DNA from: Candidatus Eiseniibacteriota bacterium | GTDB taxonomy: Bacteria; Eisenbacteria; RBG-16-71-46; DASYSL01 | Reading direction: 5' to 3' | NCBI GenBank assembly: GCA_035259005.1 | Contig: DATFWU010000242.1 | Location: 1-56,723, forward strand | DNA: 56,723 bases | Shown here: positions 1 to 56,723 of the stretch, one piece after another | Numbering within the stretch: the first letter of the stretch is position 1 | Layout: each line of letters begins with the position of its first letter | Program-made: the position numbers and the translations under genes | The notes under the pieces: generated by a model | What the model was told of the DNA's origin: nothing | Database searches by the model: none | The model's input: the letters and a program-made list of their open reading frames with translations, nothing else

Positions 1-961
1 CCCCCGCCGAGAGAAACTCGCGCGCGCGGGAGAGCAGGGCCTGGACGTCGGCGGGAGCGTCCCCGGTCGAGGGATCGATCTCGGCCGTTTCCTCGTCATG
101 ACCGGACACCGCCTGGGTGGGCGCGGTGGTCCAGTGACCTCCGAGAGGCGCGTCGAGCGCTTCGCGCGCGACGGCCCCGGCTGCCGGAGGAACGAAGGAT
201 TGACGGGAGTCGAGTCCCTCGACCGCGGAACGTCCGTTGGCGGTCGAGACCGTGGAGACCGAGGGAGGCGCGACGCGGTCGCGCGTGTCGTCCGGCGCCG
301 AAGCCGGATCGGGCATCTTGGCGGTGAGCGCGGAGACGTCGCCGTTCTGGCGCACCATGTCGGCGGCACCCGGGTGCATCTCCTCGGCCCGCGTGCGCAG
401 GCGCTCGGCGTCCTTCGCCTGGCCGACACGCTCGTGGGCATCGGCGGCCTTGAGCAGCGCCTGGGCGCCGCGGAGAGACTCGCCCTCCAGGCCCCACAGC
501 TCGCCCACGCGCTCCCAGGTGTGCGGATTCTCGGGGGTGAGATGCGCGGCGCGGTCGAGGGCGTCGGCGGCGGCGCGGCGCTCGCCCACCGAGAGGCTGT
601 GGTCGGCGAACTGGATGAAGTAAACGGTGGCTTCGGAGGTCAGCCCGTCCTGGGCGTGCAGCTCGCCGAGATAGCGCGTGGTGTCGGCCGTCTCGAGGCC
701 GAGACGGACCATCTTCTTGCACACCGCGATGGCGTTCTTGATGAGGCCCGTGCGCTCGTAGGATTGCGCGGCCTCGCGATAGCGCCTGCCGGCCTCGTCG
801 CGCTGGCCCTTCTTGAACAGAAGGTCGCCCAGCGTGACGAAGACGTAGGGATCGGCCTCCTCGGAGCCGAGGAGCTTTTCGTATTCAGCGACCGCGCCGT
901 CCACGTCTCCCGCCTGGAGACGCTTTTGCGCCCGTCGCTTGATCTCGAGAGTCTTCTCCAC
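1..961 (-). CDS. TPR-like helical-repeat protein, partial (3-prime end beyond the left window edge)
   Basis: The minus frame whose plus-strand triplets start at 2,5,8... has no tta/cta/tca anywhere in 2..961 (checked triplet by triplet). GTG at 961..959 is preceded by GAGGG. The translation VEKTLEIKRRAQKRLQAGDVDGAVAEYEKLLGSEEADPYVFVTLGDLLFKKGQRDEAGRRYREAAQSYERTG... reads like TPR repeats. It is absent from the supplied ORF track, presumably because it has no stop inside the window. Confidence 0.6.
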   Translation of the reverse strand, partial: MEKTLEIKRRAQKRLQAGDVDGAVAEYEKLLGSEEADPYVFVTLGDLLFKKGQRDEAGRRYREAAQSYERTGLIKNAIAVCKKMVRLGLETADTTRYLGELHAQDGLTSEATVYFIQFADHSLSVGERRAAADALDRAAHLTPENPHTWERVGELWGLEGESLRGAQALLKAADAHERVGQAKDAERLRTRAEEMHPGAADMVRQNGDVSALTAKMPDPASAPDDTRDRVAPPSVSTVSTANGRSAVEGLDSRQSFVPPAAGAVAREALDAPLGGHWTTAPTQAVSGHDEETAEIDPSTGDAPADVQALLSRAREFLSAG

Positions 962-984
962 CCAGGGGCCCTCACGCCGTTGTG

Positions 985-2523
985 TCAGGCGGTGCTGGTC
1001 AATCGGGCGTTGACCGCGGCCGAGGCAGCGTCGGTCGCGGTGGCCAGGCGCGCCGCCAGGCCGCGCGCCTCCTTCTCGACGCTTTGCTTATCGGCAGACT
1101 CCCCTAGGGACTGTAGGTTGACTTGCACATTGAGAAGGGCCGACTCGCCGGCTGCCCGGGCCATCCAAGCCGCGCTCCCTGCGTCGGTTGCGGCGTTGGG
1201 GTTGCCGATCACGGCGGCCCGGGCGGCCAGAACCGCCACTTCGGCCGCCCGTTGCGCGGTTTCGAGGGGCACCCGCGCGGCGGCCCAGGTGGCCTTTTGC
1301 AGGGCCTCCTCCCGGGTCCGGGCCTCCTCGGGGCTGGCCTTGGGCAGGCGGCTCGCGGCCAGAACGGCCTCGAAGGCCTCGCTGTCGCGGCGAACCAGGG
1401 CGGCCAGGTGCTCCTGGAGGGATCTGGCCTCGACCCGGATGCGCTTCATCTCGTCATCGACCTCGGCGTACTTTTTCTTGCCCACCGTGAGGCCGGCCAC
1501 CATGTGGACGAGGGTGGCGCCCAGCGCCCCGGCGAGCGCCGCCACCGACCCCCCGCCCGGGGTCGGCGTGGCCTCGCTCACGCGATCCAGAAAATCGCCC
1601 ACGCTCACGCCCCCGCCCGCCGGCGGGCGGCGCATGCGGATCTCGAGCACTTGATCGCGGCGGAAGTTCTCGAGCCGGAGCGCGTGCTCGGAGGCGTCGA
1701 GCAAGGCGGCTTGCGGCACCAGGCCCACCACCTCGCAGCCGGTCACGTAGGTGCCGCGACGGCGGGCTTCGGAATCGATGAGGGCGAGCACGCGATGAAT
1801 GGGCGTGCCGTCGGTGTTGACGAGGTTCATCGACACTTGTGCTTGGCGTCCCTCGCGGATGGCAAAGCCGAGCGCTTTCACATAGCGCAGCCCGCCGTCG
1901 GCGAAGCGGATCGCCTTGGCGATCGCCTTGGCCACCGCGACGTCGGCGGTGGCCAGATTGGCGTTGAAGGCGACCAGCGGGCGGCGCGCGCCGATGGCGA
2001 CCGCACCCGCCGACTCGTGAATCTTCGAGGGGCCGAAGTCGGGCACGCGCTCGGGATCCCGGCCGATCCTTTCCGTCAAGCCTTCGAACTCGCCACGGCG
2101 CACCTCGGCCAGATTCTCGCGGTCGGGACGCGTAGCCGCCGCCTCGTAAAGAAACACAGGAATGTGAAGCTCTTCACCGACACGCTTTCCCAAGCGCCGC
2201 GCCAGCTCGACGCACTCCTCGAGCGTCAGCCCTTCGATGGGCACGAAGGGAATCACGTCGACCGCGCCCATGCGCGGATGCTGCCCCTTGTGGCGGCGCA
2301 GATCGATGCGCTCGCTCGCCAGCTTCGTGGCCCGAAACGCCGCCTCGAGCGCGGCCTCCGGGTCGGCCACGAAGGTGAGCACCGAGCGGTGATGGTCGGC
2401 GTCCAGCTCGACGTCGAGCAGCGTGACGCCGGCCACCGACTCGATGGCCGCGGCCAAGGCGTCGACCACCGCTCGATCACGTCCTTCGCTGAAATTGGGG
2501 ACGCATTCGACGAGGCGCGGCAT
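985..2523 (-). CDS. ftcD: Bifunctional glutamate formimidoyltransferase / formimidoyl-THF cyclodeaminase
   Basis: 512 aa. The N-terminus MPRLVECVPNFSEGRD... is the hallmark start of formiminotransferases. The C-terminal ~200 aa (FLDRVSEATPTPGGGSVAALAGALGATLVHMV) matches the cyclodeaminase fold. It lies directly downstream of hutI. Confidence 0.9.
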   Translation of the reverse strand: MPRLVECVPNFSEGRDRAVVDALAAAIESVAGVTLLDVELDADHHRSVLTFVADPEAALEAAFRATKLASERIDLRRHKGQHPRMGAVDVIPFVPIEGLTLEECVELARRLGKRVGEELHIPVFLYEAAATRPDRENLAEVRRGEFEGLTERIGRDPERVPDFGPSKIHESAGAVAIGARRPLVAFNANLATADVAVAKAIAKAIRFADGGLRYVKALGFAIREGRQAQVSMNLVNTDGTPIHRVLALIDSEARRRGTYVTGCEVVGLVPQAALLDASEHALRLENFRRDQVLEIRMRRPPAGGGVSVGDFLDRVSEATPTPGGGSVAALAGALGATLVHMVAGLTVGKKKYAEVDDEMKRIRVEARSLQEHLAALVRRDSEAFEAVLAASRLPKASPEEARTREEALQKATWAAARVPLETAQRAAEVAVLAARAAVIGNPNAATDAGSAAWMARAAGESALLNVQVNLQSLGESADKQSVEKEARGLAARLATATDAASAAVNARLTSTA

Positions 2524-2532
2524 TGGTTTCTC

Positions 2533-3860
2533 CTATTCGAAGAGGGGCGTGACTTCCGAAGCAGACGAGACCCATTTGCCGCCACGCACGAGACGCTTGC
2601 CGGCCACCACCACGTCCCTGGGTCGTGGGGCGTCGAGGTGATAGGCGAGATCGGCGGCGCGCATGACTCCTTGCCAGACGCAGAAGTCGGCACGATACCC
2701 CGCGCCGAGCCGGCCGCGCGTGCGGCCGCGTCCCAAGCTCGCCGCGGCATTCGCCGTCATCGCGACCCAAGCCGCTTCCGGGGTCATGCCAAAGAGCCGG
2801 CAGGCGAGGCCGAGGCACAGAGCCGGCGAGGTGAGGGTCGACGATCCCGGATTGAAATCGGTGGCGAGCGCGATGGGAACGCCCGCCTGAGCCAGTGCCG
2901 CGGCCGGCGGGCGCGCGCTTCCCCTGCCTTCCATGGTCAACACCGCGCCGGGCGCCAGCACCGCCACGGTGCCCGCCGCGGCCAAAGCCGGCGCGTCTTC
3001 CGGACTCATCCGCTCGAGATGATCGGCGCTGGCCGCGCGCAGTCGCGCCGCAAGCGCCGCCCCGCCCGAATGCGTGAGCTGATCGGCATGAATGCGGATC
3101 CCGAGGCCACTCTCGGCAGCGCGGCGCAAGTAGGGTTCCGCCACATCCACCGGAAACAAGTCCGGCTCGACGAAGACGTCGGCGAACTCCGCCAGTGCGT
3201 CGCGTCGCGCCTGCTCGGTCACCGGCCACGCCACGGCTTCGAGATAAGCGCCGGCGCGGCCCTCGTAGCCGCTCGGCAAGGCGTGCGCGGCCAGCACGGT
3301 CGTGACCACCTCGACGGGATGATCCTCGGCCGCGCGCCGCGCCAGTCGCAACAAGCGCAGCTCGCCTTCGGCCGTGAGCGCGTATCCACTCTTGATCTCG
3401 ACCAGCGAGACTCCCGCGAGCAACAGCGCATCGAGGCGCCGCCGGATCAACCCGACCAGCTCCTCGTCACTCGCCGCTTCCGTGGCTCGCGCCGTGCTCG
3501 CGATCCCGGTGTCGAGGCCGGTCATGCTTCGCCCGCTCATCCGGGCGCTGAACTCGGCCAGCCGCTCCCCGGCAAACGCGAGGTGGGTGTGCGGATCGGT
3601 GAAGGAAGGGGTGACCAAGTCGCCGCAGGCGTCGAGCGTTTCGCGCGGACTCCAGCGCGCGAAGAGCTCCGCGGTCGTTCCCACCTCGGCGATGGTCTCG
3701 CCGACCACGGCGATCGCGCCGTCCGCCAAGCGCTGCACGGCCTCCTGCTCCGGGCCGCCGACCGCCCCGGCGGTTCGCAAATGGAAGATGCGGCGCGGCT
3801 CGGCGTCGACGAAGGGGGTGAACAATTCGCCGGCGTGGATGACCAGGAGATCGCAATCGG

Positions 3861-3864
<4 letters not shown>
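2533..3864 (-). CDS. hutI: Imidazolonepropionase
   Basis: Taken from the 608-aa track ORF, using the internal GTG at 3864 (residue 166: [15 protein letters not shown]...), which overlaps the hutU stop as GTGA. It has the amidohydrolase metal motif [13 protein letters not shown]. The upstream part of the long ORF overlaps hutU and is Arg-rich junk. Confidence 0.85.
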
Positions 3865-5561
<1,697 letters not shown>

Positions 5562-5654
5562 GTCTCCCCTTTCTCGTTCCGCAAGTGGGGTCCCTCTACA
5601 GGCCGCGTGGCCTGGGGAGGGTTCCCAAGGACACCTGCGCCACCAAAGAATTCT

Positions 5655-7240
5655 TCACGGCAGCGCCGCGACGCCGTTCGCGCGCCGGCGCCAAGGATTT
5701 TCGATCGGCTCGCCGGCCTCGGCAAGGGTGGCGCGCACGCCGCCGGCGGCGATCCAGGCATCGAGAGCAGCGAGATCGGGAGCCGGTGGACGGTCGCCGG
5801 CGAGCGTCGGGACCAAGCGGCGAACCGCGCGATGCAGAGCGCCGGTGCCGCGCCCAGGCTCCAAAGGGGCGCGCAGGTCGAGGGCCTGGGCCGCGCACAG
5901 GAACTCGGCGGCAGCCACGCGACGCGCGTTGGTCACCACGCGGGCGAGTTTGCGCCCGGCCCAGGGAGCCATCGACACGTGATCTTCCATGCCGGCCGAA
6001 GTCGGGATCGAATCCACAGAAGCGGGATGGGCGAGCCCCTTGTTCTCCGAGACCAACGCCGCCGCCGTGTACTGCACCAGCATGAGCCCCGAGTGCAGAC
6101 CGGGATCGCGTGCCAAGAAGGCGTTCAATCCGCTTCGGCTCTCGTCGGTGAGCAAGTGGAGCCGGCGCTCCGACTGCGACGCCAGCGTCGCCAGTCCGAT
6201 CGCGGCCACGTCCGCCGCCAAGGCGACCGGCTGCGCGTGGAAGTTGCCGGCCGAGAGAATGCGCTCGTGCCACGGCTCGCTGGGCGAGGCGTCCGCGAAC
6301 ACCAGGGGATTGTCGGTCGCGCTCTCCAGCTCTCGCTCCAGCACGCTGAGCGAGAACTCGAGCGCGTCCAACGTCGCCCCCACTACCTGCGGAATGCAGC
6401 GCAAAGAGTACGGATCTTGGATGCGGTCGCATTCCTCGTGCGAGCGCATGAGCGCGCTCTCGCGCGTGAGGAGTCGCACCTGGCGCGCGGCCCAGCCCGC
6501 CCCGGGCTGACGACGCGCCCGCGTCACGCGCTCGTGCATGGGCGACACCGAGCCCAGCAATGCTTCCAAGCTCATCGACGCTGCCGCCACCGTCGCTTCG
6601 ATCACCAACTCGGCATCGGCCAGGGCGAGCGCGAGGTAGGCGGTCGATTGCTGTGTGCCGTTGATGAGGCCGAGCCCTTCCTTGGCCTCGAGCGCCAAAG
6701 GCGCGAGCCCGGCGCGTGCCAGCGCCTCGCTTCCGGGAAGGCGATGGCCCTGGTATTCGGCTTCGCCTTCGCCGACCAAGACGAGCGCGTAATGGGCGAG
6801 CGGCGCCAAATCGCCGCTCGCTCCCACCGAGCCCTGCTCGGGGACCACGGGATGCACGCCGGTATTGAGCAGCGCGATCAACGCGCGCACCACTTCCTCG
6901 CGCACGCCGCTGACCCCGATGGCGAGCGATTCGGCGCGCAGAAGACCCATGGCGCGTACGGTGTCGGTCGGCATGGAATCGCCCACGCCCGCGGCGTGAC
7001 TGCGCAGCAAGTTGCGCTGCAGCTCGCCCAAGTGCGCGGCATCGATGTGGCGGTTCTTCAGCTCGCCGAAGCCCGTGTTGACGCCGTACACCGGCGTGCC
7101 CGAGGCCATCGCCTCCTCGACCACGGCGCGCGAGGCGCGCATGCGCGAGGCGACCTCGGGTCCGATCTCGACCGCCTCGCGGGCACGCGCCACGCGCACC
7201 ACTTCTTCGAGCGTGAGCCCCCTGCCGTCGATCCGAACGC

Positions 7241-7244
<4 letters not shown>
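5655..7244 (-). CDS. hutH: Histidine ammonia-lyase
   Basis: 529 aa with the MIO-forming Ala-Ser-Gly triad in GSVGASGDLAPLAH. The GTG start at 7244 overlaps the upstream stop (GTGA). Confidence 0.95.
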
Positions 7245-13191
<5,947 letters not shown>

Positions 13192-13192
<1 letters not shown>

Positions 13193-16100
13193 CAGAAGTA
13201 GGTCCTCAAGCCGGCGGTGGCGCTGTGGATCAAGCGGTCGCCGCGCGGCGCGTGGCCGTTCCAGCTGAAGTCCAGGTTGGCGCGCTCGCGAATGCGATAC
13301 GAGGCGTCGATCTTGAAGTCGAACCAGTCCGGCGTGGTGGCGAAGCCGGTCGGGAAGAGCACGGGCACGGTGTCGCCGCGCACCCGGCCCCAGCGCGCGA
13401 GCCCCTCGAGTCGCGTGCGGTTCCCCACCGAATAGAAGAGGTGGGGACCAGCGCGCAGGGCCGACAGGGGCTCGGTGCCGGGAGCGCTCGCCAGGTCCCA
13501 TGACGTGATCCATCCGAGCCGCACGTTCTCATGAAGGAAGCGCGTGCCCTCGAAGGAGACACCCGACTCGCGCAGCTCGCGCGGCACCGCGATTCCTCCC
13601 GCCTGCTGCAGACCGTCGCGGCGCGCTCCATGCGTCGATCCCTCGAAGAGCCAGCGCGTGCCCGCATGCCAGCGCAGGCGGCCCTCGCCCGTCCACGCGG
13701 CGACCAGCGAGGACGCGCCCTGCAGGGCCCGGTCCGTCGTGCCGGTGCGCTCGAGACGCGTGTAGACCTCGAGCCCACCCGCGGGCTTTTCGATCTCGAT
13801 CCGGCCGAGCCAGCTGGTCTGCGTGTAGTTGGTGTCGGAAGCGCTCCTGCTCGGCAGGGCCACGAAGTCGGCGAGGCGAAGCTCGCCCTGGCGCGAGGCC
13901 GAGGACTGGGCGAGCCCCGAGACGTGGAGCGAACGCCAGCCTTGCGCGTCCCCGGCTCCGCCCCAGGGCCTGAGATCGGCGCGGTAGGACAGCCCGGCGC
14001 GCGCCACGGGCACCGCGGTCCCGGCGTTTTCTCTATCGCGCACGTCGTAATCACCCTTGCCCACGAAATTGCCGAGCGAATCGTAAGCGCCCGCGCCCGC
14101 TCCCACGTGCACGATGGAGCGCGTGCGCAGGTAGGAGAACTCGGACGTCCAGTCGGCCGAAGCTTCCTGCGACCACATGCGTCCTGGCGTCTGTTGGTGG
14201 AGTCGCGCGTAGCCGTTGTCGACCCGCCCGGGCCCTGCCGCTCCTTCCGTCCAGCGCCGGCTCGCGCCCAAGCCCCCGCTCACGCCCTGGCTAGGCGCCG
14301 CGTTCAGCGAGAAGCGCAGGTCGCGCGCCAGTCGCGGCAGTGCAAGATCGGGCGAATCGTCATGGCGCACCGAGTAGCCACCACTCCACGACCACACCCG
14401 CTTCACCCCGGAGAGTCCCGCCGTCCACGTGCGATAGGAAAGATTGGACGAGTCGGCGCGCCCCGGGATCACGCGCTCCTCGCGATCGAAGGAGAAGGAC
14501 GGACGGACGAGCGGGGTTCTCGTCCACGCCGCCTGGTAGACGATCTTGTCGCGACGGCCGTGGTCGGGGCCCTGGGCGAGCGAGTCGGGAGCGTCGTCTT
14601 GGGAAGCCACGTGGTCGATGCGGAGCTGCTGCAAGAGCGCCCCCGTCCACGACGCCGTGCCGCGCAGGCGGCGCGACGAGAATCCGTCCTCCGCGTCGAG
14701 CCTGCCGGCTTCGCCTCCCACGGCGAGGCCGCCGAGCACGTAACGGAGTGCTCCCGTCGCCACCGAGCGCCCGGTCAAAGGATCGCGCTCGTCGGTGCCC
14801 CAATCTTCCTGGAAGAACGCGCTGTCCTGGCGCGCCGGGGCGAAGAAGCGCGGATCGCGCCGATTCCAGTCCAGGTTCGCCTCGAGACGCCCGCGCGCCG
14901 CACCTCCCCAATAGAGCGTGGGCGTGGCGGCGATCGACGCCTGCCCCGCCGAGCCCTGGGTGCCGCCATCGCCCAGGTCCGACAACCGATTCGGATCGGA
15001 CGTGCTCCCCGCCACCTCGCCGCGCACCGCGAACCAGGACAAGGGCTGGTAGCTCGCCCCCCCGCCCACGATGCGGTTCTCGCTCGGCAGAGCGAGCTGG
15101 CGGCCGGCCACGAACGCACCCTGGCCGGCGCCGACGTAGCGATACGCCGCGGATCCATCGACCAGCGTCGACTCGGCGTAGGCGCCCTGCCCCTGACCCC
15201 GGCTCACGAACTGCACCTGATACGCGCCCAGGTCGCGGCCCGCGTAGGCGTAGTGCGAGCTGCCCAGGCTATCGGCGACCGCGTTGTAATCGCCGATGCC
15301 GGCCACACCGCCGGGAGCGATGGCGCGCGTCGGATCGTTGCCGGCATGGGCGAGAATCAGCCGGTCGGCTTCCGAGATGGTTCCGATCAGCGGGCGGCTG
15401 GGATCGTCGGATTCGCGGAAGCTGTGGCCGAAGAGCTTCCAGGCCCCGTGCTCGGCCTCGCCGGTCATGGCCAAGGCGGAGCGCCGGTACGCCGTGCTCG
15501 CGATCTCGTAGTCGACCGCGATGCGCGAGGCGCTCGTGATCGGGCGGCGCGAGGTGAAGGTGAGGCGGCCGCGGTCGTAGTCCATCGAGTAGTCGGCGGC
15601 CTCGCCGCGCTGCATGCGCTCGCCGTCGAGCCACACGCGCTCGCTCGACGGCACCACCGGCCGTCCCGTGGCTCCGCTCTCGTCGGGCAGGAGATAGGGA
15701 CCCTGCTTTCCTTCCTCGCCGCGGATCTCGTGGCTCGTGAACTGTCCCTTCTCGAGCGCCACCGTGGTCTGTCCCGAGAAGCCGCCGCCGTGGGCCATGG
15801 CGCGCACCCCGGTCAGCTCGCGCGTCAGCGCGGCGAAGCTTCCGCCCTGGTGGAGGAACGAGAAGTCGCCGAGCGTAGCCGAGGCGTGCGGATTGCGCAC
15901 CTCGACCAGCACGCGGTCGAGCTCGGAGAGATCGAGCGTGCCGCCGGTCTCGGTGAGGCTCGAGTTCTGGTCCGAGAGGATGGCGGTGAACTCGGTGCCG
16001 CCGCCGAGCTTGCCGGTGGTGGTCACGTCGAGGGCCTGGCGCAGGGCGGCGTCGCGCTGCGAGCCGAACTGCACCGAGACCGACTTGTTGCCCGAGAAGT

Positions 16101-16680
16101 GCACCTCGGCGTCATCGGAGGCGGTAGACGGCTTGCCACTCGCCGGGCTCGTGGCCGTGGTCGCGACGGGCGCGGCCGTGGCCGAGGCCAAGAGATCGGG
16201 TGCGGCCGCCAGGCTCGTGTCCGGCGTGCCCCACGTCGGCTTCACGCCGACGAGCCCGGGCAGGCGCACGGGCAGCACGCGATAGCGCACGCGGAGGGTC
16301 TCTCCGGGGTCGAAGGCGGAGAGCAGACGGATGGTACCCGGCGCGCGATCGAGAACGTAGTCGGTGCCCGCGATGAGAAATCGTGAGCCCACCCACACGG
16401 AGTCGCCGCCCTGGGCCAGGAAGGCGTCGGGAAGCCGGTAGAGCGCGGTAAGCGGCAGCAGAGCGACCGAGGCGGTGCGCAGTCCGGCGGTGCTCAGGGA
16501 ATCGGGAGCGATGTCGATCGTGGCGCCTCGCGCGGGCGGCGCCAGCAGCGCTGCCAGGCACGCGAGCACGCCCCCCGCACCCAAAGCCAGGCGCGGACGG
16601 CTCGTCTTAGTGCGCGGCCGGAGTGCCGCGCTCCTCGAGATGGAAGACTTGCACACGATGGTTGTGCGTATCCGCGACAT
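13192..16680 (-). CDS. Very large predicted outer-membrane beta-barrel protein, function unknown
   Basis: The ORF is open from 16722. Candidate starts are ATG 16722, ATG 16680 and GTG 16656, all overlapping the 3-prime end of the NHL gene. It has a signal-like segment RLALGAGGVLACLAALLAPPARG. The body is rich in alternating Gly/Ser/Tyr/Arg. The aromatic C-terminus is ...AGLRTYF. The stop shares one base with the Omp85 ATG. Confidence 0.6.
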
Positions 16681-17665
16681 AGATTCGGCCGGCCCGGTCG
16701 ACCGCCACGGCGCTCGGGCCATCGAGCTGACCCGGGCGTCCGCCGCGTGCGCTCACACGCGCGAGCACGTTGCCGTCGGCCGAGAACACGGTGAGGCGTG
16801 AGGAATCGGACTCGCACGCGACCACTTGCCCGTCGGGCAAGAGACCCACGCCCACGCGGCCCGACGGGTCGGGCCCGGCCAAAGGATAAGCCCGCAGGAA
16901 TCCGCCGAAAGAATCGAGCGCCTGGACGCGACCGTTGCCGCCGTCCCCGACGAACACAGTGCCGCGGCCGTTGACCACGATTCCCGTCGGGTGCTTGAAG
17001 CGTCCCGGCTGCGAGCCGAACCCGCCCAAGGGGCTCCAGCCGCCGGCCAGCGGGTTGAGAACGATCAGGCGATCGGTGGACTGATCGCTCACGTAGAGAT
17101 ACCCCGTGGCCTCGCCGCCGATTCCGGCCGGACGCACGTTTCCCAGCGTCACGCGGGCCTCGTCGCCGTTGAAATCGACGAAGATGGCCTGGAACTGACC
17201 GTCCAGATCGTACTGGGCCACGCGGTCGTTCTCGCCATCCAGGACGAAAAGCCGCAGCCCGCCGCTCACGAACAGGTCGCGCGGCTTGTCGAAGTGCCCG
17301 GTCTCGAAGCCGAAGCCGCCGAACTCACCGAGGAAGACGCCGGCCGGGTCGAAGCGCTCGACCCGGTTGTTGCCCGTGTCGGAGACGAAGAGGCGGCCGA
17401 GGTCGTCCACTGCCACGCCTTCGGGATAGGCCATCTGGCCCGGCCCCGAGCCGTATGTGCCGACCACGCGCTCGAGCTGGAGGCGGTACGGAAGCTGGCT
17501 GTCGGGACCGGTCTCGGGCGCCGGCGCCCCGCGAGGCTCGCCGCTCGTGCCGTGAATCGCCCTCGCCGACGCGCAGCCGCAAAGTCCGAGCGCGGCGAGG
17601 GTGACCACGAGCGCGATCGCGGCGGTCGAGGCGTGCCGCCCGGCGAGGCGCGAAGCGAAGATCAC
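16607..17665 (-). CDS. NHL-repeat lipoprotein (beta-propeller)
   Basis: GTG at 17665 (residue 180 of the track ORF) overlaps the upstream stop as GTGA. It has the lipobox LAALGLCGC and repeated NHL-like units (GVAVDDLGRLFVSDTGNNRVERF, GIVVNGRGTVFVGDGGNGRVQAL, AVAVDRAGRIYVADTHNHRVQVF). Confidence 0.75.
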   Translation of the reverse strand: MIFASRLAGRHASTAAIALVVTLAALGLCGCASARAIHGTSGEPRGAPAPETGPDSQLPYRLQLERVVGTYGSGPGQMAYPEGVAVDDLGRLFVSDTGNNRVERFDPAGVFLGEFGGFGFETGHFDKPRDLFVSGGLRLFVLDGENDRVAQYDLDGQFQAIFVDFNGDEARVTLGNVRPAGIGGEATGYLYVSDQSTDRLIVLNPLAGGWSPLGGFGSQPGRFKHPTGIVVNGRGTVFVGDGGNGRVQALDSFGGFLRAYPLAGPDPSGRVGVGLLPDGQVVACESDSSRLTVFSADGNVLARVSARGGRPGQLDGPSAVAVDRAGRIYVADTHNHRVQVFHLEERGTPAAH

Positions 17666-18498
17666 TCGAGCGGGATCACCCAGGCGAGACGGTGATGGAG
17701 ATCGAGCGGATGCTCGGGCGAGGAGGCGATGGTCCACTCCACGGGCCCGAAGGCGAAGCCCTCGCCGCTCGTGGCCGCGCGGGCCGCCACCTTGGAGGAG
17801 GCCGGCGCCATGCGCGACGACACGATGGCCGCCACGATGCGGTTCACGATCAGGCCGGCGGCGGCGAAGCGCGCGCGCTGGTAGGCGCGCTCGCTCGAGC
17901 GGCGGAGATCCTGATAGTGAGCCCACTGATCCAGGTCTTCCCAGTTCCACGAGTTCGCGCCGGTGAGCGAATGGGTGTTGATGTAGGCGGTGTAGCTCGC
18001 GAAGTCGCCGTAGTACAGGGCGGCGGCGTTGCGATAGACCACGAGCCGGTTGTACTCGTCGCTCGACTGATAGCTGCTGACCAGCTTGCGGTAGTTCTCG
18101 TCGTGCTGCGTGAGATCGATGCCGGCGTAGATCTGCGCCGTCTGCTCGAACGAATGCGTGCGCATGCTGCCCTGCCCCGACGAGACGGCCACCGTCGTCC
18201 ACAGGCTCGCTTCGACTACCAGGAAGGCGAGGCCCACGTTGCGATGACCGGCGTGCAGCGCTCCCCAGCCCGGGAGCACGAGCGAGCGGCCCACCTCGCC
18301 GAGATTGCTCGGCTTCTTCGACTCACTCTCCGAGGCCGGAGCGACCGTTTCCTCGGCCAGCCGCTGCGAGAGATCGGCGGCGGGAAGCGGCAAGGCGAGC
18401 GAAGAAGATGGCAGCGCACGCGCGGCAGGAGCGCACACGAGCAGCGCGGTGGAAACGAAAAGGGCCCGCCACGCACGGGGTCGGAGCCAAACGGTCAT
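17662..18498 (-). CDS. Hypothetical secreted/membrane protein
   Basis: 278 aa, ATG at 18498, signal-like N-terminus MTVWLRPRAWRALFVSTALLVCAPAARA. One hydrophobic span follows an LPGWGALHAG motif. I recognise no family. Confidence 0.55.
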   Translation of the reverse strand: MTVWLRPRAWRALFVSTALLVCAPAARALPSSSLALPLPAADLSQRLAEETVAPASESESKKPSNLGEVGRSLVLPGWGALHAGHRNVGLAFLVVEASLWTTVAVSSGQGSMRTHSFEQTAQIYAGIDLTQHDENYRKLVSSYQSSDEYNRLVVYRNAAALYYGDFASYTAYINTHSLTGANSWNWEDLDQWAHYQDLRRSSERAYQRARFAAAGLIVNRIVAAIVSSRMAPASSKVAARAATSGEGFAFGPVEWTIASSPEHPLDLHHRLAWVIPLE

Positions 18499-18501
18499 GA
18501 G

Positions 18502-19230
18502 CTAGAAGCGCTGGGTCAGGATCGCGAAGGCGCGGGCATGGCGCCCGGTGCGACCGTCGAGCTTGAGGGTGAGACCGTCTCCCACGCGAACCTGGTTCAA
18601 GCGGAGGGCACGAAGCGCGTCGGCCATCTCGAGGACGGGGCCGGTGGCGCGAGCGAGCGTGCGCACGATGGAGATGCTCGAGCCCTCGCCCATCTTCTCG
18701 AGGCTCGCCTCGTTGCGCGAGCCGGCGGCGCTCCAGGCGACACCGGAGTGGGCATCGAGCGTGCGCGACGCGGAAAAGGCGGTCGCGCCCCAAGCGACGT
18801 TCGAAGCCTCATCGATCGAGAGCACGCGCACCGCGGTGGTCGCCACCATGCGCTGCTCGCGCTCGCGCCAGCTCTCCGACGACGGCGCCTGGATGCTCTC
18901 CTCCCAGGGCGTCGGGCTGTCGTCGGCATGCGAGTACGAGTAACGAGCGAGGGCTTCGACTCCGCGATGCATGAGGGCGCGCTCGGACGTGCCGCGCATC
19001 GGCGCCGGCATCACGACACCACTCGTGAATCGTTTCTCGGTGGAAATGCTGTTTGCGGAAAGCGTCGAGGCCACCACCCGAAGCTCGGGTGACGAGCCGC
19101 TGGTCAGGCTATTCATGGAAAGAAGGGCCGGCGTGGCCAAGCCCGATCCGGCGTGGGAGGCGACCGCCGATACGGACAGAAACAGGGGGATTCCTAGAAG
19201 GGCGCCGATCCGAGATGTCGAAACGCGCAT
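18502..19230 (-). CDS. Hypothetical secreted protein with aromatic C-terminus (possible small OMP)
   Basis: 242 aa, ATG at 19230, signal-like start MRVSTSRIGALLGIPLFLSVSAVASHA, ends ...AILTQRF. It is the first gene of the operon and is preceded by a promoter-like site. Confidence 0.5.
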   Translation of the reverse strand: MRVSTSRIGALLGIPLFLSVSAVASHAGSGLATPALLSMNSLTSGSSPELRVVASTLSANSISTEKRFTSGVVMPAPMRGTSERALMHRGVEALARYSYSHADDSPTPWEESIQAPSSESWREREQRMVATTAVRVLSIDEASNVAWGATAFSASRTLDAHSGVAWSAAGSRNEASLEKMGEGSSISIVRTLARATGPVLEMADALRALRLNQVRVGDGLTLKLDGRTGRHARAFAILTQRF

Positions 19231-19265
19231 GAAGCCTCGCTCTGCGGGGGGCCCGATCTAGGAAT

Positions 19266-19295
19266 AGATTAGGGCACTGGTGCGCAAACCGTCAA
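19266..19295 (-). promoter_or_regulatory. Sigma70-like promoter TTGACG-N18-TAATCT
   Basis: Minus strand: -35 at 19295..19290 and -10 at 19271..19266, 35 nt upstream of the ATG at 19230, inside the only sizeable gap of the cluster. Confidence 0.4.
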
Positions 19296-19357
19296 GCGCA
19301 CGGACGTACTACCGCTAGACGCCGCATGCAGTTCCGAGACCCGGACCGGCCTCGTTC

Positions 19358-22300
19358 TCAATGCAGAACGCCCAGCTGGACGACGTGGGTCTCCTTCTTG
19401 CCCGAGGCCTCCACGTCCAGGCGGGCCATGTACATCCCCGGCGCGGCTCGGGAAGGATCCCAGATGAGAGCGTTATCGGACCGAACGCCCGGCTGCGTGA
19501 TCGTGTCGATGAGGCGCCCGCTCGGGTCGTAGATCGTGAGCGTCGCCTGGCCCGGCTCCGTCAGCTGGAAGGCGACTGTCATGGGGCTCTTCTTGGCCGG
19601 GTTGGGATAGCACTTGAGTGAGCCCGAAACCAAAAGCCCAGACCCCGTCACGCCCCCCGAAGTCGGGGTCGTCACCAAGGAAAAGCCACGTCCTGGCCCA
19701 CCGCCCCAGACCGGCCACACGGCCCCGTTGTCCAGCGCCTTTTCCGGCTCGAAGGCGTAGAGCAGGGAGTCGGCATCGCCGATCAGGACCTCGAGCTGAC
19801 CGTCGCCGTCGACATCGAGAAGGGCCGCGCTCCCTTGCTGCCCGGCGCCGGTCCCGAGGGGCCATCCCGGCAGCACCTTCTTGTCCTTGTCGAGCGCCAG
19901 GAGTCGACCCGATCCCGTGGCCATCACGATCTCGGGCGTCGGCGAGGCGTCGAGGTTGGCGAGCACGGGGGAAGCCATGCTCCCGAACGGCTCGGGGTCC
20001 ACTCCCTTGGGCCAGCCCGGCGTGGCGCTCCCGCTCAAGTTCCAAAAGCCCACGCGCCCATCCTGCGTGGCGATCACCACCTCGTTGAATCCGTCGCCAT
20101 CCATGTCGCCGACCGCCACCCCTTTGGTGAGAGGCGCGTTCAGCCCGTGAAGATCCACGTGCTTGGTCTCGGTCGGCGCTTGCGCGAAGCTCGGAAAGTA
20201 GATCGTCCCCTTGCCCGTTCGCTGGTCGAGAGCCACGACCTCGGGCAAATCGAAGGCACCGCCCGCCTGGGTTCCCGACGGGCCCGCGTTCAGCTCCGCC
20301 CACGCGAGAGTGGGCCGCCAGCCCACCGGAAAAGGCGCGCTCGCAATCGGATTGCCCGCCGAGCCTGCGATGAGGACGTTCCCGAGAGAGTCGGCGGCCG
20401 CCACATAGTCCGTGTCGTATGCCGGAACACGGCAGCACGCCAGGAACGTGATCGGCGCAGGGGTGCTCTTCGATCCCGCGAGGGCGCGTAACGCGGCCCG
20501 TGGGATTTCGACGCTCGGCGGGCTCAGATTGGATGGAATGAGGTAAAGCCGTCCGCTTCGCGTTCCGATCAGAATGTCTTCCGAGAGGCCGGTCCCCTGC
20601 GTGGCGGGAGCGATCACCGGATTCGCCGTGATCCATTCCTTGCTTCCGTCCGAGGCGGTCAGCTGCATCGGGAACCCGGGCGAGACATTGCCGTTTCCAT
20701 CCAGCGCGACGATCCAGGAGCCGTCGGTCGGCCAAGCTCGATCGTCGATCTGCGCCGGGTCCGGATACACCGCGACCGCAAGGTTGCCGTAGGTGGCGCG
20801 AGCCCACTCGGCCACCGGCGAGAGCGGCGCCGGCGCCTGGAAGAGGATGGCGTCCGTTCCATTCGCCTTCACGGCGTGGATGGCCGAGTCGCCCGCGGCG
20901 AACACGACACGGCGTCCCACCCCGGCGCCGAAATCCAGGACCAGAGGCTCGACGCCTTGGCGCGGCGGATGCACCTTGATGGGCCAGCCAGGCAGACGCC
21001 AATCCGGGGTGACGCGGACCCTCATGGACGCCTGCGTGGTGTCGAGCACGTCGATGACCACGTGCGGGTTGGTGCGTGAGTTGGTGAGCAAGGGCGGCCG
21101 GCCGTCGGGGGCGAGCCGTGTGCCGTTGCCGACGAACCAGGGATCGAGCGGCGAGCCCAAGGGATAGGGTGACGTGAAGTCGCCGAGGTCCTGGAGCCCG
21201 TCGCCTTCGAGGATGTGCAGGCCGCGGCGCTTGGGATTGCCGTTGAGCGTGTAGAAGCCGTCGGCGCGCCGACCCGGCGGATCGAATGCGACCACCGACT
21301 CGTCCACCTGCCACGCGATCACTCCGTAGCCCGGCAGCAGATAGTCGTACTCGTTCGGATCCTCAGGACCGGGACCCAAGATGACGCCGGTGGTCGAGTC
21401 GCGCACCAGGGTGAGGCTGTTGTTCCGGTTCAGGTCCCCCTGCCGGTTCTCGAGCAGCAGGTATTCCTCGGAGTCGAGCGGAACTTTGATTGCCTTGTCT
21501 TCGAGGAGCGGCGACTTCAAGGAATCGATGCCCACCGTCTCCACTTCATCGGGAAGGTCTTCGTAGGCGAGATGGCGCTGGTACGGATCGGCGAGCGGCG
21601 GCACGAGTCCGATGGCGAAGAAGCTCTGCTGATTGGCGCCCGTGCCCGTCACGACCGTCGTTCCGGTCAAGTTGCCCGTGTCCATGAGCGTCCAGTAACC
21701 GCACACCGGAAAGCCCGAGAAGACGTCGTAGACGTCGCGCCAGCCGAAGATATTGTGCCCGTGCTCGTGCGCGATCACCGCGTTCAAGGCGGCGAAGTTG
21801 CCATCCTGGTTCGCGGTCTCCGGCAAGATGGCGGCCCCGAATACATAGAACGTCGAATCGGCGACCGGAATCGAGAGCGTCGAGTCGAGCCCGATGGTGA
21901 ACGTCGGGATGTCCTTCGGCGAATCGAGCTTGGTGTCGCTCTGCAGGTCGGAGCCCGCGTGCACGATGGCGATGCGGTCGAACTTGGCCCACGGAATGTT
22001 CGTGTCCTGCGTGTCGGCGGCCGCAAGCATCTCCTGGAACATCTTGTAGGCGATCGGGAACACGTCCTGCGAGATCGTCCACGGACCGAAGTCGTCCATG
22101 TCGTTACAGTGATAGGCCGTGTCCGCCTTGGGATAGATGTCGTACTGGACCACGAGACGGTGGTGGAACTCGGCGTCAAAATAGCGGCTCAGCGCCTTGA
22201 AATGCGAATCGTAGAAGGCGCGATTGTGCGGCGGCGCATCGACCGGCGGCGGATTGGCGCCTCCGGTCGTGAGATCGAACTTGCCGTCGCCCGTGGTCTG

Positions 22301-22813
22301 GGTTCCCGCGCGGTCGTGCAAGAAGTCCATGCGCAAGACGAGGATGCGCACCGTGTCCTGGCCGGGCACGCTGGCGGTGCCGACCGCCTCGGGCGCGCGC
22401 GCGCGGGCCAGCTCGCCGAGCGAGATGGCATCGACCGCGCCGGTGCGCAGGATCTCGGCGCGGCGGTTGGGCGCTCCACGCGCCGGAATCCAGCTTCCGT
22501 TCGGGCCGCGACGCAAGATGCCGAGGTGGGCCCCCGGCATCATGAACACGTCCTGGGTCACGCGTCCTGCGGCCTTCTCGGCCTGCAGGAGCTTCACCCG
22601 GTCGCGCAGGGCCTGGGCGCGGACGCTGTCCCGTGCGGCACCGCCGCGAAGCAGGAACGAGGGGAATGGCGTGGCCGCCGCGACCGGGCCCACGAGGCAC
22701 AGCACGCCGAGCGCGCCCGCGAGCCAAAGCAAAGGCCGCGCCCCGAGGGGGCGCGGCCCGAAAATAATTCCGAGTCGACCGGACAAGGACGCGGCTAGGT
22801 TAGAAGCGCGCAC
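19358..22813 (-). CDS. Secreted HExxH zinc metalloprotease (M6/InhA-like architecture) with FG-GAP repeats and T9SS-type C-terminal domain
   Basis: 1151 aa with the motif AVIAHEHGHNIF. FG-GAP/VCBS-like units are present (DMDGDGFNEVVIAT, DVDGDGQLEVLIGD). The C-terminal ~85 aa read CYPNPAKKSPMTVAFQLTEPGQATLTIYDPSGRL...PGMYMARL...VQLGVLH. The GTG at 22813 overlaps the porV-like stop; an alternative TTG lies at 22786. Confidence 0.75.
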   Translation of the reverse strand: MRASNLAASLSGRLGIIFGPRPLGARPLLWLAGALGVLCLVGPVAAATPFPSFLLRGGAARDSVRAQALRDRVKLLQAEKAAGRVTQDVFMMPGAHLGILRRGPNGSWIPARGAPNRRAEILRTGAVDAISLGELARARAPEAVGTASVPGQDTVRILVLRMDFLHDRAGTQTTGDGKFDLTTGGANPPPVDAPPHNRAFYDSHFKALSRYFDAEFHHRLVVQYDIYPKADTAYHCNDMDDFGPWTISQDVFPIAYKMFQEMLAAADTQDTNIPWAKFDRIAIVHAGSDLQSDTKLDSPKDIPTFTIGLDSTLSIPVADSTFYVFGAAILPETANQDGNFAALNAVIAHEHGHNIFGWRDVYDVFSGFPVCGYWTLMDTGNLTGTTVVTGTGANQQSFFAIGLVPPLADPYQRHLAYEDLPDEVETVGIDSLKSPLLEDKAIKVPLDSEEYLLLENRQGDLNRNNSLTLVRDSTTGVILGPGPEDPNEYDYLLPGYGVIAWQVDESVVAFDPPGRRADGFYTLNGNPKRRGLHILEGDGLQDLGDFTSPYPLGSPLDPWFVGNGTRLAPDGRPPLLTNSRTNPHVVIDVLDTTQASMRVRVTPDWRLPGWPIKVHPPRQGVEPLVLDFGAGVGRRVVFAAGDSAIHAVKANGTDAILFQAPAPLSPVAEWARATYGNLAVAVYPDPAQIDDRAWPTDGSWIVALDGNGNVSPGFPMQLTASDGSKEWITANPVIAPATQGTGLSEDILIGTRSGRLYLIPSNLSPPSVEIPRAALRALAGSKSTPAPITFLACCRVPAYDTDYVAAADSLGNVLIAGSAGNPIASAPFPVGWRPTLAWAELNAGPSGTQAGGAFDLPEVVALDQRTGKGTIYFPSFAQAPTETKHVDLHGLNAPLTKGVAVGDMDGDGFNEVVIATQDGRVGFWNLSGSATPGWPKGVDPEPFGSMASPVLANLDASPTPEIVMATGSGRLLALDKDKKVLPGWPLGTGAGQQGSAALLDVDGDGQLEVLIGDADSLLYAFEPEKALDNGAVWPVWGGGPGRGFSLVTTPTSGGVTGSGLLVSGSLKCYPNPAKKSPMTVAFQLTEPGQATLTIYDPSGRLIDTITQPGVRSDNALIWDPSRAAPGMYMARLDVEASGKKETHVVQLGVLH

Positions 22814-23834
22814 TCAATGAGAACTTCTTCACACGATCCAGCTTGGTGCCGGTGTTCTTGTCCTCGGCCTGCGGAATGCTCGCGAAGTCGACACGCAGGA
22901 TCTTGTAGCTCAAGCCGAGACCATAGGTAGGATCCGAGATCGATCCGTCGGTGTCCTGCACGTAACCACCGCGCAAGGCCACGCTCACGTCGTTGGCCTT
23001 GTACGAGAGCTCGCCGCCGCCGTTCCAGATCGGCTTGCCGTAGCGCCGGCGCACGGCGCCGCTCGTATCCACGATCTCGCCCTTGACCAGGAGCTGGTTG
23101 AAGTCGCCGACGAGCAGGAACGCGACGCTGTTCTTGTCGTAGACGGTGCCGGCCACGCCCATCTTGAGGTTGCGGTAGATGGGATCCTTCACCGGGTCGC
23201 CGCCCGCCTCGGGCTGCACGAAGGTGATGTCCGGACCCATGTTCTGGAGGGCGGCTCCCACGTTCACGCGGTTGCCCGGGACCTTCCACAGAGCACCCAG
23301 GTCGAAGGCCACGGTGCTGCCCGTGCCGGCGCCCGGGGGAAGGAAGGGAAAATCAGGCGAGAGCTGGACGCGCACGTACTTGAAGCCCACCCCGATGCCG
23401 ACCTGGTGCGCCAGCTCGACGCCGTAGGTGATGGCCGGCGAGAACTCGTAGGAGCGGAAGCTGCCCAGGTCCTGGCCCGAAGGATCGCGCGCCTCGCTCT
23501 GCCCGTACGACAGATAGATGAGGCTCCCGCTGAAGGTCCCCACGTTCTTCACGGGGAACGCCATGGAGAAATAGTCGTGGAAGACGTCCGAGGCCAGGTC
23601 CGGGACCAGCTGGGCGTGCGTCATGGACGCGTCCCGCTTGGTCAGGAAGGCCAGGCCGCCCGGGTTCCACCATGCACCGGTCGCGTCCTCGGCCAGAGCG
23701 CAGTAGGCCTCGCCCATGGCGTTGGCTCGGGCCGTGGGCGGGATGGAAAGGGAGATGGCGGCCGTTTGAGCCAGAGCTTCGCCTGCCCCGAGCGCCAAGA
23801 GGGCGCTCAGTAACGCTCGAACAAACCACTTCAT
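22800..23834 (-). CDS. porV: PorV/PorQ-family-like outer-membrane beta-barrel
   Basis: ATG at 23834 with GGAGG 7 nt upstream (residue 27 of the track ORF). Signal peptide MKWFVRALLSALLALGAGEALA. The N-terminal motif ARANAMGEAYCALAEDATGAWWNPGGLAFL resembles the PorV/PorQ signature. The C-terminus is ...FSLSARF. It is immediately downstream of the C25 peptidase. Confidence 0.65.
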   Translation of the reverse strand: MKWFVRALLSALLALGAGEALAQTAAISLSIPPTARANAMGEAYCALAEDATGAWWNPGGLAFLTKRDASMTHAQLVPDLASDVFHDYFSMAFPVKNVGTFSGSLIYLSYGQSEARDPSGQDLGSFRSYEFSPAITYGVELAHQVGIGVGFKYVRVQLSPDFPFLPPGAGTGSTVAFDLGALWKVPGNRVNVGAALQNMGPDITFVQPEAGGDPVKDPIYRNLKMGVAGTVYDKNSVAFLLVGDFNQLLVKGEIVDTSGAVRRRYGKPIWNGGGELSYKANDVSVALRGGYVQDTDGSISDPTYGLGLSYKILRVDFASIPQAEDKNTGTKLDRVKKFSLSARF

Positions 23835-23969
23835 CGGGTTCCTCCGAAAGGGGTGCCTCGAAATCGGGTTTCCCCGGATAGTACACCGCTCGGGCCTCTG
23901 GGGTCGCTCCATTATGGCCAGACCCGCGGGCGGGGTCCAAGCCCCCGGCCCGAGTGCGGTTTCAGCGCT

Positions 23970-26900
23970 TCAAGGGATGATCGCCAAGCGGCCTTCCAGA
24001 TCCGACGCCTCTCCCCCGGCCAGGGGATGGATCACCACACGATAGAGGTAGACCCCGGCCGCCGCCTGCCGCCCGGAATCGTCCTTGCCGTCCCAGCCCA
24101 CCTGGAGCTGGGCCGGGCCGCCCGAAGCCCACAAGCGCCGGATGAGCTGGCCGTTGACCGTGAACACGCGCACCTCGGCGTTCGAGGCCCCGGGTAGGCC
24201 GTTGATGACGAACTGGGTGCCGTGCCCGGCATGGAAGGGATCGGGGAAGTTGAGCACCTGCGCGAACGGCAACCCCCCGCCCGAGTTCACGTCGAAGTCG
24301 AGCGAGGCCTGGCTTCGGTTTCGCCGTCCGAAGATGCCGGCAGCGAAATTGTCGGATGCCGAAACCGAGATCGTGTGGCCGCCCGGAGCCAGTCCGGGGA
24401 GGTCGAACCCGACGCTGCCACGCGTGTACGAGCCCGGGTCGTAGCGGAAGCTCTCGGTCAGGTCGTAGCGCGCCTTGTCGTCGATCGTGAGCGTGATCGC
24501 GTTGGGAATCGAGTGACCGGTCAGGTTGATGCCGTGCGCATCCTCGAGCACCACGCGCAACGGCGCGTCCGGCGCTTCCACGGTCTTTCCATCCTCGAAG
24601 CGCAGCGTGATCGTGGGCCCGGTGGTGTCGATCTCGGAAGGCTGGCCGTCCACCATGTGAAGAGTCAACGACCCGACGCCGTCGTCGCTCGCGTTCTGCA
24701 CGTACACGCGCGCCTTGGCGCGCGGACCGAGCAGGCCCTCCAGCGGCACGTAGAAGCGCGCCGTGGCGCGGCCGTCCTTGATGGGCAGATCGCCGTGGAA
24801 CACGCTGCCCGGATTATAGGTGTAGGGGTAGATGGATCCGCCGCGCGCGATCTCGAAGGTGTCGACGGGCGCCGAGTCCGTGACCCACACGCTGGCCGTG
24901 CCCTGGTAGCTGGTCGCCACCAGCGAGCTCGTCGTGTCGTGCGAGGTGTGCACCTCGGCTTCCACGCGCACGCGACGCCCGCGCGGCAAAGAGTCGACGA
25001 GCGCCTGCCCATTCTCGTCGTCGAACAGCGCCAGGCGCACGTCGAGGTGCGGGATCGCCAGCCGCGTGCCGGGATCGCCCTGCAGCGTGTACTTGCGGTC
25101 GTTCTCGGTGGCGTCGATGCGGCGCTTGATGTTGTAGCACGCCTGCCCGAGCGTGTTGTCGTAGCCATCGGGCGTGAGCACGAAGAGCTGGCGGAACAGC
25201 TCCTGGTTGAGCGACGAGTTCTGGCTCGAGTAGGCGAGATCGGACGCCGACAGGGTCGCGATCGCGCCGCCCGAGGCCGACTTCACCAGGGCCTCGCCCA
25301 ATCCCACGATCACCGGATCGTCGAACTTGCCCACGTCGCACGAGGCGGCGATCACGAAGGTGAGCTTGTCCGAGTTGGTGAGTGTCGGCACGTCCGAGAT
25401 GATGAAGGCGTTCTCGTCGGCCATCTTGAACGGGTTCCCGTGGCCCACGAAGTTCCACAGGACGCTGCCCTCGTTGAGCCGCTTCTTGATCTCGGTGCTC
25501 ACCGCCGGCTTCTCGGTTCCCGAGCCGAACGGGTAGCGGCTCATGTAGACCTTCTGGCGGTCGATCACCGGCGGCAGCACGGCGTCGAGCAGCTCGCTCT
25601 GGTACTGGTGCGTGCCGTACAGCCCGTCGGGAACTGGATTCCCGGCGGGGTCGAAGCCCTGGTAGAAGTCGTCGGCCACGAGCAGCGCGCGGTTGCGCCA
25701 TTCGCCGAAGGTGGGCTTGGTGTCGTAGGGGATGATCTTGCCGTCGACCAGCTCATCGGCCTCGGCCGCGGTGCCCGCGGGAAGCCGCCCGATGATGAAG
25801 TCGGGGATGTCGTCGGGCGAGAACGTCTGCCCCGGCAGCGGCGGATCGATGGGGCCCAGATCGATGTCGGCGAGCCAATCGTCGGTCATGTACTGGCCGG
25901 CGATGTAGCCGTGCACGTAGGACGGCACGAGGGCCGGCGGATGGCCCGGCGTGGCCAGGTTCAGGGTGTTCTTGAAGTCATACGAGGCGTCGCCGAAGAA
26001 GCACACGTACTGCGGCACCGGATCCCAGCGCTTGGACGCGTCATAGAGGAAGTTGCGGACCGCCGTCGGATCCATGCGCCCGCCCGCATACCAATCGAGG
26101 ATGTCCGAGATGCGCACCACCTTGGTGCGCGCGTTCGGGATGCCGGTCAGGATGTGCGAGCGCAGGTCGGCCAGGCGCTGGGCCTCGGGCTCGAATTCGT
26201 CGTAGACGATCACCAGATAGTCGGCGCCACTCGGGGCTCCCAGATCGCGCACGTCCGCGTTCTCGAGCGTGGGGCGGCGAAAGTGAGAGAGCGAAGCGCC
26301 GTAGTAGAAGCGCGGGCCGCTCAAGACGTCATCGAGATAGACGGCCTTCCCTCCCGTCGTGTCGCGCGTCGTCCAGCCAGTCAGCTCGACCGGGCTCACC
26401 GGATCGCTCACGTCGAGCAGGCGAAGCCCGGCGGCGGCGTTGGGCGTGAAGGCGGCCACGCCGTACTGCACGCTGCCCGTAGTGTCGGGGCTCGCGAAAT
26501 CGATGACGTCGTTCACCGCCTGGAAGCGGCGGCGGAAGTGCAGCTCCCAGAAGAGAAACGCCTGCGTGTCGCGTCGGTTCGGATTGGGCGGATCGACCCG
26601 GAACGGCGCCTGGAAGACGAAGCGGTTGCCGAGCTCCTTCATCCACACCGCGGTGGTGTCGATGTCCATGCGGAACTTTCCGCTCCAGCTCTTCTCGGCG
26701 ATGGGCACGCCGTTGAAGCTCGTGTCCAGATAGTGATCCTGCAGAGTCCTCGGCGGAGTCGTGGCGGGCTCCGCGGAAGTCCCCCAGAAGCGCGCATAGA
26801 GCCGCGCCGGCTGAGCGGTCTGCGCGCCTGGTGTGTCGACGAAGAAGTTCTGCGCTCCCGATTTGTCGTAGAACTCGATCCAGGCCCACTGATCCCAAGG

Positions 26901-28289
26901 ACGCGTGGGATTGAAGTCGTACATGTTGGGCCGGTACTGGAAGTCCTGCTCGAGATGGACGCGCGCGGCGTAGTCGGGCGCCGGCCACGCCGTGGGATCC
27001 GTGGGCGCCACGCCCCGCGTCGCCCAGCGCCGGGCCGGCGAGGCCAGATTGGCCTGCCAGGTCAGCCAGTAGAAGTTCTTGGTCTCGTAGGGATGATCGA
27101 GCCAATAATTCGGCGTCGTCCCCGGACCCTTGAAATCGTCGAGCCAGTCGGAGGGCGGAAGACCGTAGAAGAGAAGGTAGTCGCCCGGATCGAAGCGGCC
27201 ATCTCCTCCGTCCACGACGCCGATCGCGACCTCGTTGAGGCCACAGGTGTCGCAGTAGCTGTCCTCGTCGAGGATCGGCGGGCCGCCGCGCGTGAATACG
27301 CGCAAGGACGAGCTCGAGATTCCGGAGAGCGAGATGCCGATCGACTGCAAGTCCTCATAGGAAACGCGCTGGATGCCCTTGCCGTCGACCGCGAGCTTGA
27401 CCCAGCGAGGCGAGACGTCGAAGCCCACTGCCGTCTGTGCATTGGGCGACCACGAACGCACGGCCCCCATGGCGCGCGCGCGCTCGCGGGCGTCGGTGCG
27501 CACGCGCTCGCCGAACGAGCGCCGGAACGAGCGCGCGCTCTCGTAGTTGAGGAGGGAGCTCTTGTAGATGGGCTCGAACGCGCCCTCGACCGGCGGTCGC
27601 GAGCCGAACGTCGACCCGCCGGAGAAACGCACCGTCACCGTGAGCTTGGAATAGACGGAGAGCCGCCCGCTCGCCGGATCGTAGATCGCGGGGCGCAGAC
27701 GGATGGCCGCCACCCGCTGCGAACGGAGTCCGGTGATGCCGGCCAGCTCGGCGACGGGATAGTCCTTTGGCGCCTCGCGGTACGCCTTGCTCTCGAGGAA
27801 GGGCGCCACCCGGTCCGGGTAGGCGCCGTGGATCTTCGAGGGATCGGGTGTGGCGCCCGCGCGCTCGAGATCGATCGTGGCCAGGCGCGGTGCCAGCCGC
27901 ACGGTGCCGTACTCGACGGGATCGAGACCGGCTCCGTCCACCGCCACGCGCGCACCGTCGGGAATCCCGATCCACACCACGCGCACCGGCAAGCCGGGCG
28001 CTCCGCTCTCGCCACCGAGCTGGAAGTTCGGAATCCCCATCTCGACGATGTGCTCGTCGGGCTGTCCGACGACCGAGAAGATGGCCGGGGAGACATCGAC
28101 TTCGAACGCCACGCCGGCGGCATCCTCGCGCACGACGTGGAATCCCTCCGCCTCGTAGGGCGAGTCGTCGGCCGGGGCCTGGGCCGCGCAAGCGACGGCA
28201 AAGACGCAGGCGACTCCGAAGGGCGCAAGGAGCCCCCGGACCCCCGGGCGGCGCCTTGCGCCGTCCGTGGCGAGCAAGCGAGCCAGCAC
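23970..28289 (-). CDS. porU: Peptidase C25 family protein, PorU-like (candidate T9SS C-terminal signal peptidase) with its own CTD
   Basis: 1439 aa. The catalytic-dyad context is FVGHGNPF ... VIAASCDVGKFD, with His and Cys 34 residues apart. The C-terminus is FPDPFHAGHGTQFVINGLP...VRVFTVNGQLIRRL...AGVYLYRVV...RLAIIP. GTG start at 28289. Confidence 0.75.
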   Translation of the reverse strand: MLARLLATDGARRRPGVRGLLAPFGVACVFAVACAAQAPADDSPYEAEGFHVVREDAAGVAFEVDVSPAIFSVVGQPDEHIVEMGIPNFQLGGESGAPGLPVRVVWIGIPDGARVAVDGAGLDPVEYGTVRLAPRLATIDLERAGATPDPSKIHGAYPDRVAPFLESKAYREAPKDYPVAELAGITGLRSQRVAAIRLRPAIYDPASGRLSVYSKLTVTVRFSGGSTFGSRPPVEGAFEPIYKSSLLNYESARSFRRSFGERVRTDARERARAMGAVRSWSPNAQTAVGFDVSPRWVKLAVDGKGIQRVSYEDLQSIGISLSGISSSSLRVFTRGGPPILDEDSYCDTCGLNEVAIGVVDGGDGRFDPGDYLLFYGLPPSDWLDDFKGPGTTPNYWLDHPYETKNFYWLTWQANLASPARRWATRGVAPTDPTAWPAPDYAARVHLEQDFQYRPNMYDFNPTRPWDQWAWIEFYDKSGAQNFFVDTPGAQTAQPARLYARFWGTSAEPATTPPRTLQDHYLDTSFNGVPIAEKSWSGKFRMDIDTTAVWMKELGNRFVFQAPFRVDPPNPNRRDTQAFLFWELHFRRRFQAVNDVIDFASPDTTGSVQYGVAAFTPNAAAGLRLLDVSDPVSPVELTGWTTRDTTGGKAVYLDDVLSGPRFYYGASLSHFRRPTLENADVRDLGAPSGADYLVIVYDEFEPEAQRLADLRSHILTGIPNARTKVVRISDILDWYAGGRMDPTAVRNFLYDASKRWDPVPQYVCFFGDASYDFKNTLNLATPGHPPALVPSYVHGYIAGQYMTDDWLADIDLGPIDPPLPGQTFSPDDIPDFIIGRLPAGTAAEADELVDGKIIPYDTKPTFGEWRNRALLVADDFYQGFDPAGNPVPDGLYGTHQYQSELLDAVLPPVIDRQKVYMSRYPFGSGTEKPAVSTEIKKRLNEGSVLWNFVGHGNPFKMADENAFIISDVPTLTNSDKLTFVIAASCDVGKFDDPVIVGLGEALVKSASGGAIATLSASDLAYSSQNSSLNQELFRQLFVLTPDGYDNTLGQACYNIKRRIDATENDRKYTLQGDPGTRLAIPHLDVRLALFDDENGQALVDSLPRGRRVRVEAEVHTSHDTTSSLVATSYQGTASVWVTDSAPVDTFEIARGGSIYPYTYNPGSVFHGDLPIKDGRATARFYVPLEGLLGPRAKARVYVQNASDDGVGSLTLHMVDGQPSEIDTTGPTITLRFEDGKTVEAPDAPLRVVLEDAHGINLTGHSIPNAITLTIDDKARYDLTESFRYDPGSYTRGSVGFDLPGLAPGGHTISVSASDNFAAGIFGRRNRSQASLDFDVNSGGGLPFAQVLNFPDPFHAGHGTQFVINGLPGASNAEVRVFTVNGQLIRRLWASGGPAQLQVGWDGKDDSGRQAAAGVYLYRVVIHPLAGGEASDLEGRLAIIP

Positions 28290-28297
28290 TCGCGGAC

Positions 28298-28465
28298 TCA
28301 GAAACGTTCGGCCTGGTCCACCAGCATCACCGGGATGTCATCCACCACCCGGTAGCGCAGACGGCAGGCCTGGCAGGTCAGCATCGAAGCGTTGGAATCG
28401 TATTCGAGATCCCCGCGGCAGACGGGGCAGATGAGAATGGAGAGCAAATCCGCGCTCAGCGCCAT
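28298..28465 (-). CDS. Trm112/UPF0434 (YcaR-like) zinc-ribbon mini-protein, 55 aa
   Basis: Not in the track (<60 aa). Hand translation gives MALSADLLSILICPVCRGDLEYDSNASMLTCQACRLRYRVVDDIPVMLVDQAERF*, which has two CxxC pairs and the IPVML motif typical of the family. RBS GAGGA lies upstream of the ATG at 28465. Its stop is 8 nt from the PorU-like start. Confidence 0.75.
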   Translation of the reverse strand: MALSADLLSILICPVCRGDLEYDSNASMLTCQACRLRYRVVDDIPVMLVDQAERF

Positions 28466-28603
28466 GATCGGCGTTCCTCTACTCGTTCAGGTCGTGGCAA
28501 ATGCCCTGCGAGGGCCTTCGGGCGATGGTCCGTGATGCGGCAGGTAACCAGAACGGTTGAAGCCTCCTACAGGGCGCAGGATGGGCAGGCTCGAGTCGCA
28601 ATC

Positions 28604-28633
28604 AGGATAGGATTCGCGGGGGGATTCCGTCAA
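28604..28633 (-). promoter_or_regulatory. Sigma70-like promoter TTGACG-N18-TATCCT
   Basis: Minus strand: -35 at 28633..28628 and -10 at 28609..28604, in the 200-nt gap between accA and the Trm112-like ORF. It leaves a leader of about 135 nt containing a GCCCT-CGC-AGGGC hairpin. Confidence 0.4.
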
Positions 28634-28665
28634 GTCGGAAGCACTCTTCTGGCGCGGCTCGACGC

Positions 28666-29670
28666 CTAAGCACCGCCCGTATAGACCCCCATCGACCGAT
28701 ATTTCTTGCGCCGTGCCGCCAGGATCTCTCCCGGTGCCATCGCGGACAGCCGCTCGAGATGACGCAGCACCGCCTGTTTCACGGTGGCGGCGACCGCCTC
28801 GGGATCGCGATGCGCGCCGCCCATGGGCTCGGGCAGCACTTCGTCCACCACGCGCAGGCGAAGCAGATCGTCGGCCGCCAGGCGAAGCGCGTCGGCGGCC
28901 TGCACGTTGCGCGAGCGATCGCGCCACAGAATCGAGGCGCAGCCCTCGGGCGAGATCACCGAATAGATCGAGTTCTCGAGCATGAGGACGACGTCGCCCA
29001 TGGCCACGGCGAGCGCGCCGCCGGAGCCGCCTTCTCCGGTCACCACCGTCACCATGGGCACCGGCAAGGAGGCCATCTCGCGCAGGTTCCTCGCGATGGC
29101 CTCGGCCTGCCCGCGCTCCTCCGCGCCGATTCCCGGATAGGCCCCCGCCGTGTCCACGAGGGTGAGGATGGGCACGCCGAAGCGGCCCGCGGTCTCCATC
29201 AAGCGAAGCGCCTTACGGTAACCCTCGGGATTGGCCATGCCGAAGCGGCGGGAAAGATTCTCCTTGGTGTCGCGCCCCTTCTGGTTTCCGACCACGAGCA
29301 GCGGGTGGCCGTCGATCCAGGCGAAGCCGCCGACCAGCGCCCTGTCATCGGCGAAGCCACGATCGCCGAAGAGCTCGAGCCAGCCCGTGGTCATGAGTCG
29401 CACGTAGTCGAGCGTGTAGGGACGGCGCGGATGGCGCGCCAGCTGCACGCGCTGGTAACGCGTGAGCGAAGAGAAGATCTGGCGGCGCATCTCCTCGGCC
29501 CGCCGCTCGAGCGAGGCGACCTCGCGGTGGACGTTCAGGTCGGCGGCGTCGGCCGATTGCTTGAGCTCCTCGATCTTCTGCTCGAGCTCGAGCAGCGGCT
29601 TCTCGAAGTCGAGATGGACTCCGGCCACGCCCTCTCCTTTCTTGCCTGCCGTCTTGCGCGCTCGCGCCAT
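28666..29670 (-). CDS. accA: Acetyl-CoA carboxylase carboxyltransferase alpha subunit
   Basis: 334 aa with typical AccA sequence: LDFEKPLLELEQKIEEL..., RHPRRPYTLDY, GFAWIDGHPLLVVGNQKG, FGMANPEGYRKALRLM. Confidence 0.95.
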   Translation of the reverse strand: MARARKTAGKKGEGVAGVHLDFEKPLLELEQKIEELKQSADAADLNVHREVASLERRAEEMRRQIFSSLTRYQRVQLARHPRRPYTLDYVRLMTTGWLELFGDRGFADDRALVGGFAWIDGHPLLVVGNQKGRDTKENLSRRFGMANPEGYRKALRLMETAGRFGVPILTLVDTAGAYPGIGAEERGQAEAIARNLREMASLPVPMVTVVTGEGGSGGALAVAMGDVVLMLENSIYSVISPEGCASILWRDRSRNVQAADALRLAADDLLRLRVVDEVLPEPMGGAHRDPEAVAATVKQAVLRHLERLSAMAPGEILAARRKKYRSMGVYTGGA

Positions 29671-29683
29671 GCCCGCCTTTCCG

Positions 29684-32600
29684 TTAGAGCCGCGGCGCCC
29701 AGCGCGCCGAGCCGGGGCCGAGAAGCGCGCTCAGGTTGGCCGTGAGGTCGTCGCCCGCGGCAACCCGGTACTTGCGGGAACGTAGCACGGTGCGCTTGCC
29801 GCCCTCCTCCACCACGTGGAGATAGACCGGAACCTCGCCCGCGTGCGAGGCCAGGATCTCGTCCAGGCGCGGGGCCAGTCCCTTGCCGAAGAGGTCGGCC
29901 TGCACCTCGACGTGGAGGGCGAACGCCTTGGCGCGCGCCTCCGCCCAGGAGCGGATCTCCCCGGCCACGAGCTTGGCCGTGTCGCCGTCGCGGCGCGAGA
30001 CCCGGCCCTTCACCCACAAGACGCGGTCGAGCTCGAGCACCGGGCGCTTCTCGGCGTAGAGATCGGCGAAGGCGAGGCACTCGACGCGTCCCGTGTCGTC
30101 CTCGAGCGTGAGGAAGGCCATGGTGTTGCCTTTGCGATCGGCCACCGTCTTCACCCCCGCGAGGATGCCGGCGGCCCGCACCTCGGTGCCTTCCGGGCGG
30201 CCGACCACGTGCGCGAGGCGCCCGCTCGTGAGATGGCGCAGCTCGTGCTCGAGAGCGGCCAGCGGATGCTCGCTGAAATAGAAGCCCAGGATCTCCTTCT
30301 CGCGCGCCGCCGTCTCCGACGCCGTCCACGGCGCGAGCGAAGGCAGTCGGAGAGTGTCGATCATGGGCTCGCGCGTGGCCCCCTCGAAGAGCATGGCCTG
30401 GCCGCTCTCCGCCAGGCGCGCCATCTGCTGGGCGCGCTCGAGCGCCAAGGGCACCGCGGCGAAGAGGGCGGAGCGCGGTCCGCCGAGCGAATCGCACGCA
30501 CCCGCCTGGACCAGCGATTCGAGCGCGCGGCGGTTCCAGGTCGACGTTCCCGTGCGCGCGCACAGATCGACGAGCGAGCTGAAGGCCCCGCCTGTCTCGC
30601 GCGCCGCCTCGAGGGCCGCGATCGCTCCCTTGCCCACATTCTTCACCGCGCCGAGCCCGTAGCGGATGGCCCCGCCTTCGACGCGGAAGCGCCAGTCGGA
30701 GGCGTTCACGTCCGCCGGGCGCACCGGGATGGCGAGCCGGCGGCACTCTTCGATCAAGGCCACCACACGATCCGAGTCGTTCATCTCCGAAGACAGGGTG
30801 GCGGCCAGGAACTCGGCGGGATGGTGGCGTTTGAGCCACGCCGTGCGGTAGGCGAGCATGGCGTAGGCCGCGGTGTGCGACTTGTTGAAGCCGTAGCCCG
30901 CGAAGAACGCCACCTGCTCGAAGAGCTTGCGCGCCTTGGCTTCCGAGAGACCGCGCTCCTTGGCGCCGCGCACGAAGTCGTTGCCCTGCGCCTTCATCAC
31001 CTCCGGATCTTTCTTGCCCATGGCGCGGCGCATGAGATCGGCGCGCCCGAGCGTGAAGCCCGCGATGGTGTGCGCGATCGCCATCACCTGCTCCTGGTAG
31101 ACGATCACGCCATAGGTGTCGCGCAGGATGGGCTCGAGCTCGGGGACCAGATACTCGGTCTTCTTGCGGCCGTGGCGGCGGTCGATGAAGTCGGGAATCA
31201 TGTCCGAGCCCAAGGGACCCGGCCGGTACAGGGCCACCACGGCCGAGATGTCCTCGAAGCCCTGCGGCTTGAGGCGCGCCAGCAGATCGCGCATGCCGCT
31301 CGACTCGAGCTGGAACACGCCCACGGTCTCGGCCCGTCCCAGCATCTCGAAGGTCGGCGCATCGTCCAGGCTCAGGCTGTCGAGATCGATGCGCACGCCC
31401 TTCTCGCGCGCGATCAAGCGCACCGCCTCGTCGAGCACGGTGATCGTGCGCAGGCCGAGGAAGTCCATCTTGAGGAGGCCGATCTTCTCGACCGAGCGCA
31501 TGTCGTACTGGGTGGTGATTTCGCCCTTGTTCGTGCGGTAGAGCGGCACGTAGTCGAGCAGCGGCCCGGGCGCGATGAGCACCCCGGCCGCGTGCACCGA
31601 GGCGTGGCGCGCCACGCCCTCCAGGCGGCGCGCGCAGCGCAGGAGCTTGGCGTAAGGCTCGCCCTTCTCGGCGAGGCCCTTCAAGTCGGGCGATTGCTCG
31701 AGCGCCTTGTCGAGCGTGACCCCGAGCCCGTCGGGCACCATCTTGGCGATGCGGTCGGTGTCGGCAAACGAGATCCCGAGCGTGCGCGCCGCGTCGCGCA
31801 GCGCCGCCTTGGCGCCCAGGGTTCCGAAGGTGATGATCTGGCTGACCGACTCCTTGCCATACTTCTGCACCACGTACTCGATGACCTCGCCGCGGCGCAG
31901 GTCCTCGAAGTCGAGGTCGATGTCGGGCAGGCTCACGCGCTCCGGATTGAGAAAGCGCTCGAAGAGGAGCCCGAAGCGGATGGGGTCGATGTCGGTGATG
32001 CGCAGCGCATAGGCCACGAGCGAGCCGGCGGCCGAGCCGCGCCCGGGCCCCACGCCGATGCCGCGCGAGCGCGCGAAGCGGATGAAGTCCCACACAATGA
32101 GGAAGTACGAGGCGAAGCCCAGCTTGGTGATGATCTCGAGCTCGGTCTGCTCGCGCGCCAGGATCTCGGGCGTGAGCGTGCCGTAGCGGCTCTCGAGCCC
32201 CTGGCGCGTGACGTGGCGCAGATAGACGTCGTCGCGCTCGAAGCCCTCGGGCAGCGGGAAGCGCGGCAGCTGCGGATCCATGGCGATCTGGATCTGCGAG
32301 CGCTCGGCGATGGCCCGGGTTTGCAGGAGCGCGCGCTCGAGCCCGGTGAAGCGCGCCTGCATCTCCTCGGCCGACGTGAAGTGGAAGCAGTTGGCGTCGA
32401 ACTTGAGACGCCCCGGATCGTCGAGGCGCTTGCCCGTGCCCACGGCGAGCAAGAGGTCGTGGGCCTCGGCGTCGTCGGCGTCGAGATAGTGGAAGTCCTG
32501 CGTGGCCACGAGCGGGATACCGGTCTCGCCCGACAGGCGCACCGCCTCGGCGAGCGCTCGCTCCTCGTCGGGCAAGCCGTGGCTCTGGATCTCGAGGAAA

Positions 32601-33142
32601 TAGTTCCCGGGGCCGAAGACCTCGCGGTACCAGAGCGCGGTCTCCTTGGCCACGTCGGGTCGCCCGTCGAGATGAAAGCGCGCCACCTCGCCCGAGAGAC
32701 ATCCGGAGAGCGCCACGAGCCCCTCATGATGGCGCTCGAGCAGCTCGCGATCGACGCGCGGCTTGTAATAGAAGCCTTCGAGATAGGCGAGCGAGGAGAG
32801 CTTCACCAGATTGCGGTAGCCCTGGTCGCTGGTGGCCAGGAGCACGAGATGGTACGTCGCGTCGTCGCGGCCGCGGTCGCTGCGGCTGCCGCGCGTGACG
32901 TAGGTCTCCATACCGAGGATGGGGTTCACGCCCTTCTTCTTGCAGGCGTCGTAGAACTCGACCGCGCCGAAGAGGCTTCCGTGGTCGGTAATGGCGAGAC
33001 CCGGCATGCCGAGGCGGGCGGCGCGCTCGACCATGCTGTCGATGCGTGTCGCTCCATCCAGAAGGCTGTAGTCGGAGTGGACGTGGAGGTGGACGAAATC
33101 CGCGTTGGGATTCGTCTTCGCTCCTGCCGTCGTCGGGGTCAT
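29684..33142 (-). CDS. dnaE: DNA polymerase III alpha subunit
   Basis: 1152 aa with a PHP domain start (FVHLHVHSDYSLLDGA), the palm/fingers region and an OB-fold. ATG at 33142. Confidence 0.95.
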   Translation of the reverse strand: MTPTTAGAKTNPNADFVHLHVHSDYSLLDGATRIDSMVERAARLGMPGLAITDHGSLFGAVEFYDACKKKGVNPILGMETYVTRGSRSDRGRDDATYHLVLLATSDQGYRNLVKLSSLAYLEGFYYKPRVDRELLERHHEGLVALSGCLSGEVARFHLDGRPDVAKETALWYREVFGPGNYFLEIQSHGLPDEERALAEAVRLSGETGIPLVATQDFHYLDADDAEAHDLLLAVGTGKRLDDPGRLKFDANCFHFTSAEEMQARFTGLERALLQTRAIAERSQIQIAMDPQLPRFPLPEGFERDDVYLRHVTRQGLESRYGTLTPEILAREQTELEIITKLGFASYFLIVWDFIRFARSRGIGVGPGRGSAAGSLVAYALRITDIDPIRFGLLFERFLNPERVSLPDIDLDFEDLRRGEVIEYVVQKYGKESVSQIITFGTLGAKAALRDAARTLGISFADTDRIAKMVPDGLGVTLDKALEQSPDLKGLAEKGEPYAKLLRCARRLEGVARHASVHAAGVLIAPGPLLDYVPLYRTNKGEITTQYDMRSVEKIGLLKMDFLGLRTITVLDEAVRLIAREKGVRIDLDSLSLDDAPTFEMLGRAETVGVFQLESSGMRDLLARLKPQGFEDISAVVALYRPGPLGSDMIPDFIDRRHGRKKTEYLVPELEPILRDTYGVIVYQEQVMAIAHTIAGFTLGRADLMRRAMGKKDPEVMKAQGNDFVRGAKERGLSEAKARKLFEQVAFFAGYGFNKSHTAAYAMLAYRTAWLKRHHPAEFLAATLSSEMNDSDRVVALIEECRRLAIPVRPADVNASDWRFRVEGGAIRYGLGAVKNVGKGAIAALEAARETGGAFSSLVDLCARTGTSTWNRRALESLVQAGACDSLGGPRSALFAAVPLALERAQQMARLAESGQAMLFEGATREPMIDTLRLPSLAPWTASETAAREKEILGFYFSEHPLAALEHELRHLTSGRLAHVVGRPEGTEVRAAGILAGVKTVADRKGNTMAFLTLEDDTGRVECLAFADLYAEKRPVLELDRVLWVKGRVSRRDGDTAKLVAGEIRSWAEARAKAFALHVEVQADLFGKGLAPRLDEILASHAGEVPVYLHVVEEGGKRTVLRSRKYRVAAGDDLTANLSALLGPGSARWAPRL

Positions 33143-33149
33143 CGCGTCC

Positions 33150-35030
33150 TCATGGCAGGCGGAAGCGTCCCTTCTTCGTCGTCGTGTTGTCGAGGCGGTC
33201 GGTCACCTGGAGCTCGTAGGTGTGCCAGCCCGGCTCGGCGCCGTGCGGGCGCCACGACAGCCGTCCGCCCTCGGGATCGTACTCGGCCGGCTCGAGCTTG
33301 CCGTCGATCACGAGATGAAAGCCCGAGGGATCGAGACCCGAGCGGGCATCGACCGCGGTCCATCGCACCTCGGGCGAGGGCAGCCTCGTGCCCGGCGCGG
33401 GCGGGCGGCGGGGGGCAAATACGCGCGCCTCCCCCACCCGGGGGCCGATCGTATCCCGTTCGACGGTGAAGGTCCCGAGATTCCTCGTCGCGCCCAGAAG
33501 AAATCTCGAATCGCTGGTGTCGACGCCGCCGACGAAATGCATCTCTCGGCCCGACAAGCGGAAGATGCCGGTGTGGCGCGCGGGCCAGCCCTCGGGCACC
33601 CGCAGGCGCACGCTCGCCGCATCGCCGAGCGGCATCCAGTCGGGCTCGACGTGATAGGCGGCCCCCGCTCCCGCGCCCCAGGTCTCGAGCGTCACCGTCT
33701 GACGGTCGAAGGCGCTGCCGTTGTCGAAGCGCAGAGCGAACTGGCCGTCGGCCGAGTGGAGCGTCTGGCTCCATCCCGGGGCCGCCTCGGCGACCACGAG
33801 GTGGCGCTGGGACGCGCCGGACGAGAGGTCGACCGTGCCCAAGAAGCTCGAATCGATGCCGAACACGCGCTCGCCCGTGGTGCTCGAGGGCGGAAGCGGC
33901 TCGGGAAGCGCGGGCGAGACGTCGACCCTAGCCCCGCTCGTCGAGCGCACGGCGAGCCCCTCGCGAAGCTCGTCCAGCTCGATGCCGCCGCCCCGCCCGC
34001 CGCGCCGAGACGGGCTCGCGCTCGCCGAGTCGGACCACACCAGGTTGATGCGGGTGCTCGTGCGATTGCCGGAAGCGTCCTCGCACGCGAGATCGAGCGT
34101 GTGCGCGCCGCTCGGGGCCGACCATGAAGGGCTCGAACGCTTGAGCGAGAGACACGCCAGGCGAGGCGGCGGCGTGAGCGCGTAGGCCGAGGTGTGACCG
34201 AGGTCGCGGGCCATCGGATCGAACACCACTTCGGCTTCCGTGGCGAAGAGCCACGACACCGAGTCGAAGCGCGCCTCGTACACCGGCGCTCCGTCGAGCG
34301 CGGCGCTCAGGAGGTAGATGCCGAGCTGGTTGGGGCGGGCCTGGGTGCGATCCCAGGCTTCCACGGCCGCGCGCACCGGACCGCGCACCACGATCGGACG
34401 CTCGAGCACCGCCCCCGCCGCCGTCTGGCGGAATGCATAGCGGCGCGCGCGGGCCTCGCCCTCGACTCGGCCCGCGGCCGTCGCGGGATAGAGCCAGATG
34501 GCCGCCAGCGTCGGCGCCACGACGTCCGGCGGCGCGAGACCGAATCGCCAGGGATTGAGGCCCGTGTCTCCTTCGCGAAGCTCGACGTGGAGATGCGGTG
34601 GCCCCGCTCCGCTTCCGCCCGACCAGGCCACGACGTCGCCGCGTCCGAAGTGAAAGCGCCTAGCCGGCGGGGTGAGATCCTGCTCGTACTTTCCGGTGGC
34701 CTGCTGCACGGAATCCACCCATGCCTGGAGCGGCGGCGCGAAGCCGTCGAGATGGCCGAAGACCGCCGTGCGCCCGTCAACCATATGGAAGTAGAGCGCG
34801 CGGCCGTAGCCCGAGCCCGAGGCGCGCACGCGCACGGCTTCGCCCTCGGCCGGGGCGTGTACGGGATATCCGATGGTTTCCTTTGTGGAGAGGTCGAGAC
34901 CGCCGTGGAAGTGGCGGCTCCTGTACTCGCCGAAGGTGGAGGTCGGCGCCACCGGAACGTCGAGTGGCCAGACGTACGTGGCGCCCACCGTCACCGTCAG
35001 GACGAGCTGCACGAAGCCTACGCTCAACAC
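33150..35030 (-). CDS. M23-family metallopeptidase with long C-terminal Ig-like region
   Basis: 626 aa with the HxxxD motif in RSRHFHGGLDL and the HxH motif in GPPHLHVEL. GTG start at 35030. Its stop is 8 nt upstream of the dnaE start. Confidence 0.8.
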   Translation of the reverse strand: MLSVGFVQLVLTVTVGATYVWPLDVPVAPTSTFGEYRSRHFHGGLDLSTKETIGYPVHAPAEGEAVRVRASGSGYGRALYFHMVDGRTAVFGHLDGFAPPLQAWVDSVQQATGKYEQDLTPPARRFHFGRGDVVAWSGGSGAGPPHLHVELREGDTGLNPWRFGLAPPDVVAPTLAAIWLYPATAAGRVEGEARARRYAFRQTAAGAVLERPIVVRGPVRAAVEAWDRTQARPNQLGIYLLSAALDGAPVYEARFDSVSWLFATEAEVVFDPMARDLGHTSAYALTPPPRLACLSLKRSSPSWSAPSGAHTLDLACEDASGNRTSTRINLVWSDSASASPSRRGGRGGGIELDELREGLAVRSTSGARVDVSPALPEPLPPSSTTGERVFGIDSSFLGTVDLSSGASQRHLVVAEAAPGWSQTLHSADGQFALRFDNGSAFDRQTVTLETWGAGAGAAYHVEPDWMPLGDAASVRLRVPEGWPARHTGIFRLSGREMHFVGGVDTSDSRFLLGATRNLGTFTVERDTIGPRVGEARVFAPRRPPAPGTRLPSPEVRWTAVDARSGLDPSGFHLVIDGKLEPAEYDPEGGRLSWRPHGAEPGWHTYELQVTDRLDNTTTKKGRFRLP

Positions 35031-35072
35031 GGCACGTCCCGCTCTCCCGGACGGACTACGGGCACGGAACGC

Positions 35073-35101
35073 AAACTAGCAATCGAGGGTGCGAAGGTCA
35101 A
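35073..35101 (-). promoter_or_regulatory. Sigma70-like promoter TTGACC-N17-TAGTTT
   Basis: Minus strand: -35 at 35101..35096 and -10 at 35078..35073, in the 78-nt gap upstream of the M23-dnaE-accA string. Confidence 0.4.
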
Positions 35102-35108
35102 CGAGCGG

Positions 35109-38039
35109 TCAGGGGACCAGCACGATCTTCTGCGACACGCTCTCGCCCGCGGAGCGCGCGGCGAGGAAATAAACGCCGGCTTCGAGCGCGCGGGCGCCGG
35201 GGCGCGGACTCCACGACGCGCTGCCCTGGGAGCCGAAGGTAAGCGCCGCGCTCGCGACGCGGCGGCCGGCCGGATCGAAGAGGCCGATCTCCAAGGCCGC
35301 GCCGGGTTTGCCGCGTGCCGTGAAGCGGAGGGCGCCGCCGAGGCGAATCGGATTGGTGGAGGCGGCGAGCGCGAGATGGCGCGCGCCCGGCCGCGGCTCG
35401 ACACCGATGGCGGGCAAGGTCACGTTGCCCTGCCGCAAGAAGGATCGCTTGGCCGTGAACCAGGCAAGGTGTGCGGCATCGTAGGTGTTGGGGCCAAGGT
35501 CCCAGCACGAGAAGCGATTGCTCCCGGCCAGGTACTCGGCGCGACCGTCGTGGTCGGGATCGCCGATGGTCGGGCCGCCGAGGATCGGACCGGGCGCCGT
35601 CCGGGGCCAGCCCGGCACCTCGGTGCCGTCGGCGCGCAGCAGGTGAGCCGAGCCGGAGGCATCGGTCGCCGCCACCTCGAGACTTCCGTCACCGGTCAGG
35701 GCGCCGATGACCGGCGAGCCTTCGACCTCGCCGCCCACGCTCACCGGCCAGCCGCTGAGCGCGGCACCGTTTCCGTGCCACGCGTACAACTTGGCGCTCG
35801 AAGATCCGATCACGATGTCGAGCTTGCCGTCGCCATCCAGATCGGCGAGAGCCGGCGCGCAGTGCACGGCCGCACCCGCGCTCACCGGGAAGCCGGGGAT
35901 CATCCCGCCGCCGAGGGTGAGCGCGTAAACCAATCCGTCGCTCGCGCCAACCACGATGTCGGGCTGCCCGTCGCCGTCAACGTCGCCCACGGCCGGTGCG
36001 GTGCTCGGCTGGCCGCCGAGCTTCACCGGCCAACCCGGGAAGACCGATCCGTCGCCGCGGTACACGGTCAACGCGGAATCGGTCGAGCCAATCACGATCT
36101 CGGCCAGGCCGTCGTGATCGAGATCGGCGAGCGCGGGGGCGGTGGTCACGCGCTTGGCGATCGGCCAGCCGGGCAGCTCGACGCCGCCACGGCTCACCAC
36201 GTGGAGCTGCTGCGGCGCGGTCGTCGCGAAGACGAGCTCGAACTCGGGCGTTTGGGCGACGTTGCCGATGGCCGGCCCTGTCTTGATCGAGCCGCCGAAC
36301 GACTTGGGCCATCCCGGCACTTCGCTGCCGTTCGACTTGAGCGCGTGCAGCATGCCGTCGCCCGTGCCCACGATGACCTCCGGCGCCCCGTCGAAGTCGA
36401 GGTCCCAGACCGCGGGGTCGGTGGTCACTGCAGCGCCCAGGAGTACCGGCCAGCCGGCGCGTGGCGCGCCCGACGCCCCGTCGACCGCGCTCACGAGTCC
36501 GTCCTGATCGCCGAACACGAGGGTCTCGGCCGAGCCGCCCCAGTCGACGAAGACGGGCGAGACGGCGATCGACGCGGCGTCGGCGACGAAGAAGGACGTG
36601 GGCGGGTCGGTGATCATGCGCCGCGCGTTCACCCGTCCCCCGCCGAGCTTCCCGGCGTAGAGAGGATTCACGCCGTCCACCGGATCGGCGGTGTCGTGCA
36701 AGCGCCAGCGCACCGTGTCGGGTGGCGCGAGCGCGAGCCCGTGCCCCTTTCGCCACGATTGATAGAGACCGACGATCCCGGTCACGAGAGGTGCGGCGAA
36801 CGAGGTGCCGCCGGGCTGCGTGTAGATGGGCGCGTAGTGATCCGAGCCCGTGGTCATGATGAGCGAGCCCGCCGCGCTCACGTCTACCCACGAGCCGAAG
36901 TTGGACACGGTCGTGCGCAGGTCGTTGGCGTCCAAGGCCGCGACGTCGACGCAGTCGCCGCGCTGCCCGAGATCGTTGAGCGGCGGCGTGTCGGTGCCCT
37001 CGTTGCCGGCCGCCACCACGACCGTGACCCCGTGCGCGAGCGCGTACGTGACCGCGGCGCCGAGACCGGATTGATCCGCATTCTGCCACGAGCAGTTGAT
37101 GACCGTGGCGCCATTGTCCACCGCGTACACGATGGCCTGCGCGCAGAACGACATGTCGACGACGCTGCCGGTCGAGGTCTCCCAGCCGGTGCGCAGCGGC
37201 ATGAGGCGGCAGTGATATCCCGCGCCCGCCACGCCGCTCAGGTTGTTGACCACGGCGCCCGCGATCCCGGCCACCGACGTTCCGTGGCCCGCGTAGTCGG
37301 CCGGATCGTTGTCGGGCGTGCTCACGTCCTCGCCGAAGGAGCCGACGACGCCGGTGACGAAGTCCCAGCCGCGCACGTCGTCGACGTAACCGTTGTGGTC
37401 GTCGTCGATGCCGTTGCCGGGAATCTCGCCGGGGTTGCGCCAGATGTTGGCGGCCAGGTCGGGATGCGACCATAGAACGCCCGTGTCCACGATGGCGAGC
37501 ACGATCGAGCTGTCGCCTTGGGTCAGGTCCCACGCCTCCGGCAGGTCGCTGTCCAAGTCGCTCGGCTGGTCGAACCCATATTGATATTGGAAGAGAGAGT
37601 CGTTGGGCACGGCGGCCACCGGCAGGATGGCGATCGGATCGGCGGCTTCCACGCCGGGCTCGGCGCGGAAGGCACCCAGCGCTGCGGCCAGCGAGATGCC
37701 AGCCGGCAGGTGCGCGACATAATAAGAGGAGAGATCCGGATCGTGCGCGGTCGGGAACTCGGGCTCGAGCCGGGTGACCTGATAGCGCGTGAGCAGCGCG
37801 TCGATCCCGGCCTGTCCTGTGCGCGCCGTGGTGGCGATCCTCGTCCGGTCGACGAGCCCTGCCCCACCGAGCTTCACCTCGAACTTGGTCGCGGCATAGG
37901 CGGGGCCCGACGAGGAGCCATCGTAGAGAGGAAGCGCGAGACGCACCGGAGCCTGAGCCCCCGACGGCATGGCCCAGCCCAATGCGAGCACGGCGATTCC
38001 GGGGGCGAGGCGGGGCAAGAGGCGCGGACGCAGGTGCAA
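35109..38039 (-). CDS. S8 subtilisin-family serine protease with FG-GAP repeats and T9SS-type C-terminal domain
   Basis: Catalytic triad contexts: AIVDTGV, GHGTSVAG, GGTSFAAP. Five FG-GAP-like units are present (DLDFDGAPEVIVGT, DLDHDGLAEIVIGS, DVDGDGQPDIVVGA, DLDGDGKLDIVIGS, DPDHDGRAEYLAGS). The C-terminus is ...LEIGLFDPAGRRV...AGVYFLAARS...KIVLVP. I prefer the TTG start at 38039 because it has GGAGA 6 nt upstream and gives the signal peptide LHLRPRLLPRLAPGIAVLALGWAMPSGAQA. The track start 38126 (TTG) coincides with a -35-like hexamer. Confidence 0.85.
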   Translation of the reverse strand: MHLRPRLLPRLAPGIAVLALGWAMPSGAQAPVRLALPLYDGSSSGPAYAATKFEVKLGGAGLVDRTRIATTARTGQAGIDALLTRYQVTRLEPEFPTAHDPDLSSYYVAHLPAGISLAAALGAFRAEPGVEAADPIAILPVAAVPNDSLFQYQYGFDQPSDLDSDLPEAWDLTQGDSSIVLAIVDTGVLWSHPDLAANIWRNPGEIPGNGIDDDHNGYVDDVRGWDFVTGVVGSFGEDVSTPDNDPADYAGHGTSVAGIAGAVVNNLSGVAGAGYHCRLMPLRTGWETSTGSVVDMSFCAQAIVYAVDNGATVINCSWQNADQSGLGAAVTYALAHGVTVVVAAGNEGTDTPPLNDLGQRGDCVDVAALDANDLRTTVSNFGSWVDVSAAGSLIMTTGSDHYAPIYTQPGGTSFAAPLVTGIVGLYQSWRKGHGLALAPPDTVRWRLHDTADPVDGVNPLYAGKLGGGRVNARRMITDPPTSFFVADAASIAVSPVFVDWGGSAETLVFGDQDGLVSAVDGASGAPRAGWPVLLGAAVTTDPAVWDLDFDGAPEVIVGTGDGMLHALKSNGSEVPGWPKSFGGSIKTGPAIGNVAQTPEFELVFATTAPQQLHVVSRGGVELPGWPIAKRVTTAPALADLDHDGLAEIVIGSTDSALTVYRGDGSVFPGWPVKLGGQPSTAPAVGDVDGDGQPDIVVGASDGLVYALTLGGGMIPGFPVSAGAAVHCAPALADLDGDGKLDIVIGSSSAKLYAWHGNGAALSGWPVSVGGEVEGSPVIGALTGDGSLEVAATDASGSAHLLRADGTEVPGWPRTAPGPILGGPTIGDPDHDGRAEYLAGSNRFSCWDLGPNTYDAAHLAWFTAKRSFLRQGNVTLPAIGVEPRPGARHLALAASTNPIRLGGALRFTARGKPGAALEIGLFDPAGRRVASAALTFGSQGSASWSPRPGARALEAGVYFLAARSAGESVSQKIVLVP

Positions 38040-38096
38040 AGGCGATCTCCACGAAGTGGGCTCGGGCACTCCCCGGAAGGCCCGAATCCGCCATCG

Positions 38097-38126
38097 AGCG
38101 TAACAACCGGCTCGCCGCGCGGTCAA
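38097..38126 (-). promoter_or_regulatory. Sigma70-like promoter TTGACC-N18-TACGCT
   Basis: Minus strand: -35 at 38126..38121 and -10 at 38102..38097, about 58 nt upstream of the preferred S8 start. It lies in the region divergent from pyrE. Confidence 0.35.
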
Positions 38127-38176
38127 CGCGACGAGCGCGCTTGACAGCGCCCCAGGGAGCCGCGAACGTGCCCGCC

Positions 38177-38767
38177 ATGGAACCGCGCGATCCCTCCGCC
38201 GAGCGCTCCCGCCTGCTCGCCATCCTGATCGAGCGCTCTCTGCGCTTCGGCAAGTTCAAGCTCGCCTCGGGCGCTGAAAGCGATTTCTACGTCGATGTTC
38301 GCAAGACCAACCTCGACCCCGAAGGCGTGCGCCTCGTGGCCCGCTTGCTCGCTGACCTGTCCGGGCTCGGTGCTCCCCATGGTCCGAACGCGGTCGGCGG
38401 ACCGACGCTTGGCGCCGATCCCATGGTCACGGCCCTCGGGCTCGAAGCTCTGGCGCGCGGGGCCGCCGTCGACTGCTTCCTCGTGCGCAAGGAAGCCAAG
38501 GGCCACGGCACGGGGAGCCGCATCGAGGGCAATTTGTCTTCGGGAGCGCGCGTCCTCTTGGTGGACGACGTTCTCACCCAGGGCGGCTCGCTCGAATCCG
38601 CGGCCGCCGCCGTGCGCGAATCGGGAGCGCAGGTCTCGGCCTTCGGCTGCGTGGTGGACCGCGAAGCCGGAGGCCGCGCTCGTCTCGGGCAGAGCACCAT
38701 CCCCGTGCACGCGCTCTACACCCTCGCCGAGCTCCTCAAAGCCGCCGGCCGACCGCTTCCCTCCTAG
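38177..38767 (+). CDS. pyrE: Orotate phosphoribosyltransferase
   Basis: ATG at 38177 (residue 66 of the track ORF). 196 aa with FKLASGAESDFYVD and the PRPP-binding loop VLLVDDVLTQGGS. Confidence 0.9.
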   Translation: MEPRDPSAERSRLLAILIERSLRFGKFKLASGAESDFYVDVRKTNLDPEGVRLVARLLADLSGLGAPHGPNAVGGPTLGADPMVTALGLEALARGAAVDCFLVRKEAKGHGTGSRIEGNLSSGARVLLVDDVLTQGGSLESAAAAVRESGAQVSAFGCVVDREAGGRARLGQSTIPVHALYTLAELLKAAGRPLPS

Positions 38768-38776
38768 GCGTCCGAT

Positions 38777-38791
38777 CGCCCAAGTTGGGCG
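38777..38791 (+). terminator. Weak hairpin after pyrE (CGCCCA-AGT-TGGGCG)
   Basis: A 6-bp GC stem 10 nt after the pyrE stop, followed by GCTTTC. There is no real U-tract. Confidence 0.25.
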
Positions 38792-38855
38792 GCTTTCGCG
38801 CCGATCTACGGTGGGGTAGGCTCATAGGGGTAACGCGTCTCCCAGAGGAGTTTGC

Positions 38856-40535
38856 ATGTTCGAAGCCCATTTTGGGCTGCGGGAAAATCCGTTCTCCACG
38901 AGTCACGATCCCCGCTTCGTCTACCCCAGCCCCGAGCATCTCGAAGCCGTCGCGCACTTCCGCTACGGCGTTCAGAACCGCGAAGCGTTCGTCCTGGTGA
39001 CCGGCGAAGTCGGCACCGGCAAGACGACCGCCGTGCGCGATTTGACGGGCCGTCTTCCGCAGCAGGCGCACGTCGCCCTGCTGCAGAACACGGCCCTCTC
39101 GCGCCGCGAGCTGCTCGAAGAGGTGTGCCATCGCTTTGGCGTGCCCTGGGACGAGTCGCTCAGCAAGCCGGCTTTGATCGAGCGGCTCGAGAGGACCCTG
39201 GGTGAGCGCCTGGATCGCGGCGACACCTGTCTCCTCATCGTCGACGAGGCGCAGAATCTTTCGCCCGAATTGCTCGAGGAGGTGCGTCTCCTTTCCAACC
39301 TCGAGTGGCGTGGCGGCCATCTCGTCCACATCTGTCTCGCCGGCCAGCCCGAGCTCGAGGATCGCCTGGCGAGCCCCGAGCTTCGTCCCTTGCGCCAGCG
39401 CATCAGCGTGAAGTACCGCATCAAGCCGCTCGATCGTCAGGAGACCGAGCGCTACATCCAGCACCGTGTGCGCGTGGCCGGCGGCGACGCCGCGCGCGTG
39501 TTTCCGTTGGAAGCCTGCGCTGCCGTATACGCGATCACCAACGGCATCCCGCGCGAGATCAACATCGTGTCGGCGCAAGCGCTGCTCAACGCGTACGTCG
39601 ACGGCGCGCCTTGCGTGCGGCCTGAGCACGTGAAGCAGGTGGTGGACGAATTCGGATTCCGCAGCGTGCTCGCGGTCACCAAACCGGCCGAAGCTCCCGT
39701 GACTCCCATCACTCCGCAACCGCCCGCTCCCCCACCGCCGCCCCCGCCTCCAGCGCCCGTGACGACACGCGAGCCGGTGGCCGTGGTTCCGGTGGCGCAG
39801 CGTCCCGCGGTCGCCCCCTCGCCGCAGCCGACGAACCCGCCTCTGCCGCGCCCGGCCGCCCCTCCGCCGCCCCCCGTTCCGGCGTCTCCGCCCGCGCCCG
39901 TAGCGGTGGCAGCGCCTCCGGTTTCGCGCTCGATCGACAACTGGCGTGACCGCCCGATGACGGCCACACCGACCGCAGCGGCCGTCGCGACCGCACCCGC
40001 CATCCACCGCAAGGAGCGCGAGGAGTCGCGTCCCTTCTGGCGCGCGATTCCATCCTGGGTGGTCGGCGTGGTGATTTTCCTCGCCGCGATCGCCGTACTC
40101 GTCGCGACCGGTTTGCCTTCTTCGCTTTGGCGCGCGTTTTCGACGGGAGCGATGAAGGTGGAGGACTCCACGGCGCAGCCCGAGACGCCTCCGGCACCGG
40201 CGCCGACACCGGTCCGCAAATCCACGGCCGCTCCGCATCCTGCGTCCGCTCACGTCTCGGGCGCGATCATGCGATTTGGAATTCAGGTGGCTTCGTTCCA
40301 CAGGCAGGAGCGTGCGCAGCAGGCGCTCGCCGATTTGGAGAAGTCGAGCGGATTGACCGGACATGTCGACGCCGTGGCCCACGACCAAGGACCCTGGTAT
40401 CGCGTCGTGCTCGGCGATTATGAGAATCCGGAAGACGCCCGCGCCGAGGCGGAGCGCTTGGAAAAGAGCGGCCTCGTGCCCTCGGACCGCATGGTCGTGG
40501 CCCTCGAGAACGCCACGCCGCCAACCCATCCCTAG
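38856..40535 (+). CDS. ExeA/GspA-like AAA ATPase fused to a Pro-rich linker, TM segment and C-terminal SPOR domain
   Basis: 559 aa. N-terminus: FGLRENPFSTSHDPRFVYPSPEH, Walker A GEVGTGKT, Walker B LLIVDEAQ. A PPAPPPPPPPPAPV tract follows, then the hydrophobic span WVVGVVIFLAAIAVLVATGL. The C-terminus FGIQVASFHRQERAQQALADLEK...WYRVVLGDYENPEDARAEAERL is SPOR-like. Confidence 0.8.
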   Translation: MFEAHFGLRENPFSTSHDPRFVYPSPEHLEAVAHFRYGVQNREAFVLVTGEVGTGKTTAVRDLTGRLPQQAHVALLQNTALSRRELLEEVCHRFGVPWDESLSKPALIERLERTLGERLDRGDTCLLIVDEAQNLSPELLEEVRLLSNLEWRGGHLVHICLAGQPELEDRLASPELRPLRQRISVKYRIKPLDRQETERYIQHRVRVAGGDAARVFPLEACAAVYAITNGIPREINIVSAQALLNAYVDGAPCVRPEHVKQVVDEFGFRSVLAVTKPAEAPVTPITPQPPAPPPPPPPPAPVTTREPVAVVPVAQRPAVAPSPQPTNPPLPRPAAPPPPPVPASPPAPVAVAAPPVSRSIDNWRDRPMTATPTAAAVATAPAIHRKEREESRPFWRAIPSWVVGVVIFLAAIAVLVATGLPSSLWRAFSTGAMKVEDSTAQPETPPAPAPTPVRKSTAAPHPASAHVSGAIMRFGIQVASFHRQERAQQALADLEKSSGLTGHVDAVAHDQGPWYRVVLGDYENPEDARAEAERLEKSGLVPSDRMVVALENATPPTHP

Positions 40536-40543
40536 TCGTCGCG

Positions 40544-40565
40544 CGCGGGCGATTTGACGCCCGCG
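40544..40565 (+). terminator. GC hairpin after the ExeA-like gene (CGCGGGCG-ATTTGA-CGCCCGCG)
   Basis: A perfect 8-bp stem starting 9 nt after the stop. It has no U-tract and overlaps the -35 of the tRNA promoter. Confidence 0.3.
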
Positions 40566-40583
40566 AACCGCCGCACCTATACT
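40554..40583 (+). promoter_or_regulatory. Sigma70-like promoter TTGACG-N18-TATACT for tRNA-Glu
   Basis: -35 at 40554..40559 and -10 at 40578..40583. The tRNA 5-prime end is 33 nt downstream. Confidence 0.5.
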
Positions 40584-40616
40584 GCCGCTCGCTCCGCTAC
40601 GCGCCCCATTTGCAGC

Positions 40617-40690
40617 GTCCCCATCGTCTAGCCGGCCTAGGACCCCGCCCTTTCAAGGCGGAAACACGGGTTCGAATCCCGTTGGGGACA
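40617..40690 (+). tRNA. tRNA-Glu (anticodon UUC)
   Basis: Acceptor stem GTCCCCA/TGGGGAC, anticodon arm CCGCC-CTTTCAA-GGCGG (TTC), T arm ACGGG-TTCGAAT-CCCGT, discriminator A. CCA is not encoded. Confidence 0.9.
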
Positions 40691-40691
40691 T
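40671..40691 (+). repeat. att core copy 1 (tRNA 3-prime end) TTCGAATCCCGTTGGGGACAT
   Basis: Identical 21-mers occur at 47213..47233 and 50787..50807, all in the same orientation. Confidence 0.85.
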
Positions 40692-40833
40692 ACCCTTCCA
40701 TCTGTCTGCAAACCACTCGGAGCGAGTTCAAACCCAACGCTGAGAAGCGGATTGCTCGTAAGGCAGGCGAGGCGGAAGATCTCCTCCCGTGGGATCAGGA
40801 GCGATGCAGCTCGCCTGTACGGGAGGAGAGGGA

Positions 40834-41547
40834 ATGTCGTTGTTGCGCGAGGTGATCGCCGCACATGCACTGCGGTTCGAGCGGCCGATGCGCTCGACCT
40901 ACGATCCCGCGGTTGGCTCGCGCTTGCTGGTGGCTTTTGTGCTGGTAGGTCTGGCGTTGCAGCCTGCCCTCAGTTTTCTCGCGCGAGCCATAGGTCTCGC
41001 TCGGGAGCCTTGGGTGGGTTTGGCGATCGCAATCACACTCCTTACCGCTGTCGTCCTGGTGCTCCACCGGTTCGTTCGTGTAAGCGGCGGAGCCATCGGT
41101 TTGCACTCCTGGCGGGCTTGGACGCTGCGCGAGCGCATCTACATTTGGACAGTGGTCCCTCTAGCCGCTGTCATGTTCGGCATCCTATTTCGGGACCACT
41201 TTGCACGTCTGGCGGCAGTCCATGGCTGGATCGGCCTACTCGTGTTGACGGTGCCGACGGGGCTCCTCTGGGGCATGGTGCAGGAGTTCATCTATCGCGG
41301 CTTCCTGCAGACCGAACTCGTGCGACGTCTCGGTGGACTTTCGGGGATTCTGGTCGCCAATCTGGCGTACACCTTTGGGCCGCTACACTTCAGCTACCTC
41401 GGACTCGGTACGAACGCCGGAGCGCGGTGGGACATGTTCGCCGCGATCTTCGGCATCGGCTTATTCTTCGGCGTACTCTACAGGCGTTCGGGCAACCTCT
41501 GGATCCCTGCGGTGCTGCATGGGATGTGGCCACTCAACATGTCTTGA
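40834..41547 (+). CDS. CPBP-family intramembrane protease (CAAX/Abi type)
   Basis: ATG at 40834 with GGAGG upstream (residue 16 of the track ORF). It is multi-pass hydrophobic and has the motifs WGMVQEFIYRGFL, FGPLHF and AVLHGMWPLN. Confidence 0.7.
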   Translation: MSLLREVIAAHALRFERPMRSTYDPAVGSRLLVAFVLVGLALQPALSFLARAIGLAREPWVGLAIAITLLTAVVLVLHRFVRVSGGAIGLHSWRAWTLRERIYIWTVVPLAAVMFGILFRDHFARLAAVHGWIGLLVLTVPTGLLWGMVQEFIYRGFLQTELVRRLGGLSGILVANLAYTFGPLHFSYLGLGTNAGARWDMFAAIFGIGLFFGVLYRRSGNLWIPAVLHGMWPLNMS

Positions 41548-41614
41548 GAGCGCATCTTCCCGGGCTGCCGGCGACGCTCTCGAGAGGTTAGCGGTCGAGT
41601 TGAAACGCACCCGG

Positions 41615-42162
41615 ATGGACCTTGGCGCTTGGAAGTGGGCGATCGTCCTTGCTCACAACGCGACACAGAACGTTCTGGCCGATGCGGCTGGGTTCGATTG
41701 CCGCAAAGACACCAAGGAGATCGGCCGGGCCCTTAGCCAAGCTCGATTGGCCGTGAGCGAGGAGAGACACGGAGACTTTGCAGATGCGACTAACACCTAC
41801 ACCGAGGAGCTCCGGCGAGCGATCGGAAACGACGAGCCCACGGGAAGGTTGCTAGACTTTGTGGCCCTCTGGCAAACAGTCAAGACCGTGAGCGCATTGA
41901 AACGACCGTCGACGAAGACTCGCTGATCGAAAAGCTCAACCGTGAGCGGAACAAGTTTATCCATTTCGGAGCGGAACCGCTAACGATCGACCTTCGCAAC
42001 TATCCGAGTCTCGTGCTCAATGCCCTTCAGTTGATCCAGTTCCTTGTCTTTGAAAAGCGAATGTCCTTGTGGCTCGGTAGGGATGACGAGGCAACCAGGG
42101 CCGCCCTTGACGACTGTATCCGAACCACGTCTGAACTAATCGCCGAGTACGGCTCCCGTTGA
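41615..42162 (+). pseudogene. Frameshifted ORF with an RNxxxH (HEPN-like) motif
   Basis: Frame A (ATG 41615, stop 41924..41926) reads MDLGAWKWAIVLAHNATQNVLADAAG...LDFVALWQTVK. Frame B is open from 41794 to the stop at 42160..42162 and reads ...DRERIETTVDEDSLIEKLNRERNKFIHFGAEPLTIDLRNYPSLVLNALQLIQFLVFE...ELIAEYGSR. The two frames overlap over 41794..41926. One missing base near 41886..41890 would join them into about 182 aa. Confidence 0.4.
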
Positions 42163-42190
42163 GGAGGCCCCCGCTCGCAAAGTCTCGCAG

Positions 42191-43891
42191 TTAGCGGACC
42201 AGGACCGCCTTTGCTGTTGTTCCGCTTCCTGTAGCCCGCAGAAAATAGATGCCGTTCGCGAGTCGGCGTCCTGCGCCGTCCCGTCCATCCCAAACAAATG
42301 AATTGCCACTGCCGAAGGGCGCGTCGAACCGGGCGAGCAGCTTCCCTGCAACATCAAAGACCTGAAGGCGAGCTTTTTCGGGATGGTCACCGGCGTAATG
42401 AATCCTCCAGCCACCGGCGACCTCCTCACAGCGGAGCGAGTTCATCTCTGGATTCCGCACGGCGGCGCTGCCAGCAGTCTTGAGCTTTGCCAAGAAGTTC
42501 ACCGGCCGTCCCTGCACGCGCCCCGTGAGCACGAGATGTCCGCTGGCAAGCGCCTGCTCTTCTTCTGCACCCGGGGCGCGGAACCGAACATGCCAGCGCC
42601 CGCGACCGATACGCTTGATCTCCTCGGCGACCTGCAGGTCCTTCGCCGTGGCGCAGTTCATCATGCGCACAGAACCCGGTTGGATCTCGCCGTCGTCATC
42701 GAGTGTGACCGAGCCCCAGTGCCAGGGAGCGTTGCGCTGACCGGGCGCCGCGCCGTCCCATGCGAAGTCCGCTGGCTGCTCGATGCGCAGGAAGTACGCG
42801 TCCGAGCATGCGCCAATGGGAGCCCCACCAAAGGCGGTGCTCTCCGCGCCCGTCGTCACGAACATCTCGCCCGTACACGGGCAGTAGGCCCCGGCGGCGT
42901 CGTATCGGGCTCGCGATCGTTCTGGCCCGGCCAGAAGAAGGTCCCAGGTCTGCGAGGCAACGTCGAAAGCCCAGAGAGAATCGCTTGCCACCCCTCCCAG
43001 GCCATCCCGCCCCCCATACTGCAGGAAGATCCCCGAGACCGGGTCGTAATCGGACAAGGGCCAGGCCTGCCGCGCCGGACTTCCTGCGATCGCTCCCAAC
43101 CCTTGCCACGCTCCGTTTCGAGGGTCGAAAGCCCAGAGGGAATGGGGGGAGAGAGCCGCAGACTCCAGAAGGGTGGTAGAGAGCTCTGGAACCAAGTTTG
43201 GTGAGTCAAAGCAGCCTCGCGGGGGCGCTCCACCTCGAAGCAGAATCACTCCTCGCTGCGGGTCGAAGGGGGCGGCTGCCGATGTTGAACCGCCCGGAAG
43301 ATCACGCGGCGCCGCCGCCCCCCTCCACCGCAACTGCTCCTGATCGAAATGCGCGAAATACCAGTTGCAGGTGTTCGTTCCACACGCACCGAAGAACACC
43401 CAGGGATCGCCCGATCCCGTGTCGACGCTCATTCCGGAAAAGACTCCGGATGGAGCTCCGGGAGGTCCTGACGCGACGTGCTTCCATTGCTGTAATGACG
43501 CATCAAATCTCCACGGCCCGTCTGCGCATGTGTAATCCGGCTCCTTCCCCGGGACGTCGCCTCCGTACAGGTAGAAACCGTCCCCGCTTGCGTCAGCTGC
43601 CATACAGTGGGCAAGGCGTGGACCGGGCCAGGGATCGGATTTCGAAACTGACTCCCAACGCCCCGAAACGAGATCGTAGGACCAAAGGTCCTCGGTGGCA
43701 CGCAGGTCAGGGTCAGCGCTGGCGCCGGCGTAAAGAAGGATCTCCTGCCTCTTAGGGATCAGCACGGCACGCGCCACCACCCGCGGGCCACCGGGAAACG
43801 GCGCGGCTTCACGAAGGGTCTGGCCGAGCGCGATGACGGGAAAGAGGAGCGCGACGAGCGAGAGGAGAAGGTACCAGGGGATTCGCGCCAT
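42191..43891 (-). CDS. Kelch/beta-propeller repeat protein with T9SS-type C-terminal domain
   Basis: 566 aa with signal peptide MARIPWYLLLSLVALLFPVIALG and Kelch-like units (DLWSYDLVSGRWESV, GPRLAHCMAADASGDGFYLYGG). The C-terminus is ...RLQVFDVAGKLLARF...FVWDGRDGAGRRLANGIYFLRATG...AVLVR. Confidence 0.75.
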   Translation of the reverse strand: MARIPWYLLLSLVALLFPVIALGQTLREAAPFPGGPRVVARAVLIPKRQEILLYAGASADPDLRATEDLWSYDLVSGRWESVSKSDPWPGPRLAHCMAADASGDGFYLYGGDVPGKEPDYTCADGPWRFDASLQQWKHVASGPPGAPSGVFSGMSVDTGSGDPWVFFGACGTNTCNWYFAHFDQEQLRWRGAAAPRDLPGGSTSAAAPFDPQRGVILLRGGAPPRGCFDSPNLVPELSTTLLESAALSPHSLWAFDPRNGAWQGLGAIAGSPARQAWPLSDYDPVSGIFLQYGGRDGLGGVASDSLWAFDVASQTWDLLLAGPERSRARYDAAGAYCPCTGEMFVTTGAESTAFGGAPIGACSDAYFLRIEQPADFAWDGAAPGQRNAPWHWGSVTLDDDGEIQPGSVRMMNCATAKDLQVAEEIKRIGRGRWHVRFRAPGAEEEQALASGHLVLTGRVQGRPVNFLAKLKTAGSAAVRNPEMNSLRCEEVAGGWRIHYAGDHPEKARLQVFDVAGKLLARFDAPFGSGNSFVWDGRDGAGRRLANGIYFLRATGSGTTAKAVLVR

Positions 43892-44183
43892 GTCGGCCTC
43901 CTGACGCGACGGATGGATCTAAAGCTTATATCGCTTTCTTGCTTTGAACAAGACAGAATCCGAGAGCAGGCGCTCTGCTTCGGCACCCAGCAGGGAAGCG
44001 CCTTTAGAAAGGACACGTGGATTTTGGTCCCGGCGGTGAACGAGGGTTACTAGCGTCGTGCTCTTTCCTATGGCCCCCATCCACCCATACCGAGCGCCCG
44101 ACCATTGGGCCTGATCCCACCGCGCTGGTGAAATACAAGCACTCGAAGATGAGCACGTAACTGATCCACCCTCTACTCCCCGG

Positions 44184-44212
44184 TTGCGAGCTTTACACTA
44201 CTAAAGTAGTGT
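44184..44212 (+). promoter_or_regulatory. Promoter-like TTGCGA-N17-TAGTGT overlapped by the perfect palindrome ACACTAC-TAAA-GTAGTGT
   Basis: -35 at 44184..44189, -10 at 44207..44212, palindrome at 44195..44212. This is an AT-rich patch (48% GC for line 44161) about 60 nt upstream of the recombinase ATG. Confidence 0.35.
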
Positions 44213-44273
44213 TTAACCGATCACTCCTCTGCTTCGCGAATCCAATAGCTTACGAAGGCGAAGGAGGGTTCCC

Positions 44274-44858
44274 ATGAGCCCCAAAGGTAAAACTGAAGAC
44301 GGTCAGGAGATCCGCTGGCTCTCCCAGGACCAGGTGCGCCGTTTCCTAAACGCCATTCCGCAGGATGCGGTGCGGGACCGGCTGCTGTTCGCATTTCTGT
44401 ACCGGTTCGGCATGCGCGTGAGCGAAGCTTGTCTGCTCCCCGTTGAGGCTGTAGCCCGGAAACGCTGGGAGGTGACGATCCAGGGCCTCAAAGGTGGCCT
44501 CAGACGGACGTACACCGTGCCCCGAGACCTTCGGCCCTTGATCAAGTCGTGGAGGCCGTCAGGCGACACCTTCTTCGCCGGGAGGCAGGGTGGCTTGAGC
44601 CGGGTTCGGGTGTGGCAGCTCTTTCGCCAGTGCGCCGCCGAGGCGGGCATCCCGAAGGAATTCAATGTCCACAGCCTTCGACACTCGGCGGCCGTCCATG
44701 CGCTCGACGCTGGCCTGGCCACGGAAGACGTCCGCGACCTCCTTCGGCATCGTCGGCTCTCGACGACGGACGTCTACGCCAACCTGTCAACGCGAAGGCG
44801 CAATGACTACTTGGGGCGGCTGGAGCGGAGCGAGTCGATAGTCAAGATGCGCATGTGA
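44274..44858 (+). CDS. Tyrosine recombinase, catalytic domain only (194 aa)
   Basis: Catalytic residues in order: R (FGMRVSEA), K (GLKGG), HxxR (HSLRHSAA), H (LLRHRR), Y (TTDVYANL). RBS GGAGGG lies upstream of the ATG. There is no N-terminal core-binding domain. Confidence 0.85.
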   Translation: MSPKGKTEDGQEIRWLSQDQVRRFLNAIPQDAVRDRLLFAFLYRFGMRVSEACLLPVEAVARKRWEVTIQGLKGGLRRTYTVPRDLRPLIKSWRPSGDTFFAGRQGGLSRVRVWQLFRQCAAEAGIPKEFNVHSLRHSAAVHALDAGLATEDVRDLLRHRRLSTTDVYANLSTRRRNDYLGRLERSESIVKMRM

Positions 44859-45061
44859 AAGACGAACGACGGAAGCAGCCCAAGACCGGCGGCCTGCGCG
44901 GTTTGAGCGGCTGCAGGGCGAGCAGGAACTCCAGGCACCCGAAAACGGTAGAAGATTGGCAACCCGACACCTCGTGGGTGCCCTGGCCCCACCTACTCTT
45001 GATTGTGTCTCTAAACATCCGCCAGGGCAGCCCAGCCGCCATTCGCTTGGGATCGAAGAGA

Positions 45062-45685
45062 ATGACACTTGGGCCGCTTCTTCTCATTGCCGTGACTTGC
45101 GGAGCAGCCAACGCCTGCGCCAACGAGGCGCGCTCTACCGTCTCGTTGAGAATGGGGTATAGCTCGTCCTATGAGTTCAGCAACGATTGGAACCTCCCGA
45201 GTGAGGGCTCGAGCGAGTTCGTATACGAACATCCCTTGTCGAAACACGTCGTTCTCATGCCCTCGCTCGGGTATGCCCGGTATTCCGGCTCTCTTGGCAA
45301 TAACATCGGCGACAGTTGGAATGTCGCCGTGGACGTCGTGCCCGTGGGTCTCGGGCTAGCAGCCAGGACAGATCCGAGCCGCCCACTGGTATGGCGGGCT
45401 CGGGAGTCGTTGCTCTTGATCGGGTACCGCTGGAACTCCGAGCATTTCGGCATGTTTAGCGGCGACGTTTTCCCGCAGTTTGAGCATCGCGAAGAGTTGC
45501 TCCTAGGGCTGAAAATTGGTGGCGGGGTGGATCATTCAATTGGTTCGCATGGTGTCATTGGCGCTGGAATCGACTACCTTCTCAGCGAAGACATGGACGA
45601 AGGTCCAAGTTTCGGGCTTTCTGGCTTTGCCCATAAGGGATTGCGTCAATTCCAACCGTATTTGAGCTTGGGCTGGAGATGGTGA
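45062..45685 (+). CDS. Small predicted outer-membrane beta-barrel protein
   Basis: ATG at 45062 (residue 70 of the track ORF) gives the signal peptide MTLGPLLLIAVTCGAANACA. The protein has an alternating beta-strand pattern and the aromatic end ...YLSLGWRW. Confidence 0.5.
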   Translation: MTLGPLLLIAVTCGAANACANEARSTVSLRMGYSSSYEFSNDWNLPSEGSSEFVYEHPLSKHVVLMPSLGYARYSGSLGNNIGDSWNVAVDVVPVGLGLAARTDPSRPLVWRARESLLLIGYRWNSEHFGMFSGDVFPQFEHREELLLGLKIGGGVDHSIGSHGVIGAGIDYLLSEDMDEGPSFGLSGFAHKGLRQFQPYLSLGWRW

Positions 45686-46191
45686 TGACCTGGGGCGTCT
45701 GGGCCGGAGCCACGCAAGTCAAAATGCGCAGGAGAGAGACAAGCACGTAAGCAATAGGCACACTGCCCTCATCTGACGGGTTTCCTCTGTGTCTTCTCTC
45801 TGCCCCTCTCCCTGTCCACCAATGCCGGGTATCTCCCCACTCAGCCCTGCGCGCGCAAGACAAGCATCGCTTCGCCGTCGACGCCGTTGGAAGACAACCT
45901 CCACATCCAGGACAGTGCCGAAGGCGGTTTGCAGCCTGCCGCTTATGATGCGCAACCATCAGCTCCATCAGCTTCCTGGTGTCGGGCGTGCGACGTCGGG
46001 ATGGCCTCACGTATCGGACGTGCTTCCACATTCCTTCATCCCTCCCTGACTCGAGGATGCGACTCGGAGCATTCTGAGGATTGTGCGATTAGTGAGAGGC
46101 AGTCTCCGGCCCAACGCCGACCGTTGCGGGAATTGCTCGGTTCGAAGACCTGAGCTAGATTTTCTGCCGCACCTCGCCCACCGAAGTTGAC

Positions 46192-47073
46192 ATGTTCGGT
46201 CAAGCTAGACGAGTCGGTTTCTTCATCCTCATCCAGTTGAAGCAAACTTGCGAGGGTGCCGTGACAGGACTTCTGTTTTGCTTCGTACTCTCCATCACGT
46301 CCGCCTCCGGTACCCCCGTCACCAAACTGGATCTTCCAGCAACCATCGCCTTCGACGAGCGCACGCATCACCTCTTCATGTACGGTCACGAGATCCACAG
46401 CCCAGTGACGCTCGCCTACGACAAGGGCGACCTGGTCGCCAACGGGTTTCGTCCAAACCCTATCGTCGAAGACACGGCGAGAGCCGAATCGGTCGCAGCC
46501 CGCGTGTACAATGATGTGCCCTTCATTCAGGGGTTGCACGCGCAAGGCAAGAGCTACCGTGCGGCCGGACGTGAATACGAAACCGCATGGACGAAGACGG
46601 TTTATCGAGCCATGGGAGAGTTTCGTTCGGCTTGGATTGCCGGCGACTCGGCGAACGCTGAGCAACGGGCGAAAGCGGTCCTGGACACGAGCTTGATCGA
46701 CGTTGAGAGGACTCTCATCGGTGATCTCGGCTCGGCAGTAGTCCTGAAGGGTTTGGGGGACTCGCCGATCTATTGCTCAGCTCCTGATCGGACACCGACG
46801 CCGCCCCCGATGACCCCGGAAGAGCAGGAAGCGGACCGCCGCACCGGAGCCATGGACCAAGCCTGGGAGATCCAGTCCTTTCTCGTGACAGCCGATCAGG
46901 GTTTGATGGTGCTCGGGGGTCCGAAGGGTGGCGTTGGCATCGTCCAGCGCGGTGTCGGGGCATATGACGCGCTCGATGAGATCAAACGGTCAATCAAGTA
47001 CGGGGTGCCTGATGGCAGCGTAGTGCCTGAGGCGCTACTCAGGGAAATCATCGCCGCTCAGGCCCACCATTGA
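46192..47073 (+). CDS. Hypothetical protein
   Basis: 293 aa. Codon third positions are GC-biased in this frame and the composition is protein-like. I recognise no family. I prefer it over the antisense ORF 46036..46665. Confidence 0.5.
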   Translation: MFGQARRVGFFILIQLKQTCEGAVTGLLFCFVLSITSASGTPVTKLDLPATIAFDERTHHLFMYGHEIHSPVTLAYDKGDLVANGFRPNPIVEDTARAESVAARVYNDVPFIQGLHAQGKSYRAAGREYETAWTKTVYRAMGEFRSAWIAGDSANAEQRAKAVLDTSLIDVERTLIGDLGSAVVLKGLGDSPIYCSAPDRTPTPPPMTPEEQEADRRTGAMDQAWEIQSFLVTADQGLMVLGGPKGGVGIVQRGVGAYDALDEIKRSIKYGVPDGSVVPEALLREIIAAQAHH

Positions 47074-47076
47074 GCG

Positions 47077-47099
47077 GTGTGCGGGAATTGTGCGGGAAC
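47077..47099 (+). repeat. Tandem GTGCGGGAA motif pair (GTGTGCGGGAATTGTGCGGGAAC), island-end module A
   Basis: A 22/23-identical copy lies at 50649..50671. Both start within 4 nt of a plus-strand stop codon and sit 157-159 nt before the end of an att core. Confidence 0.7.
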
Positions 47100-47212
47100 G
47101 ATCCGGAGGAATAGGTACGAACGGCGCTCGAGGGGTACGTCGCACCGCCGTAAGTGGCTGATTACTCTGCATCGTCGCGTTTGTTATCCGACAGTTCCTT
47201 GCGGTCGGCCGA

Positions 47213-47233
47213 TTCGAATCCCGTTGGGGACAT
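47213..47233 (+). repeat. att core copy 2
   Basis: Exact 21-nt match to the tRNA-Glu 3-prime end. The match extends to 28 nt (47208..47235) with copy 3. Confidence 0.85.
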
Positions 47234-47782
47234 TCAGTAAACGCCAAAGATTCGCTTCCTCGGTCCGTTCCGGAAGCGCGCGGTGGCAAACGTGCCACCG
47301 TACTTCTTATAGGCGGGCTCCCCCTCGATTCGCAGCGAAACAAACTTGATCGGCGGCGACTGCGCAGCGTTGAGTATCACGCACCGCGCTGTCGCTGCCA
47401 CGATCATGTCGTAGGTAAAGTCATCCAGATCTCTTGGCGGCTTCGTGGCGCGGAGAGTGACGCGCAGCGTGTCGCCGAAGAGTGGCGGTTCCCGATTCGA
47501 GTTGGACGTCACCTCGACCCGAAGCCCCACGTCGAAAGCCGCGTTGCGTTGTTGCGGTCCGTACTGGGTGCTTACAAGGCTCGAGTCACATGTAGCGAGC
47601 ACCGCTAAGATGCCGACATCGTCGGAGTTGTACGTTAGTACCGTGACGCGGCTAAGCGAGAGGTCACTGAAGGACCAGATGGGTTGAAACGCCTCGAAGG
47701 ACCACTCCTCGGAACATAGCCCGCGGGATGATCCCACTGTCGTCAACGCCATCGCTAAGAGAAGCGCACCGGTTAATCTCAT
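47234..47782 (-). CDS. Hypothetical secreted protein
   Basis: ATG at 47782 (residue 16 of the track ORF) gives MRLTGALLLAMALTTVGSSRGLC. 182 aa. The stop abuts att core copy 2. Confidence 0.5.
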   Translation of the reverse strand: MRLTGALLLAMALTTVGSSRGLCSEEWSFEAFQPIWSFSDLSLSRVTVLTYNSDDVGILAVLATCDSSLVSTQYGPQQRNAAFDVGLRVEVTSNSNREPPLFGDTLRVTLRATKPPRDLDDFTYDMIVAATARCVILNAAQSPPIKFVSLRIEGEPAYKKYGGTFATARFRNGPRKRIFGVY

Positions 47783-47997
47783 CCCAGGCCCGCCCCAGGT
47801 GTCACGCAGCCATGATCCGGTCTCCATAGGTGTCGGCCCATGGCCGAAGGCACTTCACCGTGCAGAGGTGGTCCGAGAGGCTAAGTACACCGTGAGACAG
47901 CCCGTCTGGCTACGCCCCCCAGAAACGGTTCCACTCGCCTATGGGAGGGTCCGGACCTAGCCGCCGCAAGGACATTCGAGCCCAACCCAGGCCGGGT

Positions 47998-48159
47998 TCA
48001 GGCGACTCTTAGGCTATTCCGGAGGACTTGCAGGCTTCTGAGCCACGCCTCCAGCTGGTTCCAACTCGCGATAGTTGGGGACACCAAATTAGTGCCAGCC
48101 ACGGCCTGCAATTTGTTCCACACCAGGCTGCCGGAGAGGGAGATTTCCCTCTCGGGCAC
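47998..48159 (-). CDS. Mini-ORF 1 of the SWNQLE-WLRSL family (up to 53 aa; start uncertain)
   Basis: Hand translation gives ...SLVWNKLQAVAGTNLVSPTIASWNQLEAWLRSLQVLRNSLRVA*. Possible starts are GTG 48159, GTG 48102 and GTG 48084. The last 28 codons are homologous to mini-ORF 2 and end at the same aligned stop position. Confidence 0.35.
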   Translation of the reverse strand: MPEREISLSGSLVWNKLQAVAGTNLVSPTIASWNQLEAWLRSLQVLRNSLRVA

Positions 48160-48179
48160 ACTTCCGTCTACGAAGCTCT

Positions 48180-48208
48180 GCGGCGGGCCCGGGCTCGCTG
48201 CTTTTTTT
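48180..48208 (+). terminator. Rho-independent terminator (9-bp stem, CCGG loop, T7)
   Basis: GCGGCGGGC-CCGG-GCTCGCTGC (7 Watson-Crick plus 2 G-U pairs) followed by TTTTTTT. There is no plus-strand gene upstream. An 8-bp hairpin GAGAGGGA-GATT-TCCCTCTC lies at 48134..48153. Confidence 0.6.
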
Positions 48209-48641
48209 ATTGACCGGCGCGATGAGCGGGCTTTGAATTCGGGCGCATGGTCCCACCTGGTGCTGCCGGGCTTAGTTCCTCGAGAGCCTCCTCTCCTCTG
48301 ACACCCGGCGGAGAAGACTTGGTTCCCGCATCCGTGGTTCCTTTGGCGCGGGCCTGAGGTCTCGCTTCTCCCCGTGGTGTAGCCAATGCCTGCGCCGGTC
48401 AGACGATAGCGTCACGTCTTCGTGGCTTTGGCACAACGCAATCACGCTGGCACAGCTCATGTCGTCCTTGGCCGTCATTTCCGAGCGTCCTCGAACGTGA
48501 CCATCCGGTCGCGCGGCGCGAGAGCCGGATGACGGTGGCGCCGATCGCCGGAAACGAGGAGCTGCCACGACCCGCTGGGCTGCGGGCCTATTCCGGACGT
48601 CATCAAGCGTCCATTCTGAGTCACTCCAATGGAGACCCCCT

Positions 48642-50648
48642 ATGTTGCGCCGCCCCCAAGTCGCACTCGCCCTCGCGCTGTGTCTAGCGTTCCCCACATT
48701 CGCTCACGGGCAATCGCCCACGCCCGGGCCGGCGCCCGCGCCCGCAGACAAGGACACTCGACGCACCACGCCCGGCGGGAGCTCGTTCATCCTCCCCGCA
48801 GGGTGGACGATGACGACGAAAGACGCCCTCACCATCCTCATGCCCCCCGAGGACGACACGCACATTGCGATCGTCGACGTGAAGGCCAAGGACGCTGACG
48901 CCGCGGTCGCGGCAGGGTGGGCGGCGTACCAACCAGGCTTCAGCCGCCCCCTCAAGATCACCGTGCCTGAAGCGCCAACCGAGGGCTGGGAGGAGCGCAA
49001 GGACTACCAGTACGAGACGTCGCCGAACGAAGGAGTGTTCGTGGAGGCGGTGGCGTGGCGAGCGGGCGACACGTGGACGGTGTCGATCCTTGACGGCACC
49101 AAGTCTACGATCGAGAAGCGCGGGGGGCCCATTACGATCGTGGCCCAGAGCCTGCAGCCGAAGGGCTACACGCGCGAGTCGTTCGCCGGCAGGAAGGCGC
49201 ATCCGCTCGATGCCGAGCGGCTCAAGGTGCTCAAGGAGTTCGTCGCCAGCGGGATGAAGCAGCTCGAAATTCCGGGCGCGGGGATCGCGTTCATCGACGG
49301 CGGTAGGACGGTTCTTGCAGGCGGCCTGGGCGTGAAGCAGATGGGCAAGCCAGATCCGATCGATGCCAACACGCTGTTCATCGCCGCGTCGAACACCAAG
49401 GCGTTAACGACGCTGTTGCTCGCCATACTCGCCGACGAGAAGAAGCTGCGCTGGGATGAACCGGTCACGGAGTTATACCCCAGCTTCAAGCTCGGTGACG
49501 CAGTCACAACGAGAGAGGTGCTCGTGAAGCATCTCGTGTGCGCCTGCACCGGCATGCCGCGGCAAGACCTCGAGTTGGATATCGAGTACGAACACGAGAC
49601 ACCGGCCTCCGCGCTTCGGCTGCTCGGCACGATGCAACCGACGAGCAAGTTCGGTGAGGTGTTCCAGTACAGCAACCTCATGGCGGCCGCGGCCGGCTAC
49701 ATCGGCGGCGCCACCGCGCTGCCGGGGAAGGAGTTGGGCGCCGCCTATGACGAGGCAATGCGCACCAAGGTATTCGCGCCGCTCGGCATGACGACGTCGA
49801 CGTTCGACTTCGCCAAGGCTATGCGAGGCGACCACGCCTCGTCGCACGGAGACGACGTGGACGGGAAGCAGGCGCTCGCGCGGATGGACCGCGCCTACTC
49901 CGTGTACCCATTTCGCCCCGCCGGTGGGCTGTGGACGAGCGCGAACGAGCTGGCCAAGTACGTCGAGATGGAACTCGCGAAGGGCATGCTGCCCAACGGC
50001 AAGCGGTTGGTGTCGGAGGAGAACCTACTCGCGCGCTATATACCGCAGGTCGCCGTGAGCGATGGCGTGAACTACGGCATGGCGCTGATCGTCGACACGA
50101 AGTACGGCATCCAGGTGGTGCACCATGGCGGCGACTTCGTGGGATACCACAGCGACATGATCTGGTTGCCCGAGTACGGCGTCGGCGCGGTGATTCTCAC
50201 CAACTCCGAATCGGGCTTTCTCATTCTCGAACCGCTGCGGCGGAAGGTGCTCGAGGTGCTGTTTGACGGCAAGCCCGAGGCTGACGCTGCGCTCGCCACT
50301 GCGGCGAAACAGCGAAAGGAGGCGTTCGCGAAGGACCGCGAACGCCTCGTCGTCCCGGCCGACGCGGCCGCGGTCGCGAAGCTGGCAACGCGCTACGTGA
50401 ACGCGTCGCTAGGCGCAGTAGCGGTGGAGAAGCAGGGCGCCAGAACCCTGTTCGACGTGGGAGGGTGGAAGAGTGCCGTCGCGTCGCGCAAGAACGAGGA
50501 CGGAACGATTTCGTTCATAACGATCGACCCCACGGTCTCGGGCTTCGAGTTTGTGGTCGCGGATTCCGTTGGTGCCCGTCGCCTCATCATGCGCGACGCG
50601 CAACACCAATACGTGTTCGCGGAGGCGAAGGCGCCGAAGCGACCCTAG
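48642..50648 (+). CDS. Secreted serine hydrolase, class C beta-lactamase / PBP4* family, with extra N- and C-terminal domains
   Basis: 668 aa with signal peptide MLRRPQVALALALCLAFPTFAHG, SxxK in FIAASNTKAL, YxN in QYSNLMA and a third motif HHGG. Confidence 0.85.
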   Translation: MLRRPQVALALALCLAFPTFAHGQSPTPGPAPAPADKDTRRTTPGGSSFILPAGWTMTTKDALTILMPPEDDTHIAIVDVKAKDADAAVAAGWAAYQPGFSRPLKITVPEAPTEGWEERKDYQYETSPNEGVFVEAVAWRAGDTWTVSILDGTKSTIEKRGGPITIVAQSLQPKGYTRESFAGRKAHPLDAERLKVLKEFVASGMKQLEIPGAGIAFIDGGRTVLAGGLGVKQMGKPDPIDANTLFIAASNTKALTTLLLAILADEKKLRWDEPVTELYPSFKLGDAVTTREVLVKHLVCACTGMPRQDLELDIEYEHETPASALRLLGTMQPTSKFGEVFQYSNLMAAAAGYIGGATALPGKELGAAYDEAMRTKVFAPLGMTTSTFDFAKAMRGDHASSHGDDVDGKQALARMDRAYSVYPFRPAGGLWTSANELAKYVEMELAKGMLPNGKRLVSEENLLARYIPQVAVSDGVNYGMALIVDTKYGIQVVHHGGDFVGYHSDMIWLPEYGVGAVILTNSESGFLILEPLRRKVLEVLFDGKPEADAALATAAKQRKEAFAKDRERLVVPADAAAVAKLATRYVNASLGAVAVEKQGARTLFDVGGWKSAVASRKNEDGTISFITIDPTVSGFEFVVADSVGARRLIMRDAQHQYVFAEAKAPKRP

Positions 50649-50671
50649 GTGTGCGGGAACTGTGCGGGAAC
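50649..50671 (+). repeat. Tandem GTGCGGGAA motif pair, island-end module B
   Basis: GTGTGCGGGAACTGTGCGGGAAC starts on the base after the TAG stop of the hydrolase gene. Confidence 0.7.
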
Positions 50672-50786
50672 TACCTACCGGCAAGTGAAACTATCAGTCG
50701 CCATCTGCGTCGCCCGGTGGGTGCAAGTCGTTGGATGAACTCGATTGGCCACGATTGGTGTCCGTTGGTTCCCGCGATGTTGCCGA

Positions 50787-50807
50787 TTCGAATCCCGTTG
50801 GGGACAT
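50787..50807 (+). repeat. att core copy 3
   Basis: Exact 21-nt match to the tRNA-Glu 3-prime end. Confidence 0.85.
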
Positions 50808-50981
50808 TCCTCCACGGGGAACAGTTACTCCGAGCTGCTTGAATGCCTCGGAGGAACCCAATCGACTCCCGTCGGCCGCGCCCGCCCCACGCCCTCGCGC
50901 ACGCTCGTCGCCGAGCATCGCGTATCGCTGAGTCATGGCGATGGACACATTGGGTGCGGTGGTGCTTCTCGACGCTTCGAC

Positions 50982-52052
50982 TCACTTCGCTTCGAACTGC
51001 CTGCCGCGCGCAAGCACAGCGACGTCGATGTTCTGAAACTTGAACGGTAGTCCCTGATCGACGAAGAGCCGTGGGCCCGACTGAAGCTGATAGTGCAGGT
51101 GTGGCCCGAATGCGTTTCCCGAGTTCCCCAGCTTTCCGATCACCTGGCCGGCGGCGACTCGATCCCCGACCTTGACCATGACGGACCCTTCTTGCATGTG
51201 CATCATGACGCTGAACTCCGAATTGCCGTGGTCGATGATGACGCAGTTGCCAGCCCACGCCATCACCGGGTCGTGCAGCGCCGCGTACAACGTATCGTCC
51301 CTTCCGGGATGTGGATTGTCGGGCACGTCATTGCGCGCGTAGGTCACGGTTCCAGCCGCGGGCGCCAGGATCTCGCGGCCCCAACCGGCGGCGGATGCGT
51401 TTTCTTGGGCTTGGCTTTTCTGCTCTGCCCCGTTCTCGCCGAGGCCGCGCAGGTCGATCGCGAAGTCGGCCCCCCAGTTGCCACCGCCGCCATGGCCTCC
51501 GTTCGTGATCCAGTCCTGCCCGACCACGCCGTTGCCGCGAAAAGGCACGATGAGCGACGTCTTCTGCTGATAGTACTGAACCGGGATCATCAAGGTCCGT
51601 TCCGCCATCCGACCCTTCGCGTCCGCGACCTTCACCCGCACTTCTGCCGACCCGATCCTCAGCGCCTGCGGGCAGCGGAAATAGAAGTGGAGGTCGAAGG
51701 CTTCGGGCAACGTGAGCATGCGCCGGGGCGACGACAACGGAGTATCCGACTCGATCCGATAGTGCTCCCCTTTCATCTTCGCCAACGGCTCGGTCGGCCA
51801 CTCCTGCCGCTCGACGATCGAATGGCCATCCGAGAGCTGCACGCTCGCAGAAATCGGCGTGAGCACGGAATCGGTGGAGCAAATCACCGCGACGTCGAAC
51901 ACGAACGTCGACGTTTCGGTGTTCCCCGGGTCGTCCACCTTGTAGACGATCGCCGGAACGACCTGCAGACGAAAATCCGGTTGAGCGGCCCCAGCGGACC
52001 GAGCGACAACCAGGGATGCAAGCAGAAAGAGCAGCGGCAGGACTCGACTCAT
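50982..52052 (-). CDS. Secreted M23-family metallopeptidase
   Basis: ATG at 52052 (residue 117 of the track ORF) gives the signal peptide MSRVLPLLFLLASLVVARSAGA. The C-terminal LytM domain shows DHGNSEFSVMMHMQEGSVMVKVGDRVAAGQVIGKLGNSGNAFGPHLHYQL. Confidence 0.8.
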   Translation of the reverse strand: MSRVLPLLFLLASLVVARSAGAAQPDFRLQVVPAIVYKVDDPGNTETSTFVFDVAVICSTDSVLTPISASVQLSDGHSIVERQEWPTEPLAKMKGEHYRIESDTPLSSPRRMLTLPEAFDLHFYFRCPQALRIGSAEVRVKVADAKGRMAERTLMIPVQYYQQKTSLIVPFRGNGVVGQDWITNGGHGGGGNWGADFAIDLRGLGENGAEQKSQAQENASAAGWGREILAPAAGTVTYARNDVPDNPHPGRDDTLYAALHDPVMAWAGNCVIIDHGNSEFSVMMHMQEGSVMVKVGDRVAAGQVIGKLGNSGNAFGPHLHYQLQSGPRLFVDQGLPFKFQNIDVAVLARGRQFEAK

Positions 52053-52333
52053 GGTGCGCACCTCCGGCGTATCCGACAAGGCGAGTGCCCGGAAGGTTGG
52101 AACACCCTTCACCGGCAAATCGGTCGAGAGGGGCAGCGCGCCCTCCAAGCAATCGAGTGGCATCGAGGGCCCATCTGGCGCGCGAATCTGAGTGAGCCCT
52201 GAGCCGATTCCCCCATCTAAACGGGGTATCCTCTGCGCGTATGAGCCCCGAAGAAGCATGCGGTTCCATTCGCGCCTGGGAGCGCACCAACATCGGCGGC
52301 TCGCCTGAAATCGGGCACTTGGCCCAGGGACAT

Positions 52334-52453
52334 CTACGCGACTCTGAGGTTCTCTCGCAGCGCCTGTAGGCTCCTCAGCCAGCCTAGCAGTTGGTTCCAA
52401 CTCGAGGTGGTAGGGGACAATCCGCTAATGACTCTGCGGTCCCGCGGCAACAC
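52334..52453 (-). CDS. Mini-ORF 2 of the SWNQLE-WLRSL family (39 aa from GTG)
   Basis: VLPRDRRVISGLSPTTSSWNQLLGWLRSLQALRENLRVA*. It is in the same frame as the DUF4279-like gene, and its GTG is 6 codons after that gene's TGA. Confidence 0.4.
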   Translation of the reverse strand: MLPRDRRVISGLSPTTSSWNQLLGWLRSLQALRENLRVA

Positions 52454-52471
52454 ACAGAGCCAGCCACTTAG

Positions 52472-52894
52472 TCATTGTCCTTCTCTCGCTCCGGTGGGGT
52501 ACGTGGAGAGTTCGATGCCCATGCCGAGAGCCCCAGCAGCCTTGATGAGTTCGGGTGGCAGATAATCGAACTGCGCGACGACGTTCTCACCGATCCGAAG
52601 CTCAATCGGGAAATCAAGGCGCATGTCTTCGACGGTCGACAACGCGGCAAGAGCGCGCAGTTCACCCGCGTGGCGTTCGAGGAAGGCGCACGCATCGGAG
52701 ACCTGTCCGGGAAGGTTCGACCAAGCTGCATGGCTTACCTCGACGCGGAAGCCGGAAGTAGAATACACAGATCCGTCAGATCTAAACGGAGCCCGAGGGT
52801 CACCAGCCTTGTAGGCCATGTAGGGGTGCAGACCTGATGTTCGGAGAAACTCCTCGACATCGAAATTCGAACCCGTCACGCGCAGCACGCACAT
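52472..52894 (-). CDS. DUF4279-like small cytoplasmic protein
   Basis: 140 aa. The pattern VLRVTGSNFDVEEFLRTSGLHP...KAGDP...W...FLERHAGELRAL...DFPIEL...LPPELIKAAGALGMGIELSTY matches my recollection of the DUF4279 layout. There is no signal peptide. Confidence 0.55.
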   Translation of the reverse strand: MCVLRVTGSNFDVEEFLRTSGLHPYMAYKAGDPRAPFRSDGSVYSTSGFRVEVSHAAWSNLPGQVSDACAFLERHAGELRALAALSTVEDMRLDFPIELRIGENVVAQFDYLPPELIKAAGALGMGIELSTYPTGAREGQ

Positions 52895-52964
52895 GGTTGA
52901 TCCTTTCGCCTCACGGGCCAGAAGCTCTTTCTGCTGGAAGCTTCATCGTAACTTCTGGCCGCGT

Positions 52965-53030
52965 TCATGGTGCGCTTCGGCACCCGTCCAAGCTCCTGAG
53001 CCACACTTCAAGCTGATTCCAACTCGGCAT
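52965..53030 (-). CDS. Mini-ORF 3 of the SWNQLE-WLRSL family (21 aa)
   Basis: ATG at 53030, with an in-frame TAA four codons upstream. It reads MPSWNQLEVWLRSLDGCRSAP*. Its stop lies 70 nt upstream of the DUF4279-like start. Confidence 0.35.
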   Translation of the reverse strand: MPSWNQLEVWLRSLDGCRSAP

Positions 53031-53249
53031 AAAGGGACATCCTTACCCCCACTTGCCGCACAACGCGAGCGAATCAGAGTCGGCCTCCTCGAGCCCAAGT
53101 TTTCTCAATGGTTGGCTGTTGCATTTCTCGCTTCGCGAGGGATAGGCTCATTTTCGGCCCGGGACAGATGGCCCGCAGGTGCCTTCGGCGCAGCGGAGCA
53201 GCGAGCCTTTCTCGCAGCATCCCACGACACGTCGCGCGCGGAGGCCGAA

Positions 53250-54956
53250 ATGAAGTTCTTCCAGCGCGTAGTTTACACATCACTATTTCCTCTTCTCTTC
53301 GCTCTTTTCTGTCCCACCGAGTCCCATGCCTGGGCTCGCGACGGAACTCCGGTTGCCATTGGTCCGCAAAGCCAGGTTCAACCGAAAGTCGTCGGCGCCG
53401 ACGACGGCGGCGCCTTCGTTGTTTGGACCGATCAAGGCACGCACCCAGGATCCGGCTCAGACTACGTCGTCCTGGCCCAGAAGCTGGGACCCGGGGGAGC
53501 AAGCGAGTGGGAGGAGTCGGGAGTGCGGGTCGGTTTCACCGCAGGGGCGCAGAGCCTGGCGCAGCTCGCCTCGGACGATCAGGGCGGCGTCATCGTTGCG
53601 TGGAGCCAGTTTGATGCAAGCGGTTCCAATGCGGCGGTCTATGCGCAGAGATTCACCGCCAAAGGCCAGCGGTTGTGGGGAGATCAGGGCGTGCGCCTTG
53701 CCCCACTCGAGGCGAGCACAGACTTCGCCCTGGTGGGCGATGGCGCGGGAGGCGCTTTCACCGTTGGCGACACCCTTGTCCGCGACGACTCCCTTTCTGG
53801 CTATGACCGTCGCCTTCTGCTTCAGCATGCCGGCGACCGGGGTCAACTCCTGTGGCCGGCAGGCGCCTTGCGCGTGAGCGAAGGTCGAGGCTCACAATTT
53901 GAGCCAAAGGCGGTTCCCGACGGCCACGGCGGCGTCATCGTCGCCTGGATCGATGGGCGCGACCTGTTCCCCGGTGGGTTCAATGCCGACGTATACGCTC
54001 AACGCTTCACGGGTGACGGAAGCAGGCTATGGCTCTCGACGGGCGCACCGGTTTGCCTGAACAAGGCGCCGCAATGGTCACTGGCGGTCATTGCCAGGCC
54101 GTCAGGCGGTATCGACCTGGCTTGGGCGGACACGCGCAAATATCCTCTCTTCCAATATCAAGTCTATGCCCAAGCATTGGATGAGAACGGCGAGCCGCGC
54201 TGGACTCAGGACGGCGTTCTCGTCAGCCCCTACGGCGAGCAGGGGGCGGCTGCACTGGCCGACGACGGAGCCGACGGCATCATCGTCGCCTGGAACGAGT
54301 TTCAGGCGCCCAGCTACGCCATACACATCTTCGCTCAACATCTGGATGCATCAGGCTCCGCCCTCTGGCAGGTGGGTGGGATTACTCTCTCGCAGCCTCG
54401 CGGCGGGTCCTCCATTGTCTCGGACGGCGAAGGAGGGGCCATCGTCCTGCTGTCCGGGGAACAGGCAGTCATCCAACACGTGTCGGGTGAAGGCGCCTTG
54501 CTGCAGTCGGAGGTTCTCTCGCCCAGCGCGGACGGATACGGCGCTCTGACCTCGACTAAGAACCAGTTCATCGCCGTCTGGGGTGACGTGCGCAACGGTC
54601 CGGACGACATCGATGTCTATGCGGCGCGGTTCAAGCCGTCTCCGAGCCACGTGCCACCGTCGCTCACCATTCGCGAGAGCGAAACTCCGCAAACCAGAAC
54701 GGGGGATCTCTCTCTCACTGTCTCCCCTAATCCGGCAAGCGGCCGATTCACGGTGTCCGCCGCCACCACAGGTGGACTTCCGGCTCGTCTCTCGGTTTTC
54801 GATATCCACGGTCGCTTGGTGATGGGTCGTGATCTGAGCGCGGGCGCCATGTCGATGACCGCGGGAGCTCGGGAGCGTCTCGAGCCTGGTATCTATCTTG
54901 TGGTGGTAGAGCAAGGAAAGACGAAGGCCGTGCAGCGAATTTGTCTCTTGCCCTGA
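53250..54956 (+). CDS. Secreted repeat (beta-propeller-like) protein with T9SS-type C-terminal domain
   Basis: ATG at 53250 (residue 120 of the track ORF) with GGAGG upstream. Signal-like start MKFFQRVVYTSLFPLLFALFCPTESHA. There are about 8 repeats of the form DGxGGxIVAWxD...VYAQR. The C-terminus is LTVSPNPASGRFTV...LSVFDIHGRLV...PGIYLVVVEQGKTKAVQRICLLP. Confidence 0.7.
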   Translation: MKFFQRVVYTSLFPLLFALFCPTESHAWARDGTPVAIGPQSQVQPKVVGADDGGAFVVWTDQGTHPGSGSDYVVLAQKLGPGGASEWEESGVRVGFTAGAQSLAQLASDDQGGVIVAWSQFDASGSNAAVYAQRFTAKGQRLWGDQGVRLAPLEASTDFALVGDGAGGAFTVGDTLVRDDSLSGYDRRLLLQHAGDRGQLLWPAGALRVSEGRGSQFEPKAVPDGHGGVIVAWIDGRDLFPGGFNADVYAQRFTGDGSRLWLSTGAPVCLNKAPQWSLAVIARPSGGIDLAWADTRKYPLFQYQVYAQALDENGEPRWTQDGVLVSPYGEQGAAALADDGADGIIVAWNEFQAPSYAIHIFAQHLDASGSALWQVGGITLSQPRGGSSIVSDGEGGAIVLLSGEQAVIQHVSGEGALLQSEVLSPSADGYGALTSTKNQFIAVWGDVRNGPDDIDVYAARFKPSPSHVPPSLTIRESETPQTRTGDLSLTVSPNPASGRFTVSAATTGGLPARLSVFDIHGRLVMGRDLSAGAMSMTAGARERLEPGIYLVVVEQGKTKAVQRICLLP

Positions 54957-55193
54957 AGCGAAGTCTCGGGGGTGAGTGCCGGACCGTCGCCCGGCACCTC
55001 CGAGCCGTCTGTCCTTCGAGCTCGCCGGCTCTGTGCGGTACCCGCAGATGCCTTTCGACTACACGCCACTTCAGACTCTTCTGAACCTGGAGGAACCATG
55101 GATCAATGTTCAACCGATCAAATCTACGCCCGACCTGGTCCGGCGCAGGAACTACCGGAGCCCAGATAAGAGGACACCGCCGCAGTTCCTTTT

Positions 55194-56723
55194 CTAACGC
55201 AGGAGAACCAACCGCCCATCCAGTCGCTGTTCTGCCCCGCCCGCCTGGGATCGCAGAATCGCTCGGTACAGATAAATCCCCGATCCCAGCCAACGTCCCC
55301 CGCGATCCCTGCCGTCCCAGTCCACCTGCACGTGCCCGGCGCCCAGTCCACTCAAGTGCCGAACGAGACGCCCGGAGAGATCGTAAACCAACACATCGGC
55401 CACGGTTTGTTTCGGAAACCCCGAGAACAAGAGATGCGTGCCTGAGCTGCTTCTAAATGGGTTGGGTAGAGCGAACCCCGCCACCGCGGTAGTGTCGGCC
55501 AGCCTCGCCACCTGGAAGGACACCGTCGCACGACTGCGGTAGGCGTCGGGCCAGGCTTCGCGAGCCAAGTTGTTCGAGGCTGACACCGTCACGCTGTGGT
55601 GACCGTCGATCAGGTGCGGAAGTGAGTAGGTAAGCATCCCTCGAGCAGAGGATCCCGCGTCATAGGCAAAGCGATCTGTGACTTCGGTGGGCGAGCCCTG
55701 GTCGACGGCGATTTCGATCCCGAGAGCCGTTGAGTCTGCGAGCGTGAAGATGCCGTTCGGATCCTCAAGCGTTACGATCAGATCCTCGTTTGGGCCCACG
55801 AGGGTGCCCCCACTCTTCGAACGAACCTGGATCGTCGGCCCCTTCCCTGTCGAATCGGAGACGACGGTGTCCTGCGCCACTTGCACGAAATGCGACCCGC
55901 TCGCGTCAAACGCGTTATTGCTCGCATAGACTTCGACGCGTGCTCGAGCCCCAGGTCTAGCCTCCGCGGGAAGGACGACATCGGCCACCATGCGCCCACC
56001 ATGCACCGGGAATTCGCCCTGAAACGCCGTGCGCGGATTTGCCTCGTAGTCCTGGATCGGGGGCTCCCCGGGATAAAGAGCGAAGGAATTGAGTTTCGGC
56101 GCATCGGTGACGCGGACGACTGCCGTGCCCTCGAAGGAATTGAGCAAGGCCGAGCTCGCCGGGTCGCGCTCTCCATGTACTTCGGCCTCGATTCGGACTC
56201 GACGGCCACAGAGTAGCGAATCGTCGAGAGCCGCGCCCGTCTCCCCGTCGCGCAGCTGTATAAGCACATCGGCGCGAGGCACAGCGATCGCGAGCCCGGG
56301 GTCACCCAGGAGGTGGTAGGTGATGTCATTCATCGAGACCGAGGCCCTATGCTTCGCGACGAAGGCAGCCTCGCCGAGTGTCCTCGCTCCACCTAATTCT
56401 GGCGGCGAGAAGAGGGCACCGTACATCGCTTTGCCGAGATCGTAATTCTGGTACGAATAGGTAAGCACGGGGCTCGCAAAGCTGGCGATCGTGCCACCTC
56501 CTGGATGCTTGACCAAGGCCTCGGCCAGTGGAGTGATGTAAGGATTGTCGAATGGTCCCACTTCGCAGCCCGCGGCTAGGAACACAGGAAGTCGCGGGCC
56601 ATTGGCCATCGTTGGCACATCCGTGATCGTGAAGGCATTCTCGTCTGCCAGCTTGAATGGGTTGCCGTGACCGATGTAGTGCCAGAACACGGCACCTCGA
56701 TTGAGTTGACGCAAGATCTCGTC
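55194..56723 (-). CDS. Second peptidase C25 (PorU/gingipain-like) paralog with CTD, partial (5-prime end beyond the right edge)
   Basis: The frame stays open to the window end (DEILRQLNRGAVFWHYIGHGNPFKLADENAF...LAAGCEVGPFD). It is collinear with residues ~900-1439 of the protein at 23970..28289. The C-terminus is LPNPFRSSSGTHLLFSGFP...VLVYDLSGRLV...VDWDGRDRGGRWLGSGIYLYRAIL...RLVLLR. Confidence 0.8.
   Translation of the reverse strand, partial: DEILRQLNRGAVFWHYIGHGNPFKLADENAFTITDVPTMANGPRLPVFLAAGCEVGPFDNPYITPLAEALVKHPGGGTIASFASPVLTYSYQNYDLGKAMYGALFSPPELGGARTLGEAAFVAKHRASVSMNDITYHLLGDPGLAIAVPRADVLIQLRDGETGAALDDSLLCGRRVRIEAEVHGERDPASSALLNSFEGTAVVRVTDAPKLNSFALYPGEPPIQDYEANPRTAFQGEFPVHGGRMVADVVLPAEARPGARARVEVYASNNAFDASGSHFVQVAQDTVVSDSTGKGPTIQVRSKSGGTLVGPNEDLIVTLEDPNGIFTLADSTALGIEIAVDQGSPTEVTDRFAYDAGSSARGMLTYSLPHLIDGHHSVTVSASNNLAREAWPDAYRSRATVSFQVARLADTTAVAGFALPNPFRSSSGTHLLFSGFPKQTVADVLVYDLSGRLVRHLSGLGAGHVQVDWDGRDRGGRWLGSGIYLYRAILRSQAGGAEQRLDGRLVLLR

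Follow-up and report, generated by a model that had tools for sequence, protein, structure and literature searches.

A predicted PorU/PorV sorting module of the type IX secretion pathway within a conserved outer-membrane gene cluster of a Candidatus Eisenbacteria bacterium

The closest described systems belong to type IX secretion systems (T9SS), those of Porphyromonas gingivalis and Flavobacterium johnsoniae. PorU of P. gingivalis (PG0026; structure 6ZA2) is the T9SS C-terminal signal peptidase/sortase, and PorU is described in PMC4804311 as the sortase that removes the C-terminal domain (CTD). PorV (LptO), known from both organisms (6H3I_F, 8GL6_F), is a CTD-binding shuttle barrel; in the model organisms, the CTD is bound by PorV, which docks on SprA (PMC10994853). 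The T9SS translocon SprA/Sov (6H3I_A, about 2300 aa) is a 36-strand barrel with a cap, and is the sole known single-chain barrel of such size (PMC10994853; bioRxiv 10.64898/2026.03.07.710327). According to PMC11285876, T9SS genes are possibly present in further FCB phyla. Three protein family models, NF052324 (PorU2), NF052325 (PorV2) and NF052323 (T9SS-dependent M6-like inactivated metalloprotease, T9SSA_dep_M6i), cover the same three protein kinds as the trio considered here and, given how they are named and that their accessions run in succession, probably represent one cassette. For the genes further downstream, the Omp85 insertases with a large partner (TamA/TamB and BamA) were used for comparison.

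The window (the whole stretch of DNA that was analysed, 56,723 nucleotides) is one contig of a Candidatus Eisenbacteria metagenome-assembled genome (MAG), from an uncultured soil bacterium with a genome of ~70% GC. In a preliminary description, four genes had been claimed at 19358-28633, and the succession of PorU-like, PorV-like and CTD cargo genes had been read as a T9SS sorting module, with tests proposed. All four genes were found there, on the minus strand, and the sorting module was borne out in all the proposed tests that were run. Very probably, they supply this bacterium with the part of a type IX secretion pathway that sorts (attaches) cargo. The features of the window were as follows:

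28604-28633, minus strand: pair of promoter-like hexamers (TTGACG, 18 nt, TATCCT), within the 200 bp that separate accA from the Trm112-like gene
28298-28465, minus strand: mini-gene for a 55-aa zinc ribbon, Trm112/YcaR-like, ending 8 nt before porU
23970-28289, minus strand: PorU-type C25 cysteine peptidase, 1439 aa
22800-23834, minus strand: PorV/PorQ-family outer-membrane barrel, 344 aa from the ATG at 23834
22733-22759, minus strand: GC-rich hairpin (stem of 12 bp, 11 of them G-C) and then TTGCTTTGG, in the interval from the porV stop to where the M6-like gene probably starts
19358-22813, minus strand: HExxH metalloprotease, M6-like (immune-inhibitor-A-like), carrying an FG-GAP propeller and a T9SS CTD of type A
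18502-19230, minus strand: 242-aa secreted protein, function unassigned
17662-18498, minus strand: 278-aa membrane protein, DUF5683-like
16607-17665, minus strand: NHL-repeat beta-propeller lipoprotein (lipobox LCGC)
13192-16722, minus strand: giant beta protein of the outer membrane, of about 1150 aa
11435-13192, minus strand: Omp85-superfamily protein with POTRA, 585 aa
42191-43891, minus strand: Kelch beta-propeller protein (Kelch families) with a CTD-type C-terminal domain
52893-54956, plus strand: secreted protein of 687 aa that carries a T9SS CTD of type A
55194-56723, minus strand: second PorU paralogue, C-terminal 509 aa, running past the right edge of the window

The 1439-aa peptidase passed the model NF033707 (T9SS sortase PorU) with 547 bits (cut-off 420), aligned over model positions 6-1094 of 1095. 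From N- to C-terminus, it has a signal peptide, a Propeptide_C25-like domain, the C25 catalytic domain, Ig-like domains and, last, a sorting domain; the Pfam scores were 256 bits for Peptidase_C25 (entire model covered) and 28 bits for Propeptide_C25. The dyad reported as intact was retrieved in GHGNPF and ASCDVG (His950 and Cys984, 34 residues apart), and GHGNP...ASCD was aligned to GHGGP...ATCD of P. gingivalis PorU (6ZA2), with His and Cys both matched. The Cys of this ATCD motif is the catalytic Cys690. When solved structures were searched with the full-length protein, P. gingivalis PorU 6ZA2 was the closest (166 bits); gingipains were matched in their pro-domains alone, weakly, and not in a catalytic domain. 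The catalytic segment alone scored 33 bits against P. gingivalis PorU and 18 bits against the gingipains (Kgp/Rgp); by these search scores, the C25 protein is nearer to PorU than to gingipains.

With P. gingivalis PorU, the protein shares the C25 domain with aligned His/Cys, the C-terminal Ig-like domains, a CTD of its own and a gene that adjoins porV. It differs in length (1439 aa versus 1156 aa for the solved chain), the N-terminus being longer by about 290 residues, the Propeptide_C25-like domain among them, and in having a second paralogue on the same contig, in a genome of high GC content (~70%). Its C-terminal domain was detected with FlgD_ig (33.3 bits, cut-off 27), a model related to TIGR04183, under whose cut-off the tail itself remained (13.8 bits, cut-off 23). 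The presence of this CTD had been taken as a departure from Porphyromonas, which was wrong: P. gingivalis PorU likewise has one, as stated in PMC11285876. Orthology to PorU and an intact catalytic dyad are established from the sequence, and the protein is a predicted sortase.

The stop codon of porU and the start of porV are separated by 135 nt, or by 57 nt if the longest ORF (22800-23912) is used instead of the start given in public databases (23834). This adjacency of porU and porV in the window is also the arrangement in Bacteroidota, where the two genes are neighbours. The barrel is entered in GenBank as HKA25472.1 (PorV/PorQ family protein). It scored 186 bits with the PorV/PorQ family model NF033709 (cut-off 90) and 51 bits with the Pfam PorV model PF19572 (cut-off 27), and the PorV/PorQ-like motif that had been quoted for its N-terminus was found as quoted. 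Neither the PorV equivalog NF033710 (107 bits, cut-off 250) nor the PorQ equivalog (62 bits, cut-off 220) was reached: the barrel is nearer to PorV than to PorQ, yet by sequence it lies outside both equivalogs, which are Bacteroidota-trained. It was placed in a clade of ~330-aa proteins from Eisenbacteria, Krumholzibacteriota and Latescibacteria.

The AF2 model of the barrel (pLDDT 89, pTM 0.83) was searched with Foldseek, and the best matches were F. johnsoniae PorV chains (8gl6_F, TM 0.77; 6h3i_F, TM 0.74), whereas FadL, TodX and TbuX gave TM 0.50-0.57. The FadL/Toluene_X profile remained under its cut-off (19.6 bits, cut-off 29.7) and the UPF0164 match was also weak; between PorV and FadL, PorV was therefore favoured by profile and by predicted fold. 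The family model, the N-terminal motif and the fold are thus common to the barrel and to described PorV. At 344 aa, the protein is about 50 residues shorter than Bacteroidota PorV (402 aa for the deposited F. johnsoniae sequence; 345-367 residues for the modelled PDB chains).

The third member of the trio had been described as an HExxH protease that ends in a sorting-type CTD, and both elements were present: AHEHGHN at residue 349, and a Por_Secre_tail match (TIGR04183, 28.6 bits, cut-off 23). The likely start of the gene is the TTG at 22732, as annotated on public contigs. Scores with the M6 models were under cut-off (TIGR03296, 37.7 bits, cut-off 110.8; PF05547, 20.3 bits, cut-off 22); the homologues are labelled 'M6 family metalloprotease-like' or 'immune inhibitor A', and many carry PF05547. 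All three proteins were far under the cut-offs of the PorU2, PorV2 and M6-like models (NF052324, 103 versus 450 bits; NF052325, 38 versus 325; NF052323, 160 bits in four stretches versus 600). Because its HExxH is intact, and is retained in the orthologues of loci L003-L007, L014 and L015, the protease differs from the inactivated form of NF052323. The hairpin upstream of its start carries little weight as a terminator: eight terminator-like sites, this one included, were found in the region and 8.7 were expected, which is not above chance.

CTD-bearing ORFs in the 57-kb window number five. The second PorU paralogue (NF033707, 264 bits, model positions 589-1095) is 40% identical to the first over 508 aa and retains the dyad (GHGNPF...AAGCEVG). 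The gene of the 687-aa protein (PF18962, 29.3 bits, cut-off 27; TIGR04183, 27.5 bits, cut-off 23) is convergent with it. For the Kelch protein, the 104 bits obtained with a local CTD profile are circular because its tail was among the five sequences used to build that profile, and the FlgD_ig match (31.3 bits, cut-off 27) is the independent evidence. An S8 subtilase is also encoded in the window; no CTD was detected on its tail by profile searches.

At the upstream end, the Trm112-like ORF was identified with Pfam Trm112p (45.6 bits, cut-off 22) and remained under cut-off with the YcaR model PRK11827 (34.6 bits). A 57-aa Trm112p gene precedes porU at the equivalent place in a Krumholzibacteriia locus (L101) and in a Latescibacteria locus (L102), and also in L003. 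Across three candidate phyla, the mini-ORF is thus kept next to porU and is not an incidental neighbour. The promoter-like site described at 28633-28604 does exist as a sequence, with matches at 9 of 12 positions. It carries no statistical weight, since two such sites were found in the 19-kb scan and 1.0 +/- 1.0 were expected by chance.

The picture of a four-gene unit behind one promoter was not upheld. Instead, the genes are part of a co-directional cluster, shared across phyla, that reaches the Omp85 gene at 11435. The conserved order, Trm112, PorU, PorV, (M6), DUF5683-like, NHL lipoprotein, ~1150-aa barrel and Omp85, was found again in Eisenbacteria, Krumholzibacteriia and Latescibacteria MAGs, with PorU identities of 34-78% across the Eisenbacteria-type loci. 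The slot of the 242-aa protein (18502-19230) varies between clusters; this protein had no family match, and homologues in only three loci. Among the 51 metagenome loci with enough flank, 48 had the DUF5683-like gene (PF18935 on the orthologues in L015 and L103) upstream of the giant barrel, and the NHL lipoprotein gene (Pfam NHL, 105 bits; coding-frame signal) was present in 47.

The giant barrel has a signal peptide, long predicted strands and an invariant C-terminal Phe, and neither in Pfam nor in NCBIfam did it match a family of known function. Its family is very large (5214 clusters at 50% identity, E<=1e-3), and the top 150 members are all about 1100-1200 aa. The Omp85 gene follows immediately 3' in 36 of 37 loci, and its ATG overlaps the stop codon of the barrel gene (TGATG). 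Its product (POTRA, 45 bits; Omp85, 23.5 bits) is not a BamA equivalog (TIGR03303, 78 bits, cut-off 297; one POTRA domain detected, versus five in BamA), and from these profile matches it is assignable to the Omp85 superfamily only. The pair resembles TamA/TamB in that an Omp85/POTRA protein about as long as TamA (585 aa) would be translationally coupled to an all-beta protein of ~1150 aa. However, the two genes stand in the opposite order to tamA-tamB, and the large protein has no TamB/DUF490 or AsmA match and has a cleavable signal peptide and the C-terminal Phe, which are traits of outer-membrane barrels.

In the scans of window ORFs with models for PorK/L/M/N (GldK/L/M/N), SprA/Sov, PorT, PorP, PorZ and PorQ, no ORF exceeded the model cut-off, in agreement with the earlier remark that no porK/L/M/N-like genes are visible in the window. 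Below the cut-offs, the only hits were to SprA, faintly and locally, on the giant barrel, and to PorZ, restricted to C-terminal sorting domains. Two explanations of the downstream genes were weighed against these results.

The first, which we consider evenly balanced, is that the DUF5683-like protein, the NHL lipoprotein, the giant barrel and the Omp85 protein form a unit of general outer-membrane biogenesis or transport, merely travelling together with porU and porV, and that a canonical SprA and GldKLMN-type motor are encoded elsewhere. The size of the giant-barrel family is consistent with this, as are its distant relatives without PorU/PorV neighbours in L016 and L092 (L092 being from an organism of GC 0.32, with OmpL47-like neighbours) and the barrel of L017, which adjoins CTD cargo only. 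Furthermore, the house-keeping genes dnaE, accA and ligA flank the cluster in every lineage compared, and reciprocal searches made no link between the barrel and F. johnsoniae SprA. On the other hand, Eisenbacteria and Latescibacteria share the gene order, with PorV upstream of the barrel in 22 of 24 loci and Omp85 downstream with the frequency given above; hhalign of the barrel against E. coli TamB or LptD gave a probability of about 0.1; and the barrel is without a match among families of known function.

The second, rather unlikely in our estimation, is that the ~1150-aa protein is a compact, lineage-specific counterpart of SprA/Sov, inserted by the co-translated Omp85 protein and docked by PorV, so that the cluster would combine translocon and sorting module. 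The deep conserved synteny with porU and porV argues for it, and so does the AF2 model (pLDDT 82, pTM 0.73), in which ~38 long strands are predicted, a number comparable to that of SprA; these were counted from the secondary-structure string and not from coordinates, and a single closed barrel is a prediction only. The protein also shares one short SprA motif: TIGR04189 gave a local match in 30 of 33 family members (E-values down to 1.4e-8), although in the window it covers 52 residues at 24.7 bits (cut-off 200). In Foldseek, SprA chains ranked 2, 3 and 40 with the highest query-normalised TM (0.22-0.27), but these values are low and not specific, and generic large barrels ranked beside them. 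In addition, the protein is half the size of SprA, the family profiles did not retrieve F. johnsoniae SprA from the PDB, and some family members are without PorU/PorV neighbours.

A reading without any sorting module, in which the C25 protein would be secreted protease cargo of gingipain type and the smaller barrel a FadL-type channel for hydrophobic substrates, is highly improbable: gingipains are likewise C25 peptidases, PorV is a FadL homologue and weak FadL and UPF0164 matches occur, but the PorU-specific model was passed, gingipain catalytic domains were missed by the full protein and outscored by PorU with the catalytic segment, and the PorV fold match is better than that of FadL.

The sorting module would operate as follows, every step being modelled on work in Porphyromonas and Flavobacterium, with the translocon and motor presumably encoded elsewhere in the genome. 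Cargo carrying a Sec signal peptide and ending in a CTD of type A would enter the periplasm and then pass the outer membrane via the translocon. The PorV barrel, of the 14-strand type, would bind the CTD and deliver the cargo to PorU, which may stay at the surface through its own uncleaved CTD. PorU, as a C25 cysteine peptidase, would cleave the cargo CTD, and the cargo would be released or linked to a surface glycolipid. The M6-like metalloprotease encoded beside porV may be a conserved CTD-bearing cargo or a partner.

As a sorting module, the locus is a further example of known T9SS genes, and the PorV product is already so named in GenBank. Judged by their sequences, PorU and PorV are genuine in Candidatus Eisenbacteria and are to be expected in the wider lineage. 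The PorU/PorV pair is, however, embedded in a bigger conserved outer-membrane cluster with a very large uncharacterised barrel protein.

[quoted passage not shown] The genes were confirmed there, all on the minus strand in a window of about 70% GC. The cluster extended five genes further downstream on the same strand than the four-gene unit, and ligA came after the last of them. The genes of the cluster, with accA upstream, were as follows:

Genes of the porU-porV cluster, in the direction of reading
28666-29670, minus strand: accA, with a gap of 200 bp before the Trm112/YcaR-like ORF
28298-28465, minus strand: Trm112/YcaR-like zinc-ribbon ORF (55 aa), preceding the PorU gene
23970-28289, minus strand: C25 protein (PorU, 1439 aa)
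22800-23834 (longest ORF from 23912), minus strand: PorV-like barrel gene
19358-22813 (likely start TTG at 22732), minus strand: M6-like metalloprotease ORF (1151 aa)
downstream of the M6-like gene, minus strand: variable 242-aa protein
17662-18498, minus strand: DUF5683-like membrane protein
16607-17665, minus strand: NHL-repeat lipoprotein
13192-16722, minus strand: big ORF (~1150 aa), a predicted outer-membrane protein
11435-13192, minus strand: Omp85/POTRA gene, whose ATG overlaps the stop codon of the big ORF

The sequence of the promoter-like site was present at 28633-28604 (minus strand); it matched 9 of 12 positions, a frequency no higher than expected by chance. A GC-rich hairpin (12 bp) followed by a T-rich stretch was located at 22733-22759 (minus strand), between the porV stop and the M6-like start, and could be an attenuator or a terminator parting porU-porV from the genes downstream.

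The C25 protein passed the NCBIfam PorU model NF033707 (547 bits, cut-off 420, whole model covered) and matched Pfam Peptidase_C25 (256 bits); its N-terminal domain is Propeptide_C25-like and its C-terminal domain of the FlgD_ig type. The His/Cys dyad context reported earlier, GHGNPF and ASCDVG, was found with a spacing of 34 residues (His950-Cys984). Among solved structures the sole strong relative was P. gingivalis PorU (6ZA2, 166 bits). In the catalytic segment, GHGNP...ASCD was aligned with the GHGGP...ATCD of PorU; this segment scored 33 bits against PorU and 18 bits against Kgp and Rgp, closer to PorU than to gingipains.

The barrel, with the N-terminal motif as previously quoted, passed the PorV/PorQ family model (186 bits, cut-off 90) and the Pfam PorV model. 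The PorV equivalog scored higher than the PorQ equivalog (107 against 62 bits), neither cut-off being reached. With 38 homologues as input, AlphaFold2 gave a model (pLDDT 89, pTM 0.83) whose two closest PDB structures were both of F. johnsoniae PorV (TM 0.77 and 0.74), compared with TM 0.50-0.57 for FadL, TodX and TbuX. A FadL identity was disfavoured (19.6 bits, below the cut-off of 29.7, and a lower TM than to PorV); the barrel is nearer to PorV/PorQ. Three outcomes had been listed as speaking against the module; two of them, a gingipain-type C25 domain and a barrel closer to FadL, were examined with these comparisons and neither was found.

The longest ORF for PorV (370 aa) had no identical record. 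The form on record is 344 aa long and starts MKWF; its exact sequence is GenBank HKA25472.1, [quoted passage not shown], and identical proteins were also present on short soil-metagenome contigs. Similar proteins of ~330 aa from Eisenbacteria, Latescibacteria and Krumholzibacteriota MAGs already bear the PorV/PorQ family name.

The protease downstream of porV had been described as an HExxH enzyme, and the site was located as AHEHGHN; HExxH was kept in all examined orthologues. The protein carries an FG-GAP propeller and a type-A C-terminal T9SS sorting domain (CTD; TIGR04183 28.6 bits against 23). Its scores approached the cut-offs of M6 models without reaching them; homologues bear the name M6-like or immune inhibitor A. 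It also matched, well under the cut-off, the NCBIfam model "T9SS-dependent M6-like inactivated metalloprotease", the accession of which adjoins the "PorU2" and "PorV2" models; these names and accession numbers suggest that PorU-like, PorV-like and M6-like proteins may recur as a trio. Further CTD-bearing genes were found in the window:

CTD-bearing genes outside the cluster
42191-43891: Kelch protein with CTD
52893-54956, plus strand: 687-aa CTD cargo gene
55194-56723, minus strand: second PorU paralogue with CTD, cut by the right window edge

The second PorU paralogue shared 40% identity with the first, had an intact His/Cys dyad and was convergent with the 687-aa cargo gene; no PorV adjoined it within the window. 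An S8 subtilase (35109-38126, minus strand) had an FG-GAP propeller and a C-terminus of ~90 residues that was CTD-like by eye, in which no model recognised a CTD. In other Eisenbacteria the subtilase gene showed synteny upstream of the cluster, as did dnaE and an M23-like gene.

With PorU and PorV models passed and several CTD proteins in the window, the interpretation as a T9SS sorting module was supported. No other T9SS core model scored above cut-off on any window ORF, in agreement with the earlier remark that no porK/L/M/N-like genes were visible there. For P. gingivalis and F. johnsoniae, the sorting steps of PorV and PorU are established (PMC4804311, PMC5562754 and PMC10994853); by homology, we infer that they may run alike here. 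PorV would bind the CTD of exported proteins and hand the cargo to PorU, which would cut off the CTD and then release or anchor the cargo. PorU itself would stay at the surface via PorV, through its own CTD.

The genomes closest to the window were Candidatus Eisenbacteria MAGs. The order PorU-PorV-M6-...-NHL-big ORF-Omp85 was also present in divergent Eisenbacteria MAGs (PorU identity 35%) and on contigs that were 4.7 Mb, 1.13 Mb and 0.3 Mb long. Long contigs bearing the cluster include ERZ25072999 ctg322053_44x_c (4.7 Mb), ERZ21869602 ctg94740l (1.13 Mb), an Eiseniibacteriota contig of 2.69 Mb, GCA_041390085.1 and GCA_012975005.1. The cluster order was likewise found in a Krumholzibacteriia MAG (GC 0.72), in a Latescibacteria MAG (GC 0.54, without the M6 gene) and in one further MAG. 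Both the Krumholzibacteriia and the Latescibacteria locus likewise had accA and a Trm112p gene (57 aa) 5' of porU, which makes the Trm112 mini-ORF a conserved neighbour. In addition, 80 metagenome loci were collected via the conserved motif of the big ORF (alignment A4). In this sample, which is biased to Eisenbacteria-like relatives, PorV-like and M6-like genes lay upstream in 22 of the 24 loci whose upstream sequence spanned 7.5 kb or more, NHL and DUF5683-like genes were present in 47-48 of 51, and Omp85 was directly downstream of the big ORF in 36 of 37. Histidine utilisation genes (glutamate formimidoyltransferase/cyclohydrolase, urocanate hydratase and histidine ammonia-lyase) occupied 985-7244 (minus strand) of the window; urocanase and aromatic ammonia-lyase were likewise near the cluster in the related loci L015 and L018.

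The big ORF encodes a signal peptide, and its product ends in an invariant Phe. Neither Pfam nor NCBIfam has a model for the family; the ORF itself had no Pfam match, and a Pfam search with 33 relatives (E<=1) gave no relevant one. The family comprised 5214 representative clusters (50% identity, E<=1e-3), and the best 150 of these matches were all own-family members of ~1100-1200 aa. The AlphaFold2 model (49 sequences, pLDDT 82, pTM 0.73) was nearly all-beta, with ~38 long strands past residue 206 and two inserted beta domains. With the strands counted from the secondary-structure string, we infer that they may form a single closed barrel. The 36-strand SprA, on which PorV docks at a lateral opening, is the largest single-chain barrel known (PMC10994853).

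For the big ORF, the reading that we rate likelier, at about even chances, is a general role in outer-membrane biogenesis or transport for a protein encoded in synteny with porU and porV. Family members occurred outside the PorU/PorV context, for example in the related loci L016 and L092 (the latter with GC 0.32 and OmpL47-like neighbours), and another distant member lay beside a CTD-bearing subtilase only. That the big barrel is the compact translocon of a type IX-like secretion system appears unlikely. A link to SprA is favoured by the SprA/Sov model TIGR04189, which matched a 52-residue motif in 30 of the 33 relatives (best E-value 1.4e-8), but at 25 bits against a cut-off of 200. Family profiles missed F. 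johnsoniae SprA, which was also not retrieved with a profile of the most conserved motif, and the distant members without PorU and PorV neighbours also count against the link. The big barrel is half the size of SprA. Sequence and profile searches against the PDB gave no real match. Foldseek returned generic large barrels (TM 0.14-0.27), so the protein is not assignable to a family by this means; SprA chains were among the top matches with the highest query-normalised TM (0.22-0.27), yet such TM are low, with transferrin receptors, LptD and SlpA in the same part of the ranking. Alignment of the family to E. coli TamB and LptD (hhalign), a weak test with single-sequence templates, gave a probability of ~0.1.

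Elsewhere in the window, a tRNA-Glu (40617-40690, plus strand) lay exactly where GC drops from ~0.70 to 0.60-0.65, followed by a truncated tyrosine recombinase (44274-44858). The region 40.7-56.7 kb, where the PorU paralogue and two genes for CTD cargo lie, has the look of an integrated island or a variable region. At 38856-41547 (plus strand), an XrtA/PEP-CTERM-associated-like ATPase with a SPOR-like C-terminus and, past the tRNA, a CPBP/Rce1-like intramembrane protease hint that the organism has a second system for protein sorting. Two stretches (2533-3860 and 7245-9351) had coding-like composition without a confidently called gene, and the ORFs tried in them matched no family.

PorU and PorV orthologues that pass their thresholds, together with several CTD cargoes, occur in this window of a soil phylum that is uncultured and high in GC. 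In many reviews and recent papers, as in PMC12365241, the T9SS is still called specific or exclusive to Bacteroidota, and our literature search found no paper linking it with Eisenbacteria, Latescibacteria or Krumholzibacteria. A sorting module in this member of the wider FCB radiation is, alone, a routine extension, and the PorV was already named by GenBank automatic annotation. The more useful lead is the tie of porU-porV to a very large, uncharacterised barrel with its dedicated Omp85 in at least three candidate phyla, a conserved link that makes it directly testable whether these lineages use a non-SprA translocon. On a less likely reading, in Eisenbacteria, Krumholzibacteriota, Latescibacteria and relatives, the ~38-strand barrel would serve as a compact translocon inserted by its translationally coupled Omp85. 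If so, the Trm112-PorU-PorV-...-barrel-Omp85 cluster would encode a minimal or ancestral outer-membrane part of the T9SS.

Follow-up and report, generated by a model that had tools for sequence, protein, structure and literature searches.

For Streptococcus thermophilus, tandem accretion and cis-mobilisable elements have been described in the ICESt1/CIME system (Pavlovic et al. 2004, as cited in PMC4891358), and the asn-tDNA islands of Klebsiella also represent tandem accretion of genomic islands (PMC4891358). As far as the cited account describes them, the locus reported here resembles these systems in that several islands adjoin one another at a single tRNA gene, with direct repeats of the tRNA 3' end between them, and in that modules occur which have att sites and no integrase. 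There, this holds for some modules, whereas here all modules are without a cognate integrase and two att subtypes alternate. Furthermore, our host belongs to an uncultivated phylum and the mobility is putative.

The ssrA islands of Dehalococcoides form tandem arrays in which 20-bp repeats, derived from the 3' end of a gene for a stable RNA, mark the boundaries. Each repeat is immediately preceded by a conserved motif without a match in the RNA gene, the integrase gene contains the attL repeat, and some islands without an integration module were proposed to be cis-mobilisable or fixed (PMC3146451). The tandem array, the motif upstream of the repeat, the att site within int and the integrase-less islands recur at our locus. 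In Dehalococcoides, however, the serine recombinase DsiB acts on a tmRNA target, in contrast to a tyrosine integrase and a tRNA-Glu target here.

In myxophage Mx8 (intP/intX), which has a tRNA target, attP lies inside the int coding sequence and integration changes the C-terminus of Int. Likewise, the elements considered here have an attP core in the 3' end of int, two C-terminal tails (integrated and excised) and a tRNA gene as target. Compared by organisation they differ from Mx8, since they are small (3 kb to >10 kb) and no phage genes were seen in them.

To our knowledge, no mobile elements have been described in the phylum Candidatus Eisenbacteria. For the locus presented here, tandem accretion at tRNA-Glu by one integrase family, with five scars left and the cognate int genes gone, is highly probable. 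Conceptually this adds nothing beyond tandem accretion, which is already well documented elsewhere. It does, for the first time, resolve a family of mobile elements together with its hot spot in this uncultivated soil phylum, from the target (3' end of tRNA-Glu) and the likely arm repeats to the integrase family and the C-terminus of int, which switches between integrated and excised forms.

The tRNA-Glu target and its direct repeats

The window, i.e. the whole 56.7-kb stretch of DNA that was analysed (positions 1–56723), contains a single tRNA according to ARAGORN and Rfam. This tRNA-Glu(TTC) at 40617–40690 on the plus strand (Rfam tRNA, 62 bits) is the putative attB/attL target and does not encode CCA. 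The 21-mer TTCGAATCCCGTTGGGGACAT is found without mismatches at 40671–40691 (copy 1, within the tRNA gene), 47213–47233 (copy 2) and 50787–50807 (copy 3), always on the plus strand, which are the positions and the orientation given in the original prediction for three direct repeats of the tRNA 3' end. No fourth copy exists in the window at up to three mismatches, and the chance expectation is 0 (no match in 100 shuffles). The claim that the distal copies share 28 nt and have no functional T stem holds as well: copies 2 and 3 have the 28-mer GCCGATTCGAATCCCGTTGGGGACATTC in common, their T stem is broken because GCCGA is unable to pair with CCCGT, no tRNA-like sequence is present 5' of the T loop, and neither copy is recognised as a tRNA. 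The shorter 10-mer GTTGGGGACA occurs exactly four times in the window, each time on the plus strand and at or after the tRNA. Including the tRNA, there are six att sites in direct orientation, all on the plus strand, one of which (53.0 kb) is weak.

The GC content is 0.693 over positions 1–40616 and 0.58–0.64 in all stretches between the tRNA and the end of the window. Thus, the predicted drop after the tRNA is real (0.69 to about 0.61), but it does not end with the last exact repeat. GC does not recover after copy 3, each module has a value of 0.58–0.64, and the low-GC island region runs past the window end (56723).

Modules and attR scars

Module A (40692–47212, 6.5 kb, GC 0.609) was the first of two elements in the original prediction. 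It encodes an Rce1-like/CPBP intramembrane protease (40789–41547, plus strand; Pfam), a Kelch-repeat protein with a C-terminal FlgD_ig domain (42191–43891, minus strand; Pfam), a mini tyrosine recombinase of 194 aa (44274–44858, plus strand) and unknown ORFs (44855–45685 and 46192–47073 on the plus strand, 45582–46031 on the minus strand). The module ends with a type I attR (47076–47235, plus strand) composed of 11-mer arm repeats, the P arm and core copy 2. The tandem 11-mers TGTGCGGGAAT/TGTGCGGGAAC are located at 47078–47099, and the minus strand (47233–47162) encodes an orphan integrase tail, MSPTGFESADRKELSDNKRDDAE, followed by a stop codon. Module B1 (47234–48086) consists of a cargo gene for a secreted-looking protein of 197 aa (47234–47827, minus strand) and a type II attR scar. 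This scar has the arm block GGTTCCACTCGC at 47927, the tail VSPTIASWNQLEAWLRSLQVLRNSLRVA with stop codon on the minus strand (48084–47998) and, as a degenerate tRNA-like end, CTGGTTCCAACTCGCGATAGTTGGGGACACCA, which stops at about 48086. In module B2 (48087–50809) an unknown ORF (48272–48697, minus strand) and a beta-lactamase-fold protein (48642–50648, plus strand; Pfam Beta-lactamase, 176 bits) precede a type I attR with two tandem TGTGCGGGAAC repeats at 50650–50671, core copy 3 and an orphan tail beginning with MSPTGFESATSREPTDTNRG (50807–50694, minus strand).

Module C (50810–52420) contains an M23 peptidase (ORF 50982–52400, minus strand; Pfam), for which a true start further inside is probable, and the second type II attR scar (52262–52420; repeat families D2/D3) with the tail LSPTTSSWNQLLGWLRSLQALRENLRVA and a stop codon at 52420–52334 on the minus strand. 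Module D (52421–53040) combines an ORF of 140 aa (52472–52894, minus strand) with the third type II scar, which is more degenerate (about 52960–53040). The tail of this scar, MPSWNQLEVWLRSLDGCRSAP with stop codon, was detected by tblastn with residues 206–243 of integrase P0281 (E 2e-4), and the scar is the weakest of the five. Further low-GC DNA (53041–56723, GC 0.624) encodes a Por_Secre_tail protein and a C25 peptidase with a FlgD_ig domain (Pfam). Module sizes range from 0.6 to 6.5 kb, and the cargo is of the secreted or envelope type. Since two, probably three, degenerate tRNA-like scars were found, the array has five or six att sites. At least four or five foreign modules are stacked at the locus, with a tRNA-derived scar at the end of each, rather than the two elements originally predicted, and the scar at 48.0 kb, like those at 52.4 and 53.0 kb, had no place in that prediction; one of the three lies inside its second element.

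Type I scars (copies 2 and 3) have a core of 20–21 nt and tandem TGTGCGGGAAC arm repeats, type II scars (48.0, 52.4 and 53.0 kb) a degenerate core of 10–13 nt and a WNQL..WLR tail. To their left, copies 2 and 3 have homologous arms, with short conserved blocks amid divergence and unrelated flanking genes: the 28-mer is perfect, the tandem repeats agree in 23/24 positions and the remainder is about 55–60% identical. The motif TGTGCGGG occurs four times in 56.7 kb, exclusively within the two type I arms. Judging from position and covariation, the tandem 11-mers are likely candidates for the arm sites of the integrase. Among the type II tails, nucleotide differences mostly affect the third codon position (e.g. 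15 versus 3 and 5), and a search of the window and 23 loci found the peptide motif in three genomes, solely downstream of tRNA-Glu. For annotation, short orphan ORFs that start with (M/V)SPT beside GGGGACA can be taken as att scars; they expose island boundaries which searches for exact repeats overlook.

The cognate integrase family and the locus in relatives

The att sites match a family of tyrosine integrases of about 400 aa (L015/L001/L018 type), whose int genes contain the attP core in their final ~30 codons. Among the 120 members listed, 24 of the 28 with a readable C-terminus end in SPTGFEPV, the tRNA read-through peptide. P0250, P0281 and P0286 carry the alternative tail SPT..WNQL..WLR, which agrees with the peptides that the type II attR arms encode. 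The best phage matches are integrases of APSE and Pseudomonas phages with 23–27% identity, and no family member was found in IMG/VR.

An intact 3-kb element with a full-length tyrosine integrase is present at the same tRNA in the relative L015, where the integrase ORF overlaps the tRNA-Glu 3' end. Its attR shows GCCGATTCGAATCCCGTTGGGGACA 3 kb after the tRNA, and CTGTGCTGGTTCTGTGCGGGAACC lies ahead of GCCGATTCGAATCCCGTTGGGGACA at about −140. This attR has the 25-mer of GCCGA plus core and the tandem TGTGCGGGAAC repeats as at copies 2 and 3, a three-way alignment with these copies reveals conserved blocks, and the same tandem motif is found at +70 in the other arm. In L001, whose tRNA is 100% identical to that of the window, the same integrase begins right after the tRNA. 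L018–L023 have a 63%-identical integrase, also overlapping tRNA-Glu, and an arm in which three 11-mers in tandem have another sequence (TGTCCCnnAAC). While the cognate integrase adjoins the att site in L015, L001 and L018, neither an integrase of this family nor a fragment of one was detected by the family HMM in the six-frame translation of the window. The modules keep att sites and are without cognate recombination or transfer genes. Hence, they are remnants or non-autonomous passengers and not two complete elements.

We propose that the 16 kb downstream of tRNA-Glu are a hot spot into which elements of one integrase family inserted successively. With int containing the attP core, which duplicates the 3' end of tRNA-Glu, integration would rebuild the tRNA at attL, and the integrated int would read through the tRNA and end in ...SPTGFEPV. 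The attR would retain the other arm of the element and a copy of the tRNA end, encoding the tail of the excised form of int. Each newcomer at the tRNA would displace older elements outward. Presumably, the five direct attR-type scars, two of type I and three of type II, were left in this way and bound the modules, and all cognate integrase genes were lost. We infer the order in which the elements arrived, deletion as the way in which int was lost, and the present immobility: with all cognate integrases lost, the array has probably become fixed, barring a helper integrase gene at another place in the genome. At core copies 1 and 2 the cargo adjoins the core directly and no P' arm is recognisable. 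Consequently, integration followed by decay requires several clean deletions.

Successive integration into one attB, as originally predicted, is supported by the arm homology, by L015 and by the distant relative L014 (73% nucleotide identity in the flank). Collinearity between L014 and the window extends to the end of the tRNA and then resumes at 47253. Its tRNA-Glu adjoins a homologue of the module B1 gene (47234–47827), followed by the same type II scar, and the contig ends 0.6 kb past this scar. Since L014 joins the tRNA directly to the gene after copy 2, module A is an insertion. Module A is present in L013 with 99.6% identity and absent from L014 and is thus polymorphic exactly at the repeats. 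An empty-site-like allele was found for module A only, to which this comparison applies, the contigs of relatives being short or different at modules B2–D. The independent contigs L012 and L013 (99.0–99.6% identical), together with a Logan contig that shares the recombinase and the gene order, show the same junctions at core copies 1 and 2 and at 48 kb, while that at copy 3 is seen in the window only, with no independent contig. The genes downstream of this tRNA differ among six relatives.

The polymorphism also bears on a purely local origin, i.e. duplication or homologous recombination in a single island, or duplication and decay of the tRNA, with no independent integrations. Copies 2 and 3 have related arms and 28 identical nt, which would fit such an origin, but the arms have diverged outside short blocks, the flanking genes are unrelated and the distal copies have no tRNA-like sequence 5' of the T loop. 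Moreover, the left 5 nt (GCCGA) are unlike the tRNA and yet match the L015 attR in another genome, and each of the two scar subtypes corresponds to one of two alternative integrase tails. Together with the presence or absence of module A exactly between repeats, this renders a local origin extremely unlikely.

Alternatively, the modules may be living integrase-less passengers, cis- or trans-mobilisable, that have retained a working arm and core. Their excision, shuffling or transfer would then depend on a helper from the same integrase family, whose gene would lie at another site in the genome or arrive with an incoming element. Such elements have been described at other hot spots (PMC3146451, PMC4891358). 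Preservation of the 28-mer and the tandem repeats within otherwise diverged type I arms would agree with this, as would cargo that adjoins the core without integrase debris. However, the 56.7-kb window contains no helper, the type II cores are degenerate, and the tandem motif is restricted to one arm in the modules but present on both arms in intact elements. A scan for the 25-mer in 241 million assembled metagenome records yielded no excised circle, alternative junction or empty-site contig from the same population; the sole match is a 99% identical copy in the same integrated arrangement. We therefore regard living passengers as unlikely, and accretion followed by loss of the integrases is preferred. 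A bolder version, in which a trans-acting integrase, its tail rewritten with every recombination, captures, reorders and exports modules of P arm plus core at a tRNA-Glu cassette platform, is quite improbable. If true, it would amount to integron-like gene capture built on a tRNA gene and heterobivalent integrases.

The small recombinase of module A

The 194-aa protein matches Pfam Phage_integrase with 95 bits over profile positions 1–170 of 172, and its catalytic residues are intact (R48, K73, H133-x-x-R136, H159 and Y168). It consists of the catalytic domain only (residues 10–176 match), without core-binding and arm-binding domains. The nearest PDB entry is the catalytic domain of XerA (4a8e), and identity to the L015 integrase is 31% over 52 aa only. 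By its sequence the protein is Xer-like and unrelated to the integrase family matching the att sites. Therefore its position in the middle of the segment is no anomaly of an integration module. The original prediction was right that only the first segment carries a recombinase and that the gene is central, but it is not the integrase of these att sites.

Tyrosine-recombinase-like relaxases without a core-binding domain are known as MpsA, TcpM and MobK (PMC9299015). The 194-aa protein shares with these and with FimB/FimE a length of about 200 aa or the missing core-binding domain, and an intact catalytic pentad and tyrosine. In contrast to FimB/FimE, its scores are far below the NCBIfam cut-offs (invertase model 43.6 versus 221 bits) and its nearest relatives are Xer catalytic domains. 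An invertase of the FimB/FimE type was rejected; inverted repeats near the gene are 9–11 bp long and as numerous as by chance. A Xer recombinase proper is not indicated either, since an N-terminal core-binding domain is missing and the XerA model gives 106.6 bits versus a cut-off of 220.

The three 21-mers could still be substrates of this protein, which would then integrate, excise or resolve the segments. It is the product of the only recombinase gene in the island, its active site is complete, the ribosome-binding site is good, and in relatives with long enough contigs homologues occur in islands near tRNA genes. These, however, are tRNA-Cys or tRNA-Ser genes, and neither tRNA-derived direct repeats nor the TGTGCGGG arm motif accompany them. 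In addition, core-binding and arm-binding domains are missing, the att arms encode tails of the other integrase family, and in L015, L001 and L018 the same att architecture is paired with a different, full-length integrase overlapping the site. Such a role is very unlikely, and the full-length family is preferred as the source of the scars. Across five loci of the recombinase no conserved upstream motif was found, nor were conserved inverted repeats or a partner gene. Nearly all of its 79 homologues are 185–220 aa long, and a Logan contig encodes an identical 194-aa protein in the same gene order.

The tRNA-Glu site and its displaced ends

The 21-mer TTCGAATCCCGTTGGGGACAT occurs three times in the window, at 40671, 47213 and 50787 and always on the plus strand; no fourth copy was detected in the window with up to 3 mismatches, and 100 shuffles yielded none. 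Copy 1 is the 3' end of tRNA-Glu(TTC) at 40617–40690, the sole tRNA in the window. Copies 2 and 3 have 28 nt in common (GCCGATTCGAATCCCGTTGGGGACATTC), and no T stem is possible in either, because GCCGA stands where the tRNA has ACGGG. The original prediction of three exact, equally oriented repeats of the tRNA end, with distal copies that share 28 nt and lack a functional T stem, was thus confirmed. The GC drop proposed to follow the tRNA is also present (0.693 before the tRNA versus 0.58–0.64 in each stretch after it), but the composition stays low beyond copy 3, through the window end. A second stretch of lowered GC (0.64–0.68), with minus-strand ORFs of 1151 and 1439 aa, lies at 19000–29000. 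An inverted 12-mer resembling a tRNA T arm (52858–52876) was rejected as a tRNA remnant, being located within a coding ORF and at chance level.

Genes for an S8 peptidase, a phosphoribosyltransferase and an ExeA-like ATPase (AAA_22+SPOR) precede the tRNA and form with it a syntenic block in Candidatus Eisenbacteria MAGs and soil metagenome contigs (L001, L013–L017). The sequence after the tRNA varies in nearly every relative. Contig L013, 99.6% identical, comes from the window's own population. In the others, the tRNA is followed by an integrase reading frame (L001), a 3-kb integrase element (L015), a homologue of window gene 47234–47827 (L014), a polysaccharide-deacetylase-like gene (L017) or a secreted protein with a T9SS-type tail (L016). 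The tRNA-Glu site is a hot spot.

The alignment of L014 with the window runs from 35602 to the last tRNA base (73% nucleotide identity), resumes at 47253–47794 (77%) and continues in a repeat at 48.03–48.09 kb (93% over 58 nt). L014 lacks, exactly at the repeats, the 6.5 kb that separate copy 1 from copy 2, and therefore this first segment is an insertion; an allele resembling the empty site suggested as a check was thus found in a relative. In the simplest history the segment is the latest arrival, in agreement with its absence from L014.

Two features of the tRNA gene itself were observed. The sequence CACCTATACTGCCGC, about 25–40 nt 5' of tRNA-Glu (window 40577–40600; L001, L014–L017), is nearly unchanged while the flanking protein is only 65–82% identical, and it is presumably the tRNA promoter. 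The CCA end is encoded by the tRNA-Glu of L014 (5115–5127) and L016 (11895–11906) and by the displaced attR of L015 (11623–11635), but not by the tRNA-Glu of the window (40684–40693), L001 and L017, nor at attL of L015 (8648–8660). Apparently, the working tRNA gene loses its encoded CCA when these elements integrate.

Two types of att scar and their integrases

In L015 an integrase ORF on the opposite strand overlaps the tRNA-Glu gene (8581–8655) with its 3' end. About 3 kb beyond this tRNA, GCCGATTCGAATCCCGTTGGGGACA constitutes a 25-mer identical to window copies 2 and 3. CTGTGCTGGTTCTGTGCGGGAACC stands before it at about −140, and this tandem motif recurs at +70 in the other arm, within the integrase gene. 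Correspondingly, TGTGCGGGAA(T/C)TGTGCGGGAAC is located at −137 and −139 of window copies 2 and 3, and the 8-mer core of the TGTGCGGGAAC tandem motif has no other occurrence in the 56.7 kb. When the attR regions of copy 2, copy 3 and L015 were aligned, the same conserved blocks appeared in all three. In L001, the tandem motif and the integrase C-terminus lie within the last 85 nt of the contig. For the related integrase P0246 (L018–L023), 63% identical, the overlap with a tRNA-Glu again comprises the same 19 nt. Three tandem 11-mers of other sequence (TGTCCCnnAAC) lie in its arm, with TGTCCCTCAAC/TGTCCCCGAAC/TGTCCCTCTTC in place of TGTGCGGGAAC. This is the pattern expected if the tandem 11-mers are arm-type binding sites co-varying with the integrase, as we infer.

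The integrase family comprises more than 4700 matches at E≤1e-20, with members typically of about 400 aa, to which phage integrases are only distantly similar. IMG/VR yielded no match to one integrase or an integrase alignment, nor to the att 25-mer or the arm repeat. At tRNA-Glu in L018 (1–11250; also in L019–L023) an element of more than 10 kb with an integrase of this family carries AbiGi, Replic_Relax (PF13814) and ThiF, a cargo that points to integrative, non-phage elements.

A further repeat family (type II, as distinct from the type I scars at copies 2 and 3) was found at 48002–48083, 52338–52419 and 52989–53031, as well as 2 kb after tRNA-Glu in L014 and 6 kb after it in L015, always in the orientation of the tRNA. 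On the right it ends in a sequence similar to the tRNA 3' end but with 5 nt inserted (CTGGTTCCAAC-TCGCGATA-GTTGGGGACA), and because of this indel the copies escaped the mismatch search. The L015 copy contains the exact 13-mer CCCGTTGGGGACA, and the 48-kb and L014 copies run on into CCA, as do the tRNA-Glu genes of L014 to L016, which encode CCA. Each copy holds, on the minus strand, an ORF of 21–29 aa beginning in the tRNA-like end (e.g. VSPTIASWNQLEAWLRSLQVLRNSLRVA*). The stop position is kept in four of the five copies, differences cluster at third codon positions, and the peptide motif is restricted to these sites in the window and the 23 loci searched.

The origin of these ORFs is indicated by the C-termini of the integrases. 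In 24 of 28 readable members the C-terminus is ...ASPTGFEPVSPP, which equals the reverse-complement reading of the tRNA in the integrated form. Members P0281, P0250 and P0286 end differently (...SPSIPSWNQIAAWLRDMDGLRR, ...SPTGADSNWLTTWLKGFEALR and ...SPTGEISNRLVAWLRGIDTLRR, respectively), which places the attP core in the final ~30 codons of int. Once these tails were seen, interpretations of the type II unit as a regulatory DNA repeat or as a small free-standing gene were dropped. The small ORFs are excised-form integrase tails remaining on the P arm at attR, and the type II repeats are therefore att scars of a sister integrase subfamily. The type I arms also encode tails (SPTGFESA...EPTD), with window copy 3 similar to L015. 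A comparable switch of the integrase tail is that of Mx8 intP/intX. About 70 nt past the type II tail stops, a block GCGGTTCCAYTCRC...TGGGAG is conserved (window 47927–47950 and 52262–52285; L014 about 7000–7025), a candidate arm site for type II integrases.

The recombinase of the first segment

The original prediction placed the only recombinase in the first element. It is present there (44274–44858, plus strand), but the att sites go with the different, full-length integrase family. The 194-aa protein has a full catalytic set and no N-terminal domains. Its similarity to the L015 integrase is confined to the active-site region; its closest known relatives are Xer catalytic domains. Its own family is coherent (79 matches, 43–95% identity, mostly 185–220 aa). 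Homologues in relatives reside in islands near tRNA-Cys or tRNA-Ser with variable cargo; no direct repeats of these tRNAs were found around the loci, and neither a conserved site nor a partner gene for the recombinase was detected. It is very unlikely that this enzyme made the att sites described here. Candidate roles are resolvase-like, invertase-like or MpsA-like relaxase (PMC9299015). An invertible promoter in the 380-nt gap 5' of the gene was rejected since inverted repeats are at chance level and not conserved across loci.

A perfect 7-bp palindrome (ACACTAC-TAAA-GTAGTGT, 44195–44212) overlaps the likely promoter of the gene and may serve as an operator; in L005 and L011 the corresponding place is taken by another palindrome-like sequence, TTAACA...TGTTAA. 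Such recombinase genes (in the window in an island near tRNA-Glu; in L005, L006 and L008–L011 at about 10001–10582) often adjoin a separate int+HTH_17+AAA_25 element with its own full-length integrase. The surrounding cargo is often defence-like (Type ISP R-M, SLFN helicase, AlbA_2).

Module order and the missing integrase

Together, the scars delimit a series of modules. Module A (40692–47212) lies between the tRNA and a type I scar. Each of the following modules also ends with a scar, which is of type II for B1 (47234–48086), type I for B2 (to 50809), type II for C (to 52420) and weak type II for D (to about 53040). Beyond D, low-GC DNA extends to the window end. A similar stack exists in L015 (intact element, type I scar, two genes, type II scar). 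In the simplest history, elements would have integrated repeatedly at tRNA-Glu, with older ones pushed outward. Serial integration at one attB, as originally proposed, is partly supported: the displaced scars and the inserted first segment agree with it, but there are more modules than the two envisaged, and type II scars have to be added.

A profile of the integrase family, run against all six frames of the window, matched nothing but the tRNA read-through. A weak tblastn match of the L015 integrase at 20958–21223 is outside any plus-strand ORF and was discarded as a second integrase, and WKGM|SPTG just right of copy 1 is too short to be called a C-terminal remnant. Cargo directly borders the core of copy 1 and of copy 2. 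The modules may have lost their int-proximal parts by clean deletion, or they may be passengers lacking an integrase and dependent on a helper. About 12 codons adjoining the tRNA in L017 (2783–2830, VCVVRQAAVGM|SPTG; compare VIVRQARGGM|SPTG at the L001 integrase C-terminus), with no integrase following, hint at a deletion of int in this relative. In assembled metagenomes no circular or alternative junctions were detected; a single 25-mer scan gave only the 99% identical copy of the locus.

The arrangement fits tandem accretion of genomic islands and cis-mobilisable remnants (Pavlovic et al. 2004, as cited in PMC4891358). The closest fit is to the ssrA island arrays of Dehalococcoides, which combine a non-matching conserved motif 5' of each repeat with an integrase gene that contains an att site and with islands lacking an integrase (PMC3146451). 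The window array is a further case of known tandem accretion, in a little-studied phylum.

PADLOC reported no defence-system match for the cargo. Many of the proteins encoded in the islands are secreted and bear a C-terminal sorting domain of the T9SS type (FlgD_ig or Por_Secre_tail; window 42191–43891, 52893–54956 and 55194–56714; L005, L011 and L016). Among these are a Kelch-repeat protein and a C25 (gingipain-like) peptidase, with a beta-lactamase-fold protein and an M23 peptidase close by.

Follow-up and report, generated by a model that had tools for sequence, protein, structure and literature searches.

Three coding repeats downstream of a bacterial tRNA-Glu gene are probably orphaned attR arms of integrative elements

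Integrase-less derivatives of integrative elements, such as cis-mobilisable elements, accrete in tandem at tRNA genes. Displaced tRNA 3' fragments are found in Islander-type islands at tRNA genes (PMC4383910). In the SSV-type (type I, 'suicidal') integrases of archaea attP lies inside the integrase ORF, an organisation that reviews describe as exclusively archaeal (PMC7253208, PMC8371274). In the mycobacteriophages BPs and Brujita, which show integration-dependent immunity, the gene concerned is the phage repressor (Broussard et al. 2013, as cited in PMC4557955). Finally, in the RAP44-like phages of Riemerella anatipestifer attP is located inside the integrase gene, and integration at the 3' end of tRNA-Ser divides this gene, most of which then lies at attL and the terminal 43 bp at attR (PMC12169736).

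We analysed a 56.7-kb stretch of DNA, referred to as the window, which contains three direct, co-oriented repeats of approximately 85 nt with mutual identities of 72-81%. The three-copy repeat described in the initial annotation is real: an nhmmer profile built from homologues yields exactly three matches in the window (E = 9e-20, 8e-18 and 1e-14), and there are three perfect matches to the 13-mer TGRTTCCAACTCG. The copies were detected by repeat comparison, translation and nhmmer. The features of the region are:

40617..40690, plus strand: tRNA-Glu(TTC), proposed integration target (attB/attL side); Rfam (62 bits), ARAGORN, sequence
40691..47233, no strand: inserted 6.5-kb segment directly 3' of tRNA-Glu, bounded by 21-nt direct repeats
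44274..44858, plus strand: tyrosine recombinase, 194 aa, catalytic domain only (PF00589, E = 5.8e-27)
47076..47235, plus strand: second att class, copy a, about 160 nt; tandem GTGCGGGAA arm motif (47076-47099) and tRNA-Glu fragment (47213-47233)
47234..47827, minus strand: cargo, secreted protein of unknown function, no Pfam match
47998..48086, minus strand: copy 1 (repeat match 48002-48083)
48642..50648, plus strand: cargo, beta-lactamase-fold protein, 668 aa (PF00144, E = 1e-51)
50648..50809, plus strand: second att class, copy b; arm with two GTGCGGGAA and 21-nt tRNA-Glu fragment (50787-50807)
50982..52053, minus strand: cargo, secreted M23 peptidase (PF01551, E = 2.6e-19)
52334..52419, minus strand: copy 2 (repeat match 52338-52419)
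52472..52894, minus strand: cargo, DUF4279-like protein, 140 aa (PF14106, 22.8 bits, below the cut-off of 25)
52965..53039, minus strand: copy 3 (repeat match 52989-53039)

The minus-strand translations of the three copies are as originally given. For copies 1 and 2, the earlier count of 11 synonymous-only and 7 non-synonymous codon differences was reproduced over 27 aligned sense codons, and the base differences are unevenly spread over codon positions 1, 2 and 3 (3, 5 and 15, respectively). One of the two copies ends in TGA and the other in TAG at the same aligned position, and their similarity is lost past codon 29. When 17 copies are aligned, the second codon position is invariant at hydrophobic codons, Leu and Arg are each drawn from both codon families, and the substitutions follow a period of three with codon-family switches for Leu, Arg and Ser. 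RNAalifold finds no consensus RNA structure (-0.63 kcal/mol, 0 compensatory pairs), and the tail is predicted to form a single helix (pLDDT 85). The substitution pattern supports the earlier reading of the minus-strand repeat as coding sequence that evolved under amino-acid-level selection, and the RNAalifold result speaks against a structured RNA/DNA repeat. No family in Pfam or NCBIfam matches the peptide, and no promoter-like site was found.

On the plus strand, each copy ends in the 3' acceptor strand of the tRNA-Glu located 7 kb upstream; read on the minus strand, it opens with sequence antisense to the 3' end of the tRNA (GTTGGGGACA, optionally with CCA). GTTGGGGACA terminates copies 1 and 2, and CCA is present in copy 1. 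The tRNA-Glu gene of this genome ends in ...TTCGAATCCCGTTGGGGACA and does not encode CCA. The core of copy 1, GTTGGGGACACCA at 48074-48086, corresponds to the acceptor 3' strand plus discriminator and CCA, and its arm (48001-48073) encodes ...IASWNQLEAWLRSLQVLRNSLRVA, followed by a stop codon at 47998-48000. The core of copy 2 is degenerate (GTAGGGGACA at 52410-52419, without CCA); its arm encodes ...TSSWNQLLGWLRSLQALRENLRVA and has its stop codon at 52334-52336. Copy 3 is the most decayed of the three orphan arms, as it has only a core remnant (AAAGGGACA at 53031-53039), a 2-nt indel that separates core and arm, a reading frame broken before SWNQ and a shortened tail, ...SWNQLEVWLRSLDGCRSAP, before the stop. 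In the related contig L028 tRNA-Glu ends in ...GTTGGGGACACCA, and a copy 2 kb downstream, 93% identical to copy 1, has the same terminal 13 nt in the same orientation, forming a direct repeat. Other subfamilies of this repeat unit, here termed module, start with the antisense of the end of another tRNA: in L031, tRNA-Lys(CTT) has the 3' end GCGGCTCACCA, whose antisense is TGGTGAGCCGC. What looks like a conserved start, NTG-GTG, represents the discriminator base and CCA of the tRNA read in antisense, and its conservation therefore requires no translation.

At tRNA-Glu the GC content drops from about 70% to about 60%. The 6.5-kb segment is flanked by a 21-nt direct repeat covering the tRNA from the T-loop to the 3' end (40671-40691 and 47213-47233), and according to Pfam encodes a CAAX protease, a Kelch/FlgD_ig protein, the small tyrosine recombinase and others. 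L028 lacks this segment: its tRNA-Glu directly adjoins a homologue (504-1055) of 47234-47827, whose product shares 75% amino acid identity. The recombinase gene at 44274..44858 is the only one of the island region, adjoins none of the three copies and shows no similarity to the module-bearing integrases discussed below. No integrase or integrase remnant was found adjoining any of the three copies in the window, nor was a remnant found upstream of copy 3. Interspersed among the three copies is a second, distinct pair of att-like repeats. Its copy a forms the right end of this 6.5-kb insert, the stop codon of the beta-lactamase-fold gene abuts the arm motif of this class, and both copies were aligned with each other, L017 and L029. 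The initial annotation had noticed neither this pair nor the tRNA-Glu acceptor strand at the copy ends; the neighbour genes it named (secreted unknown, M23 peptidase and a weak DUF4279 match) were recovered, together with the beta-lactamase-fold gene on the other strand.

Beyond the window, the module has 804 short protein matches in soil and sediment metagenomes, with short lengths in all 120 listed. The earlier statement that the peptide belongs to no described family holds for the curated libraries, but the collection searched contains these 804 matches to unnamed proteins. The conserved peptide is SWNQLxxWLRxLxxLRxAA, followed by the stop; 204 of the 236 module-bearing proteins have exactly eight residues past WLRx, and of the 217 proteins with short tails, defined by at most 16 residues past WLRx, 86% terminate in Ala. 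The hosts are bacteria (MAGs of Acidobacteriota, Chloroflexota and Eisenbacteria). Plasmid, phage and IMG/VR collections gave zero matches, meaning that the unintegrated form was never seen. Co-oriented arrays of the module with differing cargo are also present in L005 (4 copies), L030 (at least 4, beside tRNA-Glu) and L019. The frame is mostly kept in these orphan copies, but a single nucleotide is deleted from L005_1465. Some copies, among them L019_1850 (3 codons), are preceded by a stop at a distance of 3-8 codons and contain no codon that could serve as a start. Two contexts do not fit a simple attR: the module of L031 is inverted with respect to a nearby tRNA-Lys, and L030 has Lys-type modules 5' of a tRNA-Glu.

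In the module family, the conserved peptide forms the C-terminal tail of tyrosine integrases with an ORF that extends across attP. P0198 consists of an integrase catalytic end, a linker and VVSR, followed by LGIEPRTRRLRVCCSAN and a stop, an ending identical to the translation of tRNA-Lys in antisense frame 2. P0070, P0122, P0124 and P0145 have a P0198-like integrase tail and linker, but end in VSR-IFASWNQLDGWLRQVExLRRAA and a stop. The same integrase tails therefore finish either in the module or in tRNA-Lys antisense translation, which is the integrated, attL form. Several integrase lineages with an intact HxLRH...LGH...Y also continue in frame into the module (P0245, P0220, P0246, P0241, P0304, P0191 and P0199). 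The attL form is physically seen in L032, where an integrase ORF (65-553, plus strand) overlaps tRNA-Lys (489-564, minus strand), and in L037, where ORF 3803-4210 overlaps tRNA-Lys c4146-4221; integrase and module occur physically together in L033, L038 and L031. No full-length integrase with the module was found: among the best 150 matches from 1.84 billion representatives searched, all module-bearing or attL-form integrases have at most 210 aa, and the two short ones looked at closely are decayed pseudogenes; this protein-based search partly selects for integrase and module in frame. Moreover, a Glu-type core joined to an integrase occurs in none of the 324 retrieved proteins (0/324), so that the integrase step for the Glu-type is made by homology only. 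Integrase genes would be the source of the Glu-type copies of the window, as they demonstrably are for the Lys-type copies.

Because the core is a tRNA end and the family tail an integrase C-terminus, the copies in the window are best read as orphaned attR arms. We consider it quite probable that they belonged to integrative elements serially inserted at the 3' end of tRNA-Glu, and the three "mini-ORFs" are probably not free-standing genes. Each repeat would consist of a core copied from the acceptor strand at the tRNA 3' end (GTTGGGGACA, in copy 1 with CCA) and an element arm of ~70 nt, corresponding to the last ~22 codons and the stop of the element's tyrosine-integrase gene. The integrase ORF would have no stop before attP and read through the core, and in the unintegrated or tandem-junction (attP-type) state the protein would end in the conserved amphipathic helix. 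After integration the integrase body would lie beside the tRNA, its C-terminus now being antisense translation of the tRNA, and the old tail would be left at the far end of the element, adjoining whatever cargo is there. The coding signature of the window repeats would be inherited from the function as integrase tail; detached from any integrase, the tails are most likely relics. The third role originally suggested, conserved 3' gene ends left by serial cassette exchange, was essentially correct. We infer an order of insertions at tRNA-Glu, and the tail swap might have a regulatory role, acting on stability via the Ala-Ala end or on oligomerisation.

The headline of the initial annotation was a hidden family of mini-ORFs. 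As stand-alone genes, these would be functional ORFs of ~29 aa that start at the conserved NTG/GTG and serve as leader, adaptor or antitoxin-like partner of the downstream gene. Such a family would fit the strong amino-acid-level conservation, the fixed position of the NTG, which frequently follows a purine-rich GAAGG/GGAAG stretch, the confidently predicted amphipathic helix and the mostly kept frame in orphan arrays. All three copies in the window do lie upstream of a co-oriented gene; in L005, however, neighbouring genes are found on either strand, and co-orientation with cargo is therefore not a family property. The supposed start is tRNA antisense, L019_1850 has no start at all, the frames of copy 3 and L005_1465 are disrupted, and a promoter-like site was not found. 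Since integrase ORFs demonstrably end in this peptide, selection on it is sufficiently explained; the headline claim is unsupported, and we regard stand-alone mini-proteins as quite unlikely. It is highly improbable that the open frame is incidental to a structured small RNA, a REP/MITE-like element or a degenerate pseudo-tRNA. This reading draws on the tRNA-like 3' end with NCCA, the T-loop-like string GGTTCCAAC and REP-like hairpins adjoining some copies (L001, L005), but is largely refuted by the RNAalifold result, the lack of any Rfam match or ARAGORN tRNA at the copies, a spacing that leaves no room for a T-arm and the codon-level substitution pattern.

We also think it unlikely that the module serves as recombination site for small cassettes without an integrase, captured singly at tRNA genes by an integrase in trans and likened to integron attC sites or cis-mobilisable elements, whose arrays would reflect active traffic instead of decayed full elements. 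An attC-like hairpin is absent, and an integron integrase, an attI site or a common promoter were not identified in the window. The arrays themselves argue in its favour, with co-oriented modules 0.6-1.5 kb apart, one or two small genes but no integrase between them (L005, L030, window) and many toxin-antitoxin pairs. Moreover, a ~270-nt degenerate unit of integrase 3' end plus module, found in more than 70 clusters at 80-92% amino acid identity, resembles a propagating non-autonomous derivative. Such cassettes are compatible with an integrase-tail origin of the module and do not exclude it. Even with orphaned attR arms as the preferred reading, the dense integrase-less one- or two-gene arrays could stem from a cassette-like process instead of whole-element decay.

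As orphaned attR arms, the repeats place the locus close to tRNA-gene islands, with which it shares an intact tRNA at one end, 3'-end direct repeats marking successive element ends, a compositional shift, presence or absence between relatives and several segments stacked at one tRNA. Unlike in these islands, the element arm beside the core is coding sequence conserved across phyla, and most segments of the window consist of one gene without integrase. With integron gene-cassette arrays it shares co-oriented ~85-nt repeats between small, often toxin-antitoxin, cargo genes, but the module lacks attC hairpin symmetry and IntI/attI/Pc, the repeat is coding and its core tRNA-derived.

As in SSV-type integrases, attP of the module family lies within the integrase frame, the integrase protein includes the translated att core, integration parts the ORF into pieces at opposite element ends, and orphan pieces pile up as pseudogenes. 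In the module family, however, the split occurs 40-55 residues past the catalytic Tyr and only the ~22-aa tail is lost, so that the catalytic domain stays whole and the enzyme is not 'suicidal'; moreover, the domain is PF00589 and not PF16795, and the hosts are the bacterial groups named above. BPs and Brujita, as far as they are covered in PMC4557955, have a tRNA target and a gene with attP ~30 codons before its 3' end; integration swaps or removes the C-terminal ~30 residues of its product, and the stranded 3' fragment likewise reads inward from attR. Their lost tail ends ssrA-like and Ala-rich, similar to the Ala end of the module sequences. In contrast to the repressor gene in that account, the gene swapped in the module family is the integrase itself, and the module has no phage context in the collections searched. 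RAP44-like phages, for which a split-off piece of 43 bp but no conserved peptide module or multi-phylum family is reported (PMC12169736), have another integrase, tRNA and phylum; like the module family, they are bacterial, carry attP in the integrase gene and target a tRNA 3' end.

Three related repeats lie co-oriented on the minus strand of the window, at 48002-48083, 52338-52419 and 52989-53039 (copies 1, 2 and 3), with an identity of 72-81%. A DNA profile built from their homologues matches exactly these three copies in the window (E = 9e-20, 8e-18 and 1e-14). The initial annotation had read them as minus-strand coding sequence, and its translations of the three copies were reproduced as given. 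The same is true for its hand count for copies 1 and 2: of 27 aligned sense codons, 11 differ only synonymously and 7 non-synonymously. At codon positions 1, 2 and 3 these two copies differ in 3, 5 and 15 bases, respectively, their stops (TGA and TAG) occupy the same aligned position, and similarity is gone beyond codon 29. In an alignment of 17 copies, Trp, Asn and Gln are invariant in the conserved arm, hydrophobic positions have a fixed T as the second base with first and third bases free, and both codon families are used for Leu and likewise for Arg. RNAalifold detected no structure in the copies (-0.63 kcal/mol, 0 compensatory pairs). The coding inference is correct, since the pattern in both the pairwise counts and the 17-copy alignment is one at the amino acid level. 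Purifying selection on the peptide is evident from both, and is equally explained if the peptide serves as the C-terminus of an integrase. The neighbouring genes are also as described before: a secreted unknown, an M23 peptidase and a weak DUF4279 match. A beta-lactamase-fold gene near the copies is on the opposite strand.

The window contains a tRNA-Glu(TTC) gene, immediately past which the GC content changes from ~70% to ~60%, and downstream of it two kinds of tRNA-derived repeat, neither of which the initial annotation had recognised as such. One kind is copies 1-3 themselves, which are closed on the plus strand by the acceptor 3' strand of tRNA-Glu and thus form same-orientation direct repeats of the tRNA 3' end downstream of the intact tRNA. 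We call this tRNA-derived core, together with the arm that encodes the conserved peptide tail, the module. The other kind, att class 2, is unrelated to the module. It is a conserved element of ~160 nt that opens with a tandem GTGCGGGAA motif, contains a conserved TTGGTGTCCG..GGTTCC box and has as its right end a 21-nt copy of tRNA-Glu from the T-loop to the 3' end (TTCGAATCCCGTTGGGGACAT). In both window copies of att class 2 the arm motif begins at, or at most 2 nt past, the stop of the upstream plus-strand gene. The order along the plus strand, followed by the att class 2 sites on two other contigs, is:

40617-40690, tRNA-Glu(TTC) gene
40691-47233, 6.5-kb insert that ends in att class 2 copy a; cargo: 194-aa tyrosine recombinase (44274-44858; catalytic domain only), CAAX protease, Kelch/FlgD_ig protein
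47076-47235, att class 2 copy a, with the 21-nt tRNA-Glu fragment at 47213-47233
secreted unknown
48002-48083, minus strand, copy 1; core on the plus strand GTTGGGGACA, then CCA
beta-lactamase-fold gene
50648-50809, att class 2 copy b, with the 21-nt tRNA-Glu fragment at 50787-50807
M23 peptidase
52338-52419, minus strand, copy 2; core on the plus strand GTAGGGGACA, 9/10 positions matching
DUF4279-like gene
52989-53039, minus strand, copy 3; core on the plus strand AAAGGGACA, a remnant
flanking sequence
L017 3464-3617 and L029 ~300-456, att class 2 sites on other contigs

Copy 1 and the beta-lactamase-fold gene are separated by 560 nt, and within this gap lies a strong terminator-like hairpin (48180-48210, plus strand; 9 bp, 7 of them GC, then T7), with no obvious plus-strand gene upstream.

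On L028, a contig from a related organism, the tRNA-Glu gene (3' end ...GTTGGGGACACCA) is directly followed by a homologue of the window gene at 47234-47827. Window positions 40691-47233 are therefore an insertion relative to L028, and this presence/absence difference is clear. The 6.5-kb insert is of lower GC. The insertion also explains why the window tRNA-Glu is without the encoded CCA that is kept in L028. Two kb downstream, L028 carries a copy that is 93% identical to copy 1. It ends with the same exact 13 nt as the tRNA, in the same orientation, and thus repeats the tRNA end directly, in the manner of an att site. The copy-bounded segments differ between the window and L028 in content only (L028 has 1.4 kb more), and no empty site was seen in this comparison. 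L017, a strain variant that matches window 51583-55040 at 99.5% identity, departs from the window directly past the T9SS-tail gene and runs into another att class 2 copy (L017 3458-3711). Because of this divergence past 55040, the variable region probably does not end at copy 3 but reaches at least 55.0 kb.

Homologues of the module were harvested with a codon-degenerate DNA pattern, for which 4 of 7 genome matches and about 8 of 20 metagenome matches were due to chance. They are found in MAGs of Anaerolineaceae, Acidobacteriota and Eisenbacteria and on about a dozen soil or sediment contigs, and the same pattern found none in IMG/VR. A first protein search, using the window's three peptides only, returned two proteins, and sensitivity was gained only with a profile built from the DNA-pattern copies: with 19 peptides it retrieved 804 proteins in a word-indexed search of 5.8 billion. 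The 120 matches listed are all 25-93 aa long and nearly all unnamed or "hypothetical". They vary towards the N-terminus and always have the module as their last ~26 residues. The first ~7 codons of the module fall into subfamilies, each of which corresponds in antisense to a tRNA 3' end with its NCCA. The VSP... subfamily corresponds to GGGGAC(A/G)CCA of tRNA-Glu (Glu-type), and the VSR/VSQ... subfamily to GCGGCTCACCA, the exact 3' end of the tRNA-Lys(CTT) gene on contig L031 (Lys-type). The apparent NTG-GTG start is thus the complement of the discriminator base and CCA. The core follows the target tRNA, Glu-type modules being found near tRNA-Glu (window, L028) and Lys-type cores being the antisense of the tRNA-Lys(CTT) 3' end (L031, L032, L037). 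L030 and L031 include exceptions in orientation or tRNA identity, and there no simple picture of attR, the junction at the far end of an element, emerges.

Some further features were noted around modules. On the unrelated contigs L001 (~230-350) and L005 (~540-625), GC-rich REP-type hairpins lie immediately beside the core side of the module; an example is GCTCGCC-TTCG-GCGAGC flanked by CGAAGG/CCTTCG, and the stem differences are compensatory. The 39-aa protein P0003 consists of two modules head to tail (VSQTFTSWNQIAGWL-SRIFVSWNQLDGWLRQVDGLRGAA), a fusion whose sequence suggests recombination between modules inside the conserved SWNQ...WL region. In P0305 (111 aa) a serine-recombinase-like fragment (..PLITEDLFYRVQSVL..) precedes a module of the VDQ type, whose cores are ..CTGGTCCACCA, and a PF07508 Recombinase gene (L030 2472-3044) is found near the module array of L030.

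In several profile matches the module is preceded by the catalytic end of a tyrosine integrase. The key example, P0198, reads ...LGHSQVSLTLDTYSHVLPSLQAQAASTLDAAIG-linker-VVSR followed by LGIEPRTRRLRVCCSAN and a stop, an ending identical to antisense frame 2 of tRNA-Lys. Its siblings share the integrase tail and linker and end in VSR-IFASWNQLDGWLRQVExLRRAA instead. More integrase cases came from searching 1.84 billion representatives exhaustively. In P0245, P0220, P0246, P0241, P0304, P0191 and P0199 the HxLRH, LGH and Tyr motifs are intact and continue in frame into the module, whereas P0256, P0234 and P0225 are further attL forms, in which the integrase ORF ends in tRNA antisense. Both states are seen at physical loci. 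On L032 an intact tRNA-Lys (489-564) lies opposite the integrase ORF (65-553) and overlaps it, L037 has the same attL arrangement, and on L033, L038 and L031 the integrase end continues into the module. Thus, in this family the integrase ORF has no stop before the att core and takes its C-terminus from the arm that happens to be joined there. At the family level the ORF spans the att core, with a module or a tRNA-antisense ending. The core lies 40-55 residues past the catalytic Tyr, and the exchange is limited to a tail of ~22 aa. This tail is predicted to form a single amphipathic helix (mean pLDDT 85; 91-94 in the conserved part). Exactly eight residues follow WLRx in 204 of 236 module-bearing proteins. 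Short tails (at most 16 residues after WLRx, n=217) end in Ala in 86% of cases, with AA in 61% and VA, the ending of window copies 1 and 2, in 20%.

Among the best 150 matches, every module-bearing or attL-form integrase is at most 210 aa long, and both of those inspected are decayed. No full-length integrase with the tail was found in the word-indexed 5.8 billion proteins or the exhaustively searched 1.84 billion representatives, and searches of plasmids, of phages and, by pattern, of IMG/VR found neither a full-length nor an unintegrated form. A different integrase lineage at tRNA-Lys was seen on L034/L035 (~3030-3075 and ~7880-7925; a longer block of identity, ~45 nt from the anticodon loop to CCA). 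One integrase copy of this lineage stops about 100 nt ahead of the tRNA fragment, so that ORF-crossing and non-crossing integrases both exist at the same tRNA species.

Taken together, the three "mini-ORFs" are most likely attR-type remnants of elements that integrate at tRNA-Glu. Each copy would consist of a tRNA-Glu-derived core and an element arm that formerly encoded the integrase C-terminal tail, now stranded beside cargo where an element, or what is left of one, has its right end, and the region would be a stack of serial insertions of two att classes at one tRNA. Decay increases from copy 1 to copy 3, which would fit older insertions lying farther from the tRNA. No integrase or integrase remnant adjoins the tRNA or the copies in the window; a cognate integrase at the tRNA-proximal end was found at the family level only (L032, L037). 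None of the retrieved proteins joins a Glu-type core to an integrase, and the step from Lys-type to Glu-type therefore rests on module homology. If it holds, Glu-type attL integrases would end in ...VSPTGFEPVFPP and a stop. The feature seen in the window is in itself nothing unusual, being what serial integration at a tRNA ordinarily leaves behind. Divergence among the copies that is rich in synonymous changes is expected if the arms were translated as parts of integrases, each in a separate lineage, before they arrived.

Other readings of the copies were weighed against this one. The initial annotation had favoured a hidden mini-gene family, which is not supported: the start is CCA antisense, the peptide is an integrase tail in the wider family, some module copies have no start codon at all, and a conserved start codon with a ribosome-binding site that would be free of other constraints is lacking. 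Its third option proved essentially right, namely that serial exchange has left conserved 3' ends of genes behind. A protein-coding target gene on the chromosome could also supply such an end, yet no gene body was found past the outermost copy. A tblastn match of P0241 (53249-52977), which might have indicated an integrase remnant upstream of copy 3, is due to the module and nothing else. Primer-binding-site or T-box-like pairing was considered because 11-13 nt of the tRNA end can pair with the coding strand; it was dropped because direct repeats by the tRNA gene and integrase read-through explain the complementarity. A degenerate pseudo-tRNA, for which the T-loop-like GGTTCCAAC speaks, was rejected since the acceptor-strand spacing is 5 nt too long, a T-stem and a 5' acceptor strand are lacking, and ARAGORN and Rfam gave no match.

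In copy 1, CCAAC...GTTGG boxes recall an integron attC site, but they are only 8 nt apart, the pairing is not conserved and there is no consensus fold. The module copies lack the imperfect inverted repeat (R''-L''...L'-R') that folds as an attC-type hairpin, IntI, attI and Pc were not identified in the window, and the sole recombinase in the region is the 194-aa PF00589 protein inside the 6.5-kb insert. That an active cassette process, mobilised in trans, generates the arrays is a possibility to which we give little credence. It would account for L005 (614-3365) and L030 (6296-11908), dense arrays of one- or two-gene segments with 4-5 co-oriented modules 0.6-1.5 kb apart, between which lie many toxin-antitoxin pairs (VapBC-like, HigB/Gp49-HTH and DUF4926/DUF6883). 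One L005 module lacks 1 nt of a homopolymer, perhaps through a sequencing error. Also in its favour is a unit of ~270 nt that is common to more than 70 clusters at 80-92% aa identity. The ~90 aa it encodes run from an integrase end that has degenerated (ISMPDSH in place of TLDTYSH) through a linker into the module (P0070, P0109, P0121-P0139 and others, from many samples; L030 10001-10273). This unit looks like a propagating non-autonomous derivative. The dense arrays and the unit together point to a family dominated by non-autonomous, cassette-like derivatives.

For the family as a whole we tentatively put forward a broader proposal, which we regard as plausible though somewhat short of probable. 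The module would belong to a widespread group of uncharacterised bacterial tyrosine integrases whose ORF crosses attP, the unintegrated site, with hosts that include Acidobacteriota, Chloroflexota and Eisenbacteria of soils and sediments. On integration at the 3' end of a tRNA gene, the conserved amphipathic Ala-Ala helix would be swapped for a tRNA-antisense tail. The exchanged tail could, by analogy, couple integrase stability or oligomerisation to the integration state, acting as a built-in sensor that confers directionality without a separate factor. Stranded tails would also serve as boundaries, and perhaps as recombination sites, of integron-like toxin-antitoxin and accessory arrays by tRNA genes. 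Whether there is such a coupling, as there is for the repressor in integration-dependent immunity, becomes directly testable.

Apart from this broader proposal, the reading of the copies as attR-type remnants matters for annotation. The hundreds of metagenomic "hypothetical proteins" of 25-90 aa that end in ...SWNQLxxWLRxLxxLRxAA are then junction artefacts, in which flanking sequence, tRNA-derived core and integrase tail are joined, and not genes of their own. In uncultured soil bacteria, the module is a precise marker of where integrative elements end and where accretion at tRNA genes is concentrated. The window from 40.7 to at least 53.0 kb is a mosaic of serial insertions at tRNA-Glu, which makes the M23 peptidase, beta-lactamase-fold, DUF4279-like and secreted proteins accessory, horizontally acquired cargo.

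Islands linked to tRNA genes with displaced tRNA fragments are ordinary (PMC4383910), and in layout the L005 and L030 arrays resemble an integron cassette array. An attP inside the integrase ORF is a hallmark of the archaeal SSV-type "suicidal" integrases and is described in reviews as exclusively archaeal (PMC7253208, PMC8371274). The module family shares the att core inside the ORF, but its catalytic domain is not split. Moreover, SSV-type enzymes are archaeal and belong to Phage_integr_3 (PF16795), whereas the module family is PF00589 (precomputed) with bacterial MAGs as hosts. It thus shares the SSV-type principle but not the features that define the type, and would be a non-suicidal bacterial counterpart: the principle appears in bacteria in a milder form, in which a conserved tail is exchanged and the enzyme is not destroyed. 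In integration-dependent immunity (PMC4557955), attP lies within a repressor gene, 33 residues are removed upon integration, and ssrA-like C-termini destabilise the virally encoded repressor. This BPs-type system has in common with the module family an attP that lies ~30 codons short of the gene's 3' end and a C-terminus changed by integration, and, judged by sequence, the Ala-ended module tails appear similar to its ssrA-like C-termini. The BPs-type gene is a temperate-phage repressor, whereas that of the module family is a tyrosine integrase with no phage matches. In RAP44-like phages of Riemerella, integration at tRNA-Ser moves a 43-bp end of the integrase gene to attR (PMC12169736), which is a bacterial precedent for the ORF-crossing att principle. 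To this precedent the module family adds a conserved tail module found in multiple phyla and the build-up of its orphan copies.
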